Source: Clostridiales bacterium (lineage in GTDB: Bacteria; Bacillota; Clostridia; Oscillospirales; Oscillospiraceae). Taken from it: a stretch of 64,000 nt of DNA. Location of the stretch: contig JAAYJC010000038.1 of the NCBI GenBank assembly GCA_012523085.1, positions 62 to 64,061 on the forward strand. Reading direction: 5' to 3'. The notes under the pieces were generated by a model. The model had not been told where the DNA came from and searched no databases. It saw nothing but the letters and a program-made list of their open reading frames with translations. A program made the translations under genes and the position numbers. Below, piece after piece: positions 1 through 64,000 of the stretch (the stretch's first letter is position 1; each line of letters starts with the position of its first letter).

Positions 1-9319: not shown

Positions 9320-10305
9320 GTTAAGTACCGCTCCGTTATTTCCGCGGCTGCGTTCCCGAACGTTTTGATCAGGCTTTCGGGCGACAGTATTCTGACCTTG
9401 CCGCCGAATCCGAACAACCAGCCGAGAAACATCGGGCTGATATTAACGCTGACATTGATCACGAAGCTGTTTTCGTCCTTCTTAAAAATGGTTACATTTT
9501 TGCCGAAACGGTCAAGCACCACGCCGATTAACGAATTATCAAACTGCAATGTGATACGCTCCTCGACGCCGCTGTACATACCGAAGACTTTCTTGGCGTA
9601 ATCCGCCGGATCAAAGTCCAGGTTGTCGTCCGGCGCCGCCGCTTTTTCTTCAAGAATATCAATATTCTCCATCTTGTCGACTCTGAAATTTGACAGGCTG
9701 CCGTATTTTTCATAATACGCCGTCATATAGTAGTTTTCATCGTCCCAGGACAGGGCATAGGGCGAAGCTTTGTACTTCGCGCCGTCCTGCCGGTACTGTT
9801 TTTCTTTTTTCAGATTGTAATCAAAATATAAAAACGAGATCTGCCGACCCTGTGCGATCGCCTGATGTATGGTATCCACATTGTAATAAATCTGCTCGTT
9901 CGCCGTCTTGACCCTGCCGCGCACATAGACCTGCCGCCTTAACTGCTTTGCTTCATGCACGCTGGCAAGGCTTTCGATCTTTTTGATCAGCATGCCCGAT
10001 TTCTTTTCGGAGATGAATTTGGCGGAGGCCACGGCATCGCAAAGCAGCTTAAGCTCCGGCAGCTCAAAGGTCTTGCTGCCGACATAATAGGTGTTCGTTT
10101 TGCTTTTAACATAAACAATGTCGAGCCCGAAAACCGATAATGCGTTGAGATCATCGTATATGGTCTTTCGCTCCGCTGAGATGCCGAAACGCGATAGCGC
10201 CGTTATCATATCGGATATGGTCATCGGATGCGCCTCATCCGTATTTTCCAGCAATATTTTTTGAAGGTAGAGGAGCTTTAGTTTTTGCTTGTGGGATTTC
10301 GCCAT
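9316..10305 (-). CDS. WYL-domain transcriptional regulator (N-terminal wHTH, WYL, C-terminal extension)
   Basis: Start chosen at MAKSHKQKLKLLYLQKILLENTDEAHPMTISDMI (GAGAGGT upstream), which avoids overlap with DUF1653. The wHTH, central WYL-like region and about 330-aa length fit the PafBC/BrxR/CapW-type architecture. Confidence 0.75.
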   Translation of the reverse strand: MAKSHKQKLKLLYLQKILLENTDEAHPMTISDMITALSRFGISAERKTIYDDLNALSVFGLDIVYVKSKTNTYYVGSKTFELPELKLLCDAVASAKFISEKKSGMLIKKIESLASVHEAKQLRRQVYVRGRVKTANEQIYYNVDTIHQAIAQGRQISFLYFDYNLKKEKQYRQDGAKYKASPYALSWDDENYYMTAYYEKYGSLSNFRVDKMENIDILEEKAAAPDDNLDFDPADYAKKVFGMYSGVEERITLQFDNSLIGVVLDRFGKNVTIFKKDENSFVINVSVNISPMFLGWLFGFGGKVRILSPESLIKTFGNAAAEITERYLT

Positions 10306-10321
10306 ATAGCTTACCTCTCTT

Positions 10322-10537
10322 TCACTCGCCCAAATATTCAAATCTCCTGAGGGTCTCCCCATCGCGTTCAATGCTCTCGTTCCACATCGAAGCGGGTCTC
10401 ACCCAGATGCCCCGGTCGCCGTAAAGCGCCTGATAGACAACCATTTCGTCCAGCGTTTCCGAATGCCTGGCCAAAAATAGAACCTTGTATTCCTTTCCCT
10501 TGAAATGCCTGTAGCGTCCCGGTTTAATATCGTTCAT
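10322..10537 (-). CDS. DUF1653 family protein
   Basis: 71 aa. MNDIKPGRYRHFKGKEYKVLFLARHSETLDEMVVYQALYGD matches the characteristic DUF1653 pattern (YRHFKG..Y). Confidence 0.7.
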   Translation of the reverse strand: MNDIKPGRYRHFKGKEYKVLFLARHSETLDEMVVYQALYGDRGIWVRPASMWNESIERDGETLRRFEYLGE

Positions 10538-10539
10538 CG

Positions 10540-11523
10540 TCAGAGATCCTCCTTTAAAGCTTTACACCCGATAGAATCACCCGCGTTGGCCTTTCTTGCC
10601 TGTTTATACCGCTCACCGTCCTTCTTTGACAATGTAAATCGCTTTACGCCGTTTACGGTGCAGGCTTCCAGCATGATAAAGCCCTTTCTGATCTGCGGGT
10701 GCCGCAGAATCCGCCCCTCCGGGAGCGGGAGCGTTTTTTTTGCCAAAGCAAGGTAGGAAAATTTTTCATCCTCAAACGGCGCGTCCCCCCGCTTGAGCCG
10801 GCGGTGCAGACTGCTGCGTTGTATTCGGCAGGTAAAATGGCACCAGTCGCCGGACAAAATCGGGCATAAACCGTCATGCGGGCATGGCGCGAGCATATAA
10901 GCACCTCTGTCAAGCAGCGCCGTTCTGATTTTTCGAAGATTTGAAAAACCCTGCGGTGTTCCCGGTTCCACAAACAGTACAAGCTCATTCGTGGCATCAA
11001 AAAGTAAAATAGCCGTTTTGATCTGATGCTCCGGCGCAAGCTCGTTTAACACATAAGACGCGATGACAAGGTCGGCGCTATACATAAAGCTATCGGTTTG
11101 TATATCGTACTTTACCCACTTTATAGGCGAAAGGTCCTCGCCTTTACCGGCCGTCAGCGCTTCGCCCAGCTTAAGGAGAATGTCCTCGCGCTCTAAGCAG
11201 GTGACTTCCCGAAGATTAAGCAGCTCTGAAGCTGCCCAGAAAGCCGCGCCCGTACCCGCGCCCACATCCAGAAGAGAACGCGGTCTGATGTCCGCCAGGG
11301 AAAGCGCATTGGACAGGGAAGAGAAGACCGCGCCGTATGTCGCCGGCATTCGCGATACGCAGTAAGAAAGCGCCTCATCATATGTCGTGATGCGCTTTTG
11401 GCCATGTTTATCTGCCGTCCTGTAGCGCAAGCTCAGCGCCTCGGCGGCGGACAGCAAAGCGCTATGGTCTTTACCGGCAATCTGATTGTCGATTGCCTGA
11501 AGAAGCTTGTCAGGCAGTTCCAT
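10540..11523 (-). CDS. Rsm22-like class I SAM-dependent methyltransferase with a C-terminal Cys cluster
   Basis: LLDVGAGTGAA SAM motif and a C-terminal CPHDGLCP...WCHFTC cluster. Start set at MELPDKLL, directly after repeat copy C, which supplies GGAGG. Confidence 0.65.
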   Translation of the reverse strand: MELPDKLLQAIDNQIAGKDHSALLSAAEALSLRYRTADKHGQKRITTYDEALSYCVSRMPATYGAVFSSLSNALSLADIRPRSLLDVGAGTGAAFWAASELLNLREVTCLEREDILLKLGEALTAGKGEDLSPIKWVKYDIQTDSFMYSADLVIASYVLNELAPEHQIKTAILLFDATNELVLFVEPGTPQGFSNLRKIRTALLDRGAYMLAPCPHDGLCPILSGDWCHFTCRIQRSSLHRRLKRGDAPFEDEKFSYLALAKKTLPLPEGRILRHPQIRKGFIMLEACTVNGVKRFTLSKKDGERYKQARKANAGDSIGCKALKEDL

Positions 11524-11612
11524 AAAACCTCCATTCTGCCGCGAAGCGGCAGCACAACGCGAAAGCCTTTCACGTTGCGAAAGGTTTTTCACAGCGTGAA
11601 TATACTTTCACG
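11524..11612 (-). repeat. Modular intergenic repeat, copy C (three M1-like hairpins plus M3)
   Basis: Minus-strand reading: CGTGAAAGTATATTCACGC, GTGAAAAACCTTTCGC, CGTGAAAGGCTTTCGCG, then TTGTGCTGCCGCTTCGCGGCAGAATGGAGG, TTTT and ATG. Confidence 0.75.
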
Positions 11613-11626
11613 TTTCCTTCGTGCCA

Positions 11627-12208
11627 TCAGCCCGCGGCCTCTCTGAAAACCGGTTGTATGGCCGGGGCGGAGAGAAGCGCTATTGTATCAAGACTACCGG
11701 ACAGCCAGTCTTGCTGTTTTTCCGGCGTCACCAGAACGGGCATCCTGTCGTGGATAAATGCGATTTCCTGTTCCGCGGGTTTTGTCAGAATGACAAAGAG
11801 CGGGATATCGCTGTCTCGCTCGAACCGGTAAAGGCCCGCCAGGTAAATCGGCCCGTTTAGCCCGATTGCGTATTTCTGCTTTACCGTTCCGCGCTTTTCC
11901 CATTCAAAATAACAGCTGGCGGGCATAAGACAGCGGTATTTTATAAACGGCGTTCTAAACATCGGCTTTTCCTGTGCGGTCTCTAAACGCGCGTTGATGA
12001 CTTTTCCTTTCCCGTCAAACCGGGAAAAGCCCCATTGCATCAAAGTATAGGACTTGTTCGTTATAACAGGAGCGATATTGGTCGGGAAAATCTCTCCCGT
12101 TTTCATTTGCGCAAGCGTATCGGTATTCTTGTGTTTGTTCTTGATATGCTCAATGATTCGTTCGATTTCCTCGTCTTGATCGGGATCGACATAATACCGT
12201 CCGCACAT
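11627..12208 (-). CDS. SOS response-associated peptidase (SRAP/YedK/HMCES family)
   Basis: N-terminus M-CGRY with the catalytic Cys directly after the initiator Met. I chose the third ATG so that Cys is residue 2, at good spacing from AAGGG. About 193 aa. Confidence 0.85.
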   Translation of the reverse strand: MCGRYYVDPDQDEEIERIIEHIKNKHKNTDTLAQMKTGEIFPTNIAPVITNKSYTLMQWGFSRFDGKGKVINARLETAQEKPMFRTPFIKYRCLMPASCYFEWEKRGTVKQKYAIGLNGPIYLAGLYRFERDSDIPLFVILTKPAEQEIAFIHDRMPVLVTPEKQQDWLSGSLDTIALLSAPAIQPVFREAAG

Positions 12209-12271
12209 CATCATCACCCTTTACGCAAAATTTAAATTCGGATGACCGGCCCAATAGGATCGATTATCCAA

Positions 12272-12300
12272 ATTGTACTACAGAACATCTGTTTTCACAA
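12272..12300 (-). promoter_or_regulatory. Candidate sigma-A promoter of the SRAP gene (TTGTGA-17-TACAAT) with a LexA/Cheo-like box in the spacer
   Basis: Minus strand reads TTGTGA aaacagatgttctgtag TACAAT. The spacer holds GAAC-N4-GTTT (plus strand 12283-12294), one mismatch from GAAC-N4-GTTC. Confidence 0.35.
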
Positions 12301-12330
12301 GTAAATTGACAGCTAATGCGAAAAACAAAC

Positions 12331-12368
12331 AGCGGGAAAACGAACAGCTTGCCTTTCGTTTTCCCGCT
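12331..12368 (-). terminator. Rho-independent terminator downstream of ytfJ
   Basis: 14-bp stem AGCGGGAAAACGAA / TTCGTTTTCCCGCT with T-rich flanks on both strands. Confidence 0.6.
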
Positions 12369-12386
12369 TTTGTATAAAACTCTTTT

Positions 12387-12813
12387 TCAGCTGCTTTGGT
12401 TAGGCTGGTTCCGGCCGCCGGGCTGGTTTTGTCCGGGCTGGCTTTGACCTTGCCCGGGCTTTATGCCCTGTATGATCTGGGGGATCTTGTCCGCCAGCGA
12501 CCCCGCCGCGGACGCGTTCATCGGCAGCATGGATACGTTCTGACCGTCGATAACGATTACGGCGTCGGTGCAGAGCTTTGCGCCAAGGCCCAGCGCGCCT
12601 GTGGCGGACTTGCCGGATGCGTTTTTGGAAGGTCCGGTTGACATACCCGGCATAGTGCTCATGCCGGCGTTTCCGCCCCCTGATGGAAACGACGGGCAAA
12701 AACGTCTTGTCGCCCTGTGTAACGGGCTTTCCGATGATGCCCTCGTTTTGCGTAAAGTTCTCCAGACTCCGAAACAGGGAATCCACATTGCTATTGAGTG
12801 CCGATTGATCCAT
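12387..12813 (-). pseudogene. ytfJ: Sporulation protein YtfJ (GerW family) interrupted by a +1 frameshift in a G5 run (C5 on the plus strand at 12676-12680)
   Basis: The N-terminal half (MDQSALNSNVDSLFRSLENFTQNEGIIGKPVTQGDKTFLPVVSI) lies in the frame of ORF 12400-12861. The C-terminal half (GGGNAGMS...AVIVIDGQNVSMLPMN...) lies in the frame of ORF 12387-12788. Removing one G joins them into an about 141-aa YtfJ-like protein. Confidence 0.7.
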
Positions 12814-13357
12814 AGCTTTTTCTCCTTTTTTTATGACGATTGCGCCGGTCCGACAGACCAAACGATATCAGGCTGTCGGCGGTCGCGCCGATGTTCAGCT
12901 TGCCGCCGGCATCGATGATGAGATACGCCTCATTAGCCATAAACGCGGGCCATTGCCTGAAATCACCTATATTCATCAACAGCCTTACAAATTCCGCGGC
13001 TCCGCAGGCTATGCCGGACCAAAACGGATCGCCGAATCCATAGCTTAAATTCACATACGTATCCTTCAACTTCAATGCGCTCAAATAGTCGGTTCTTGTC
13101 TTCCGGCGTTTTCTCGGTGTTTTTGAGAAGATTTTAATGCCGAATATAAAGACCGTTAATTTAAGCCTGTGTTTTTCCGTTTCGGCTTCGGCCTTCAAAA
13201 ACGGAGAAAGCCAGCGCATGGATAAAAGCATCTCGCTTGTTACCGTATTGAAGGTAAAGGTGAAAAATAAAGGAATGAATAAAGCCAGAACGGCAAGGAT
13301 AAGCAGCAAAACGATGATAGCAAGCAAAACAATGATAACGGCGTTCATGATGGTCAT
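12791..13357 (-). CDS. DUF2953 (YtfI-like) sporulation membrane protein
   Basis: 188 aa with an N-terminal TM helix. It sits immediately upstream of ytfJ, as in the Bacillus ytfI-ytfJ pair. Confidence 0.65.
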   Translation of the reverse strand: MTIMNAVIIVLLAIIVLLLILAVLALFIPLFFTFTFNTVTSEMLLSMRWLSPFLKAEAETEKHRLKLTVFIFGIKIFSKTPRKRRKTRTDYLSALKLKDTYVNLSYGFGDPFWSGIACGAAEFVRLLMNIGDFRQWPAFMANEAYLIIDAGGKLNIGATADSLISFGLSDRRNRHKKRRKSYGSIGTQ

Positions 13358-13722
13358 GGTATTTACCTCGATATTAGCTTTGCCGTAAAATGCGCTTTCA
13401 TGATGGTTTATTTTACAAAACGACAGTTTGTCACTTTAAGACGATAAGCCCGTAAAGCAATAAGCAATGACGTATAAATTATATGGCAAGGGAAAACGCT
13501 TCACACAAAAAAACGCCGGATAACGGAACGGATGGACAAAATCATCTGCGGGTTTTCCGGGTGCTGAGCAAAACAGACCTTTTGGGCGGGGCGGGGATAG
13601 CTGACAGAGCCGTATATAATCGGTCGGAATATGCAAAATATCTTTAACGGCCTTAAATGTTTTACGAAACACACAGGCATTAAATGAAGATAAAATGGCT
13701 CCGGGAAAGGAAAAAGAAAACT

Positions 13723-16700
13723 ATGTCAAAAAAAATAACTGTTGACGGAAATCAAGCGGCGGCTCTGGCGGCCTATGCCTTTACCGAGGTGGCCGCGATT
13801 TACCCGATTACACCCTCCTCGCCGATGGCCGAAGCCGTGGACGAGTGGTCGGCATCGGGTAAAATGAATCTATTCGGCACGCGTGTCAGGGTAGCCGAGC
13901 TGCAATCGGAGGCCGGCGCCGCCGGCGCCATGCACGGCGCCTTGCAGGCGGGCGCCCTGACGACGACCTTTACAGCGTCTCAGGGGCTTTTGCTGATGAT
14001 TCCGAACCTGTATAAAATGGCCGGCGAGCTCTTGCCCGGCGTTCTGCATGTAACCGCCAGGGCAATCGCAACCCATGCGCTTTCGATCTTCGGCGATCAT
14101 CAGGATGTAATGGCCTGCCGGCAGACGGGCGCTGCGCTTTTATGTTCAAGCAATCCCCAGGAGGCTATGGATCTCGGCTGCGCAGCGCATCTTTCCGCTA
14201 TTCCGGCGCGGCTGCCTTTCATCCATTTTTTCGATGGGTTTCGAACCTCCCATGAGTATAGAAACATCGAGCGGATTGATTATGACGATCTGGCGAAAAT
14301 ACTGGACTGGGCGGCTGTAGAGGCATTCAGAAGCCGTGCGCTATCTCCGAATCATCCGGTGGTGCGAGGTACGGCGCAAAACCCGGATATCTATTTTCAG
14401 GGCCGCGAAGCGCAAAACCGTTTTTATCGGCAGCTTCCGGAGATCGTGAGGCAAATGATGGACAAGCTCTGCACCATAACCGGAAGGGCATACCGGCTTT
14501 TTGATTATTATGGGGACGAGGACGCGGAAAATGTGATTGTCGCGATGGGCTCCGTATGCGACACGATAAAGGAAACGATCGATTATCTCAGGAGTAACGG
14601 CGAAAAGGCGGGACTGGTTCAGGTAAGGCTCTACAGGCCGTTTTCGCGCGAAGATTTTCTGAAAGTTTTGCCGAAATCGGCGCGCCGGATTGCCGTACTG
14701 GACAGGACAAAGGAGCCGGGCGCGCCGGGCGAACCTTTGTATATCGATGTATGCAATGTACTTTTCGGTCGGCAAAACGCGCCTTTGATCACGGGGGGAC
14801 GGTACGGCCTCGGCTCAAAGGACACAACGCCCCCGCAGATTCTGTCCGTGTTTGAAAACCTGAAAAATGACCGGCCGAAAAACGGCTTTACAATCGGAAT
14901 CCATGACAATGTGACCTATACCTCATTAGCACCGGTCACGGCCTACAAGCCCGCGGGCAGCGACACCGTAAACTGCAAATTCTTCGGTCTGGGCTCGGAC
15001 GGAACGGTCGGCGCGAACAAAGCGGCCTGCAAGATCATCGGGGAGCATACCGATTTAAACGTACAGGCGTATTTTTCCTATGACAGCAAAAAATCGGGCG
15101 GTACGACGGTTTCTCATCTGCGTTTCGGAAAACAACCTATCAGCTCGACATATCTCGTTTTAGACGCAGACTATATTGCCTGCCACAACAAATCCTTTTT
15201 AAACAGCCTCGATCTGATTGAAGGTCTAAAACCGGGCGGCATTTTTGTACTCAGCTGTGATTATTCTCCCGAGGAGCTGTCAGAACGTCTGCCCGCAAAA
15301 ATGAAACGCTATATGGCGGAGAACGGTATCCGCTTTTTTACCATCGACGCGGAGAAAATTGCCGCCGAAATCGGGCTTGGGAACCGGATCAACATGATTA
15401 TGCAGGCGGCTTTTTTCAGCCTGACCGGTATCATCGCGCAGGACGAAGCGGTGAGGCTATTGAAAGAGTCCGTCCATTTGTCTTATGCCCGTAAAGGAAA
15501 AGACATTGAAGAGATGAATTATAAAGCGATTGACCAGGGTGTGGCGGCGCTGGAACAAATAAATATACCGCAAGACTGGATTAATACGATAGATGAAGTA
15601 GAAACACTTGACAGCGTACCGGACTTTATCAATAACGTGCAAAGGGTGATGGCGCGCAACGAAGGGGACAGGCTGCCGGTCAGCGCGTTTAAAAACGTGG
15701 AAGACGGCACCTTTCCGCTCGGAACAACCGCATATGAAAAGCGCGGTATCGCACCCGCGGTACCGGCCTGGCAGATCGACAACTGCATACAGTGCGCTTT
15801 CTGCGCATATATCTGCCCGCATGCGACAATTCGGTTGTTTTTACTGGACAAAAAAGAAAAAGAAAACGCGCCGGAGGGCTTTTTAACCAAAGACGCCGCA
15901 GGCAAGGGTCTTAATGCCTATCAGCTGCGCGTACAGGTCAGTCCCTTAGACTGCACCGGCTGCGGGAATTGCGCCGATATCTGCCCCTCAAAGGAAAAGG
16001 CGCTGATCATGAAGCCTTTGGAGCGGGAAATTGAGGCGGAAAGCGATAATTGGGAATATGCGATGAAGCTGACGGAAAAGAAAAATACCATGGACAGGTT
16101 TACGGTCAAAGGCAGCCAGTTCAGGCGTCCGCTACTTGAATTCAGCGGAGCCTGTCCGGGTTGCGGAGAAACGCCGTATATCAGGCTTTTAACGCAGCTT
16201 TTCGGTGAACGCATGATGATAGCCAATGCGACGGGCTGCTCATCCATCTGGGGCGCCAGCGCGCCTTCCATCGCATATTCCGTAAACAGCGGCGGAAAAG
16301 GACCGGCCTGGGCAAATTCGCTGTTTGAAGACAATGCGGAATACGGTTTTGGAATGTATCTCGGGGTAAGGCAGATACGAAGCCGTCTGTCCGAGCTGAT
16401 CAGCCGGGCTTTGGTGGAATACAAACTCAATGAAGAACTCAGGCGGCTTTTGCTCAGCTGGCTGGAGAGCGCCGAGGACGGCGAGAAAACGCAGGCTCTT
16501 GCCGGCGAGATTAAAGAAAAGCTTAAAAGCGCTGACCTCTCGACATTCAGCCTGCTCAGGGAGGTTGTAGCCAAAGCGGATTATCTGGAAAAAAGATCGA
16601 TCTGGATGATCGGCGGGGACGGCTGGGCCTATGACATCGGGTTCGGCGGCCTTGATCATGTCCTGTCTACCGGAGCGGATGTGAATTTGTTTGTGATGGA

Positions 16701-17238
16701 TACGGAGGTTTATTCCAATACGGGCGGACAGGCGTCAAAGGCCACCCCGATGGGCGCTGTCGCCAAATTTGCGTATGACGGTAAGGTCACCGGAAAAAAG
16801 GATCTCGGCATGATGGCCATTACCTATAAAAACGTGTATGTCGCGCAGATTGCGATGGGCGCTGATCTTAACCAGACCGTCAAAGCCATGAAAGAAGCAG
16901 AAAGCTATAAGGGCCCCTCGCTGATTATCGCCTACGCTCCCTGCATCAGCCATGGCATAAAAACCGGTATGTCTTCCAGTATTCACGAGGAAAAAAAGGC
17001 GGTCGACGCCGGGTACTGGTATCTTTACCGTTATGATCCGAGGCTAAAAGAAGAGGGGAAGAACCCTTTCCGTCTGGACTCAAAAAAGCCTTCAATGCCA
17101 TACAGGGATTTTCTGGACGGCGAGCTGCGGTATTCGCAGCTGAAGGGCACTCATCCCGAAAAGGCCGAAAAGCTGTTTATTCAAGCCGAGCGCAACGCGG
17201 CTTTGCGTTATGAGTCCTATAAACGCTTATCGGACTGA
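13723..17238 (+). CDS. nifJ: Pyruvate:ferredoxin (flavodoxin) oxidoreductase, single-polypeptide PFOR
   Basis: 1171 aa starting MSKKITVDGNQAAALAAYAFTEVAAIYPITPSSPMAE. Two 4Fe-4S motifs (CIQCAFCAYICP, CTGCGNCADICP) and a TPP-binding GGDGWAYDIG segment. Confidence 0.95.
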   Translation: MSKKITVDGNQAAALAAYAFTEVAAIYPITPSSPMAEAVDEWSASGKMNLFGTRVRVAELQSEAGAAGAMHGALQAGALTTTFTASQGLLLMIPNLYKMAGELLPGVLHVTARAIATHALSIFGDHQDVMACRQTGAALLCSSNPQEAMDLGCAAHLSAIPARLPFIHFFDGFRTSHEYRNIERIDYDDLAKILDWAAVEAFRSRALSPNHPVVRGTAQNPDIYFQGREAQNRFYRQLPEIVRQMMDKLCTITGRAYRLFDYYGDEDAENVIVAMGSVCDTIKETIDYLRSNGEKAGLVQVRLYRPFSREDFLKVLPKSARRIAVLDRTKEPGAPGEPLYIDVCNVLFGRQNAPLITGGRYGLGSKDTTPPQILSVFENLKNDRPKNGFTIGIHDNVTYTSLAPVTAYKPAGSDTVNCKFFGLGSDGTVGANKAACKIIGEHTDLNVQAYFSYDSKKSGGTTVSHLRFGKQPISSTYLVLDADYIACHNKSFLNSLDLIEGLKPGGIFVLSCDYSPEELSERLPAKMKRYMAENGIRFFTIDAEKIAAEIGLGNRINMIMQAAFFSLTGIIAQDEAVRLLKESVHLSYARKGKDIEEMNYKAIDQGVAALEQINIPQDWINTIDEVETLDSVPDFINNVQRVMARNEGDRLPVSAFKNVEDGTFPLGTTAYEKRGIAPAVPAWQIDNCIQCAFCAYICPHATIRLFLLDKKEKENAPEGFLTKDAAGKGLNAYQLRVQVSPLDCTGCGNCADICPSKEKALIMKPLEREIEAESDNWEYAMKLTEKKNTMDRFTVKGSQFRRPLLEFSGACPGCGETPYIRLLTQLFGERMMIANATGCSSIWGASAPSIAYSVNSGGKGPAWANSLFEDNAEYGFGMYLGVRQIRSRLSELISRALVEYKLNEELRRLLLSWLESAEDGEKTQALAGEIKEKLKSADLSTFSLLREVVAKADYLEKRSIWMIGGDGWAYDIGFGGLDHVLSTGADVNLFVMDTEVYSNTGGQASKATPMGAVAKFAYDGKVTGKKDLGMMAITYKNVYVAQIAMGADLNQTVKAMKEAESYKGPSLIIAYAPCISHGIKTGMSSSIHEEKKAVDAGYWYLYRYDPRLKEEGKNPFRLDSKKPSMPYRDFLDGELRYSQLKGTHPEKAEKLFIQAERNAALRYESYKRLSD

Positions 17239-17390
17239 TTATGTTCATCCGGCAGACAAGCAGGCAATAAATCATTATGCGCATTATGGCCATGCGGGCG
17301 CTCAAGTGTCCGTATGGCCATAATATTGCTTTACAATTAATAATAAAAGAAATAAAATATAAAATAATATATGGAATATAGTTACATATA

Positions 17391-17419
17391 TTGCAAAAAT
17401 TTGTTAATTAGTTTATAAT
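17391..17419 (+). promoter_or_regulatory. Candidate sigma-A promoter (TTGCAA-17-TATAAT) about 220 nt upstream of the large surface protein gene
   Basis: TTGCAA at 17391-17396, a 17-nt spacer, TATAAT at 17414-17419, all in an AT-rich tract. Confidence 0.4.
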
Positions 17420-17638
17420 TACCCCATGTGTATAAATGAACTACGGTCGGAACATGACGAAAAGCAGTGACCAAAGACGACGGCTTTCGGTGTGAGATTA
17501 AGGCAGTACCGCATTACTGGTAAAAAAACACAGGGATGGAGGAAAATATTATTATCTTAAACGACTGGTGTAAACTCTGCGTACAGAAACAGGCATCTAC
17601 ATAATATTTGCATACTGGAATTATAGGAGGAGTAAAAA

Positions 17639-20600
17639 ATGAGTAGAATTCATCCGGTGAAATACCGCATACTGGCTGTCGCGCTAGCGGTTTTGTTGGT
17701 GTTGGCGCTTCTGCCGTCAGGCGTTTTCGCCGCCGGTGGGACGACAACGAAATACATAGCGTTTACATCCGATGTGCACGGTGAAATCACAAGGCTTGGG
17801 ACATGGCTGAACAAATTGGGCTCGCCCCTTCCGGTTCTGGACTGCGTGATGTTCAGCGGCGATTATCCGGTAAGGGGCATGGGCGACAATACGGCTCACG
17901 AAGCTGCCCGGCAATGTGTTTCGACTGTTCAAAGCGTTTTCGGCCCAATACCCTGCTACCTTGGCAGAGGCAACCACGACATCGGCGGGACCTATGCGGG
18001 AGGCGATTATCACGAGGGCCTTGTCTATAACGGCGATGATTACGCGGTGTATGTCGTAAAAATGGACGAAAGCAATACCTATAACCAAGCTTTTATGGCT
18101 TCGGAAATCATCAGACTGGATGAAGCACTGGGGACGGTTCATCCGGCAAAACCGGTTTTTCTCATTTCCCATTTCCCGATTCATTATTACAGCAGCAGAA
18201 CAACGGCAAACGCGGATGATATGATCGATGTTCTGAATAAGTACAGCAATGCCGTCTTTCTTTGGGGGCACAATCACACGATGAACGATCCGTATTACGG
18301 CCAAATCATCACTGCCGGTGAACAGCTGCAATACACAAGCTCTTCGTCCGATAAGGCAACAATCAATTTTACCTATTTAAGCTGCGGCTCGATGTATGAC
18401 GGCAACAACGGCGCATACGGCCTTCTGGCGGCGCTGACCGCAAGCGAAACGGGTACCCAGATCGATTTTGCTTATAAAAATATGGAGGGTCAAACGGCGT
18501 CCTCGGGCTCGGTCTTCATTTCCTCAGTCTCCGGCCCGATACCGATTGCTTCCGTTTCGATAACCGGTATCGACATGCCGATAGCCGGAGCGAATCCGGA
18601 TGACAGCGCTCTTACGGCCGCTGCATCCTATACGGCATCGGCGGTGCAATGGAACCCCGCGGACAGTCCGTTTGAAAATAACACGGTTTATACGGCGAGC
18701 GTAACGCTCACAGCAAACAGCGGATATGCGTTTACCCCCGGCGTTACAGCGGCGGTGAACGGAAATAACGCGGCTAAAACCCTCAATTCGGACGGAACTG
18801 TGACCGTTACCTATACGTTCCCCGCGACCGGCATTGCCGGGATCACCACCTATGAAAAGGTGAACACGGTAAACAGCGGCGAAAAGTATGTCATCGTGGC
18901 AAAGTCGGGCGGAGACTATTACGCGCTGACAAATGCCGCCGTTACCGTCGGCAGCAATGACTACCTTAAGGGCGCGCCGGTCACGGTTTCAAGCGGCGGA
19001 GAACTGTCGGGCACGATAAACGGCAGCATGATTTTCACATTCACGACGGACGGCAGCGGATTTGATGTCACAAACGACGATAAATACTTAAACCGGAAGA
19101 GCGGCTACAGCGGTCCGGTTTTCCTCGGTCCGGAGGACGGCGCGTCGTATTCCGACTGGATATATGACGATTACATTACGGCCGATGATTATATGCTGTA
19201 TGTATACAGTTCCAACCAGAGGGCAAACCTGTATCTGAACACCGCGTCAGAGGGTTCTTTGCATTACTTTTTATACAGCGAGGACGGCCAGACGGTGTAC
19301 CTGTACAGGGTCATAGAGGGCGGCGTCCCGTCCGATACCCCGATTGACAGCGCGGCAATAAGCATTGACGCGCCGGAAGCGGGTTATGCCCCGGACACGG
19401 CGGCGGCGGTTTCGCCCGATGCGTTTTATACGGTTTCGCAGGTGCTCTGGACGCCCGCGGACAGCGTCTTTGCCGAGAATACGGTTTATGAAGTGGCTAT
19501 AAAACTCAAAGCGAACAGCGGATATGCGTTTGCGCCCGATATAAAAGCGATGGTGAACGGAAATGCCGCCGGCGCGATCATTAACGCGGACAAAACCGTG
19601 ACCGTCTCGTATGTTTTCCCGGCGACCGGAAAAGCCGTTGCGGCGACCTATGAAAAAGTCGATGACATCGAACCGGGAACGCAATATCTGATTGTCGCGC
19701 AATCGAGAGACCGATACTATGCGCTGTCCAATTTACCGTCCGAATATGATTCGGGCTTTCTGAAAGCCGTCGAAATCACCGTTTCCGATGCGGGCGATCA
19801 GGCATTTACCATCGGCGGCAACAGCGCGCTGCTTTGGAATTTTGACAGCGCCGACGACGCCAATGCGTACAATATCACAAATGACGGCAAATACTTAAGG
19901 CGCAGAAGCTCGCAGGATACCCCGAAACCGCCTACCGGAGCAATCTACACCCATGAAGAGTATAGATCGGAAGCGTATTCCGACTGGCTGATGAATGCCG
20001 CCGGCGCGCTGTATATTGTTGACAACTCAAATAAAAGCCAGTATCTGTACCTGGCTTCATCTTCCGGCGGAGCGAATTATTTCAAACTGTCGTCGGATAC
20101 CGGCATGACGCTGAGCCTGTATAAACAGGTTTTTGTAACCGTTCCGGATATTGAAATAAACCATGCCGATGTCACCGTCACACAGCCGGAAACGGGCGAT
20201 ACCCCGGGTACGGCGGCGGTTTCACCCGATGCGTTCTATACGGTTTCCCAGGTGCTCTGGACGCCCGCGGACAGTCCCTTTGAAGGTAATACGGTTTATG
20301 AAATGGTCGTTGTGCTGACAGCAAAAAGCGGATACGCGTTTACGCCCGATACAACGGCGGCGGTTAACGCAAATGCCGCAACAGCGGTTTATAATTCGGA
20401 CGGAACGCTGAAAATAACATATATATTTGAAAAAACCAATGAAGAGCCCGATGCGCCGATAAATAGCGTTTCGATATACGTTATACCCCCGAAGACGGGT
20501 GATATACCGAACCTGAATGCTGTTTCGGACAGCAATACCGCCACCGTCGAAGGCGTTACATGGTCGCCGGACGCTTCCTCGGGTTTTGCCGCCGGAACGG

Positions 20601-22123
20601 TTTATACGGTAACGGTGACGCTGTCGGCCAAAGACGGGTATAAGTTTGCAGGTGAAGACCTTACCGCGACATGTAACGGCATGGCGGCGCAAACAGAGCG
20701 AAGTGGCTATATTTTGACCGTGACCTATGATTTCCCGGCTACCTTAACCGAACAGGCAAAAAAGACGGTGTATGTACGGGCCGGGGATATATCGAACGGC
20801 GGGCAATACCTGATTGTCGCAAAGTTCGGAAACGCCTATTATGCGCTTTCACCCGTTCACGCGGCGATAAACGGCACGGTCAGCCTGCTCGGCATGCCCG
20901 TTACGGCTTCCGAAGATAATATTATGGAAAACGGTATTAGCGACGCGATGCTGTGGACCTTTACAACGGATGATTCCGGAGCATCGTTTACCATAACAAA
21001 TAACGGGCTTTATCTGATGCGGACCGCCGCACTCTCCGGCATTTACGTGGGCGCCGATCAAGACGCGGAGCCTTATTCCGTGTGGATGTACGACAGTACC
21101 GAAAAAGCGCTGTTTACATACAGCGTTAACCGTGCCTGTAACATCTACATGAACCTTTTCTTTGATCTCTGCAACGCCGCTTTCTGCCATTCACCCAATG
21201 CTTATACGGATATATATTTGTATAAGCCGATAGAGGCGACAGGACCGACAGAGCCGCCAATGCCGGTTGTACCCGTACTGGTCGAGGCCGTCTTTTCGCA
21301 AAACGACACGGTGATTTATCCCGATACGGCTCCGGACAGCTTAAGGCAAATGCTGACCGTTATGTTGACCCTCAGCGACGGGACCAAAGGGTCTGTGGGC
21401 AGTTACGCGTACAGCTTGTCAGGCGTGCTTATACCCGGCATATGCACGCTGACGGTCGAGTATCTCGGCCTGCGCGATACATTTGATGTTGTGGTAACGG
21501 CGCTGCCGTCCGACGACACCGAGCAGAATATCGAAGATGATGATGTACCGAGGGGTATAATGAACTATCTTGATGTTAAGGAGGACGCGTGGTATTATGA
21601 CGCGGTGAAGTTTACCACTGAAAGAGGCCTTTTTTACGGCATAGACTTTCAGACATTTGCCCCTGATCTGCCGGTGAGCAGAGCAATGTTTGCAACCCTG
21701 CTTAGCCGGATCGAGTACGAGAGCGACGACAAGATCCCGATGTTTGAGTGCCTGTTTACGGACCTTACGCAAAACTGGTACAGAAAGGCCGTATCCTGGG
21801 GCGCGCACAGCAAGATCATTCTCGGCTTTACCGAAACGCTGTTTTACCCGGACAATAATCTGTCACGCGAACAAATGGCGGTGCTATTGTTCAGGTACGC
21901 GATGGCAAAGGGCTATGACATGAGCTTTGATCCGGAGATTTTAAGCGCGTTTGACGATGCAGACAGCATCGCCGCCTATGCAAAAACGCCGGTTATGTGG
22001 GCGCTGGATAACGGCCTTCTGACCGGAGCATTGGACACACAGCTCGCGCCGAGGGGCCACATTTCACGTGCCCGGCTCGCGGAAACGGTCATGGCGTTTT
22101 TTGAATTCATCGGGAAAGCATAA
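17639..22123 (+). CDS. Secreted, SLH-anchored multidomain protein: signal peptide, calcineurin-like metallophosphoesterase, alternating repeat domains, Ig-like domain, 3 SLH repeats
   Basis: GGAGGAG RBS and a signal peptide ending VFA. Phosphoesterase motifs are FTSDVHGE, SGDY, GNHD and GHNH. There are four about 95-aa A repeats (..WxPADSxFxxNTVYxxxVxLxAxSGYAF..) interleaved with three about 170-aa B repeats (..YLIVAxxxxxYYAL..). The C-terminus carries three SLH modules (from about 21560). Confidence 0.85.
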   Translation: MSRIHPVKYRILAVALAVLLVLALLPSGVFAAGGTTTKYIAFTSDVHGEITRLGTWLNKLGSPLPVLDCVMFSGDYPVRGMGDNTAHEAARQCVSTVQSVFGPIPCYLGRGNHDIGGTYAGGDYHEGLVYNGDDYAVYVVKMDESNTYNQAFMASEIIRLDEALGTVHPAKPVFLISHFPIHYYSSRTTANADDMIDVLNKYSNAVFLWGHNHTMNDPYYGQIITAGEQLQYTSSSSDKATINFTYLSCGSMYDGNNGAYGLLAALTASETGTQIDFAYKNMEGQTASSGSVFISSVSGPIPIASVSITGIDMPIAGANPDDSALTAAASYTASAVQWNPADSPFENNTVYTASVTLTANSGYAFTPGVTAAVNGNNAAKTLNSDGTVTVTYTFPATGIAGITTYEKVNTVNSGEKYVIVAKSGGDYYALTNAAVTVGSNDYLKGAPVTVSSGGELSGTINGSMIFTFTTDGSGFDVTNDDKYLNRKSGYSGPVFLGPEDGASYSDWIYDDYITADDYMLYVYSSNQRANLYLNTASEGSLHYFLYSEDGQTVYLYRVIEGGVPSDTPIDSAAISIDAPEAGYAPDTAAAVSPDAFYTVSQVLWTPADSVFAENTVYEVAIKLKANSGYAFAPDIKAMVNGNAAGAIINADKTVTVSYVFPATGKAVAATYEKVDDIEPGTQYLIVAQSRDRYYALSNLPSEYDSGFLKAVEITVSDAGDQAFTIGGNSALLWNFDSADDANAYNITNDGKYLRRRSSQDTPKPPTGAIYTHEEYRSEAYSDWLMNAAGALYIVDNSNKSQYLYLASSSGGANYFKLSSDTGMTLSLYKQVFVTVPDIEINHADVTVTQPETGDTPGTAAVSPDAFYTVSQVLWTPADSPFEGNTVYEMVVVLTAKSGYAFTPDTTAAVNANAATAVYNSDGTLKITYIFEKTNEEPDAPINSVSIYVIPPKTGDIPNLNAVSDSNTATVEGVTWSPDASSGFAAGTVYTVTVTLSAKDGYKFAGEDLTATCNGMAAQTERSGYILTVTYDFPATLTEQAKKTVYVRAGDISNGGQYLIVAKFGNAYYALSPVHAAINGTVSLLGMPVTASEDNIMENGISDAMLWTFTTDDSGASFTITNNGLYLMRTAALSGIYVGADQDAEPYSVWMYDSTEKALFTYSVNRACNIYMNLFFDLCNAAFCHSPNAYTDIYLYKPIEATGPTEPPMPVVPVLVEAVFSQNDTVIYPDTAPDSLRQMLTVMLTLSDGTKGSVGSYAYSLSGVLIPGICTLTVEYLGLRDTFDVVVTALPSDDTEQNIEDDDVPRGIMNYLDVKEDAWYYDAVKFTTERGLFYGIDFQTFAPDLPVSRAMFATLLSRIEYESDDKIPMFECLFTDLTQNWYRKAVSWGAHSKIILGFTETLFYPDNNLSREQMAVLLFRYAMAKGYDMSFDPEILSAFDDADSIAAYAKTPVMWALDNGLLTGALDTQLAPRGHISRARLAETVMAFFEFIGKA

Positions 22124-22133
22124 GCCTTTACCA

Positions 22134-22177
22134 AAGGGGTTGATGCTTTGGTATGCATACCAAAGCATCAACCCCTT
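22134..22177. terminator. 44-nt perfect palindrome between convergent genes; bidirectional terminator
   Basis: AAGGGGTTGATGCTTTGGTATG / CATACCAAAGCATCAACCCCTT, followed by a T-rich tract (GTGCTATTTTTCGTTTTCG). Confidence 0.7.
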
Positions 22178-22180
22178 GTG

Positions 22181-22333
22181 CTATTTTTCGTTTTCGTCGA
22201 CATGTTCTTTGGCGTTTATCGTTTGCATCAAGCTGGGCTGTGATACATTGGTCGCCTGATTTATTTTCTCCCTGTTGGCCCAGGCGGCCGTTTTATGATT
22301 TTCAATCGGCTTTTTGGGTCTTTTTCTGATCAT
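22181..22333 (-). CDS. Small 50-aa protein, possibly DUF3787-like (not in the supplied ORF track, below the 60-aa cutoff)
   Basis: GGGTGG RBS, then ATG. Translation is MIRKRPKKPIENHKTAAWANREKINQATNVSQPSLMQTINAKEHVDENEK. The HxTAAWAN and WVDENEK-like ends are as I recall them for clostridial DUF3787 proteins. Confidence 0.4.
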   Translation of the reverse strand: MIRKRPKKPIENHKTAAWANREKINQATNVSQPSLMQTINAKEHVDENEK

Positions 22334-22567
22334 TTACCACCCTTCTTCGGTTTGGTGTGAGGCCGCTTCGGACAAGCGCCTGTTTGTATAGCATATGAGT
22401 ATCTCCCCCAAATATTCAATAAAGGGAACGCATTGGTTCAGTGCACATTAATTATATTGAAAAGATTTTAGCGGAAGATCCGGGGAATGCGCCGGAAAAA
22501 TTCGGATATACCTACACAGAATCAGATGACATCAGACAGACCTTATAAACCTCAAAGCCGATTATTA

Positions 22568-22596
22568 TTGACTTGTCCCGGAATGCATGGTAAAAT
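22568..22596 (+). promoter_or_regulatory. Strong sigma-A-type promoter with extended -10 (TTGACT-17-TGgTAAAAT) for the mod/Moco operon leader
   Basis: TTGACT at 22568-22573, a 17-nt spacer ending in TGG, TAAAAT at 22591-22596. Confidence 0.55.
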
Positions 22597-22609
22597 GAAT
22601 CAAATTTAA

Positions 22610-22730
22610 TCATTTCCGTGCCTTGCGGTCTAAGGGGAAACCTATGAACGTTTGGCCTGAGCCTTTGGGTTCACGGGGTCGCATCCGGAAACGGCGCGGC
22701 CTTCCCGTTTTGAGAAGGAGATAAGCTTCC
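22610..22730 (+). promoter_or_regulatory. Probable molybdenum-cofactor (Moco) riboswitch aptamer
   Basis: The leader contains ..AAGGGGAAACC..GGCCTGAGCCTTTGGG..CACGGGG..CCGGAAACGG (GAAA-loop hairpin)..GGCCTTCCCG..GAGAAGGAG. This resembles my memory of the Moco RNA motif. It lies between a promoter and an intrinsic terminator, upstream of modABC-moeA-moaA-moaC. Confidence 0.5.
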
Positions 22731-22823
22731 GTATCGGTGTATGCTGTCCGCTGCGGAATACGCATAAGCTCTTCCGGCATAATGCCGCTTTGCGTCAAAG
22801 CTGCTCTGCATGTTGCTAAACTG

Positions 22824-22864
22824 TGCAGTCTGTTTCTCAAAACAGGCTGCATTTTTATCTTTTG
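22824..22864 (+). terminator. Intrinsic terminator acting as the leader's expression platform (attenuator)
   Basis: 11-bp stem TGCAGTCTGTT / AACAGGCTGCA, a 6-nt loop, then TTTTTATCTTTT. It sits 39 nt before the modA start. Confidence 0.7.
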
Positions 22865-22902
22865 GTCTTCTGTGGTAAATACAAATGGAAAGGAAACGAA
22901 AA

Positions 22903-23712
22903 ATGAAAAGACCAATCGCTTTTCTTTTCACAATAGTAATGGTATTTGCACTGACAGCCTGCAAAAACGGCAAATCCCCGGCGGTCGAAGACGCGTCTGT
23001 CGAGCTGACCGTGTACGCGGCCGCTTCGCTGACCGAAACGCTGACTAAAGCGGCCGAGCTTTACAGGGAATCGGCGCCGAATGTCACTTTTACATTTACC
23101 TTCGACTCTTCCGGTACCCTGAAGACGCAAATTGCGGAGGGCGCGGACTGCGACATTTTCATTTCGGCGGCCCAAAAGCAAATGAACGAGATGGACATTA
23201 CATCAGATAAGAATACCGCGGGGCTGGATTTTGTGGATTCATCAACGCGCTTCAATATCGTAGAAAACAAGGTCGTGCTGGTCGTGCCGGACAATAACCC
23301 GGCCGGCATCGCATCCTTTGATGACATCGCCACGAAGGCTGTGTCTTTGCTTGCCATCGGAAACTCGGATGTGCCTGTCGGCCAGTACGCGCAGGAAGTT
23401 TTAATAAACATGGGTATCTTCGATCGGATCAGCGAAAAAATAACCTATGGCTCCAATGTCAAGGAACTCACCACCTGGGTCGGTGAAAACACGGTTGACT
23501 GCGGCATTGTTTACGCGACCGACGCGTATTCCGCAGGACTTCAGGTGATTGCCGAGGCTCCGGAGGGGATGCTGAACACACCGGTGCTGTATCCCGCCGC
23601 GGTATTGAAAACCGCAAAGAATCCCGGGGCGGCCAAAGCCTTTCTGGATTTCCTGAAAACAGACGCCTGCGCTGCCGTGTTTCAGGAAGTGGGCTTTTCC
23701 GTTCCGGGTTAA
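22903..23712 (+). CDS. modA: Molybdate ABC transporter substrate-binding lipoprotein
   Basis: MKRPIAFLFTIVMVFALTAC lipobox. The body has YAAASL..FDSSGTL..QI..GA..D.F.SA and VPVGQYA motifs typical of ModA. Confidence 0.9.
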   Translation: MKRPIAFLFTIVMVFALTACKNGKSPAVEDASVELTVYAAASLTETLTKAAELYRESAPNVTFTFTFDSSGTLKTQIAEGADCDIFISAAQKQMNEMDITSDKNTAGLDFVDSSTRFNIVENKVVLVVPDNNPAGIASFDDIATKAVSLLAIGNSDVPVGQYAQEVLINMGIFDRISEKITYGSNVKELTTWVGENTVDCGIVYATDAYSAGLQVIAEAPEGMLNTPVLYPAAVLKTAKNPGAAKAFLDFLKTDACAAVFQEVGFSVPG

Positions 23713-23792
23713 CGCCTGCTTTTCCGGTAAAAGCCGTTTGCGGCACGCTGATAATCAATCGCTTTATGCTCAAAGCCGAAGGAGGCGCTCTT

Positions 23793-24488
23793 ATGGACTG
23801 GTATCCCCTCATAAACTCGCTGAGAATCGCGCTGATATCGACTTTCATCACATTCTTTCTCGGTATCCTAGCGGCCTATTATATCGCCAAAACACCCAGG
23901 CTGATAAAGGGGATTCTGGATGTGATTCTGACCTTGCCTTTGGTTTTACCGCCAACGGTTATCGGGTTTTTTATCTTAAAGCTCATGGGGCCGAGGGGAC
24001 CGGTCGGCTCGCTGCTCTTCGATCTCTTTCAGACAAAGGTCGTCATGACCTGGTATTCCGCGATATTCGCGACGGTGATCATCACGTTTCCGCTGATGTA
24101 CCGCACAGTTCGCGGCGCGTTTGAGAGTTTTGACATGACGCTCAAATACGCGGGGCAGACGCTCGGACTCAGAAACACCTATATTTTCTGGCATATCATG
24201 ATGCCGTATTGCAAGCAGGGGATTATAGCCGGAACCGTTTTGAGCTTTGCCCGCGCGCTGGGCGAATACGGCGCGACAAGCATGGTGGCGGGCTATACAC
24301 CGGGAAAGACCGCAACGATCTCCACGACCGTATATCAGCTCTGGCGGACCGGAGACGATTTGCTTGCCTACAGGTGGGTTGCGATAAACGTTGCAATCTC
24401 CTTTGTCGTTTTGATTGCGATTAATTTCTTTGAACGAAACTATAAAAAGGCGGGCGGGAAACGCTCGCAGTATAATGGCCTTGCATAA
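23793..24488 (+). CDS. modB: Molybdate ABC transporter permease
   Basis: GAAGGAGG RBS. 231-aa polytopic protein with an EAA-like loop (FARALGEYGATSMVAG). Confidence 0.9.
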   Translation: MDWYPLINSLRIALISTFITFFLGILAAYYIAKTPRLIKGILDVILTLPLVLPPTVIGFFILKLMGPRGPVGSLLFDLFQTKVVMTWYSAIFATVIITFPLMYRTVRGAFESFDMTLKYAGQTLGLRNTYIFWHIMMPYCKQGIIAGTVLSFARALGEYGATSMVAGYTPGKTATISTTVYQLWRTGDDLLAYRWVAINVAISFVVLIAINFFERNYKKAGGKRSQYNGLA

Positions 24489-25581
24489 AACAGCAATAGG
24501 GCCGCACGGCATTCGGGGAGTGAGGATTCTGCTGAGCGTAGATATAAAGAAAAATCTGGGGAGCTTTAACCTGAACGTGTCCTTTGAAGCGGGAAATGAA
24601 ACGCTGGCGTTGCTCGGCGCCTCCGGCTGCGGCAAAAGCATGACGCTCAAATGTATCGCCGGTATAGAAAAGCCGGATGAGGGCCGCATTACGCTTGGCG
24701 GCAAAGTGCTGTTTGACGCGCAGAAGAACATCAATCTGTCGCCCAGGCTGAGAAGGGTCGGCTATCTGTTTCAGCAATACGCGCTATTTCCGAATATGAC
24801 GGTGCTGCGCAATGTTGTGACCGGTGTAAGGGATAACAATAAGGCGCAGGCAAGAAATAAGGCGCTCGAGGCGCTTGAGCTTATGCGCTTGACGGGATTT
24901 GAGGATAAGTATCCGCATCAGCTCTCCGGGGGAGAGCAGCAACGCGCCGCGCTGGCCAGGATTCTGGTCAACGAGCCTGAGATTTTGCTGCTTGATGAAC
25001 CGTTTTCCGCTCTTGACAGCTATTTAAGATGGCAGCTTGAGCTTGAACTGTCCCAGATCATGGCGTCATACGGCGGCACGGCTGTGTACGTTTCCCACAA
25101 CAGGGACGAGGTGTACAGGCTGTGTGACAGCGTCTGCGTTTTAACCGAAGGGCGGTCGGAGAAGAAAACCCGGGTGAGAGACTTGTTTGACGAGCCCGCT
25201 ACGCTTTCTGCCTGCCTTTTAACGGGCTGCAAAAATTATTCCAGGATTAAGAGACTTGATGACAATCTGTTGGAGGCTTTGGATTGGGGCACCGTTTTGA
25301 GGGTTTCAAAGCCGATAGGGCAAAATGCCGCCTATGTCGGCATGCGTGCGCACTATCTCAGACCGGTCGACAGCCCCGGCGAAAACACCGTCGAATGTAC
25401 GGTTGAGCGGGTTATCGAGGATGTTTTTTCCGTTGTGGTCATGCTGGGAACGCCGGGCGGAAAATCCGGTTACGCTCAGCTCAGGCTGGAAACGGGAAAG
25501 GATAAGTTGACCTCGTTTACACAATCGAATAAAATATTAATATATATGGACCCCGGGGATCTGATGGTACTAAAAGAATAA
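24475..25581 (+). CDS. modC: Molybdate ABC transporter ATP-binding protein with a C-terminal TOBE/Mop-like domain (exact start uncertain)
   Basis: Walker A GASGCGKS, signature LSGGEQQR, Walker B LLLDEP. ATG 24475 overlaps the modB stop, and a GTG at 24519 is an alternative start. Confidence 0.85.
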   Translation: MALHKTAIGPHGIRGVRILLSVDIKKNLGSFNLNVSFEAGNETLALLGASGCGKSMTLKCIAGIEKPDEGRITLGGKVLFDAQKNINLSPRLRRVGYLFQQYALFPNMTVLRNVVTGVRDNNKAQARNKALEALELMRLTGFEDKYPHQLSGGEQQRAALARILVNEPEILLLDEPFSALDSYLRWQLELELSQIMASYGGTAVYVSHNRDEVYRLCDSVCVLTEGRSEKKTRVRDLFDEPATLSACLLTGCKNYSRIKRLDDNLLEALDWGTVLRVSKPIGQNAAYVGMRAHYLRPVDSPGENTVECTVERVIEDVFSVVVMLGTPGGKSGYAQLRLETGKDKLTSFTQSNKILIYMDPGDLMVLKE

Positions 25582-25679
25582 AGCGTGATAAGCGTTTCAA
25601 CGCTTATCACGCTGGAAAAAATCGATTTGGCTGCCATATGTGGCGGCAGCCATTTGCTCCGCAAACCATCGATTTTTCC
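25582..25679 (+). repeat. Modular intergenic repeat, copy E (M1+M2), starting directly after the modC stop
   Basis: M1 is AGCGTGATAAGCG-TTTCAA-CGCTTATCACGCT. M2 is GGAAAAAATCGAT TTGGCTGCC..GGCAGCCA TTTGCtccGCAAA cc ATCGATTTTTCC. Confidence 0.75.
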
Positions 25680-25743
25680 GAGCCGGTACGAATTAAACGC
25701 GTTAACACGTTTTTCCCGATGTCTGTAGAAAATGGAGATTGGT

Positions 25744-26961
25744 ATGATCGAGAAAACAGAGATAGAAAAGGCCGTGGATATGCTGCTTTCTCTTCCCGCT
25801 CCGGTCGAAACGGAGACCGTACCGCTGTACGGCGCACTCGACCGTGTGCTGGCGGAGGACAGGTATGCCTCGGTGGCGATTCCCCCCTTTGACCGAAGCC
25901 CGTATGACGGCTATGCCTTCCGGGGGCAGGATACCGCATCGGCAACAAAATCTACGCCCGTGGAGCTGAACATTTCCGAGGAAATACCGGCCGGCAAGCT
26001 TCCCCGGTTTGAGATCACCGAGGGCATGGCGGCAAAGATCCTGACCGGCGCGCCGATTCCGAAGGGCGCCAACGCAACGATTAAATATGAGCTGACGAAA
26101 TTTACACAGGCGAAGGTCTGGATATCGGATCCCATTTTACCGAATACCGATATCGTGCGGGCCGGAGAAGACCTGAAGCTCGGCGCGCTGATTGCAAACA
26201 AAGGTACGGTTCTTATCGCGCCGCTTTTGGGACTGCTGGCCACCCAGGGGCTGAAGGATCTGCGCGTTTATAAAAAACCGCGGATTATCATCATCAATAC
26301 CGGTACCGAGCTTTTAGAACTCGGCGAGCCGCTTCACCCGGGCGCAATCTACAACAGCAGCTGCTATGCTCTGGCCGGGTATCTGAAAAAAGCCGGAGCG
26401 GAGCCTGTAAACGGCGGCGTTGTTGAGGACGATCCCGACGAGATCGCGCGGCGGATAGGGGAAGCTTTAGACAGCGCCGATATGGTCGTCACCACAGGCG
26501 GGGCCTCAGTGGGCGATTATGACTGGATTGCGACAGCGTCACAAAGGCTGGGCGCAAGTATATTATTCAATAAGGTTGCGATGAAGCCGGGCGGCTCAAT
26601 TGTGGCGTCGGAAAAGGACGGTAAGCTGATTCTGGGCCTTTCGGGAAATCCCGGGGCGGCTGCGCTCGGTCTTTTTCGCATCGCAATGCCGTATATCCTG
26701 AAATTATGCGGAAGATCGGACCTGATGCCGGAACAGGTCGAAGTGCTGTTAAAACAGCCGTTAAACAAGAAATCCCCAAACCGAAGACTGCTCCGGGGCA
26801 GACTGGAGAGAGATAACGGGCAGGCGTTTTTTGTTGATAATCCGGGTCAGGGCAACGGGACATTTTCCTCCCTTGTCAACTGTGACCTGATCGGCGAGGT
26901 GCCCGCCGGCAGCCCGCCGCTCCCTGCCGGAACAAAAATCAAAGCGTATAGAATCGGATAA
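25744..26961 (+). CDS. moeA: Molybdopterin molybdenumtransferase
   Basis: 405 aa with the full MoeA domain order and a GGASVGDYD motif. GGAG RBS. Confidence 0.9.
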   Translation: MIEKTEIEKAVDMLLSLPAPVETETVPLYGALDRVLAEDRYASVAIPPFDRSPYDGYAFRGQDTASATKSTPVELNISEEIPAGKLPRFEITEGMAAKILTGAPIPKGANATIKYELTKFTQAKVWISDPILPNTDIVRAGEDLKLGALIANKGTVLIAPLLGLLATQGLKDLRVYKKPRIIIINTGTELLELGEPLHPGAIYNSSCYALAGYLKKAGAEPVNGGVVEDDPDEIARRIGEALDSADMVVTTGGASVGDYDWIATASQRLGASILFNKVAMKPGGSIVASEKDGKLILGLSGNPGAAALGLFRIAMPYILKLCGRSDLMPEQVEVLLKQPLNKKSPNRRLLRGRLERDNGQAFFVDNPGQGNGTFSSLVNCDLIGEVPAGSPPLPAGTKIKAYRIG

Positions 26962-26990
26962 ATTAAATAGCGTACTTATGGAGAAAACAA

Positions 26991-27938
26991 ATGAGAGACC
27001 GGTTTAACAGAAACATAACCTACCTGCGGCTTTCCGTGACGGACTTGTGCAACCTCAGATGCGTGTATTGTATGCCGGAGACCGGCGTGCATAAAAAGAA
27101 ACACAGCGATATCCTGTCCGTGGAGGAAATCGAGGAAATGGCCCGTGCCTGCGTCGCGTGCGGGGTCAAAAAGATCCGGGTCACAGGCGGTGAACCTCTG
27201 GTACGGCGCGGCATAGAGGATATTTGCGCGCGCCTTTCCGCGATTGACGGCGTAGAGGAGCTGTGCATGACAACAAACGGCATCCTTCTGCCGAAATACG
27301 CGCAAAAGCTCAAAAAAGCGGGCGTTTTAAGGCTCAACATCAGCTTGGATACGCTAAACGCGGAAAAGTACAGGGCGATATCGCGCGTGGGGACATTAAA
27401 GGACGCGCTCAATGGGATAGAGGCCGCAAAGCAGGCCGGATTTTCCGATTTGAAGCTGAACGTCGTGCTGATGGGCGGCATAAATGATGATGAAATCCGG
27501 GATTTTGTACGCTTTGCGGGCGAACAGAGCATCGAGGTCCGCTTCATTGAGCTGATGCCGATCGGGGAATGCCGGACTTTTGATAAAAAGCGGTTCATCG
27601 AATCAAAAAAGGTTCTTGAAGCGACGCCCGAGCTGATAGAAAAATGCACAGAAGGCGTAGCGAGGATTTACAGCATACCGGACAGCAAAGGACAAGTCGG
27701 GCTCATCAGCCCGATGAGCACCCATTTTTGCCCCGGCTGCAACAGGATCAGGATCACCGGCGACGGCAAGCTCAAGCCGTGCCTGCACTCCTCCGAAGAA
27801 ATCAGCCTGCGCGGCCTGCACGGGGAGGCGCTCAAAGAAACCATCGGGGATGCGATGCGCAACAAGCCGCAGCGCCACCATCTGGATGCGAAAACACCCA
27901 GCGAGAGCCTGAGAACAATGAACGCTATCGGAGGCTAA
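26991..27938 (+). CDS. moaA: GTP 3',8-cyclase (radical SAM)
   Basis: The CNLRCVYCMP radical-SAM cluster motif, a C-terminal CPGCNRIRITGDGKLKPCL second-cluster region, and a terminal GG. Confidence 0.95.
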   Translation: MRDRFNRNITYLRLSVTDLCNLRCVYCMPETGVHKKKHSDILSVEEIEEMARACVACGVKKIRVTGGEPLVRRGIEDICARLSAIDGVEELCMTTNGILLPKYAQKLKKAGVLRLNISLDTLNAEKYRAISRVGTLKDALNGIEAAKQAGFSDLKLNVVLMGGINDDEIRDFVRFAGEQSIEVRFIELMPIGECRTFDKKRFIESKKVLEATPELIEKCTEGVARIYSIPDSKGQVGLISPMSTHFCPGCNRIRITGDGKLKPCLHSSEEISLRGLHGEALKETIGDAMRNKPQRHHLDAKTPSESLRTMNAIGG

Positions 27939-28050
27939 AGCGTGAAACAAGTTTCACGCTACGGAAAAATCGATTTGGCCGCCGTATGCGGTGGCGGCCA
28001 TTTGCTTCGCAAAGCATCGATTTTTCCCACGTCTTGAGCGTATGCACGCT
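27939..28050 (+). repeat. Modular intergenic repeat, copy F (M1+M2 plus a degenerate M1), starting directly after the moaA stop
   Basis: AGCGTGAAACAAGTTTCACGCT, then GGAAAAATCGAT TTGGCCGCC..GGCGGCCA TTTGCttcGCAAA gc ATCGATTTTTCC, then AGCGTATGCACGCT followed by a T-rich tract. Confidence 0.75.
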
Positions 28051-28099
28051 TTTCACGCTTTTTACTTGTTTTTTTATTTGTTGGATATGGAGGTAGGGT

Positions 28100-28615
28100 A
28101 TGGGAGAGTTTACGCATTTTAACGGCGAGGGTCGGGCGAAAATGGTCGATGTGAGCAAAAAGGAACCGACGCTGCGCACGGCGACGGCGGGCGGAACGGT
28201 TTTTCTGAGCACCGGTACGTTTTTGCTTGTGATAGAGGGTAAAATGAAAAAGGGCGATGTGCTTTCAGTCGCGCAGGTGGCGGGCATTATGGCGGCAAAA
28301 CGCACCGCCGAGCTGATTCCGATGTGCCACCCGATTGCCATTACGGGCGTTGACCTATCCTTTTCACCGGACGCTCAGACAAACAGCATCGGCATTACCG
28401 CCACCGTACGCTGTAAGGGCGAAACCGGAGTGGAAATGGAAGCGCTGACAGCCGTATCGGCAGCGGCGCTGACCATCTACGATATGTGCAAGGCGGTACA
28501 GAAGGATATTGTCATTTCCGATATCCGGCTTCTATCCAAAACAGGCGGGAAGTCGGGGGATTATATAAGCTCAACAGCTAAAGCTGAGATTAAAGATAAT
28601 GCAATGGGAGGTTAA
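28100..28615 (+). CDS. moaC: Cyclic pyranopterin monophosphate synthase
   Basis: 171 aa. MVDVS.K..T.R.A, IPMCHP and GVEMEALTA motifs are typical of MoaC. Confidence 0.95.
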
Positions 28616-28617
28616 CC

Positions 28618-29046
28618 ATGGCCAGCGTTACAGCAGTATGCATAAGTGAAAAAAAAGGCGTTCAGAAAAAGACGGTACCGGAGATTACGGTAAAGAAAAA
28701 CCATGGCATTGAGGGGGACGCGCACGCGGGCGACTGGCACCGCCAGATCAGCCTGCTCGGAGAAGAAAGCGTCGATAAGCTGAGAGATCTGATGCCCAAT
28801 ATTCCCGCGGGCGCTTTTGCGGAAAACATTCTGACCAAAGGCTTGATTCTATATCAGCTCCCGGTCGGAACCAGACTGAGGGTCGGTGAAACACTTCTCG
28901 AGGTCACACAGATCGGGAAGGAATGTCATATGAGCTGTGAGATACGCAAAAAAACCGGTGACTGCGTGATGCCGAGAGAGGGCGTCTTCGCCATCGTTCT
29001 GGAGGAAGGGACAATCCGTCCGGGTGACGAGATAACGGTGCTCTGA
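28618..29046 (+). CDS. MOSC domain-containing protein
   Basis: 142 aa, with a beta-barrel-type sequence (..HGIEGDAHAG..RQISLL..) and a conserved Cys region (GKECHMSCEI). Confidence 0.75.
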   Translation: MASVTAVCISEKKGVQKKTVPEITVKKNHGIEGDAHAGDWHRQISLLGEESVDKLRDLMPNIPAGAFAENILTKGLILYQLPVGTRLRVGETLLEVTQIGKECHMSCEIRKKTGDCVMPREGVFAIVLEEGTIRPGDEITVL

Positions 29047-30068
29047 TGAAAAAGATACGAGTTGAAGACGCGGTCGGTCAAACCCTCTGCCATGACATCA
29101 CCGCCATATTCGCGGATGGACAAAAAGGCGCCCGGTTCAAGCGCGGCCATGTGATCACCAAAGAGGATGTCCCGGTGATGCTCGATATCGGCAAGTACCA
29201 TGTGTTCGTATGGGAACCCGGCGTTGACGAGGTGCATGAGGACGACTGCGCTATTGCCCTGACCACAGCCATATCCGGGGATAACATCGTTTTTCAAGGC
29301 CCTTCGGAGGGCAAAATGTCGCTGAGTGCCGCGATTGACGGTATGTTTTTGGTAAACCGCGAAGCGCTTAGGGCAATAAACGCCGTTGACGATTTCACGG
29401 TCGCCTGCATACCGAATCATCAAAAGGTAAAGGCGGGTGACCAACTGGCGGGCGCGCGCATCGTTCCTTTGGTTACAAAACGCCGGAACCTGGAAAAGGC
29501 ATTGGGCATCGCACGCGAGAATTTCCCGGTTTTTTCTGTTCTGCCGTTTAAGCCGCTGAAATGCGGGATCATTATCACCGGCAGCGAGGTCTATTACGGA
29601 CGCATTGAAGACAGGTTTGAGCCTGTTATGAAAAGCAAATTGGCGGCCTACGGCGCTGATATTCTGGGCTTTGTCAAATGCCCGGACGATCTTTCCGTGA
29701 TCAGCGGAGCCATAAAAGACTTTATGGATAAAGACGCCGATCTGATTTTCCTGACCGGCGGCATGTCCGTTGACCCGGACGATCTTACCCCCACGTCAAT
29801 CCGGGAAAGCGGCGCGAAGGTCGTTACGCAGGGCGTGCCGATGCAGCCCGGCAACATGCTGATGATGGCATATCTCGGCAAGACGATGTTGCTCGGCGTA
29901 CCCGGCGCTTCGATGCACTTCCCGATCACGAGCCTTGATACCTTCTTGCCGCGCATATTCGCGGGCATTGAGATCAAAAAAGAGGATATCGCCGGGCTGG
30001 GCGAGGGCGGCCTTTGCATGTGCTGCAAGGTCTGCCATTATCCTACCTGTTATTTCGGCAGAGGATAA
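29046..30068 (+). CDS. Molybdopterin-binding (MoCF-biosynthesis domain) protein, MoeA-related, with a C-terminal Cys-rich tail
   Basis: 340 aa with a GGMSVDPDDLTP MoCF_biosynth-type motif. The tail is GGLCMCCKVCHYPTCYFGRG. Confidence 0.7.
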   Translation: MKKIRVEDAVGQTLCHDITAIFADGQKGARFKRGHVITKEDVPVMLDIGKYHVFVWEPGVDEVHEDDCAIALTTAISGDNIVFQGPSEGKMSLSAAIDGMFLVNREALRAINAVDDFTVACIPNHQKVKAGDQLAGARIVPLVTKRRNLEKALGIARENFPVFSVLPFKPLKCGIIITGSEVYYGRIEDRFEPVMKSKLAAYGADILGFVKCPDDLSVISGAIKDFMDKDADLIFLTGGMSVDPDDLTPTSIRESGAKVVTQGVPMQPGNMLMMAYLGKTMLLGVPGASMHFPITSLDTFLPRIFAGIEIKKEDIAGLGEGGLCMCCKVCHYPTCYFGRG

Positions 30069-30120
30069 TGCTACAGCGCTTCAGCGCTATGCGCTGAAGC
30101 GCTGTAGCATCGATTTTTCC
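30069..30120 (+). repeat. Modular intergenic repeat, copy G (variant 19-bp hairpin plus the right arm of M2), starting directly after the stop codon
   Basis: TGCTACAGCGCTTCAGCGC-TAT-GCGCTGAAGCGCTGTAGCA, immediately followed by (A)TCGATTTTTCC. Confidence 0.6.
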
Positions 30121-30167
30121 CGGAATGGGCGTATCGGATAAATTGCTAAATGCAAGGAGGGGTGCCT

Positions 30168-30665
30168 GTGAGCAGGTACAGTGCGGCCGTCATCACGGTA
30201 AGCGACAAAAGTTATCAAGGCCAAAGGGAGGATTTAGCCGGCCCTATGGTCAGAACAATGCTGGAAGAGGCGGGCTTTGAGGTAAAATATACATCGATTG
30301 TACCCGATGAGAAAGACTTAATCGAGCGGGAGCTTATCCACACGGCGGACAGCCTTGATATTGCTTTGACCGTCGCGACCGGCGGCACGGGCTTTTCAAA
30401 GCGCGATGTGACCCCGGAGGCGACCGAATCGGTATGTCAGCGCATGACGCCCGGTATCCCGGAAGCCATGCGCTATGAAAGCTCGAAGATCACGAACCGC
30501 GCAATGCTCTCTCGCGCAGCAGCCGGCATCCGCGGCAATACGCTGATCATCAATCTGCCCGGCAGCCCAAAGGCCGCCAGGGAAAACCTTTGTGCGGTGC
30601 TCCCCGCGCTTGAGCACGGTTTGGACATGCTGCGCTCCGCCCCCCGCGACCACGAAACCGAATAA
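30168..30665 (+). CDS. mog: Molybdenum cofactor biosynthesis protein MogA/MoaB (MPT adenylyltransferase type)
   Basis: AAGGAGG, then GTG at 30168. AAVITVSDK, TGGTGFS.RD.TPEA and NLPGSP motifs. Confidence 0.85.
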   Translation: MSRYSAAVITVSDKSYQGQREDLAGPMVRTMLEEAGFEVKYTSIVPDEKDLIERELIHTADSLDIALTVATGGTGFSKRDVTPEATESVCQRMTPGIPEAMRYESSKITNRAMLSRAAAGIRGNTLIINLPGSPKAARENLCAVLPALEHGLDMLRSAPRDHETE

Positions 30666-30704
30666 TACGCTTGTGTCGCGGGTTTAAAACATAATCAGCC
30701 CAAC

Positions 30705-30751
30705 AAAAAGGGCGCCGCAAAATGCACAGGCCATTTTGCGGCGCCCTTTTT
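30705..30751. terminator. Bidirectional rho-independent terminator between convergent operons
   Basis: AAAAAGGGCGCCGCAAAATG / CATTTTGCGGCGCCCTTTTT, with A and T tracts on either side. Confidence 0.8.
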
Positions 30752-30758
30752 GAGCTGC

Positions 30759-31715
30759 TTACATAAGAAAGCCAAGGTCGATGCGGCCATTGCTGGTAAA
30801 GACATTCAGATCCTTCGTGCCGCCGCCCATATTAGACGGCAATGTGCTGCTCCCGTTGCTGGTTCGGGACTTGACGTTGAAGGTCCTCAGGCTGTCGTCA
30901 ATCTGCCCGCTGATTTTACCGTTGGAGGAAACCAGCCTGATTGATGAACCTGAAAACAGATGCTCGACATGAATGCCGCTGTTGCTGCTCTCCAGCGCAA
31001 CATTTTGCTCGGCTCTGACATTTATAGCTTCAATTTTGCCGTTGGAGGTCCGGGCGGATATCTCGCCTGCCTTCAAACCGGTAAGAGCCAGGCGTCCGTT
31101 GGCGCTTTTCAAAGAAAGCAGTTTGCCGATGGTCATGTTTTCGACGGTTATCCGGCCGTTGGAGGTCTTCAGGGCAAGACTTCCTGAAACATCAACGCCG
31201 CCGGATGAAATCGACCCGTTTGTTGTCTCCAGCGTCAGGCTCCCAAAGTATGTCTTCGGAATGCCGAGCGTAAACGGCCTGAACGCGTAGTTAAAGCCGA
31301 ACAGCCCGGACCACTTCCTGAGAATCTCGCAGCGGATGACCAGTTCTTCCGATTGGCTGAGATCGATATGATAGGCCTTGTAGCTGCTTTCATAATAGTC
31401 CAGTGTGATCAAATCGCTGTCAGAGCAGACAAGCCTTACCGGAGAATTGACATCCTTGAGAAAAATGGCGCGAACCCGGGACGCTAAATAACTGTTCTGC
31501 CTCATGTCTTTAAGTTCTGTTTGCATGGGTACCAGCGAGTTTGCAACCGATTCAACGCTCTCCATACCGGCGACCGCTTCCTTTTCACTCATGCCGTCCT
31601 CTATGCGGTCGTCAATGATTTCGGAAAAGTAGCCGATTGTGCGCTCGACCTCCTCCGGCGGCAGATTGGATATCATGCCGCGCAATTGGTTTAGAAACTC
31701 AGCCTTTGTCATCAT
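30759..31715 (-). CDS. DUF1700 (N-terminal) / DUF4097 (C-terminal beta-repeat) protein, partner of a PadR regulator
   Basis: MMTKAEFLNQLRGMISNLPPEEVERTIGYFSEIIDDRIEDGMSEKEAV is DUF1700-like. The C-terminal half is made of SNG(R/K)I... repeats typical of DUF4097. Confidence 0.75.
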   Translation of the reverse strand: MMTKAEFLNQLRGMISNLPPEEVERTIGYFSEIIDDRIEDGMSEKEAVAGMESVESVANSLVPMQTELKDMRQNSYLASRVRAIFLKDVNSPVRLVCSDSDLITLDYYESSYKAYHIDLSQSEELVIRCEILRKWSGLFGFNYAFRPFTLGIPKTYFGSLTLETTNGSISSGGVDVSGSLALKTSNGRITVENMTIGKLLSLKSANGRLALTGLKAGEISARTSNGKIEAINVRAEQNVALESSNSGIHVEHLFSGSSIRLVSSNGKISGQIDDSLRTFNVKSRTSNGSSTLPSNMGGGTKDLNVFTSNGRIDLGFLM

Positions 31716-31869
31716 AAAAACCCCCATTCTGCCGCGAAGCGGCGGCACAAATAGTCAGGAAAAATCGATTGTGCGAAACGCGATACAAGTATCGCGCCTG
31801 CAAATGGCGGCCAAATCGATTTCTTCCGTGCGTGAAAGTACATTCACAGCGTGAAAGCACTTTCACGCT
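31716..31869 (-). repeat. Modular intergenic repeat, copy B (2x M1 + M2 + M3), filling the whole PadR-DUF1700 spacer
   Basis: Minus-strand reading begins T-AGCGTGAAAGTGCTTTCACGCT, which overlaps the PadR TAG stop. It continues GTGAATGTACTTTCAC, GGAAGAAATCGAT...ATCGATTTTTCC, TGACTATTTGTGCCGCCGCTTCGCGGCAGAATGGGGG, TTTTT, ATG. Confidence 0.8.
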
Positions 31870-32182
31870 ACCCCCCGTCAATGATATAGTGATAGACATC
31901 CATTACCGTTTTCCATTCCTCTAGAAATGCTTTGATGCGCTCTTCACCGGCCTTCGTTATCCGGTAATATTTTCTGAGTCTTCCGTTGTGCTCTTTGGAA
32001 AAAACAATCAGGCATCCTCCGGATTCCAGCCGCTTCAAAATCGGATATAATGTCGATTCGGAGATTTCGATCACAGAGCTTAAATCCTTGATGATCTTGT
32101 ATCCGTAAGATTCCTCGTTTCTGAGTACGGTAAGAACACATACCTCCAATAGTCCCCGTTTCAGCTGCGGATCCATGTGCAT
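31868..32182 (-). CDS. PadR family transcriptional regulator
   Basis: 104 aa. LLEVCVLTVL..ESYGYKI...STLYPILKRLE..G is the classical PadR wHTH. Confidence 0.9.
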   Translation of the reverse strand: MHMDPQLKRGLLEVCVLTVLRNEESYGYKIIKDLSSVIEISESTLYPILKRLESGGCLIVFSKEHNGRLRKYYRITKAGEERIKAFLEEWKTVMDVYHYIIDGG

Positions 32183-32374
32183 ACCTCCCTTTGCGCAATA
32201 CTATACACCACATAGCATACTCTGTCAAGCGCAAAACGCTTTTTTACACAAGCAATTTATGCAAAAATGCGTTGTATTCATTTGTTATGGAAAAACGAAC
32301 GCATTTATGCTAGAATCGATAAAAGACGGCAACAGGTTCGGTTAAACGATAATAAAACCGGCGAGGTTATTAGC

Positions 32375-33055
32375 ATGAGGATGAGAAGAAAGAAAAATCT
32401 GAACCAGAGAATCGAGAGGGCGTCCTCCGTTCTGGTCAAAGAGCCGCAGGCAAATAAGGGGTGCTGGCGTCGGACGCTGCCCGGCTGCCGTGAGGTGTTT
32501 ATCGAGCTGGGGTGCGGAAGGGGAAAATTCACGGCAGAAACCGCACAGGCGATGCCGGACATTGCGCTCATCGCCATCGAACGGAACAAAGACGCGCTGG
32601 TTATGGCGATGGAACGCGCGCTTTCAGCCGAATTGCGAAACCTCCGGTTTGTCTGCGCGGACGTATTTTTTATAGAAGAACTGTTTGGGCCGGGAGAAAT
32701 AGACAGGATCTACATCAATTTCTGCGACCCCTGGCCGGGCAAAAGGCATGAAAAGCGAAGGCTGACGGCGCCGGCGTTTCTCACGCGCTACCGGTCCGTG
32801 CTCAGGCAAAACGGAGAAATACATTTCAAAACGGACAACCGTGAGCTTTTTGATTATACGGTTTATACCATGAAGGAAAACGGATTTTTGCTCAATATGG
32901 TATCGGAAAACCTGCATGAAAACGAGGTTAACGGCATTATGACCGATTACGAGGAGAAGTTTCACCGGGAAGGCAAACCGATTTATATGCTGACCGCGCA
33001 AAACGGCGCAGGGTCCGGCAAAGTACATACAACGATTGGGGAGGCGGCCGAATGA
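32375..33055 (+). CDS. trmB: tRNA (guanine-N7)-methyltransferase
   Basis: 226 aa from MRMRRKKN. ELGCGRG.F SAM motif, then FCDPWP and K.RH.KRRL motifs. Confidence 0.85.
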   Translation: MRMRRKKNLNQRIERASSVLVKEPQANKGCWRRTLPGCREVFIELGCGRGKFTAETAQAMPDIALIAIERNKDALVMAMERALSAELRNLRFVCADVFFIEELFGPGEIDRIYINFCDPWPGKRHEKRRLTAPAFLTRYRSVLRQNGEIHFKTDNRELFDYTVYTMKENGFLLNMVSENLHENEVNGIMTDYEEKFHREGKPIYMLTAQNGAGSGKVHTTIGEAAE

Positions 33056-33807
33056 AACTGCTGTCATGGAACGTAAACGGGCTGAGAGCCTGTGTGAAAA
33101 AAGGCTTCGGTGATTTTTTTGATGAGATCGACGCCGATATATTCTGTGTTCAGGAAACAAAGCTTCAGGAAGGCCAGATTGAGCTTTATACGCCGGAGCA
33201 TCTGCAGTATTGGAACTCCGCCGAGAAGAAGGGGTATTCCGGCACGGCGGTGTTTTCAAAATACCAGCCCGAAGCCGTAACGCTGGGGCTCGGCATTGAG
33301 GTGCATGACAAGGAAGGCAGGGTCATAACGCTCGATTACGGTGATTTCTTTCTGGTAAATGTCTATACGCCCAACACGCAGGACGCGCTGAAGCGGCTTT
33401 CGTACCGTATGATATGGGAGGACGCGTTCAGAGAATATGTGACCGGGCTTCAGCAGCAAAAACCCGTTATCATCTGCGGGGATCTGAATGTCGCGCACAA
33501 TGAAATCGATCTGAAAAACCCGAAAACAAACAGGCGCAACGCGGGTTTTACCGACGAAGAGCGCGAAAAGTTTTCGCTTCTGCTTGCGCATGGATTTACC
33601 GATACATTCAGACATCTGTATCCCGATACGACCGGGGCATATACATGGTGGTCTTATATGAATAATGCCCGAAAAAACAATGCAGGATGGCGAATCGATT
33701 ATTTCCTGACGTCCGACAAGCTGAACGCGCAGATAAAGGAAGCGACGATTTACGCCGATATTTTCGGCTCGGATCACTGTCCTGTCGGGCTTGAAATTTC
33801 ATGGTAA
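33052..33807 (+). CDS. xth: Exodeoxyribonuclease III
   Basis: MKLLSWNVNGLRA, CVQETK, GDLNVAHNEIDL and SDHCPV motifs. 4-nt overlap with trmB. Confidence 0.95.
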   Translation: MKLLSWNVNGLRACVKKGFGDFFDEIDADIFCVQETKLQEGQIELYTPEHLQYWNSAEKKGYSGTAVFSKYQPEAVTLGLGIEVHDKEGRVITLDYGDFFLVNVYTPNTQDALKRLSYRMIWEDAFREYVTGLQQQKPVIICGDLNVAHNEIDLKNPKTNRRNAGFTDEEREKFSLLLAHGFTDTFRHLYPDTTGAYTWWSYMNNARKNNAGWRIDYFLTSDKLNAQIKEATIYADIFGSDHCPVGLEISW

Positions 33808-34772
33808 GCATCGGCGGGGTAAAGATCCGGGGCCGGCTTGTCCTTGCACCGATGGCCGGAGTCACCGATTTTGCTTTCAGGATCGTCTGCAGGCAGCAGG
33901 GGGCGGCGCTGGCCTATACCGAAATGGTCAGCGCGAAGGCGCTGGTGTATAAGGACGCGAAAACAAAATCGCTTTTGATGCGCGATGAAAATGACGCGCC
34001 GCTTTGCGCGCAGATTTTCGGCAGCGAGCCCGACACGATGGCCGAGGCGGCCGTATTGGCCGCCGGAATATCCGGCTGCGAAATTCTGGATATCAATATG
34101 GGTTGCCCGACGGGTAAGATCGTAAAAAACGGGGATGGTTCGGCCTTGATGCGAAACCCGCAGCTATGTGGGCGCATCATCGAAGCCGTCTGCGGGGCGG
34201 TCAGCATACCGGTGACGGTCAAAATGCGAAAAGGCTGGGACAAGAGCGAAAGTAACGCCGTCATGCTCGCTGTGATTGCCGAGGAAGCGGGCGCCGCGGC
34301 CATTACCGTCCACGGAAGGACAAGGGCTCAGCTGTATTCGGGTCAGGCGGACTGGGATATCATCGCAAAGGTAAAACAGGCCGTCAAGATCCCTGTCATC
34401 GCCAACGGCGATGTGTTTGAGCCGGAGGATGCCGTCCGGATACTGTGCCATACCGGCGCCGATCTGGTGATGATCGGACGCGGGGCTATGGGAAACCCGT
34501 GGTTATTCAGGCGCGCCGAAGCCGCTGTTAATGGAGAAGGCATTTTGCCGCTTCCGCCGCTTTCGGTCCGATTGGATACGGCAATGCGGCAGTTCAGATT
34601 GGCAGCGGAAAGAAAAGGCGAGAAAATTGCCTGCCTGGAAGCCAGGAAACACTATGCATGGTATTTGCGCGGCGTTGCGCACGCTTCATACTTCAAAAAT
34701 AAAATTGCGAAAGCGGAAACGCTCGGCGAGTTAGCGGACATAACCGAGGGGATTAAACGGGAACTGAGGTGA
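33801..34772 (+). CDS. tRNA dihydrouridine synthase (DusB-like)
   Basis: LAPMAGVTD..FR, INMGCP, HGRT and NGD motifs. 323 aa. Confidence 0.9.
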   Translation: MVSIGGVKIRGRLVLAPMAGVTDFAFRIVCRQQGAALAYTEMVSAKALVYKDAKTKSLLMRDENDAPLCAQIFGSEPDTMAEAAVLAAGISGCEILDINMGCPTGKIVKNGDGSALMRNPQLCGRIIEAVCGAVSIPVTVKMRKGWDKSESNAVMLAVIAEEAGAAAITVHGRTRAQLYSGQADWDIIAKVKQAVKIPVIANGDVFEPEDAVRILCHTGADLVMIGRGAMGNPWLFRRAEAAVNGEGILPLPPLSVRLDTAMRQFRLAAERKGEKIACLEARKHYAWYLRGVAHASYFKNKIAKAETLGELADITEGIKRELR

Positions 34773-34776
34773 AAAA

Positions 34777-35388
34777 GTGACCCGGGATAAAGAAATGCAA
34801 ATCATCCGGCGTGTTCTGGATGGCCATATAAACGACTTTGAAGCGCTTGTTCTCGATAATCAGAAAAAGGTCTATAATCTTGCGCTGAAAATGACGAAAA
34901 ACACGGAAGACGCATATGATATATCGCAGGAAGCTTTCATAAAGGCCTATAACGCGCTGAAAAATTTCCGGGGTGACAGCAGCTTCGGGGTATGGATTTA
35001 CCGGCTGACCTCAAATTTGTGTATTGACTTTCTGCGCAGGGAAAAGAAACGGAAAACATCCCCGCTGGTTTACATAAATGACTCGAACACCGAACAGGAG
35101 ATTGAGATATCGGATGTCAGCTACGAGCCTGAGGCGCTCTATGAAAAAGCGGAAATCAGGCAGGCCATAAGCGATGGGTTAGAGAAGCTTCCGGAGGATC
35201 ACAGGCAGGTTTTAATTTTGCGGGAGCTCGGCGGCCTGAGTTATGCGGAGATCGCGGAGACGCTGAATCTGGAAATCGGAACGGTGAAATCCAGGATATT
35301 CAGGGCGAGATCAAATCTTGTAAAGTATCTTTCAGCGCAAGGAAACTTTTTTTGCAAAGCATCGTCAAAAGAGAAGAAAGGAGAGTGA
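34777..35388 (+). CDS. ECF-type RNA polymerase sigma-70 family factor
   Basis: GAGGTGA RBS, then GTG. Region 2 (DAYDISQEAFIKAY) and region 4 (LSYAEIAETLNLEIGTVKSRIFRAR). Confidence 0.85.
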   Translation: MTRDKEMQIIRRVLDGHINDFEALVLDNQKKVYNLALKMTKNTEDAYDISQEAFIKAYNALKNFRGDSSFGVWIYRLTSNLCIDFLRREKKRKTSPLVYINDSNTEQEIEISDVSYEPEALYEKAEIRQAISDGLEKLPEDHRQVLILRELGGLSYAEIAETLNLEIGTVKSRIFRARSNLVKYLSAQGNFFCKASSKEKKGE

Positions 35389-35393
35389 GATGC

Positions 35394-36347
35394 ATGACAG
35401 GTTGTGATAAGTTCAACGAACTGATTAGCGCCGCGATTGACGGCGAGGTTACGCCTGACGAAGAAAAAGAGCTCATTTTACATATGGAAGCATGCAGCGA
35501 ATGCAGATCGCTCTTCTCGTCACTTCGTGTGCTGTCCAATGAATTTTCCGACATGCTGATCGAACCGCCGGATAAACTGGTAACCGAAATCATGGACAGG
35601 CTCAAAAACCGAGCGGATAAACGCGATAAAAGGAAATATTTCACGCTGTTCGGGCGTTTTGCCGCGGCGGCGGTAATCGTTCTGGTGTTGTTCGCTGCGG
35701 ATGTATTTAAACCGACGGGCCAAAATACGGCTGAAATGCAATATGCCGACGCGATGGCGATGGCCGATTCCGGCGGCGAAAAAGAGCGCGAAGAGCCAGA
35801 GTCATCCCTCAAATATGACGAGGCATACATGTCGAGGGGCGAAGAAACGGAAGAGGATTCCGGGCTTTTGGGTGCGGGCTATGGCTTTGAGGATATCGCC
35901 GCGGACACGGAGCATAAAAATGATGAAAATTTAGAAGGCGGCGGCGAGCATGGCAGTCTCGGCAGCGCGGCGCCGGCTGATAGCCTCGCGGCCGGCGGGT
36001 CTGACCCGGAAAGAAGCCCGGAGCCGACAGCGGCGCCGGCTCCGCAGCCCTCCGCTGTGTCGTCTCCCGCTGCTGTTATGTACGCTGCAAGCGCGAAAGC
36101 GAGAGAGATCTGGGTAATAAATTCATACAACAGCTCGAGTTATTACTGCGTTTCGATCATCAGCGGCACTATTCCCGAACAACTGGAAGACTGTGCGCTG
36201 ATTGCGCAAAACGGCGGCGAAATGCACTATCTGGTCCCGTGGGAATCGATTGAAGAGCTCAACGAGGAAAACCGTTTTTCCGAAATATTTTATGATGATC
36301 TGGACGCCGAATATGGTATAGTGGTGGTAGACATCCCAATGTCTTAA
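35394..36347 (+). CDS. Anti-sigma factor (zf-HC2), single TM, acidic/Pro-rich linker, C-terminal domain of unknown function
   Basis: CDKFNELISAAIDGEVTPDEEKELILHMEACSECRSLF is a zf-HC2 motif. TM helix FGRFAAAAVIVLVLFAA. Overlaps the sigma gene's stop. Confidence 0.7.
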   Translation: MTGCDKFNELISAAIDGEVTPDEEKELILHMEACSECRSLFSSLRVLSNEFSDMLIEPPDKLVTEIMDRLKNRADKRDKRKYFTLFGRFAAAAVIVLVLFAADVFKPTGQNTAEMQYADAMAMADSGGEKEREEPESSLKYDEAYMSRGEETEEDSGLLGAGYGFEDIAADTEHKNDENLEGGGEHGSLGSAAPADSLAAGGSDPERSPEPTAAPAPQPSAVSSPAAVMYAASAKAREIWVINSYNSSSYYCVSIISGTIPEQLEDCALIAQNGGEMHYLVPWESIEELNEENRFSEIFYDDLDAEYGIVVVDIPMS

Positions 36348-36406
36348 AAAGACTCCCCATTGTCTTTTTAAGCGACGCCAATGTCTTAATAACGGAGGTG
36401 CAGGCA

Positions 36407-36856
36407 ATGCGTGAAAAAATGACCGAGGAAACCGCGGCTTACAGGCTCTTTGATTTGGGTTATGATTGCTGCCAGACCGTACTGTCCTACTGCGCGGAGG
36501 ATCTCGGAATGGATGAAGAAGACGCGCTGAAATTGGGTTCCGGGTTCGGCGGCGGACTGCATGTCGGCGAGGTCTGCGGATGCGTTACGGGCGCTGTTAT
36601 GGCGCTGGGCCTCAAATACGGCTTTAGTGAACCGAAGGACGACATCGGCAAACAGATCATGAACGCGAGAACAGGCGAATTCATCAGACGATTCAAGGAA
36701 GAAAACGGCGCGCTTCGCTGTAAAGAGCTTCTGGGGTATGATGTATCAATCCCCGAGGAAAAAGCGAAGATCGGTGAAGATGGCATCATACCCCAAAAGT
36801 GTCCGGGTTTAGTGTGCTCTGCCTGCAGGATTTTGGATAATATGCTGGACGATTAA
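36407..36856 (+). CDS. C_GCAxxG_C_C family (putative redox-active) protein
   Basis: CCQTVL..., GEVCGCVTGAVMALG and ...ALRCKELL..., ...CPGLVCSAC are diagnostic cysteine motifs. GGAGGT RBS. Confidence 0.8.
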   Translation: MREKMTEETAAYRLFDLGYDCCQTVLSYCAEDLGMDEEDALKLGSGFGGGLHVGEVCGCVTGAVMALGLKYGFSEPKDDIGKQIMNARTGEFIRRFKEENGALRCKELLGYDVSIPEEKAKIGEDGIIPQKCPGLVCSACRILDNMLDD

Positions 36857-36858
36857 AT

Positions 36859-37024
36859 AATGCCTGTTGAACAAACGCGTTTGTTCAGCAGGCATTAAAT
36901 GAGAACAACAAAGGCTGTATACGGCGCCGGACAAAACCGGCATCGTATACAGCCTTTATCTTACTCATCGGCCCAAAGCCTAATTGGCTCAAAGACCGAT
37001 AGGCTTTGAGCCAATTAGGCTTTG
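36859..37024. terminator. Three consecutive long hairpins (36859-36896, 36910-36957, 36974-37024) in a convergent intergenic region
   Basis: Hairpin 1 is AATGCCTGTTGAACAAACG/CGTTTGTTCAGCAGGCATT. Hairpin 2 is AAAGGCTGTATACG...CGTATACAGCCTTT. Hairpin 3 is CAAAGCCTAATTGGCTCAAAG...CTTTGAGCCAATTAGGCTTTG. Confidence 0.55.
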
Positions 37025-37033
37025 CCTGAACGC

Positions 37034-38014
37034 TCAGTGAATCATGACCTTTAGCCCGTAACTCTCGAGCCTGGCTTTTCTTTCCCGGACAAGCGCGTCA
37101 GAGGGTACAACGGCTTCCAATACAGGCGCGTTTCTCTGCAGACGTTCCCATTTAACCGTGCCCATGTTATGGTACGGCAGAAGCTGAACGACATCAACGC
37201 TGTCTTTAATCTCGCGGATAAATGCCCCGAATCGGTCAAAGGATTCCTCGGAATCGTTGAATCGGGGGATAATCGGTATTCTGATTTGGAGCCTGCCGGC
37301 GTTAGCGGCGATTTTTTTTGCGTTTTCCAGTATCAGTTCATTCGGTATGCCGATGGCTTTTTTGTGCAGGTCGCTGTCCATGCATTTAAGGTCGTATAAA
37401 AACAGGTCCGTGTAAAGTAAAATAGACTCGATGACGGAAAAAGGAACGGCACCGGAGGTATCCACCGCCGTATGTATCCCGTTTTCCTTACAGCGCTTCA
37501 AAAGCGCTCTCGTAAACTCGGGCTGGCACAGACACTCGCCGCCCGAGATGGTGACCCCTCCGCCGGAACGCTTGAAAAACGGCTGCTCCTTCATGACGCG
37601 GTCCATGACTTCATCAACCGTGTAGTCCGTTCCGCACATATATAAGGCCTTTGAGCTGCAGGCTGAAGCGCAATTACCGCAGTTTACGCATATCGACCGG
37701 TTTACCTCGACCAGTTGGATTTCGTCCCCGCCGGCAGCGGGTTTCTTCATTATACCCGGCGATATCGCGCCGTTCGGACAGGCATCCAAACAGTTTCCGC
37801 ACAGCTTTATCCCCGCGCACCGAATCTCCATCCAGTTGAGCTCCGTATGAAACGCCTGAGATTCCGGGCTGTGGCACCAGAGACAGTGTAGCGGGCAGCC
37901 CTTCAGGAAAACCGTCAGGCGAATGCCCGGGCCGTCATGAACAGAAAAGCCCTGTATATCATAAATTTTGCCGGTCACAATCTTTTCGCTCAAACCGATC
38001 AGTTCCTTTATCAT
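37034..38014 (-). CDS. Glycyl-radical enzyme activating protein (radical SAM, with an inserted 2x[4Fe-4S] ferredoxin-like domain)
   Basis: GFSVHDGPGIRLTVFLKGCPLHCLWCHSPE carries the CxxxCxxC cluster. Extra Cys clusters are CGNCLDACP and CVNCGNCASAC. 326 aa. Confidence 0.85.
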   Translation of the reverse strand: MIKELIGLSEKIVTGKIYDIQGFSVHDGPGIRLTVFLKGCPLHCLWCHSPESQAFHTELNWMEIRCAGIKLCGNCLDACPNGAISPGIMKKPAAGGDEIQLVEVNRSICVNCGNCASACSSKALYMCGTDYTVDEVMDRVMKEQPFFKRSGGGVTISGGECLCQPEFTRALLKRCKENGIHTAVDTSGAVPFSVIESILLYTDLFLYDLKCMDSDLHKKAIGIPNELILENAKKIAANAGRLQIRIPIIPRFNDSEESFDRFGAFIREIKDSVDVVQLLPYHNMGTVKWERLQRNAPVLEAVVPSDALVRERKARLESYGLKVMIH

Positions 38015-38310
38015 GAAACATCATAGGAAATCATCCGATAGCCGCATTATTTCACAATGCGCAATTTTTGTCAATAAATGCGGAAAGCCCGGTTTTTATG
38101 AAACTCGGACAGACCGGAAAAAAATCATCGAACATACGTTTGAAATACCGGAAAATGAGGTAAAATATGAAAAATGGGCGATAAACAAGTAAAAATAATT
38201 CATATTTTCTATTGCTTTTTCGGTTTACATTATATTATAATCAGATACGTAGTGGGGCGAAGTGGTTAAATGTGTTGAGCTATCCCATAAAAGAAAGGGC
38301 GGTGGGGACA

Positions 38311-38727
38311 ATGACCTGTGAATATCAGCATTCGATAGATGCCAAAGGCAGGCTGTTTATCCCCGCAAAGCTCAGAGAAGAACTGGGCGATGTCTGTTAT
38401 GTCACCATTTCGATGGACCGATGCCTTTTTGTATATTCGGAAAGCAGCTGGAAAGCCTTTTGTGATAAATTTGACGCTCTGCCGATGTCGCAATCCAGGA
38501 AAATGCGGGTCATGTTCGCCAACACGTCAAAATGCGAATTGGACGCGCAGGGAAGGGTTTTGATTCCGCAAAAACTCCGGGAATATGCCGTATTGAAAAA
38601 AAACGTGACGATTATCGGTTTTTCCAATCACGCGGAGATCTGGGACAGCGGCGAGTACGCGAAGCTTGAAGCGGAGGAACTGACGCCGGAGAATATTGCG
38701 GCTGCCATGAAAGAGCTTGGCTTATAA
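38311..38727 (+). CDS. mraZ: Transcriptional regulator MraZ
   Basis: 138 aa. Duplicated DxKGR(L/V)xIP motifs (IDAKGRLFIPAKLRE, LDAQGRVLIPQKLRE). First gene of the dcw cluster. Confidence 0.9.
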   Translation: MTCEYQHSIDAKGRLFIPAKLREELGDVCYVTISMDRCLFVYSESSWKAFCDKFDALPMSQSRKMRVMFANTSKCELDAQGRVLIPQKLREYAVLKKNVTIIGFSNHAEIWDSGEYAKLEAEELTPENIAAAMKELGL

Positions 38728-38740
38728 CGGAGGTGCCGCT

Positions 38741-39688
38741 TTGGATTTTTCCCATACATCCGTACTGCCGGACGAAAGCATAGAAGCGCTGAAGATAAAA
38801 CCGGACGGCATCTATGTTGACGGTACGCTGGGCGGCGGCGGACATGCGCATTTGATAGCAAAAGCGCTGACAACCGGAAAGCTCATTGGAATTGACCGTG
38901 ATATCATAGCTTTGAATGCGGCAAAGGAAAGGCTTCATGAATTCGGGGACAAGCTGACCTTTATACACGGAAATTATTCGGATATCGCCGATATCCTTGA
39001 CAGTCTCGGGATAGAAAACGTAGATGGAATGTTCTTCGACCTTGGGGTTTCCTCGCCGCAGCTGGACGATGCCAGAAGAGGGTTTTCCTATATGGCGGAC
39101 GCGCCGCTCGATATGCGTATGGACAGGTCAAATCCACGCACGGCCTTTGATGTCGTCAATACCTACGACGAGGCAAGGCTCAAAAAGATCCTGTACGAAT
39201 ATGGAGAGGAGCGGTATTCACCGAGAATTGCGGCCGCCATCCGAAAAAGCAGGGATAAAAAACCGATTGAAACAACGCGGGAGCTTGTTGAGCTGATCAT
39301 ATCGGCCATGCCGGCTGCCGCATTAAAGGAAAAACAGCACCCGGCGAAACGGACTTTTCAGGCAATCCGCATTGAGGTGAATGATGAGCTGACAGGCCTT
39401 AAAGCGCTGCTGGAATCCGCGCCGGACAGGTTGAAGCCGGGCGCGAGAATCGCCGTGATCAGCTTCCATTCTCTGGAGGACAGGCTGGTCAAGCTCTCTT
39501 TCCGGTCAAGACAAAGCGGCTGTACATGCCCGAGGGATCTTCCCGTGTGTGTATGCGGCTTTATACAAACATTGAAAGTTATTACACCGAAACCCATAAC
39601 AGCGTCAAATGAAGAAATAAAAAGGAACCCGAGGGCGAGAAGCGCAAGGCTCAGAGTCGCGGAACGCTGCGTTCCACAGTACTCTTGA
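38741..39688 (+). CDS. rsmH: 16S rRNA (cytosine1402-N4)-methyltransferase
   Basis: GGAGGT, then TTG at 38741. HTSVL..E, DGTLGGGGH, DLGVSS.Q.D and SFHSLEDR motifs. Confidence 0.9.
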   Translation: MDFSHTSVLPDESIEALKIKPDGIYVDGTLGGGGHAHLIAKALTTGKLIGIDRDIIALNAAKERLHEFGDKLTFIHGNYSDIADILDSLGIENVDGMFFDLGVSSPQLDDARRGFSYMADAPLDMRMDRSNPRTAFDVVNTYDEARLKKILYEYGEERYSPRIAAAIRKSRDKKPIETTRELVELIISAMPAAALKEKQHPAKRTFQAIRIEVNDELTGLKALLESAPDRLKPGARIAVISFHSLEDRLVKLSFRSRQSGCTCPRDLPVCVCGFIQTLKVITPKPITASNEEIKRNPRARSARLRVAERCVPQYS

Positions 39689-39743
39689 TCCGCCGGCGGA
39701 CGCAGGATATAATCCCCAAAAACAGACAGGGAGTGAATGATCG

Positions 39744-40277
39744 ATGAGTGCGAAATATGCGCAGGCCGTTTACGGTAACCTCGCTTATAATTCGGCTGTA
39801 CCTGCTGTACCGGCAAGAGACATACCGGTACCCGAGCAGGAGAGAGCCGAAGCTGCCCGCGAATACCACAGAGCCGGAGAAAGACAGGGGACGAGAGCCC
39901 TTAAAAAGCAGAGTATTTCCGCGTTCTCCGTCGTCGGCATCATCTGCATAGCCGCGCTTATGCTGGTGACGCTGCTTTCCTATGTGAGTCTGACAAAAAT
40001 ATCCGCCGAAACGGTTGAACTGACGGAGCGGATGAAGACGCTCAAAGATGAAGAAACCAGGCTGCAGCTGGAATACGAAAGCGCGCTGGACCTCAACGCG
40101 GTTGAAAGCTACGCGACCCATGTACTCGGTATGTCCAAACCCGGCGATAACCAGATTTTCTATATCCGCACCGACGCTGCCGATCAGGCCGAGATTTTAC
40201 ATACCGAACAGGGCGGCTCCGGTCTGCTTGATTTTTTCAGCTCCATTTTGACAACCCTCTCTGATATCTTCAGATAA
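39744..40277 (+). CDS. FtsL-like cell division protein (bitopic, coiled coil), assigned mainly by position
   Basis: One TM helix (ISAFSVVGIICIAALMLVTLLSYV) followed by a coiled-coil segment. It lies between rsmH and the PBP gene. Confidence 0.55.
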   Translation: MSAKYAQAVYGNLAYNSAVPAVPARDIPVPEQERAEAAREYHRAGERQGTRALKKQSISAFSVVGIICIAALMLVTLLSYVSLTKISAETVELTERMKTLKDEETRLQLEYESALDLNAVESYATHVLGMSKPGDNQIFYIRTDAADQAEILHTEQGGSGLLDFFSSILTTLSDIFR

Positions 40278-40384
40278 TTTAATCTCGTCTGATGACGCTG
40301 AAAACGGAGTATGGAGGAATATTTCGGGACATCTGTGTAATACGATATATCAAGCCATTCGGTAAGCAGTGCGAGGTTATAGAT

Positions 40385-42670
40385 ATGGATATAAAGAAAA
40401 AGCGCAAGATCTTGAAGCCCAATGCTCAGATCATCCGCCGTACGCTGGTTTTGATGGTAGCGTGCGGCATAGTTGCTTTTGCCGTTCTGGTCGCGCAGTT
40501 GTATAAAATACAGATACAATCCCATGACCTGTACCAAAGCGAGGCGGTGGAACAGCAGGTCAGGGAAACGACCATCAACGCTTCCAGGGGAACGATATAC
40601 GACGCGAACATGCAGGTGCTCGCCATGAGCGCGAGCGTGGACACAGTTTACATAAGCCCGGTTGAAATGCTCAAATACGAAGAGGATTCTTCGCTGATCG
40701 CATTGCGGCTCTCGGAGATTCTCGGCGTCAGCTATGAGTCTATCATGGCCAAATGGGAAGACACAAAATCCTGGTATAAAACGGTGGCTGTAAAAATCGA
40801 GAAGGACGTTGCGGACCAGATAAGAGCTTTTAAAAACGAATATGATTTCAAAAGCGTCCATATCGTTGAGGACACAAAACGGTACTACCCCTTCAGCGGC
40901 CTGGCCGCACAGGTTGTCGGATTTGTCGGGACCGACAACAACGGTCTGTACGGCATGGAAAATTACTATGAAAGCTTCCTGCGCGGTGTAAACGGCAGGA
41001 TTGTGCGGGCAACCACCTCCGATGGCACCGACATGCTGTTTACCAAATATGAGAATTATTATGACGCCGTCGACGGAAACAGCCTTGTTTTAACACTCGA
41101 CTCAACGATACAGTATTATCTTGAAAAGCATATGGAACAGGCGATACGCGATTATAATGTAAAAAACGGCGCGATGGGCATTGTCATGGATGTCAACACC
41201 GGGGCGGTTCTCGGCATGGCGACCTTGCCGGATTATGACCTGAACAACTATTCCGTTTTAAACGAAGAAGACAAGGCAAAGCTGATGGAACTGGACCTGG
41301 AGGAAGAGGCCTACCAGAAGGCGCTCAATGACGCGCTGTTCGGGCAGTGGAAAAACCGGGCGATTGCGGATTCCTATGAACCCGGCTCCACATTCAAGAT
41401 CATTACGCTCTCAGCCGCTCTGGAAGACGGGATTGTGAATGAATCCTCCGATTTTTACTGCGGCGGCTCAATGGAAGTAAAGGGAAGGACAGATCCGCTC
41501 AAATGCTGGAAGTCCATAGGACACGGCAGCCAGACACTGGCAAAGGCCGCTCAGCATTCCTGCAACGTAGCCTTCGTCACCATCGGCTTACGGCTCGGCG
41601 CGGAACGGTTTTATGACTATATACGGGCGTTCGGCTTCATGGACGCAACAGGCGTCGATATGGGCGGGGAGGGCGAGCCCATCTGGTGGAAGGACAGCGT
41701 CTTCAAAAACCCCGACAACCTGTCGTCTCTTGCCGCGGCCTCCTTCGGTCAGACCTTCAACATCACACCGCTGCAATTGGTTACGGCTGTATCGGCCGTT
41801 GCCAACGGCGGGTATCTGATGGAGCCTTATGTCGTACAGAAGATTATTTCCCCGAACGGGGATGTCCTTAAAACGGCGGAGCCGGTTGTCGTCCGGCAGG
41901 TCATCAGCGAGGAGACCTCCGAAAAGGTCTGCGCCATCCTCGAGAGCGTTGTTGCCGACAAAGAAGGTACCGGAAAAAACGCCTATGTGGACGGTTACCG
42001 GATCGCCGGGAAAACAGGTACCTCCGAAAACATCGGTCAGGACACAGACGAGTATATTGTATCCTTTGTCGGCTTTGCGCCCGCGGACGATCCGAAGATT
42101 GCCGTACTGGTTTTGCTTGACAGCCCGAGCCGGGATACCGATATCTATATCAGCGGCGGACGCATGGCGGCCCCGGTTGTGGGCAATATCTTTGCGGATG
42201 TTCTGCCTTATATCGGCGTTGAGCCGGTGTATAACAATGCGGAAAACGCGAGCACGGATGTGCTGCTGCCGAATGTAAAGAACCTGGATGTTGAGGAAGC
42301 GAAGAAAACGCTGAAGGCGCTCGGCTTTGAGGTCAAAGTGGAGGGCAGCGACGCAACGGTCAATGACCAGATTCCGATGGCCAATGTCTATGTCGCGCAA
42401 GGCTCGACCATCATATTGTACGCGGGCGAAGAAAGACCCGCCGATAAGGTTATCATGCCAAGCCTGCTGAATATGAGCTACACGGACGCGAAAAGCAGGC
42501 TCAATGCGCTTGGGCTGTATATCAGAAGCACAGGCGTTTCGTCCTCGGGTCTGGACACAATCATCGTGCAGCGGCAGGATGTCGAAGAGGGCACGGAGAT
42601 CACGGTGGGCAGTGTCATTCAGGTCACTTTAATTGACAACAATTCGACGATTCTAGAAAGCGCCACATGA
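40385..42670 (+). CDS. Class B penicillin-binding protein (FtsI/SpoVD type) with two C-terminal PASTA domains
   Basis: TM anchor and dimerisation domain. Transpeptidase motifs STFK (GSTFKIIT), SCN and KTGT. Two PASTA-like repeats at the C-terminus. Confidence 0.9.
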   Translation: MDIKKKRKILKPNAQIIRRTLVLMVACGIVAFAVLVAQLYKIQIQSHDLYQSEAVEQQVRETTINASRGTIYDANMQVLAMSASVDTVYISPVEMLKYEEDSSLIALRLSEILGVSYESIMAKWEDTKSWYKTVAVKIEKDVADQIRAFKNEYDFKSVHIVEDTKRYYPFSGLAAQVVGFVGTDNNGLYGMENYYESFLRGVNGRIVRATTSDGTDMLFTKYENYYDAVDGNSLVLTLDSTIQYYLEKHMEQAIRDYNVKNGAMGIVMDVNTGAVLGMATLPDYDLNNYSVLNEEDKAKLMELDLEEEAYQKALNDALFGQWKNRAIADSYEPGSTFKIITLSAALEDGIVNESSDFYCGGSMEVKGRTDPLKCWKSIGHGSQTLAKAAQHSCNVAFVTIGLRLGAERFYDYIRAFGFMDATGVDMGGEGEPIWWKDSVFKNPDNLSSLAAASFGQTFNITPLQLVTAVSAVANGGYLMEPYVVQKIISPNGDVLKTAEPVVVRQVISEETSEKVCAILESVVADKEGTGKNAYVDGYRIAGKTGTSENIGQDTDEYIVSFVGFAPADDPKIAVLVLLDSPSRDTDIYISGGRMAAPVVGNIFADVLPYIGVEPVYNNAENASTDVLLPNVKNLDVEEAKKTLKALGFEVKVEGSDATVNDQIPMANVYVAQGSTIILYAGEERPADKVIMPSLLNMSYTDAKSRLNALGLYIRSTGVSSSGLDTIIVQRQDVEEGTEITVGSVIQVTLIDNNSTILESAT

Positions 42671-42704
42671 GAAAAGCGCCGCCGGCGGGAAAGAAAGGAT
42701 AACC

Positions 42705-44162
42705 ATGCGTATTTTGGATTTGCTGCGGGACATCGACATTCTGGCGCAAAACGTGTCTCCGGATCTGGAGATAGCGGATATTTGCTATGATTCACGCAAA
42801 GCATCGAAAAATTCGCTTTTTGTCGCGGTCAGAGGGTTTGAGACCGACGGGCACAGGTATATCGGAGACGCTCTGAAAAACGGGTGTGTTGCGGTGCTGT
42901 GTGAAGAAAAGCCCGAGGCTGACTGCCCCTATATCCAAACGTTTGATACGCGCTATGCGCTTGCCGTCGCTTCGGCGAACTTTTTCGGAAGGCCGGGCGA
43001 CCGACTGACCGTAATCGGCGTAACGGGTACAAACGGAAAGACCACCGTAACAACGCTGATAAAAGACACGCTGGAGATCTGTACCGGGAAAAAGGCCGGA
43101 TTGATCGGAACCAACCGGAATATGATCGGGGACGAGGAAATCGGAACCGAGTACACGACGCCGGAATCCCGCGACCTTCAGGAGCTGCTTTATAAAATGG
43201 CCGAAGCGGGCTGCCGGTACGCGGTGATGGAGGTATCCTCACATTCGCTGGCGCTGTCGCGCGTGGCGGGCATCACATTCGATGTCGGCGTATTTACCAA
43301 TTTAACACAGGATCATCTGGATTTCCATAGGAATATGGATGATTATCTGTCGGCGAAGGCAAAGCTGTTTTCCATGTGTAAAACCGGCGTTTTTAACCTA
43401 GACGACAACGCGTCAAAAAGGCTGATAGCCGCGGCTGCCTGCCCTGTGCTCACTTTCGCTGCCGATGAAAAAGACGCGGATGTACGCGCAGAAAATATCA
43501 ATCTGCGGTCCGATTCGGTGACCTTTGACGCCGTTTCTTCCGGCATGACCGTACCGATATATCTGGGCATTCCCGGTATAATTTCGGTTTTTAACGCGCT
43601 TGCCGTTATCGGCTGCGCAAGGGCACTGGAGATAGACCCCTTTAGGACGGCTAATGCGCTGAAAACACTAAAAGGCGTCAAGGGCAGATTTGAAACCGTA
43701 CCGACGCCGGGCTGCGATTTTACGATTTTGATTGATTACGCGCACTCCCCGGACGCGCTGGAGAACGTGCTGCTTACCGCGCGGGGCTTTGCAAAGGGCC
43801 GGGTTGTGATCGTTTTCGGCTGCGGCGGCGACAGGGATAAAACGAAAAGGCCGAAAATGGGCAAAATAGCGTCCCGGCTGTCTGACCTTGCCGTGGTCAC
43901 GACAGACAATCCGCGTACAGAGAATCCCGAAGACATCATCAGGGACATTCTTGAGGGAATGGCAGGAAGCATAACCCCCTGTCAGGTCATCATTGACAGG
44001 CGCGAGGCGATCCGCTGGGTGATAGAAAACGCCGAAAAAGACGATCTGATTATTTTGGCCGGCAAGGGTCACGAAACCTATCAAATCGTGGGGAAAACCA
44101 GATATCATATGGATGAGCGCGAAATTGTGTCGGAAATACTCGGCGGCCTTGCGCAAGGCTGA
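42705..44162 (+). CDS. murE: UDP-N-acetylmuramoyl-L-alanyl-D-glutamate--2,6-diaminopimelate ligase
   Basis: GVTGTNGKTT P-loop, a DNPR motif (TTDNPRTENP) typical of DAP-adding MurE, 485 aa. Confidence 0.9.
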   Translation: MRILDLLRDIDILAQNVSPDLEIADICYDSRKASKNSLFVAVRGFETDGHRYIGDALKNGCVAVLCEEKPEADCPYIQTFDTRYALAVASANFFGRPGDRLTVIGVTGTNGKTTVTTLIKDTLEICTGKKAGLIGTNRNMIGDEEIGTEYTTPESRDLQELLYKMAEAGCRYAVMEVSSHSLALSRVAGITFDVGVFTNLTQDHLDFHRNMDDYLSAKAKLFSMCKTGVFNLDDNASKRLIAAAACPVLTFAADEKDADVRAENINLRSDSVTFDAVSSGMTVPIYLGIPGIISVFNALAVIGCARALEIDPFRTANALKTLKGVKGRFETVPTPGCDFTILIDYAHSPDALENVLLTARGFAKGRVVIVFGCGGDRDKTKRPKMGKIASRLSDLAVVTTDNPRTENPEDIIRDILEGMAGSITPCQVIIDRREAIRWVIENAEKDDLIILAGKGHETYQIVGKTRYHMDEREIVSEILGGLAQG

Positions 44163-44194
44163 CGGGTATCAATATGGGTGAGGAGCTAAAACCA

Positions 44195-45187
44195 ATGACA
44201 AGCATTCTGGCTAAAGGCTTTTTTGTTTCGTTTGCCGTTTCCGTTGCCGCGGCCTTTATAATCATACCGCTTCTGCGCCGCCTGAAAATCGGGCAGAGCA
44301 TCAAACGAAACGGTCCGATCTGGCATTTATCCAAGGAAGGGACGCCGACAATGGGCGGGCTGATTTTTATCTGCGGAATGACCGCCGCCGTTTTTACGGT
44401 CGGACTTAATGCCATCAAAGACGGCCGCTATGCGCATCTGGCTATTCTGGTTTTTTCGCTGATTTACGGCATCATCGGCTTTCTGGATGATTATCAGAAG
44501 GTAAAGAAGAAAGGCAACACCGGTTTGACCTCTATCCAGAAATTCATGCTTCAGCTGGTGGTGGCGGTCGCTTTTGTGCTGATGCTGCGCAAACTCGGCT
44601 ATCTGACCCCGAATCTTTATGTACCCTTTTTACAGGTGACGGTCCCGATTCCGGAGCCGGTATATTTTGTCTTTGCCGCGTTTGTCATCGTCGGAACCGT
44701 TAACGCCGTCAACATCACCGACGGGGTAGACGGGCTGGTTACCGGCGTCTCCATCCCGATAGCGCTGTGCTTTACCGCCGCGGCCTTCAGCTGGGGTATG
44801 GCGGTTCAGGGTATATACGCGGCCGCCCTCACCGGGGGGCTTGCCGCTTTCCTGATTTTCAATTTCAATCCCGCTAAAGTCATCATGGGCGATACCGGCT
44901 CGCTGTTTCTGGGCGGTTCGATTTGTGCGCTCGCGTTTTCGCTGGATATGCCGCTGGTTTTAATCCCGCTGGCGATGGTGTTTATCATAGAAACCTTGTC
45001 GGATGTCATCCAGATTTTGTATTTTAAGCTGTCACACGGTAAACGCGTTTTTAAAATGGCGCCGATTCACCATCATTTTGAAAAAAGCGGCTGGAGTGAA
45101 AAAAAGGTTTTTACCGTATTCACGATAACCTCCATTGTGTTTTCGGTTATTGCCTGGATCGGTATCATGGACAGATATAACCTGTAA
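44195..45187 (+). CDS. mraY: Phospho-N-acetylmuramoyl-pentapeptide transferase
   Basis: PTMGG, NAVNITDGVDGL, GDTGSL and PIHHHFE motifs. Confidence 0.95.
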   Translation: MTSILAKGFFVSFAVSVAAAFIIIPLLRRLKIGQSIKRNGPIWHLSKEGTPTMGGLIFICGMTAAVFTVGLNAIKDGRYAHLAILVFSLIYGIIGFLDDYQKVKKKGNTGLTSIQKFMLQLVVAVAFVLMLRKLGYLTPNLYVPFLQVTVPIPEPVYFVFAAFVIVGTVNAVNITDGVDGLVTGVSIPIALCFTAAAFSWGMAVQGIYAAALTGGLAAFLIFNFNPAKVIMGDTGSLFLGGSICALAFSLDMPLVLIPLAMVFIIETLSDVIQILYFKLSHGKRVFKMAPIHHHFEKSGWSEKKVFTVFTITSIVFSVIAWIGIMDRYNL

Positions 45188-45202
45188 AAGGAAAGGTCAA
45201 GT

Positions 45203-46384
45203 ATGGCAGTTTACGGATTTCCCGAAGAAATGCTACAGTACAGACCGGAAACGGAAAGCGAAAATACCGGTTTATTAAAAGATCATTCCGCGCCGAGACG
45301 CGGATCGATGGACCTGCCGTTTTTGGGCATGACACTGGTCATTTTGCTCATCGGTCTGATCATGGTGCTTTCGGCAAGCTTTGCCCGTTCGTATTATGAG
45401 TCGGGAAACGCGACATATGTCTTTGTAAGGCAGCTGATTTTCTCGGTCAGCGGTATTGCGCTGATGCTGATTGCTTCGCGGGTCAAGGTATCTACCTTCC
45501 GGAAGTTTTCCTTCTGGCTTCTGGCTTTCTCCATTGTTTTGCTGGCGATTGTGCCCGTTATCGGGGTGGAAAGCGGCGGGGCAAAGCGCTGGATTGATTT
45601 GAAGATCACCAACTTCCAACCCTCGGAGATAGCAAAACTGGCTCTCGTTCTGGCTTTTTCATCGATGATCTGCCTGTACAAAGATAAGATGAAAACATTC
45701 AGGTACGGTGTTGTTCCGTTTGTCGTTGTCATAGCGATTATGGTCGGGCTGCTGATACTGGAGCCGCATTTATCCGCCAGTGTTATTATTCTCGGCTTGG
45801 GCGCCGTCATGATGTTCGCAGGCGGCACAAAAATACGCTGGTTCGTTGTCGTCGGCATTGCCGTTTGTTTGGCTGTTGTTTTGATTTTACCGAATTTTGA
45901 TTATGCCCGTGAGCGCATCGACGTATGGCGCGATCCCCTTGCCGAGAAGCTTGACGGCGGATGGCAGATCGTGCAGTCATTGTACGCGGTCGGTTCCGGC
46001 GGTTTGCTCGGACTCGGCCTCGGGCAGGGCAGACAGAAATATCTCTATCTCCCGGAAGAACACAATGACTTCATCTTTGCCGTTGTCGGGGAGGAACTGG
46101 GCTTCATCGGTGCGGTTTTGATCCTTGCACTGTTTGCTTTGCTGATCATCAGGGGTTTTTGGATTGCGATGCATGCCAGGGACAGGTTCGGTTCGCTGGT
46201 GGCAACCGGTTTATCCGCCCTTCTCGCGCTTCAGGTATTTTTAAACGTCGCGGTCGTCACGAATCTGATACCGTGCACGGGAATATCGCTTCCGTTTTTC
46301 AGCTCGGGCGGAACCGCGCTATGGTTGCAAATGCTGGAAATGGGGATTATACTGAGTATATCAAGAGACATCAAGGATAAGTAA
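45203..46384 (+). CDS. ftsW: SEDS-family peptidoglycan glycosyltransferase FtsW/SpoVE
   Basis: 393-aa polytopic protein. QPSE(I/F)AK, LPE.HNDFIF and PFFS.GGT motifs. Confidence 0.9.
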   Translation: MAVYGFPEEMLQYRPETESENTGLLKDHSAPRRGSMDLPFLGMTLVILLIGLIMVLSASFARSYYESGNATYVFVRQLIFSVSGIALMLIASRVKVSTFRKFSFWLLAFSIVLLAIVPVIGVESGGAKRWIDLKITNFQPSEIAKLALVLAFSSMICLYKDKMKTFRYGVVPFVVVIAIMVGLLILEPHLSASVIILGLGAVMMFAGGTKIRWFVVVGIAVCLAVVLILPNFDYARERIDVWRDPLAEKLDGGWQIVQSLYAVGSGGLLGLGLGQGRQKYLYLPEEHNDFIFAVVGEELGFIGAVLILALFALLIIRGFWIAMHARDRFGSLVATGLSALLALQVFLNVAVVTNLIPCTGISLPFFSSGGTALWLQMLEMGIILSISRDIKDK

Positions 46385-46495
46385 GGCGGCAAAACAGGGA
46401 TGGCCGGTTCACCCGATAAAAATCATGCGGTTATGGTTCATCGGAATAAACCGTAAAATGTCGTTTAGACAATCAATGATAAGAGGGGTGAGGTT

Positions 46496-47611
46496 ATGAA
46501 TTTTCTGTTTACCTGCGGCGGGACCGGCGGGCATATTTATCCCGCCATCGCGGTTGCCGACAGGCTTAAGGAATTGCTTCCGGAATCCGATATTCTTTTT
46601 GTGGGCGCGGAAGACAATATGGAGCTTGAACTGGTCCCGCGCTCGGGTTATGCGATCGCAAGCGTGAAGGCTTCAAGCTTTCATCGCGGCATGAAGCCCG
46701 GCGACATTCTGCATAACCTCCTGGCCATAGGCAAAAACGCAAAGGCTTTAAGACAATCCAGGAAGATCATCAAGGCATTCCGGCCGGTTATCGCCATCGG
46801 AACGGGCGGCTATGTCTGCTATCCGGTGCTCAGGATGGCGAACGCCATGGGCGTGAAGACCATTTTGCACGAGTCCAACGCGATCCCGGGTCTGACGACC
46901 AGGCTATTGGAAAGACGCGTCGACAGGGTTTTGCTGGGCTTTGCGGACAGTGCCGTGCACTTTAAAAATGCGAAAAACATCGAATATACAGGAACACCGG
47001 TCAGAGAAGGCTTTCGCTCCAAAAGCAAAAAGAAAGCCGAAACCGGGGCCAAAGTTTCGGGGAAACCGGCGGTGCTTTCGGTCTGGGGTTCTCTGGGCGC
47101 GCGGTATATGAACGAAAAGATCACCGAGGTCATCGCAAAAAATGAGGCAGAGGGGTTATTTTCGCATATTCATGTCACCGGAAGCGAAGAAAGCCTGACG
47201 ACAATAAAAAAAGACCTGGCGGCGCTCGGGCATGAACGCTTAAAACACACCGAGCTTAAATCATATCTGCACGATATGCCGGAGGTGATGGCCGTGTGTG
47301 ATCTGGTCGTCAGCAGGGCCGGAGCGGTTACACTCAACGAGTTGGCTTCGCTCGGTAAACCGGCGATTCTGATCCCGTCGCCATATGTCACCGGAAACCA
47401 TCAGGAAAAAAATGCGGTGGTGCTGCGCGACCGGGGCGGGGCGCTTATGATCAAAGAAAAAGACTGCACACCGGCGCTTTTATACCGCACAATTGCCGAA
47501 ACGGTAAAGGACAGAGAAAAGCTGCGCCGGATGTCCGCCGCCATGACAACCATGGACGCGCCGGATGCCACAGATAACATTATTCAGTCGGTTTTAAATC
47601 TGATAAAGTAA
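46496..47611 (+). CDS. murG: UDP-N-acetylglucosamine--N-acetylmuramyl-(pentapeptide) pyrophosphoryl-undecaprenol GlcNAc transferase
   Basis: GGTGGHIYPA motif and a C-terminal ..SRAGA.T..E.. motif. 371 aa. Confidence 0.9.
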   Translation: MNFLFTCGGTGGHIYPAIAVADRLKELLPESDILFVGAEDNMELELVPRSGYAIASVKASSFHRGMKPGDILHNLLAIGKNAKALRQSRKIIKAFRPVIAIGTGGYVCYPVLRMANAMGVKTILHESNAIPGLTTRLLERRVDRVLLGFADSAVHFKNAKNIEYTGTPVREGFRSKSKKKAETGAKVSGKPAVLSVWGSLGARYMNEKITEVIAKNEAEGLFSHIHVTGSEESLTTIKKDLAALGHERLKHTELKSYLHDMPEVMAVCDLVVSRAGAVTLNELASLGKPAILIPSPYVTGNHQEKNAVVLRDRGGALMIKEKDCTPALLYRTIAETVKDREKLRRMSAAMTTMDAPDATDNIIQSVLNLIK

Positions 47612-47707
47612 AAACCGCATTAACTTATAGAAGAAATTCCGCATAGTATGGTTCGGAAGCGGCGGCAGTGCCGGTTGCTCCCATTCTTTATGCGGAGGAA
47701 ATAAGTC

Positions 47708-48973
47708 ATGAGCATACTGCGAATAAATGGCGGCAGGGCGTTAAACGGAGAAGTCCGTATACAGGGAGCAAAAAACAGCGTGCTTCCGATCATGGCGGCT
47801 TCCATTCTGGCGGAAGGCGTCAGTATTATACACAATTGTCCCCGACTGGCAGACGTAGACGTATCGGCTCGCATATTGGAACATCTCGGCTGCAAGGTAA
47901 GCCGCGATGGCGAAAGCGTCTGTATTGATTCTTCGGGCATGATAAGAAGCGACATACCCGACGCGCTGATGCGGGAAATGCGCTCATCGGTTGTCTTCTT
48001 GGGTGCGATACTGGCAAGGACAGGCGAAGCAAGGCTCAGCCTTCCGGGCGGGTGCGAACTTGGCCCGAGGCCAATCGACTTACATATCGCAGCTCTGCGT
48101 GAGCTTGGCGCCGAGATTGATGATAACGGCGGAAAAATTGTCTGCAAGGCCAAAAGGCTCAAGGGCTGTCGTTTGCATCTGGCGAAACCGAGCGTGGGCG
48201 CTACCGAGAACGCGATGCTGGCGGCTTGCCGGAGCAGCGGGACAACGGTTATAACGAACCCGGCAAAGGAGCCGGAAATCTGGGATCTTCAGGCGTATCT
48301 GATAAAGCTCGGCGTTTCCATCAGCGGAGCGGGAAGCTCTATCATCACCGTTGAAAGTATGCCGACGAAAAACCATGTCGAACACACGGTCATATCGGAC
48401 CGGATCGTTGCGGCAACATATCTTTCGGCAGTGGCTTCCGCGGGCGGCTCGATTCGTCTTACCGATGTTAACCCCGAGCACCTTTCGACAGCTATCGATG
48501 TTTTAAATGAAATGGGATGTGAAATCGAGGCCGACAGGGAAAAAGGAATTATCACAGCGCGTAAGGAAAAAAGACTCAAAGCCGTAAAGCCGGTTATAAC
48601 CAGCCCGTATCCGGGATTCCCCACCGATACCCAGCCTCCCGTCATGGCCGCATGCCTGAAGGCCCAGGGGACAACGGTTTTTGTGGAAAATATATTTGAA
48701 AACCGATACAGGCATGTTGAGGAGCTTAAAAGGCTCGGCGCGGAGATCAAAACCGAGGGCAAAACGGCGATTATCTGTGGCGTCGACCGTCTGCACGGCG
48801 CCGAACTGCAGTCCACGGATCTTCGCGGAGGCGCGGCGCTGTGCGTCGCGGCGCTCGGGGCCGAGGGCATCAGCGAAATATCGGGGCTTCATCATATCGA
48901 CAGGGGATATGACAAAATTGAAAACGCCCTTCAAGCGCTTGGCGCCGATATCCGAAGAACGTCCGGCGCCTGA
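47708..48973 (+). CDS. murA: UDP-N-acetylglucosamine 1-carboxyvinyltransferase
   Basis: GAKNS.LPI start, the active-site loop L.GGC.LG.RPIDLH, 421 aa. Confidence 0.95.
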   Translation: MSILRINGGRALNGEVRIQGAKNSVLPIMAASILAEGVSIIHNCPRLADVDVSARILEHLGCKVSRDGESVCIDSSGMIRSDIPDALMREMRSSVVFLGAILARTGEARLSLPGGCELGPRPIDLHIAALRELGAEIDDNGGKIVCKAKRLKGCRLHLAKPSVGATENAMLAACRSSGTTVITNPAKEPEIWDLQAYLIKLGVSISGAGSSIITVESMPTKNHVEHTVISDRIVAATYLSAVASAGGSIRLTDVNPEHLSTAIDVLNEMGCEIEADREKGIITARKEKRLKAVKPVITSPYPGFPTDTQPPVMAACLKAQGTTVFVENIFENRYRHVEELKRLGAEIKTEGKTAIICGVDRLHGAELQSTDLRGGAALCVAALGAEGISEISGLHHIDRGYDKIENALQALGADIRRTSGA

Positions 48974-49113
48974 ACATCTCAAGCGCCAATATCAAAAAAA
49001 CGCCGTGGCCGTATCCGTGTATGTTAAGAGCTTTTTTGTAAAAAATAAGCATCGGCTGTTGCGGCGCTATAGGCTTTTATGCACCGGACTTATAACCAAA
49101 GAGGTGATTTGCG

Positions 49114-49917
49114 ATGACAAGCGGCGCCAACGGCAGAACGCCGGGCCGGCCTGAGCAGTCAAGACAACGCGATAGAACCGTAAGGCGCCGCAGGCGAAGA
49201 AGACGGAGCACCCTGTTCAAACCTATTGTGTATATCATTATGGTGGCCGTAATGGCGGCGGGTATCAGCGTTTTTTTTAAGATCTCTCACATTGAGATAA
49301 AAGGGAATATCAGGTACACAGCGGGCGATATTATTGCGGCCTCCGGGCTTAAAGAAGGCGACAACCTGATCTTCATCAACGCATTTCAAATATCGAATAA
49401 GATATTTCGTCAATTGCCTTATGTGCACGAAGCGACAATATCCAGACGGCTGCCTGACACGGTTGTGATCGGAATTGAAGAGAGCTATCCGCTTGCATCT
49501 GTTGCATTTGGAGCCGGATATTATATAATAGATAAAAACTGCAAGATCCTTGAGAAAACAGACCGTTCGGGAAGCATCGGCACGATTACCGTAAAGGGCA
49601 TAGAGCCGATACTTCCCAAAGTAGGTGAAAGGCTGGCTTTAAGTCAGGAGGCTCACCATAAGGTTACCTATCTGTCTGAACTATTAACGGCGATTCTCAG
49701 CCGCCAAATGCAGGCGGATATAGGTGATATCGATATGACCGACTCAGGCAACGCGGCATTTTCCTATTTGGGCCGATTTACCATAGAATTGGGAAAACAG
49801 GAAGGGATAGACTATAAGTTAGAACAGCTTGATGAAGTGCTAAGCCAGCTCTCGGCCGGCGAAACCGGACGAATAATCCTGGCCGCTGACAGAGAACCGC
49901 ATTTTATTCCCAACTGA
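49114..49917 (+). CDS. Cell division protein FtsQ/DivIB (POTRA domain)
   Basis: Arg-rich cytoplasmic N-terminus, one TM helix and a POTRA-like segment (ISHIEIKGNIRYTAGDIIAASGLKEGDNL). Its position before ftsZ also fits. Confidence 0.75.
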   Translation: MTSGANGRTPGRPEQSRQRDRTVRRRRRRRRSTLFKPIVYIIMVAVMAAGISVFFKISHIEIKGNIRYTAGDIIAASGLKEGDNLIFINAFQISNKIFRQLPYVHEATISRRLPDTVVIGIEESYPLASVAFGAGYYIIDKNCKILEKTDRSGSIGTITVKGIEPILPKVGERLALSQEAHHKVTYLSELLTAILSRQMQADIGDIDMTDSGNAAFSYLGRFTIELGKQEGIDYKLEQLDEVLSQLSAGETGRIILAADREPHFIPN

Positions 49918-50102
49918 GTTTATGAACGGAGCTTCCGCCCGGCCTTTCCCGGAAATATCGGACAGCTCAAAATGACAGTTTTATCGCCAACAGCCGATGT
50001 ATCGGCACGCGGAGTCATCCGCCTTAGCGCATCATGCGGAGAAAATCCAAAACGGAAGATAAATGCAGCCGATAAAACGGCCGCTTCATGGAGGGGAAAG
50101 GT

Positions 50103-51221
50103 ATGGCGTTCACATTGGAAAACGGAATGGAAGATGTTGTGAGAATCAAGGTTATCGGTGTAGGCGGGGCCGGCAACAATGTTGTCAGCAGAATGGTATC
50201 CTGCGGTACCGAGGGAATCAAATTTGTTAATATCAATACGGACAAGCCTACCTTGAATGTGTCCGGTGCCGATTTCAAGCTTCAGATCGGTGAAAAGCTG
50301 ACACATGGGCAGGGAGCCGGCGCAAACCCGGATATCGGCCGGAAATCGGCGGAGGAAAGCCGGAATAACATCGCAAAGCTGTTTGAGGAAACCGATATGG
50401 CCTTTATCACAGCCGGAATGGGCGGCGGTACGGGCACGGGCGCGGCGCCGATTGTGGCGGAAATCGCACGCGAAGCCGGCGTTCTGACTATCGGTGTCGT
50501 AACAAAGCCCTTCAAATTTGAGGGGATGACGAAAATGCGGACAGCGGAGGCCGGTATCAGCGCGATGCTTGAGTATGTCGATACGCTGCTGGTGATTCCA
50601 AATGAAAAGCTCAAACAGGTATCCGATCAAAAGATAACCTTTGCCAATGCCTTCGATATTGCCGACAATGTGCTGCATCAGGCCGTCATCAGCATAGCCG
50701 ATCTTTTGCGGAACACAAGCTTTATCAATCTGGACTTCGCCGATCTGAAAACGATTATGCTGGGGGCCGGTTATGCACATATGGGCGTTGGAAAGGCCAG
50801 CGGAAAAGGAAAGGTCGAAGAAGCGTCGCAAGCTGCGATTTACAGCCCCTTGATGGAAACCTCAATTGAGGGCGCGCGCAGGGTTTTGATTAATGTAACC
50901 GGCTCAATGGACATTACGATGGAGGATATAGAAAGCGTAGTCGGAAGGGTTCAGACCGCCGCGCATCCGGACGCCAACATCATTTTCGGCGTCGATTTCG
51001 ATGAATCGCTGGCGGACGCTTTGCAGGTCATTGTCATCGCAACGGATTTTGACGAAAAAGTAAAGGCCGGCGATACCAAAGAAGCGGTATCTGCGCCGGA
51101 AGCGGAACCCGGAAAGAGTGCGGCAGAAATGCTGAAGCATGAACAGACGCAGGAGCAGGTCAGGCAGGAGAATGCCGACGACGGATGGGATGAACTGGTC
51201 AAGTTCTTCAACCGTGACTAG
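50103..51221 (+). CDS. ftsZ: Cell division GTPase FtsZ, paralog 1
   Basis: GVGGAGNN, GGGTGTGAAP and NLDFAD (T7 loop) motifs. The C-terminal peptide is DDGWDELVKFFNRD. GGAGGGG RBS. Confidence 0.9.
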   Translation: MAFTLENGMEDVVRIKVIGVGGAGNNVVSRMVSCGTEGIKFVNINTDKPTLNVSGADFKLQIGEKLTHGQGAGANPDIGRKSAEESRNNIAKLFEETDMAFITAGMGGGTGTGAAPIVAEIAREAGVLTIGVVTKPFKFEGMTKMRTAEAGISAMLEYVDTLLVIPNEKLKQVSDQKITFANAFDIADNVLHQAVISIADLLRNTSFINLDFADLKTIMLGAGYAHMGVGKASGKGKVEEASQAAIYSPLMETSIEGARRVLINVTGSMDITMEDIESVVGRVQTAAHPDANIIFGVDFDESLADALQVIVIATDFDEKVKAGDTKEAVSAPEAEPGKSAAEMLKHEQTQEQVRQENADDGWDELVKFFNRD

Positions 51222-51293
51222 ACGGTATCGTCTCCGCATCCGATTATGTTTACCGGTTTTTTTCGTTTCGTGCGTAAAATGCGCCGTTTGCTA

Positions 51294-51322
51294 TTGACCT
51301 CATAGCCAAATAGAGATAAAAT
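51294..51322 (+). promoter_or_regulatory. Candidate sigma-A promoter (TTGACC-17-TAAAAT) in the ftsZ1-ftsZ2 spacer
   Basis: TTGACC at 51294-51299, a 17-nt spacer, TAAAAT at 51317-51322, within an AT-rich 184-nt spacer. Confidence 0.45.
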
Positions 51323-51405
51323 TATCAAAAAATGAGTAAATAGCATTTTGCTTTTAATATAATATGGAACATATGCCTATCTAAAATATACAGGAGGTTA
51401 ATGCA

Positions 51406-52536
51406 ATGCCATTTTCGCTGGAAACGGGTCCGGATAATGTGGTCAACATAAAGGTTGTTGGTGTCGGGGGAGCCGGCAATAATGTCGTTAACAGAATGGT
51501 CAAATCAGACACGAAGGGTGTCGATTTCATAGCAATAAATACAGACAAGCAGGTTCTGGCTGTTTCAGACGCGAACCTGAAGATACAAATCGGTGAGAAG
51601 CTCACGCATGGACAAGGCGCGGGCTCCGATCCGGAAATCGGCAGAAAATCCGCTGAGGAAAACAGAAACAATATTGTAAAGGCCTTTGAAGATACCGACA
51701 TGGCGTTTATCACGGCCGGTATGGGCGGAGGGACCGGCACCGGCGCGGCGCCGGTGGTTGCCGACATTACAAAAGAATCCGATATTTTAACCATCGGCGT
51801 GGTAACAAAGCCTTTTAACTTTGAAGGCAAGCGCCGTATGCTGCAGGCTGAAGCCGGAATTCAGGAACTGCTCGGAAAAGTGGATTCCCTTTTGGTCATA
51901 CCCAATGACAGGCTCAAATACGCGACAGACCAGAAGATTACCATGTTCAATGCTTTCGAGATTGCCGACTCCGTTTTGCATCAGGCCGTCACAAGCATAT
52001 CCGACCTGATCAAGAACACCGGATTCATCAACCTCGACTTTGCCGACGTGACGACGATCATGAAAAATGCGGGCTATGCGCATATGGGCGTCGGAAGAGC
52101 CAGCGGCAAAAACAAGGCCGAAGAGGCGGCCCGCCTTGCGGTGTCAAGCCCGCTGATGGAGACCTCCATCGACGGTGCGCGGGGCGTTTTGGTCAGCATA
52201 ACCGGCTCAATGGACATGGGCCTTGAGGAAGTTGAAAATGCTGCGGGCCTGGTACAGGGCGCCGCGCATCCCGACGCGAATATCATATTCGGCGCGGCGT
52301 TTGACGATTCCATGGACGATGAGATAAGGGTCATCGTCATCGCCACGGGATTTGATGAAAAGGCGCAGACGGTAAGCGCCAAAACCGCCGACGCAAAGTC
52401 TCAGCCGGGCTTATTCAGCGGAGAGCGCGCTCCGGAAGCGGCGCAGCAAAAGCCCGCGCCCCAGTCGCCGGAACCGAAAAAGGAGCCCGAGGAGGACCCC
52501 TTTACCAAAATTCTGGAGATCTTCAATTCAAAATAA
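51406..52536 (+). CDS. ftsZ: Cell division GTPase FtsZ, paralog 2
   Basis: Same signature motifs, all intact. The C-terminal peptide is EDPFTKILEIFNSK. AGGAGG RBS. Confidence 0.95.
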   Translation: MPFSLETGPDNVVNIKVVGVGGAGNNVVNRMVKSDTKGVDFIAINTDKQVLAVSDANLKIQIGEKLTHGQGAGSDPEIGRKSAEENRNNIVKAFEDTDMAFITAGMGGGTGTGAAPVVADITKESDILTIGVVTKPFNFEGKRRMLQAEAGIQELLGKVDSLLVIPNDRLKYATDQKITMFNAFEIADSVLHQAVTSISDLIKNTGFINLDFADVTTIMKNAGYAHMGVGRASGKNKAEEAARLAVSSPLMETSIDGARGVLVSITGSMDMGLEEVENAAGLVQGAAHPDANIIFGAAFDDSMDDEIRVIVIATGFDEKAQTVSAKTADAKSQPGLFSGERAPEAAQQKPAPQSPEPKKEPEEDPFTKILEIFNSK

Positions 52537-52575
52537 AACGCGAATGATCCCACGCGGGATGATCGGCGTGGGATG

Positions 52576-52600
52576 ACGGGCGGCGTCTGCCGCCCGTTTA
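52576..52600 (+). terminator. Rho-independent terminator after ftsZ paralog 2
   Basis: ACGGGCGGC-GTCT-GCCGCCCGT followed by TTTAATACTGATTT. Confidence 0.6.
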
Positions 52601-52772
52601 ATACTGATTTGCAAAATAACGCGGGTTATTTTTCTCTTTAAAATGAAAAATAAGTTAAATATATTAAATGACCGTGTCTGACATGCTGTTCATCCGTTTA
52701 ATATAAAACAGCAAGTACGGTCACGGTTGTATTTCAGTTCAGCTTAAGAGCAGTAAAATAGGTGGTGTTTTA

Positions 52773-53624
52773 ATGGAAAATGTAGAAGAGCTGGTTTTTT
52801 CGGGCAGCTTTATTACCGCCATGATCATCCTTCTTCTGGCTTGCAGTACGCTGCCTGTCCTGTATTTCATTTTTTACGCGTTTAAACGGAAAATTAATTA
52901 TATCGCGGTTTTTGCGGGTATTCTGGGCGCGGTTTTTTTCGGGATATTTGTCCAGGGTATTTTGCTCAGCAACCTGATTCCGGAAAACAGAATGCAGGCG
53001 ATTGGCCCGGTTCCGTACGCGATTTATCAGGCTCTGATTATCGGCATTGTCAATGTCAGCGGTATTTATATCGTGTTAAGGCTGCTTTCCGCAAGATATG
53101 AGTCATTAGGCGCACCGATTTCGGTCGGCCTTGGCTATGCTCTGGTTCCGATGATACTGGACGGCGCTGTTAACGCGGCCACAAGGCTGTCTTTTGCCTC
53201 TGCGATAAACGAAAAGGGAATGGCTCATGTACTCAGTACGGTCAACCCGGGAGACAGGGAAAGTTTTCAACAAACAATGGAGGAGCTTGCCGCCCAGCCG
53301 ATTGCACCGTTTTTGTATACCGCGGCTAAGTTCATCTGCTTCTTCATGATCTGCGTTGCGATAACGCGGCTGCTCTGGTATTCGCTGTACGGGAAAAGAC
53401 GCAATGCGTCATGGCTGTTTATACCCGCTGCGTATGTTCTCAGATCCATCCCCGAGCTTCCTTTGGCGCTATATACGACCGAAGCGGTTTTAAATAAAGT
53501 GGCGACCGATTGCGCATACTTTGGTATAACAGCCATCATCGTACTGTCTGCGGTCATTGTATCCAGGTTGTGGGATGAAAAGGAAAAGGTGGTATCCGGA
53601 CCGCTGAACAGGAGACTGCTCTAA
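52773..53624 (+). CDS. Polytopic membrane protein of unknown function (weak YhfC/DUF2324-like impression only)
   Basis: 283 aa with about 7 predicted hydrophobic helices. I recognise no catalytic motif. Confidence 0.5.
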   Translation: MENVEELVFSGSFITAMIILLLACSTLPVLYFIFYAFKRKINYIAVFAGILGAVFFGIFVQGILLSNLIPENRMQAIGPVPYAIYQALIIGIVNVSGIYIVLRLLSARYESLGAPISVGLGYALVPMILDGAVNAATRLSFASAINEKGMAHVLSTVNPGDRESFQQTMEELAAQPIAPFLYTAAKFICFFMICVAITRLLWYSLYGKRRNASWLFIPAAYVLRSIPELPLALYTTEAVLNKVATDCAYFGITAIIVLSAVIVSRLWDEKEKVVSGPLNRRLL

Positions 53625-53703
53625 ACCCAAAGGGTTTTGATTGTGCCTTGCGGTTTTATCTTGCCGGGTGTTCGGATCCGCTGTATGGAAAGTGGAGGGC
53701 GAC

Positions 53704-54540
53704 ATGCTCCGGTTTATTAAACAGCTGGCTCATATCTATTTGAAGAAAAAAGTGCCGAGGGCGGCGGCCGAACTGTCCTACTGCCTAACATTGTCGATAT
53801 TTCCGCTGCTGATTTGCCTCAATGCCATGCTGGGCAGCCTGAACTTAAGCGAAGCGGAGATATTAAACTACGGACAGGGCATCATACCGGCGACAACCTT
53901 GAAAATCATATCGGACTATGTGAAATATGTGAATGTCAATTTTTCGCCCGCGATGCTTTTGGGTGCATTAATGCTGGTTTTTACCTCCTCATCGGCGGCG
54001 TTTCGCTCGATTATGGGCATTATGTCGGAGATACAGGGCAGGCACCGCTACAAGGGTTTCTGGCCGACGGTTTTCAGCGTGGTATATTCGCTGATCTTTC
54101 TTGCTGCCATTTATCTGTCTTTGGTGGTCATCGTAACTGGAAACTGGTTTATCCGGCTGGCGTCCGAGCATATGGGTTTGTCCAGACTCGGCGGACATAT
54201 TTGGAGCTGGCTCAGATTCGCGCTTTTGTTTGTGATCCTTCTGGTCATCATATACGGTATTTACCGGCTTTCCGCGCCGCGCGAGAAGCCCGGAAACCCG
54301 AGGATCCTCGGCGCATTTATCGCCTCTGTCGCGCTTGTGGGCGTCAGTATGTTCTTCTCCTGGACTATTGAGCTGTCAACCCAGTATTCTTTGGTATACG
54401 GCTCCATAGCGTCCATCATTATTTTGATGATCTGGTTTTTCATATGCGGTATTATTTTGATTATGGGCGATGTGATAAACTTTGTCAGAAACAGCAACAA
54501 AAACATAAAAAACAAAATGCCATCCGCGGCGGAAAGCTAG
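53704..54540 (+). CDS. YihY/BrkB (virulence factor BrkB / former RNase BN) family membrane protein
   Basis: The start MLRFIKQLAHIYLKKKVPRAAAELSYCLTLSIFPLLI is the typical YihY N-terminus (AA.L.Y...S.FP). Polytopic. GGAGGG RBS. Confidence 0.8.
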   Translation: MLRFIKQLAHIYLKKKVPRAAAELSYCLTLSIFPLLICLNAMLGSLNLSEAEILNYGQGIIPATTLKIISDYVKYVNVNFSPAMLLGALMLVFTSSSAAFRSIMGIMSEIQGRHRYKGFWPTVFSVVYSLIFLAAIYLSLVVIVTGNWFIRLASEHMGLSRLGGHIWSWLRFALLFVILLVIIYGIYRLSAPREKPGNPRILGAFIASVALVGVSMFFSWTIELSTQYSLVYGSIASIIILMIWFFICGIILIMGDVINFVRNSNKNIKNKMPSAAES

Positions 54541-54620
54541 CATTGCCGGGTTTTCCTTGTCCCGGCCTGCATAGGCCATCGCCGGTAACGGCTGAATGTC
54601 AAACATCGAGGTGATCATTT

Positions 54621-55388
54621 TTGTTTTATGATATTTATGCGGAGTTGTGCGCGAAAAAAGGCGTTTCACCGAGCCGGGCGGCGGTAGATATGGGCTTTTA
54701 CAGAAGCTCCGTTTCCTACTGGAAGAACAAGGGCGGATCGCCGGGCAAAGACGGCATAACAAAAATGGCCGCGTATTTCGGCGTTCCGGCCGCTTTGCTC
54801 ACAGAAACCGGTGAAAAAAAAGCGCTTAAACCGGCAAAGCCTGTAAAAGCCAAAGAGGTAAGCGCAGCGAAGCCGGCAAACAGAGAGGAGCCTGCCGTTT
54901 CTTCAGGTACAGACCAAGGGGATGTGCCGGATAATTCGCCGTCCATGTTTTCAAGGCAGCTTGCAAAGGCGTTTGAGCTGGTTTCTGACATACCGAGTCG
55001 GCCGATGACCTTTTCCGAGAAAATAAAGGCGCTGCGCAAACAGCAGGGGCTGACCGTTGATTACATAGCCAAGGCTGTGAATGTCGATAAAAAAACGCTG
55101 TTGATGTGGGAGAGCGGCAATTCGGACGGCATCCGGCGATATAAGCTCGGAAAGCTGGCTAAGGTACTCAACACGACAGTCGATGACCTTATCAGCAGCG
55201 ACGATTTAACACCCAAAGACCGGGATCAGGCGGTTTTGGACTTTGGGCCGTATATCGAACTGCTCAGAGCGCGCGGGGAATGCCTTGCGCTGTTCATGCT
55301 GGCCCGCAAAGCGAGCCGGGAAGACATAGAGCTGACCATCAGTTTTATGCGCGCCTTGATGTCGGCAGATCAGACCTGTGTCGATTAA
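54621..55388 (+). CDS. XRE-family protein with two HTH modules separated by a Lys/Pro/Ala-rich linker
   Basis: GAGGTGA, then a TTG start. HTH 1 is MFYDIYAELCAKKGVSPSRAAVDMGFYRSSVSYWK. HTH 2 is FSEKIKALRKQQGLTVDYIAKAVNVDKKTLLMWESG. Confidence 0.7.
   Translation: MFYDIYAELCAKKGVSPSRAAVDMGFYRSSVSYWKNKGGSPGKDGITKMAAYFGVPAALLTETGEKKALKPAKPVKAKEVSAAKPANREEPAVSSGTDQGDVPDNSPSMFSRQLAKAFELVSDIPSRPMTFSEKIKALRKQQGLTVDYIAKAVNVDKKTLLMWESGNSDGIRRYKLGKLAKVLNTTVDDLISSDDLTPKDRDQAVLDFGPYIELLRARGECLALFMLARKASREDIELTISFMRALMSADQTCVD

Positions 55389-64000: not shown

Follow-up and report, generated by a model that had tools for sequence, protein, structure and literature searches.

The stretch of DNA analysed here, a window of 64 kb, carries a mod/moa (Moco) operon; its host is an uncultured Oscillospiraceae bacterium from anaerobic digesters. 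Sequence and gene calls place the end of modC at 25581 and the start of moeA at ATG 25744, the end of moaA at 27938 and the start of moaC at 28100, and the end of the MoCF gene at 30068 and the start of mog at GTG 30168. The gaps modC|moeA, moaA|moaC and MoCF|mog are therefore 162, 161 and 99 nt long, exactly as given in a first-pass annotation of this DNA, and in all three, which hold the elements named E, F and G, a hairpin begins at the first base past the stop codon, where that annotation had placed the start of the repeat copies. The known regulator of the operon is a Moco riboswitch (Rfam RF01055) at 22602-22736, upstream of modA, which scores 63.8 bits where the gathering score is 36. 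While E, F and G resemble it in being structured RNA of the same operon, the riboswitch is a separate element at a separate place; an Rfam search of E, F and G gave no match to RF01055, and no Rfam family was matched by the elements even at E <= 10.

Element E opens with module M1 (25582-25613, + strand), a perfect 32-nt hairpin, AGCGTGATAAGCGTT / AACGCTTATCACGCT, which follows the modC stop codon without any intervening base and has one substitution in a 99.4%-identical strain. It is followed by module M2 (25614-25679, + strand), a three-branch unit identified from sequence, fold, RNAalifold and covariance model R1 (89.8 bits), in which P1 is GGAAAAAATCGAT/ATCGATTTTTCC with one bulged A, P2 is TTGGCTGCC/GGCAGCCA and P3 is TTTGC-TCC-GCAAA. 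Sequence and gene calls assign the rest of the gap (25680-25743, + strand) to a non-repeat spacer and the moeA ribosome-binding site AATGGAGA. Element F is built similarly, with an M1 of 22 nt (AGCGTGAAA-CAAG-TTTCACGCT; 27939-27960, + strand) immediately adjoining the moaA stop codon, and a perfect three-branch M2 (27963-28027, + strand; RNAfold, RNAalifold and covariance model R1, 97.3 bits). A degenerate second M1-type unit (28037-28059, + strand), AGCGT-ATGC-ACGCT and then TTTCACGCT, is followed 3' by a fast-evolving spacer and the moaC ribosome-binding site. In both elements M2 is a 65-nt unit with a P1 of 12 bp, a P2 of 8-9 bp and a P3 of 5 bp (RNAfold); the three-branch fold previously drawn on paper was thus reproduced by RNAfold in E and F, with an identical RNAalifold consensus. 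Fold z-scores were -3.8 and -4.2 for M2 alone (E and F) and -5.7 with M1 included.

Element G differs. Directly after the MoCF stop lies a perfect 41-nt palindrome (30069-30109, + strand) with a stem of 19-20 bp and a 3-nt loop (-45 kcal/mol, z = -7.6), unrelated in sequence to M1 and M2 and matched weakly by R1 (20.4 bits, E = 0.03). The sole part in common with M2 is the adjoining TCGATTTTTCC (30110-30120, + strand), an 11-nt 3' arm of P1 that gives a T-run 3 nt past the hairpin. Hence, the claim that all three gaps are filled by repeat copies holds for E and F, which carry a full M2, but G contains a fragment, the 3' P1 arm behind an unrelated hairpin.

The repeat family in the window

Repeat finding, fuzzy pattern scans and covariance model R1 resolved three modules: M1, a 20-32-nt hairpin of consensus AGCGTGAAA-N4-TTTCACGCT; M2, a 65-nt unit with closing 12-bp arms GGAAAAATCGAT/ATCGATTTTTCC; and M3, a hairpin plus GGAGG that bears a ribosome-binding site and ends just ahead of a start codon. 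With one mismatch allowed, the 64-kb window has 9 occurrences of GGAAAAATCGAT, the motif of the P1 arm, as compared to 0.92 expected, and none of 100 shuffles reached 9.

Seven family loci lie within the 64 kb, namely E, F, G and four beside unrelated genes. In copy A (3655-3764, + strand), an M1 (3655-3675) is followed by a short M2 that lacks P3 (3678-3722), then by a CGACTATT linker and an M3 (hairpin plus GGAG, 3736-3759), and the copy ends 0 nt ahead of the URO-D-like gene that starts at ATG 3765. A copy with M3 but no M2 (11524-11614, - strand) has three M1-type hairpins in tandem and separates an SRAP gene from one for an Rsm22-like methyltransferase. Copy H (31717-31869, - strand) separates padR from a HAAS/DUF4097 gene and is made up of two M1 units, an M2, a TGACTATT linker and an M3; its M1 overlaps the padR stop codon, and its M2 is without the 3' arm of P2 and has a P3 loop interrupted by the insertion of an M1-like hairpin. 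The last copy, M1 plus M3 (57586-57637, - strand), lies directly ahead of ATG 57584 of a LysM/GH18 gene. The combination of modules thus varies between loci, and the sites are spacers of co-directional genes in which the repeats always have the sense orientation.

The absence of the 3' arm of P2 from H and of P3 from A shows that the three-branch architecture is not family-wide, and since P2 and P3 are each missing in one member, the complete M2 fold is dispensable. The truncated or rearranged copies G, A and H look like products of decay. All five M2 cases, counting the fragment in G, are in sense orientation, and the non-Watson-Crick pairs on the sense strand comprise nine G.U and three A.C (one-sided p = 0.07); together, the orientation and the G.U excess hint that the RNA sense strand is at work.

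Occurrence in related genomes

A relative (L170/L185) is syntenic over window positions 22568-35702 at 75-81% nucleotide identity, and the alignment breaks where the window has E, F, G and H, at 25583|25727, 27939|28086, 30063|30183 and 31728|31872. All four elements are missing there; the relative's own gaps are 23, 77 and 33 nt, and its padR and HAAS genes overlap. L171/L172 likewise lack the elements of the Moco operon, copy A has an empty site in L174-L179, where the whole of about 100 nt is missing, and pattern and covariance-model scans found no modules in about 45 kb of the element-lacking relatives. On the other hand, copy H is present in a 98%-identical strain (L180), and F is retained in L168/L169, whose MoaA is 92% identical. 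Judged from these alignments, the copies were inserted after the split from the relatives at 76-81% nucleotide identity and before the split from the MoaA-92% relative, and by the same measure the family is young and lineage-specific. In the next relatives, the corresponding gaps of the syntenic Moco operon are thus free of the elements. The elements are not specific to the Moco operon, nor are they a feature of it that separates transport genes from biosynthesis genes, as proposed in the first-pass annotation, since the same modules stand beside the URO-D-like, Rsm22-like, padR/HAAS and LysM/GH18 genes.

Conservation and covariation of the hairpins

The double substitution in P2 that had been noted between the copies does preserve pairing (U-A in E, C-G in F, at alignment columns 19/35), and the P3 loops do differ (TCC in E, TTC in F). 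Of the seven differences between E and F, more fall outside the stems, with 5 of 15 unpaired versus 2-3 of 50 paired positions changed (Fisher p = 0.013); only two of the stem differences are true changes, and they make up one compensating pair. Between F and its orthologue in L168/L169, M2 is identical at 62 of 65 positions (95%) and its stems at 49 of 50, as compared to a divergence at four-fold sites of 24% in moaA, 24% in moeA and 13% in moaC; depending on the rate used, one change or none among 50 stem positions would have a probability of 2e-5 to 8e-3. The spacer adjoining F is about 60% identical. In the M1 of F, 5 of 22 positions are changed, four of them forming two compensating pairs.

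Across ten M1 hairpins, 90% of the alignment cells are paired, with two covarying pairs whose score was reached by 14 of 500 shuffles, while slid controls pair at 20-50%. The four full M2 sequences yield one covarying pair, which is not significant; because 128 of 500 shuffles reach its score, the P2 compensatory change, a single event, is not distinguishable from chance. The view that the pattern reflects selection on structure is thus borne out in part: the hairpins are maintained and the changes between E and F are mostly unpaired, but R-scape-type covariation support for P2 and P3 is absent from the sequences available. The hairpins have been kept since insertion.

Copying within the family could contribute to these patterns. 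At the place of F's degenerate second unit, L168/L169 carry a near-intact second M1, and both M1 units flanking M2 have an identical CGCGAAAC...GTTTCGCG variant, suggesting concerted evolution. The compensating changes could accordingly represent replacement from another family copy instead of selected point mutations, and the low divergence of M2 could be due to gene conversion toward the family consensus.

Discussion

With a probability of roughly 60%, we consider E, F and G to be local copies of lineage-specific, mosaic intergenic palindromic repeats that exert a generic effect at the mRNA level. Since the family also lies between unrelated genes, this would be punctuation of the REP/BOX type and not a molybdenum-specific regulator. 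Because the elements are located inside operons, they are presumably transcribed within the mRNA. By analogy, very stable hairpins 0 nt past stop codons would act like the REP/BIME elements of E. coli: they may be barriers to 3'-to-5' exonucleases, stabilising the upstream segment, or partial terminators, most plausibly in G, where the hairpin is followed by a U-run, and a hairpin at most 15 nt past the stop codon may damp translation termination of the upstream gene. One of these roles, 3'-end barrier, partial terminator or translation damper, probably applies, and it is reasonable to propose that the elements make the stability or processing of the mRNA differ between its segments. In this way, modABC, moeA-moaA, moaC-MOSC-MoCF and mog would be uncoupled in their expression, an effect generic to any site at which the repeat lands and involving no molybdenum-specific control.

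It is doubtful, in our view, that the elements represent mobile DNA of a purely selfish or neutral kind, MITE-like or REP-like and moved by a transposase encoded elsewhere in the genome. The hairpins would then persist only through transposition machinery recognising folded single-stranded DNA or terminal inverted repeats, or as self-templating palindromes, and the Moco-operon copies would count as passengers lacking any host-selected effect. Filled and empty sites between relatives, the 12-bp terminal inverted arms of M2, the unrelated neighbour genes and the mosaic, truncated and nested copies (G, A, and H with a hairpin inside P3) would all fit such an origin, as would the M1 variant shared by the two units that flank M2 in the relative, which suggests copy-to-copy conversion. 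However, a fixed passenger should drift neutrally, whereas M2 of F has remained 95% identical beside four-fold divergence of 13-24% and a spacer of 60% identity. Moreover, F differs from its orthologue at three positions but from E, in the same genome, at seven, which argues against strong within-genome homogenisation. Inspection of the copies revealed no target-site duplication, domain scans covering 50 of the 56 window ORFs with 90 aa or more detected neither a transposase nor a RAYT domain, and every copy is in sense orientation in a co-directional gap.

Improbable, too, is that the elements are terminators or attenuators that split the cluster into transcription units, the hairpin and a AUCGAUUUUUCC tail stopping RNA polymerase and the downstream genes relying on read-through or internal promoters. 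In a consensus scan, the 20-bp perfect hairpin of G followed by CGATTTTTCC headed the terminator-like list, in every M2 copy and in G the best-conserved piece is the T-run arm ATCGATTTTTCC, and a promoter-like TTGACC-17-TAAAAT (25507-25535) lies just upstream of E. Nevertheless, E and F are not canonical intrinsic terminators, since their U-run pairs with the A-run of P1 and is at least 7 nt from the nearest GC-rich hairpin. The U-run of G is only 5 U long and 3 nt from the stem, the consensus scan found no promoter-like site ahead of either moaC or mog, and full termination at the M3 copies immediately ahead of start codons would silence the gene.

Hardly credible is a Moco-specific cis-regulatory RNA, riboswitch-like or protein-binding, that coordinates molybdate transport with cofactor synthesis: although three copies lie in one operon within 4.5 kb and the M2 fold is a compact three-way junction, this junction has almost no unpaired nucleotides for a ligand pocket, and the proposal is contradicted by the same modules adjoining at least four unrelated gene sets, by their absence in the orthologous Moco operons of the nearest relatives and by the canonical Moco riboswitch already present in the operon.

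Punctuation by generic repeats also has parallels in known systems. Neisserial REP2 brings a promoter and a ribosome-binding site just upstream of start codons, comparable to M3, and the co-transcribed Correia (NEMIS) elements, which possess terminal inverted repeats, alter the processing of mRNA (PMC3184786, PMC2229807); however, their hosts are Proteobacteria, the sequences are unrelated, and neither the TA target duplications nor the IHF site of Correia elements was found here. BOX elements of Streptococcus pneumoniae (boxA-boxB(n)-boxC, with RUP and SPRITE) share with our family a Gram-positive host, a modular build with optional or repeated middle modules and a strong predicted RNA structure, and they are transcribed together with adjacent genes, whose expression they can modulate (PMC3184786, citing Knutsen 2006 and Croucher 2011). 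In contrast, the BOX sequences are unrelated, the modules here are shorter, and nothing comparable to the IS mobilisation proposed for BOX was found.

The REP/BIME elements of Enterobacteriaceae and Pseudomonas are likewise short imperfect palindromes, extragenic yet inside transcription units and often directly past stop codons, and form mosaics of variable composition with other short motifs, with a lineage-specific distribution. They influence mRNA stability (Delihas 2011, PMC3184786) and lower translation of the upstream gene when less than 16 nt from a stop codon (work reviewed in PMC12306157). Our family shows no sequence similarity to them, occurs in a Firmicute (Oscillospiraceae), is without a consistent 5' GTAG and without a RAYT gene in the window, carries M1 units in tandem and not in alternating orientation, and includes with M3 a module bearing a ribosome-binding site; its copy number (seven loci) is from 64 kb only. 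The bcr1-bcr18 repeats of the Bacillus cereus group are intergenic repeats of Firmicutes as well, some of them MITE-like, whose distribution is not conserved between close strains and whose cruciform RNA fold is kept by compensatory changes (PMC3184786, PMC3446304). About half of the bcr copies are transcribed in UTRs or operons (PMC3184786, PMC3446304), including operons of B. cereus, where segmental mRNA decay is common (PMC3446304). The sequences are unrelated, and bcr1 is about 155 bp long with flanking 5-bp direct repeats, which were not seen here. In conclusion, the repeats are best read as a new family of intergenic, co-transcribed elements belonging with those of the REP/BIME, BOX or bcr type.

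Structured Gaps of the Moco Operon

Pfam assignment, with start codons refined using gene calls on near-identical contigs, identified a molybdate-uptake and molybdenum-cofactor (Moco) operon composed of modA (22903-23712), modB (23793-24488), modC (24475-25581), moeA (25744-26961), moaA (26991-27938), moaC (28100-28615), a MOSC-domain gene (28618-29046), a MoCF_biosynth gene encoding 340 aa (29046-30068) and a mog/moaB-like gene (30168-30665). The long internal gaps of the operon measure 162, 161 and 99 nt, as described in the first-pass annotation, and in each of the three a hairpin starts immediately after the stop codon. Upstream of modA, a Moco riboswitch (RF01055; 22602-22736, +) scored 63.8 bits (gathering score 36) and was the sole Rfam match to reach the threshold of its family, and a terminator-like hairpin followed by a T-run is located 3' of it (22823-22852). 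This riboswitch, which had gone unmentioned in the first-pass annotation, is the known molybdenum-specific control of the operon. A promoter-like TTGACC-17-TAAAAT site (25507-25535, +; 10/12 matches) was also observed in the 3'-terminal part of modC, a short way ahead of the first gap (element E), and could give rise to a separate moeA-moaA transcript carrying E in its 5' UTR.

All three gaps had been interpreted as filled by repeat copies, which holds for E (modC|moeA) and F (moaA|moaC), whereas G (MoCF|mog) is a fragment. Element E consists of a hairpin module M1 (25582-25613), here a perfect hairpin of 32 nt, followed by the three-branch module M2 (25614-25679), while F consists of M1 (27939-27960), M2 (27963-28027) and a degenerate second M1 (28037-28059). 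In contrast, G is a perfect 41-nt palindrome (30069-30109) unrelated to M1 and M2, followed by TCGATTTTTCC, the 11 nt that form its only piece in common with M2. The proposed fold of M2 into stems P1, P2 and P3 was reproduced by RNAfold, and RNAalifold returned the same consensus; fold z-scores against dinucleotide shuffles were -3.8 to -4.2 for M2 alone, -5.7 for M1 and M2 together and -7.6 for G.

The module family was defined by repeat finding, fuzzy pattern scans and direct reading of the sequence. M1 has the consensus AGCGTGAAA-N4-TTTCACGCT, M2 is bounded by 12-bp arms (GGAAAAATCGAT / ATCGATTTTTCC), and a third module, M3, is a hairpin (CTGCCGC-TTC-GCGGCAG) with AATGGAGG behind it and a start codon 4-5 nt further on. 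The P1 arm motif occurs nine times in the window compared to 0.9 expected, and approximately ten M1-type hairpins were found at seven intergenic loci in 64 kb. The modules are present as M1 alone, M1+M2, M1+M3, M1+M2+M3, tandem M1 and, in one case, a hairpin inserted within the loop of P3 in M2. In the window, a covariance model derived from the four full M2 sequences matched only E, F and two copies elsewhere (A and H), with G as a weak match.

Copies Beside Unrelated Genes

Copy A (3655-3764, +), composed of M1, a short M2 without P3, and M3, precedes a URO-D-like gene within an ABC-transporter operon. Three M1 and one M3 (11524-11614, -) separate an SRAP gene from the gene for an Rsm22-like methyltransferase, and M1 with M3 precedes a LysM/GH18 gene (57586-57637, -). 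Copy H (31717-31869, -), between padR and a HAAS/DUF4097 gene, contains two M1, M2 and M3, and its M2 is missing the 3' arm of P2 and has its P3 loop occupied by an M1-like hairpin. M3 is thus found before the start codons of four unrelated genes, at 3736-3764 (+), 11524-11551 (-), 31717-31744 (-) and 57586-57613 (-), and since its hairpin is followed by AATGGAGG 4-5 nt before each start codon, the repeat itself supplies the ribosome-binding site. Two differences in copy H were seen in a 98%-identical strain (L180 457-525, corresponding to 31758-31826 of the window), one of them a substitution that gives the nested hairpin a sense-strand G.U in place of an A-U pair.

All seven loci are in spacers between co-directional genes and none in the nine convergent or divergent spacers of the window. 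M2 is sense-oriented in 5 of 5 cases (two-sided p = 0.06), a count restricted to M2 as the ribosome-binding site fixes the orientation of M3 and M1 is nearly palindromic. An A.C pair on the sense strand is a G.U pair on the antisense strand, and the non-Watson-Crick pairs of M1, M3 and the nested hairpin of H comprise nine G.U on the sense strand and three A.C (one-sided p = 0.07). Orientation and G.U bias are suggestive of the transcribed sense strand acting as RNA, neither being decisive.

Very long hairpins, perfect or nearly so, occupy the convergent gaps at 8516-8692, 30666-30758 and 36857-37033, the last with three hairpins in series (-105 kcal/mol). Their sequences bear no relation to those of M1 and M2, and they are probably bidirectional terminators. 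The repeat family is absent from all spacers of the dcw cluster, which is complete (mraZ to ftsQ, 38212-49917) and closed by two tandem ftsZ paralogues (50088-51221 and 51406-52536), each with Tubulin and FtsZ_C domains. Elsewhere in the window, an ORF of 1494 aa (17639-22123, +) combines a metallophosphoesterase domain with SLH domains and contains three internal tandem repeats of approximately 800 nt (18603-20411; 67-78% identity over a 201-nt reference stretch).

The Elements Are Insertions Into a Compact Operon

The same strain (97.8-99.9% nt identity; L162-L167 and L180-L184) was recovered on short contigs from anaerobic-digester metagenomes and is, save for three single substitutions, too close to inform. 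MoaA homologues pointed to Oscillospiraceae, with Sporobacter termitidis and Oscillibacter sp. PC13 approximately 62-64% identical, and relatives were recovered in three grades, at 92% MoaA identity, 75-81% nucleotide identity and 75% MoaA identity. Element F is present at the same place in the closest grade (L168 and L169). The intermediate grade, represented by L170 and by the 29-kb contig that underlies L185, keeps the same gene order from modA as far as an ECF sigma factor gene (window 22568-35702; 75-81% nt identity), and its alignment to the window is interrupted at 25583|25727, 27939|28086, 30063|30183 and 31728|31872, the places occupied by E, F, G and H. At those places these contigs have gaps of 23, 77 and 33 nt, and their HAAS gene is overlapped by padR. 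Moreover, no elements were found in the contigs with 75% MoaA identity (L171-L173), where the gaps are 60 and 58 nt. The absence of E, F, G and H from L170/L185 and L171/L172 shows that they are insertions into a pre-existing compact operon.

The site of copy A is likewise empty in a separate set of relatives (L174-L179; URO-D-like protein at least 90% identical, 76-82% nt identity), in which ...GTGTGAA|ATATG corresponds to ...GCGTGAA, about 100 nt of insert and ATATG in the window. Comparison of the empty and filled sites of copy A revealed no target-site duplication, and when every copy was inspected by eye, neither M2 nor the whole composite was flanked by a direct repeat, whether in E, F, A, H or the orthologue of F. 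Approximately 45 kb recovered from relatives more distant than L168/L169 contained no module; as the modules are missing in relatives at about 80% and F is present in the relative at 92%, the family spread between those two splits.

Wider searches gave no further members. A scan of JGI metagenome contigs anchored on the P1 arms returned 47 loci, none with an M2 interior, indicating that the family is not detectable in that collection with perfect arms, and viral contigs gave no match to either the M2 5' half or M3. The 17-mer AAATCGATTTGGCYGCC gave 114 chance matches in unrelated taxa against 596 Gb of genome contigs, the pattern being too short.

Maintenance of the Structure

The first-pass annotation had read a double change in P2 between E and F as a product of selection on structure. 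This change is real, a U-A pair in E being C-G in F, as are the differences between the P3 loops. The independent copies recovered are too few to give covariation in M2 statistical support: among the four full copies 97% of cells pair and 1 of 25 M2 pairs covaries, a level reached by 128 of 500 column shuffles. A lone compensatory change between two palindromic repeat copies is weak evidence for a dedicated RNA function.

Other observations tell more about whether the structure is maintained. Between E and F, 5 of 15 unpaired but 2 of 50 paired positions differ, the real stem changes being the compensating pair (Fisher test p = 0.013, with a paired count of 3 when a one-base bulge is added). 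Compared to its orthologue in the 92% relative, M2 of F is identical at 62 of 65 positions, with two changes in loops and one at the base of P1, whereas four-fold degenerate sites differ at 33/136 positions in moaA, 37/155 in moeA and 10/77 in moaC. The spacer just 3' of this M2 shows only 60% identity with indels, after which conservation returns at the ribosome-binding region. Finding no more than one change among 50 stem positions has a probability of 2e-5 at a rate of 24% and of 8e-3 at a rate of 13%, and at least one copy, F, is thus evolving far slower than neutral sites. F is also closer to its orthologue than to E within the same genome, which favours constrained vertical inheritance and argues against strong within-genome homogenisation.

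M1 of F differs from its orthologue at 5 of 22 positions, four of which are accounted for by two compensating pair changes (G-C to A-U, U-A to C-G). Across the ten M1-type hairpins 90% of cells pair, compared to only 20-50% in slid-partner controls on the same alignment, and 2 of 9 pairs covary with a score reached by 14 of 500 shuffles, again among few independent copies. In the relative, the M1 units on either side of M2 share the variant CGCGAAAC..GTTTCGCG, and part of the compensation may thus represent copy-to-copy replacement rather than paired point mutation. In L168 (2001-2118) and L169 (1181-1298), M2 was observed between two nearly identical M1 variants (ACGCGAAACACGTTTCGCG), the downstream unit of the window being degenerate. 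These patterns hint at copy-to-copy conversion between M1 units.

Two other functions were considered for parts of the elements. A small peptide starting from the ATG of the P2 loop, which opens ORFs in E and F, was rejected since this ATG is ACG in the orthologue. M1 is unlikely to be a transcription-factor operator (GTGAAA-N4-TTTCAC, Rex/CRP-like), as its half-sites change symmetrically in the relative (GTGAAA to GCGAAA and TTTCAC to TTTCGC), so that pairing is kept and base identity lost; the half-site spacing is presumably also unlike that of Rex or CRP-type consensus sites.

The main alternative is that the repeats are purely selfish or neutral DNA, as their presence/absence pattern, terminal inverted arms and decayed copies would suggest. 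However, this explanation is at odds with how slowly M2 evolves at its fixed locus, with the lack of target duplications and with the lack of a transposase among the 50 window ORFs scanned, which make it unlikely, albeit the strongest competitor.

Possible Roles in Operon mRNA

The hairpins of E, F, G and H are very stable and begin at 0 nt from the stop codon or overlap it, while the M3-bearing copies adjoin start codons and provide GGAG. REP/BIME elements affect mRNA stability and are bound by gyrase, Pol I and IHF (Delihas, 2011; PMC3184786). By analogy with such repeats, the hairpins would be transcribed within the operon mRNA and may block 3'-to-5' exonucleases, and those within 15 nt of the stop codon may stall terminating ribosomes and thereby lower the output of the upstream gene.

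Element G, a 20-bp stem followed by CGAUUUUUCC, was first in the list of terminator-like scan matches; it passes the consensus scan, with its U5 run starting 3 nt past the stem as opposed to the 0-2 nt of a terminator, and a fraction of transcripts could be terminated there. E and F also combine stable hairpins with a U-run, but because this run is paired inside P1 and does not adjoin a GC-rich stem they are not canonical terminators, and it is unlikely that they terminate transcription fully. A Moco-specific RNA is contradicted by the elements' other neighbour genes, which are unrelated in function, and by the absence of the elements from the Moco operons of relatives. No curated Rfam family was found for the elements at the gathering threshold or at E <= 10; over E, F and G (22000-32500, E <= 10) only miRNA and sRNA models appeared, far below threshold. 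The annotation is thereby corrected: the structured gaps of the Moco operon are generic repeat insertions, and specific control lies with the upstream Moco riboswitch.

A more far-reaching and decidedly improbable reading is that the M1-M2-M3 mosaic is a domesticated, still-spreading intercistronic cassette, a portable unit whose insertion would give the upstream cistron a hairpin protecting its 3' end and the downstream cistron a 5' hairpin with a Shine-Dalgarno sequence. The structured M2 spacer would be bound or cut by an RNase or by a protein that binds RNA, and purifying selection would maintain its sequence for that role. This Oscillospiraceae lineage would then re-tune operon stoichiometry by transposing ready-made mRNA punctuation.

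Comparison With Known Repeat Families

As in REP/BIME elements, M1 is a short (about 20-40 nt) imperfect palindrome repeated outside coding regions of the 64-kb window, and its combinations with M2 and M3 correspond to mosaic clusters with other short motifs. The bases before M1 (TAA-A, TAA-A, GGT-A, GTT-A and GTA-A) include no consistent 5' GTAG, the consensus AGCGTGAAA..TTTCACGCT seems unlike that of E. coli REP, and a scan of 50 of the 56 window ORFs revealed no Y1_Tnp (RAYT) domain. MITEs are resembled in the terminal inverted repeats, represented by the 12-bp arms of M2, and in the presence/absence polymorphism at orthologous sites, which is shown by E, F, G, H and A, with F present in L168/L169. 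M3 recalls the RBS-bearing REP2 of Neisseria as well as the 5' stabiliser hairpins of Firmicutes.

Most noteworthy is the constraint on the sequence of M2, taken together with the portable 3' hairpin/RBS arrangement, through which the family could be a clean system for studying the domestication of such repeats as operon punctuation. Its one slow-evolving orthologous copy is a concrete case for asking whether repeats are co-opted to set gene-by-gene expression within operons. Moreover, the analysis adds a modular REP/BOX/bcr-type family from a little-studied lineage of uncultured Oscillospiraceae that occurs in anaerobic digesters. The target-site duplication of MITEs was not found, and we describe the family as apparently working like REP/BIME, BOX and bcr elements and claim no membership in any of these named families. 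In conclusion, this is a new, lineage-restricted repeat family, and the finding is ordinary in kind, as elements of this kind are well known.

Follow-up and report, generated by a model that had tools for sequence, protein, structure and literature searches.

Textbook bacterial division relies on a single FtsZ, and division rings built from two FtsZs belong to plastids and archaea. The plastid FtsZs co-assemble in one ring, in which one protein provides stability and the other turnover (PMC3494859, PMC8142252, PMC12343686). FtsZ1 and FtsZ2 of Haloferax volcanii form a dual machinery with distinct roles, and SepF has been described as the FtsZ2 anchor (bioRxiv 10.1101/2020.06.04.133736, 10.1101/2023.03.28.534543). 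Bacterial ftsZ paralogues have been reported as often truncated (bioRxiv 10.1101/2025.09.29.679267), a 2023 survey found extra bacterial copies outside the dcw cluster (PMC9871819), and a Firmicutes-wide study handled FtsZ as a single-gene family (PMC8136486). Segatella copri DSM 18205 carries two full-length, apparently redundant ftsZ genes, and the second copy of S. sanihominis RHB01 is truncated (bioRxiv 10.64898/2026.04.17.719208). Known bacterial paralogues are mostly truncated, located outside the dcw cluster or known from single strains, and two-FtsZ division has rarely been reported in bacteria.

An intact tandem ftsZ pair closing a dcw cluster

In the 64,000-nucleotide stretch of DNA that was analysed (the window), two intact ftsZ genes close a dcw cluster. 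The original prediction of two tandem genes held for both lengths and positions: ftsZ1 (Z1; 50103..51221, + strand; 372 aa) is a derived, faster-evolving paralogue with a complete GTPase core, and ftsZ2 (Z2; 51406..52536, +; 376 aa) is the conservative copy. They are flanked by ftsQ/divIB (POTRA_1, Pfam PF08478, E = 6.5e-17; 49114..49917, +) and by a gene for a YhfC-family intramembrane metalloprotease (52773..53624, +). The Z1 reading frame can open at 50088 or 50103 and ends at 51221 (+). The start at 50103 is backed by the ribosome-binding site GGAGGGG (50090..50096, +), which lies 6 nt 5' of this ATG and is kept in the relatives with long spacers, and it agrees with the MAFTL start of the Z1 orthologues. 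No ftsA lies between ftsQ and Z1, as had been noted, but the configuration is not unusual, since in Oscillospirales loci with a single ftsZ (more than 40 examined) the usual order is murA-ftsQ-ftsZ, with no ftsA.

Z1 and Z2 are 61% identical over their full length (BLASTP) and 68.9% identical over the 309 columns of the core, in line with the earlier estimate of about 69%. At the DNA level, the first 960 nt are 68.8% identical, with saturation at synonymous sites (pS 0.71). An independent assembly from a Logan run (L001) has the same arrangement, its Z2 being 100% identical to that of the window, as is the visible part (297 aa) of its Z1; thus, the pair is not an assembly artefact. This second assembly, the saturated synonymous sites and conservation throughout a clade all bear out the claim that the pair is old, neither an artefact nor a recent copy.

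Inspection of synteny, a check proposed with the prediction, recovered the order ftsQ-Z1-Z2-yhfC in 6/6 relatives whose loci were fetched (viewed with ~8 kb of flank); two of these, P0030 and P0056, had been picked solely for a Z2 within the Z2 clade. Across the seven genomes compared, i.e., the window and these six relatives, ftsQ is always immediately 5' of Z1 (7/7). In at least 10 more cases, Z1 and Z2 lie on one contig, as judged from equal contig sizes. Thirty Z1 orthologues group in one clade (bootstrap 100), and the Z2 copies that accompany them fall in a 49-member one (bootstrap 97). Every carrier found is an uncultured MAG, with some labelled Papillibacter sp. or Clostridiales bacterium, and the pair-bearing Oscillospiraceae inhabit gut and digester. 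As an observation apart, yhfC lies directly 3' of Z2 in 7/7 pair-bearing genomes and was not found 3' of the single ftsZ in sister lineages; this adjacency may be clade synteny only.

A scan of a genome collection with Z1 matched sister lineages with one ftsZ, as well as another clade in which two ftsZ genes lie in tandem; neither the source genome nor close Z1 relatives were among the matches. This second tandem ftsZ pair occurs in other Oscillospiraceae (L022, L023, L048). When metagenomes were scanned with generic FtsZ motifs from the Z1-clade alignment, no Z1 orthologue was among the matches listed, and none of the 80 metagenome loci among these matches has a second ftsZ within 3 kb. Those 80 loci were used as background only, for this second-copy check and for residue frequencies.

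GTPase core, polymer interface and termini

Both proteins match the Pfam Tubulin and FtsZ_C families (PF00091 and PF12327) and exceed the cut-off of the NCBIfam FtsZ equivalog TIGR00065 (295.2 bits), with 367.6 bits for Z1 and 398.4 for Z2. GGGTGTG and NLDFAD are present in both copies, as predicted. The conserved core residues of loops T1-T7, GGGTGTG included, vary little or not at all among the 30 Z1 and 49 Z2 sequences, and the N, D and D of the T7 loop NLDFAD stand at 100% in either clade. The AlphaFold model of Z1 (pTM 0.77; core blocks with pLDDT mostly >85) retrieved only FtsZs as its top 48 PDB matches (target TM-scores 0.86-0.94), with target TM-scores of 0.90-0.94 against the S. aureus, B. 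subtilis and M. tuberculosis proteins, and Z2 matches B. subtilis FtsZ with E = 9.5e-109. By its sequence, Z1 should still polymerise and bind GTP, and its T7 loop should still activate hydrolysis.

The fixed changes of Z1 cluster on the longitudinal polymer interface, mainly on its nucleotide (top) face. Codons 142-144 of Z1 (50526..50534, +) read M-T-K, where Z2 and the single-copy relatives have K-R-R. Residue 144 is equivalent to R143 of S. aureus and B. subtilis (E. coli R142), an arginine-finger-like catalytic residue in helix H5 said to be conserved across species. All 30 Z1 sequences have Lys here and all 178 Z2 and single-copy sequences, including 49/49 Z2, have Arg; this KRR-to-xxK replacement also removes both basic neighbours of the catalytic Arg. 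Position 49, the counterpart of S. aureus Q48, is Gln in 49/49 Z2 and 0/30 Z1; Pro occupies it in 41/129 single-copy relatives. On the opposite polymer face, the equivalent of E. coli L272 is always Met in Z1. E. coli K141/R142 contact D209/D212 of the adjacent subunit, and L272 is likewise an interface contact (PMC7010359). S. aureus R143K and Q48A each assemble, with GTPase activity reduced ~6-fold and stabilised straight filaments (PMC8936486), which is why a slow, filament-stabilising Z1 is suspected. Among outgroup FtsZs, 3/40 likewise have Lys at the R143 position, as do 13/69 FtsZs from the metagenome background, none with a second ftsZ in the sequence fetched. Since Lys144 and Pro49 occur in other, single FtsZs, a lone FtsZ could carry these changes and be fully functional, and the 13/69 background cases keep Z1 within the FtsZ family despite its Lys144.

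The termini also set the paralogues apart. The C-terminal peptides read as quoted in the earlier note: that of Z1 is DDGWDELVKFFNRD (51177..51218, +), with a practically invariant Trp as clade signature (29/30 Z1 and 0/178 Z2 and single-copy sequences), and that of Z2 is EDPFTKILEIFNSK (52492..52533, +), of the ancestral family type (DPFxxIFxIF). Single-copy relatives end in EEDPFDSIFKIFNSK, and Z2 keeps the ancestral peptide EEDPFxxI[LF]xIFNSK. Both tails are conserved inside their own clades, the Z1 tail being a variant of the same amphipathic peptide, and neither fits the classical FtsZ tail consensus D-I-P-x-F-L-R. At the other end, Z2 keeps the ancestral peptide xFxLExGP[DE]NVV, of which Z1 has lost GP[DE]NVV. 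In the Z1 model, residues 319-361 form a disordered linker (pLDDT <50) followed by a short predicted helix (361-369). The contrast between 'unrelated' linkers drawn in the original prediction did not prove meaningful: it reflects ordinary drift of a disordered region. Linker composition was accordingly rejected as a functional difference, as length, charge and composition overlap at clade level. Consistent differences between Z1 and Z2 are instead found at both terminal peptides and on the top polymer face, where the catalytic Arg is among the residues affected.

On balance, we lean toward an old, clade-retained pair of tandem duplicates in which Z2 would be the canonical FtsZ and Z1 an accessory, slow-hydrolysing subunit that co-assembles with it; of the alternatives offered in the original prediction, a modulatory FtsZ or heteropolymer remains the best reading. 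We infer that Z1 and Z2 co-assemble, that the Z1 GTPase is the slower one and that the two bind different partners. As a slowly hydrolysing, filament-stabilising subunit of the Z-ring, Z1 would tune ring turnover together with Z2, and its Trp tail may change either how tightly it binds tail-docking proteins or which of them it binds. A bolder reading, possible though rather doubtful, is a bacterial two-FtsZ machine with more than one origin in one order, a counterpart to FtsZ1/FtsZ2 of plastids and archaea. In the present clade, a canonical, fast-hydrolysing Z2 and a slow, Trp-tailed Z1 would both be needed and would polymerise together, the two subunits sharing out ring turnover and attachment to the membrane or to partners. 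If the pair in the other Oscillospiraceae were independent, the family, with no adjacent ftsA and a non-classical tail, would appear predisposed to such a split of FtsZ.

Z1 might instead act outside the division ring, in a separate cytoskeletal structure serving cell shape, polar structures or other membrane remodelling. Tubulin-family paralogues with roles beyond the division ring do exist, as illustrated by Magnetospirillum FtsZm and archaeal CetZ; the missing GP[DE]NVV peptide and the distinct tail would suit such a role, and changes on both polymer faces of Z1 could favour self-association over mixing. We nevertheless regard this as unlikely, given that Z1 stays in the dcw cluster right after ftsQ in every genome examined, that its core is 69% identical to that of Z2 with the core residues of the interface loops intact, and that in place of a new domain it carries an altered form of the same tail peptide.

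Transcription of the two genes and sporulation

The Z1-Z2 spacer (51222..51405, +; 184 nt, 66% A+T) retains only four conserved blocks in the seven genomes, namely, a T-run, a -35 element, a -10 element and a ribosome-binding site. The two promoter elements make up a predicted sigma-A-type promoter for Z2, TTGACC-17-TAAAAT (51294..51322, +), and the ribosome-binding site is AGGAGG (51392..51397, +), invariant in all seven. The extended motif ctATTGACC-17-TAnAAT precedes Z2 in 7/7 pair-bearing genomes and also the single ftsZ in 18/18 sister-lineage loci. Both signals, which had been predicted, have thus been kept in 7/7 genomes despite saturated synonymous divergence. By sequence, terminal peptides and promoter, Z2 is the heir of the ancestral ftsZ.

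The further claim of separate promoters stands for Z2 and fails for Z1, which starts 12-41 nt after ftsQ in 4/7 genomes and has no conserved promoter in the longer ftsQ-Z1 spacers of the others. The dcw operon appears to have Z1 as its final gene. Just 5' of its ribosome-binding site, the window has a GC-rich stem-loop, GCAGCCG-ataaaa-CGGCCGC (50065..50084, +), found with altered bases in L059 as well, which is possibly an RNA-stabilising or processing hairpin. Downstream of Z2, a GC-rich hairpin read in the sequence, ACGGGCGGC-gtct-GCCGCCCGT followed by TTT (52576..52599, +), has equivalents in most relatives, so the transcription unit probably ends there. Between Z1 and Z2, L058 alone has a convincing intrinsic terminator (-18.5 kcal/mol); the one in L060 is moderate, and the window has at most a weak one, which leaves the transcript structure uncertain. 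Codon bias (Nc, GC3), taken as a proxy of expression, revealed no consistent difference between Z1 and Z2, and an Rfam scan for leader RNAs found none near the pair. We picture Z2 as expressed from the inherited sigma-A promoter and behind a long leader, and Z1, placed between ftsQ and that promoter, as probably transcribed by read-through of the dcw operon.

This organisation bears on the proposal that the copies are specialised for sporulation, one building the vegetative mid-cell ring and the other the asymmetric septum, or, in a variant, one copy supplying the burst of FtsZ that B. subtilis draws from a sigma-H promoter. The hosts have the look of spore formers, with spoIVA a few genes downstream of the pair in L058 and L060, a SpoIIP fragment in L061 and, in the window, a protein with three LysM domains and GH18 (of the spore-cortex-hydrolase kind) and a SpoVD-like PBP; the transcriptional inputs of Z1 and Z2 do differ. 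Over 400 nt upstream of Z1 and the Z1-Z2 spacer of the seven genomes, no sigma-H/E/F/G/K motif was detected ahead of either gene, and a Spo0A-box motif occurs once only, in L060, in a scan with B. subtilis consensus sequences, which makes it a weak test. The sole conserved promoter is of the sigma-A type and inherited from the single-copy ancestor, Z1 is embedded in a housekeeping operon, and close relatives of the pair-bearing lineage manage with a single ftsZ. Sporulation-specialised Z-rings, as originally put forward, therefore appear improbable.

Selection, origin and known paired FtsZ systems

Purifying selection acts strongly on both genes, with omega values of 0.029 (Z1) and 0.010 (Z2) in the closest pair. 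The prediction of two functional-looking genes survives, with intact frames and no relaxed dN/dS in either; being intact, old and under purifying selection, the copies are neither an assembly duplicate nor a pseudogene. The test for asymmetric rates proposed at the outset was positive: Z1 changes about 2.7 times faster than Z2, dN(Z1)/dN(Z2) ranging from 1.6 to 3.5 (median 2.7) and exceeding one in 21/21 genome pairs. Mean column entropy is 0.62 in the Z1 clade and 0.28 in the Z2 clade, and fixed substitutions, all chemically conservative, number 13 Z1-only and 1 Z2-only. Pairwise dN values of Z1 and Z2 co-vary (r = 0.89); thus, the two diverged together. Gene conversion, suspected in L061 from a pS of 0.40, was discarded because a GC3 of 0.85-0.89 explains the low value.

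A merely redundant or dosage duplicate, with both copies doing the same job and either one sufficing, would fit two complete, conserved and tailed FtsZs and has a precedent in two full-length bacterial FtsZs (bioRxiv 10.64898/2026.04.17.719208). Redundant copies are, however, not expected to last clade-wide through saturated synonymous divergence, and the consistent 2.7-fold asymmetry, the uneven tally of fixed differences and a paralogue-specific tail and N terminus, each itself conserved, make redundancy quite unlikely. Under the accessory-subunit reading that we prefer, an uncultured Oscillospiraceae lineage would have duplicated its ftsZ in tandem, distally in the dcw cluster, and Z1 would then have gone through a burst of fixed changes before being held by purifying selection.

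As to its timing, the duplication occurred either at the base of the 49-member clade, Z1 accelerating afterwards, or earlier, with loss of Z1 in the single-copy lineage; counts of informative site patterns came to 1:1:1 with strict thresholds and to 5:1:1 when these were loosened. Insertion of a foreign ftsZ from another Oscillospirales lineage beside the native gene is very unlikely, for although neighbour-joining places the Z1 clade outside the Z2 clade, on the branch to the outgroup families (bootstrap 95), the long Z1 stem makes long-branch attraction likely, the strict site patterns are even, Z1 is closest by raw identity to Z2 and its single-copy relatives (65-69%, as against 50-59% for outgroup sequences), and same-orientation adjacency in the dcw cluster is the product expected of tandem duplication. 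Either origin leaves the functional reading unchanged.

A clade-wide, full-length pair inside the dcw cluster amounts to a natural experiment on paired FtsZs, which could reveal how filament turnover and tail-mediated docking divide between two subunits. For annotators and for pipelines that build phylogenies from core genes, the pair is a warning: ftsZ cannot be treated as single-copy in these Oscillospiraceae of gut and digester. Two marks of a dual-FtsZ division system of the plastid or archaeal type are found here, i.e., co-retention across a lineage with selection on both copies, and paralogue-specific differences in the tail (Trp), in assembly (K144, position 49) and at the N terminus.

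Like plastid FtsZ1/FtsZ2 (FtsZB/FtsZA), Z1 and Z2 are two GTPase-competent paralogues that have been long retained and differ in their C-terminal peptides. The two systems have independent origins; plant FtsZ1 lacks the conserved tail, whereas both copies are tailed here, and in our case it is the derived copy, Z1, that is predicted to be the more stable one. In contrast to the archaeal pair, Z1 and Z2 are arranged in tandem, lie in a peptidoglycan dcw cluster and are confined to one bacterial family-level clade. R143K and Q48A were made in the laboratory, in an organism (S. aureus) with one FtsZ whose sequence background differs, whereas Z1 naturally carries Lys and lacks Gln at the equivalent positions. 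The truncated paralogues of Alphaproteobacteria (Agrobacterium FtsZ1/FtsZ3, Hyphomicrobiales) are likewise bacterial duplicates that may tune division; unlike them, Z1 and Z2 are both full length, with linker and tail, and adjacent in the dcw cluster. Compared with the two genes of S. copri DSM 18205, the Z1/Z2 pair is clade-wide and asymmetric, and its copies are set apart by fixed differences.

Locus organization and age of the tandem ftsZ pair

The forward strand of the window carries a dcw cluster (38.2-52.5 kb) that begins with mraZ and continues with rsmH (38717), an ftsL-like gene (39744), a SpoVD/FtsI-type PBP with PASTA domains (40292), murE, mraY, ftsW, murG, murA, and ftsQ/divIB (49114-49917), in that order. 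It ends with two ftsZ genes, the upstream Z1 (50103-51221; 372 aa), directly after ftsQ, and the downstream Z2 (51406-52536; 376 aa). Both products exceed the curated FtsZ equivalog threshold and contain GGGTGTG and NLDFAD. Z2 aligns without gaps to Bacillus subtilis FtsZ (E = 9.5e-109), and the Z1 model (pTM 0.77) matches the FtsZ structures of Staphylococcus aureus, B. subtilis, and Mycobacterium tuberculosis with target TM-scores of 0.90-0.94. The paralogs are 61% identical over their full length and 68.9% over 309 core columns. Their 184-nt spacer (66% A+T) holds the Z2 promoter TTGACC-17-TAAAAT (51294-51322, with the -10 hexamer TAAAAT at 51317-51322) and the AGGAGG ribosome-binding site (51392-51397). 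The identity, motifs, spacer, promoter, and ribosome-binding site of the original prediction thus hold. An in-frame ATG at 50088 offers an alternative Z1 start, but 50103 is favored because GGAGGGG lies at 50090-50096 and the orthologs begin with MAFTL.

The window comes from an uncultured MAG labeled "Clostridiales bacterium" (protein NLO47327.1), and all other carriers that we found are likewise uncultured MAGs. Close relatives of Z1 are few (about 30 clusters, 62-86% identity), whereas those of Z2 number in the hundreds (72-92%). In a neighbor-joining tree of 248 sequences (Kimura-corrected distances, 309 core columns, 100 bootstraps), Z1-type sequences form a single clade (n = 30, bootstrap 100), and all Z2-type proteins known to share a contig with Z1 fall into another (n = 49, bootstrap 97). 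Six relatives' loci were fetched, four through Z1-type proteins and two (P0030 and P0056) picked solely for a Z2 within the 49-member clade; all six have the order ftsQ-Z1-Z2-yhfC, and at least 10 further Z1/Z2 pairs were judged, from contigs of equal length, to share a contig. The sister group without the pair comprises 129 protein clusters and 18 genome loci, mostly from rabbit-gut Oscillospiraceae MAGs, and each of these loci reads murA-ftsQ-ftsZ with one ftsZ. Tandem ftsZ genes are rare in the background, with none in 80 related metagenome loci among the matches listed. The pair is thus old and belongs to a clade, in line with the earlier view that it is not a recent event. A separate assembly, built from another sequencing run, shows an identical layout, and its Z2 and the portion of its Z1 that can be seen are 100% identical to those of the window; as also held earlier, the pair is not an assembly duplicate. 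Three unusually long FtsZ proteins, P0013 (464 aa), P0014 (492 aa), and P0034 (414 aa), two of them on very short contigs, score high against both Z1 and Z2 yet lie outside both clades and end in the tail DPFDDIFKIFNRER.

Directly after Z2, each of the seven pair-bearing genomes has a gene for a YhfC-family intramembrane metalloprotease (52773-53624 in the window). In the 18 sister-lineage loci, tblastn gave no match to this gene in the 6 kb that follow the single ftsZ. Its position could reflect plain clade synteny or a functional link. Elsewhere in the window, a few kilobases ahead of the dcw cluster, an ECF sigma factor is paired with a zf-HC2 anti-sigma factor (34777-36347). At 22602-22736, a molybdenum cofactor riboswitch (RF01055, 63.8 bits) precedes a molybdate-type ABC transporter (22885-25581) and the Moco genes moeA and moaA. 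On the reverse strand, a 512-aa xxxLxxG heptad-repeat protein with no Pfam match adjoins a 697-aa MMPL-family membrane protein (57772-61431), a pairing that recalls YhgE/Pip-type systems. The same strand encodes a protein (56154-57614) that combines three LysM domains with GH18, the architecture of spore-cortex or peptidoglycan hydrolases of the YaaH/SleL type. This protein, and the spoIVA and spoIIP genes that relatives have near the locus, suggest that the organism is a spore former.

The ancestral copy and transcription of the pair

Three independent features, namely sequence, terminal peptides, and promoter, identify Z2 as the heir of the ancestral gene. Single ftsZ products of the sister lineages are 68-73% identical to Z2 versus 58-66% to Z1. 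Z2 keeps both terminal peptides of the single-copy proteins, xFxLExGP[DE]NVV at the N terminus and EEDPFxxI[FL]xIFNSK at the C terminus, and Z1 has changed both. Promoters were called from consensus matches plus conservation. Across the seven genomes, the only conserved blocks of the Z1-Z2 spacer are a T-run, CTATTGACC, TAnAAT 17 nt on, and AGGAGG, and in 18/18 sister-lineage loci the single ftsZ is preceded, at a distance of 83-119 nt, by the same TTGACC-17-TAnAAT in a nearly identical context ((c/g)tATTGACC in most). The ancestral layout was therefore ftsQ-[promoter]-ftsZ, with Z1 now sitting between ftsQ and that promoter.

The original prediction gave each gene its own promoter, which stands for Z2 but not for Z1. 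The ftsQ-Z1 gap is 12-41 nt in four genomes, and the three genomes with 126- to 185-nt spacers share just a ribosome-binding site and a small GC hairpin, and no conserved promoter. The simplest reading is thus that Z1 is the final gene of the dcw operon. A terminator 3' of Z1 is convincing in only one relative (L058), so some Z2 transcription may come from read-through as well; behind Z2, the window and most relatives have GC-rich hairpins. In the window, the hairpin before Z1 is a GC-rich stem-loop (50065-50084) directly 5' of the ribosome-binding site with no T-run after it. It recurs at the same place with different bases in L059, is weaker in L057, and is possibly an RNA processing or stabilizing element at the ftsQ/Z1 junction. 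Single ftsZ genes (L002-L018 and L053) have a conserved block, TGAATAAAAATTCCA, about 10 nt upstream of the -35 hexamer, and it is absent before Z2 in pair-bearing genomes; this block is a possible UP element or regulator site, altered since the duplication. The leaders of these single genes also carry a GC hairpin (aaagcgcgc...gcgcgctt) right before the ribosome-binding site.

This promoter evidence bears on the suggestion that one paralog serves a ring specific to the sporulation septum. Using B. subtilis consensus sequences, we saw no sporulation promoter signal in the seven genomes, and the sigma-A promoter of Z2 was inherited from the ancestor; such specialization, proposed originally, now seems unlikely.

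Divergence of Z1

Z1 has evolved faster than Z2. dN is larger in Z1 for 21/21 genome pairs (Z1/Z2 ratio, 1.6-3.5; median, 2.7), an asymmetry of rates that the original prediction had proposed to test for. Saturation of synonymous sites affects nearly every comparison and makes omega values rough; for the closest pair (window versus L059), omega is 0.029 for Z1 and 0.010 for Z2, and both copies are under selection. The dN matrices correlate (r = 0.89), and the paralogs have therefore diverged together with their hosts. Sites at which one group has a fixed residue that sets it apart from the other three number 13 in Z1, one in Z2, and one in the single-copy relatives; this pattern marks a burst of substitutions along the Z1 stem, with constraint thereafter, and not decay. 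In L061 (6801-9083), within-genome pS between the two genes is only 0.40, a value that probably reflects their extreme codon composition (GC3, 0.85-0.89) rather than gene conversion.

Throughout the Z1 clade, the conserved core residues of the nucleotide-binding and T7 loops show little or no variation, and by sequence Z1 should bind GTP and activate hydrolysis in a neighboring subunit. Its fixed differences cluster at the longitudinal interface (window residues are numbered one above those of B. subtilis and S. aureus). Residue 144, equivalent to S. aureus R143 and Escherichia coli R142, is Lys in 30/30 Z1 sequences and Arg in all 49 Z2 and all 129 single-copy sequences; the adjacent residues 142-143, a basic K-R in those sequences, are lost in Z1, where they become A/S/M and A/K/T. 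Residue 49 (S. aureus Q48), always Gln in Z2, is never Gln in Z1 (Pro in 27, Ala in 2, Ser in 1). The opposite face also carries fixed or nearly fixed changes: V215L, at the position immediately following the catalytic Asp; G260R; L273M, whose E. coli counterpart is L272; A280V; and, where helix H7 ends, S199A, I202L, and K203R. In the E. coli filament, K141 and R142 touch D209 and D212 on the neighboring subunit, and F137 forms the packing surface of L272 (PMC7010359). S. aureus R143 behaves like an arginine finger: R143Q abolishes assembly, and R143K and Q48A each still assemble, with about 6-fold-lower GTPase activity and straight filaments that resist disassembly (PMC8936486). Z1 naturally bears the milder forms of these R143 and Q48 changes on its nucleotide-bearing face, and we infer that GTP bound to Z1 should therefore be hydrolyzed slowly, whichever paralog sits on top. 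Lys144 also occurs in 3/40 outgroup FtsZs and, among the matches listed, in 13/69 background FtsZs, with no second ftsZ in the sequence fetched, and Pro49 occurs in one third of single-copy relatives; an FtsZ that is the only copy can thus have either residue.

Beyond the core, the linkers had been described as unrelated, a contrast that does not generalize: across the clades, Z1 and Z2 overlap in length (41 versus 36 aa), net charge (-4.9 ± 3.5 versus -3.1 ± 2.1), and composition. The real difference lies in the terminal peptide (DDGWDELVKFFNRD in Z1 and EDPFTKILEIFNSK in Z2 of the window). The Z1 tail, modeled as a helix following the disordered linker, reads [DE][DE]xW[DE]xLxx[FM]F, with Trp in 29/30 sequences (the exception has a scrambled tail) and in 0/178 Z2 or single-copy sequences. 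Both tails are variants of one amphipathic motif unlike the classical D-I-P-x-F-L-R. The lack of an adjoining ftsA, noted originally as unusual, is the rule for murA-ftsQ-ftsZ in more than 40 loci of the Oscillospirales and therefore a family trait rather than a peculiarity of the pair. The whole family combines this layout with a nonclassical tail, EEDPFDSIFKIFNSK, which suggests a tail-docking partner different from that of model Firmicutes.

A putative division of labor between FtsZ paralogs

Our preferred reading, to which we lend somewhat more credence than doubt, is that Z1 acts as an accessory, slow-hydrolyzing subunit that co-assembles with Z2 and docks differently. Z2, driven by its own sigma-A promoter, would be the main, fast-cycling FtsZ; Z1, produced by dcw read-through, would join the same filaments, introduce slowly hydrolyzing interfaces that tune ring stability and treadmilling, and dock differently by its Trp tail. 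A cytoskeletal role of Z1 outside division is improbable, as its position in the dcw cluster is conserved. Plain redundancy, as in Segatella copri, would make the copies interchangeable, which is hard to reconcile with fixed asymmetric differences, and we consider it quite improbable. Horizontal acquisition of Z1, compatible with its tree position, is very unlikely, since identity values and adjacency favor duplication with long-branch attraction.

In full-text literature searches, we encountered no description of two full-length ftsZ genes in tandem, whether in Oscillospiraceae or in other Firmicutes. A 2023 family-wide survey placed the extra ftsZ of the few two-copy bacteria outside the dcw cluster (PMC9871819), and a 2021 Firmicutes survey listed FtsZ as monogenic (PMC8136486). 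Recent preprints count "at least five" independent bacterial ftsZ duplications, often truncated (bioRxiv 10.1101/2025.09.29.679267), and report that S. copri DSM 18205 has two copies, both full-length and redundant (bioRxiv 10.64898/2026.04.17.719208). What sets the Z1/Z2 pair apart is that two full-length copies stand in tandem within the dcw cluster, throughout a clade, and are asymmetric at residues that matter for catalysis. Other Oscillospiraceae MAGs (L022:6001-8407, L023:5884-8160, and L048:6001-8330) contain a second tandem pair of independent origin, in the order murA-ftsQ-ftsZa-ftsZb, with about 16 nt between the ftsZ genes in L022. Its six proteins form one clade (bootstrap 89) with separate upstream and downstream subclades. 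Here the downstream copy is the derived one, with an altered tail, YE[RL]LL[KD]ML (AYRDIMAIFNKK shifting to YERLLKMLTE), and with Arg144 and Gln49 retained.

The labor division proposed for Z1 and Z2 would resemble that of the plastid FtsZ1/FtsZ2 and archaeal FtsZ1/FtsZ2 systems, a likeness in working, not in descent.
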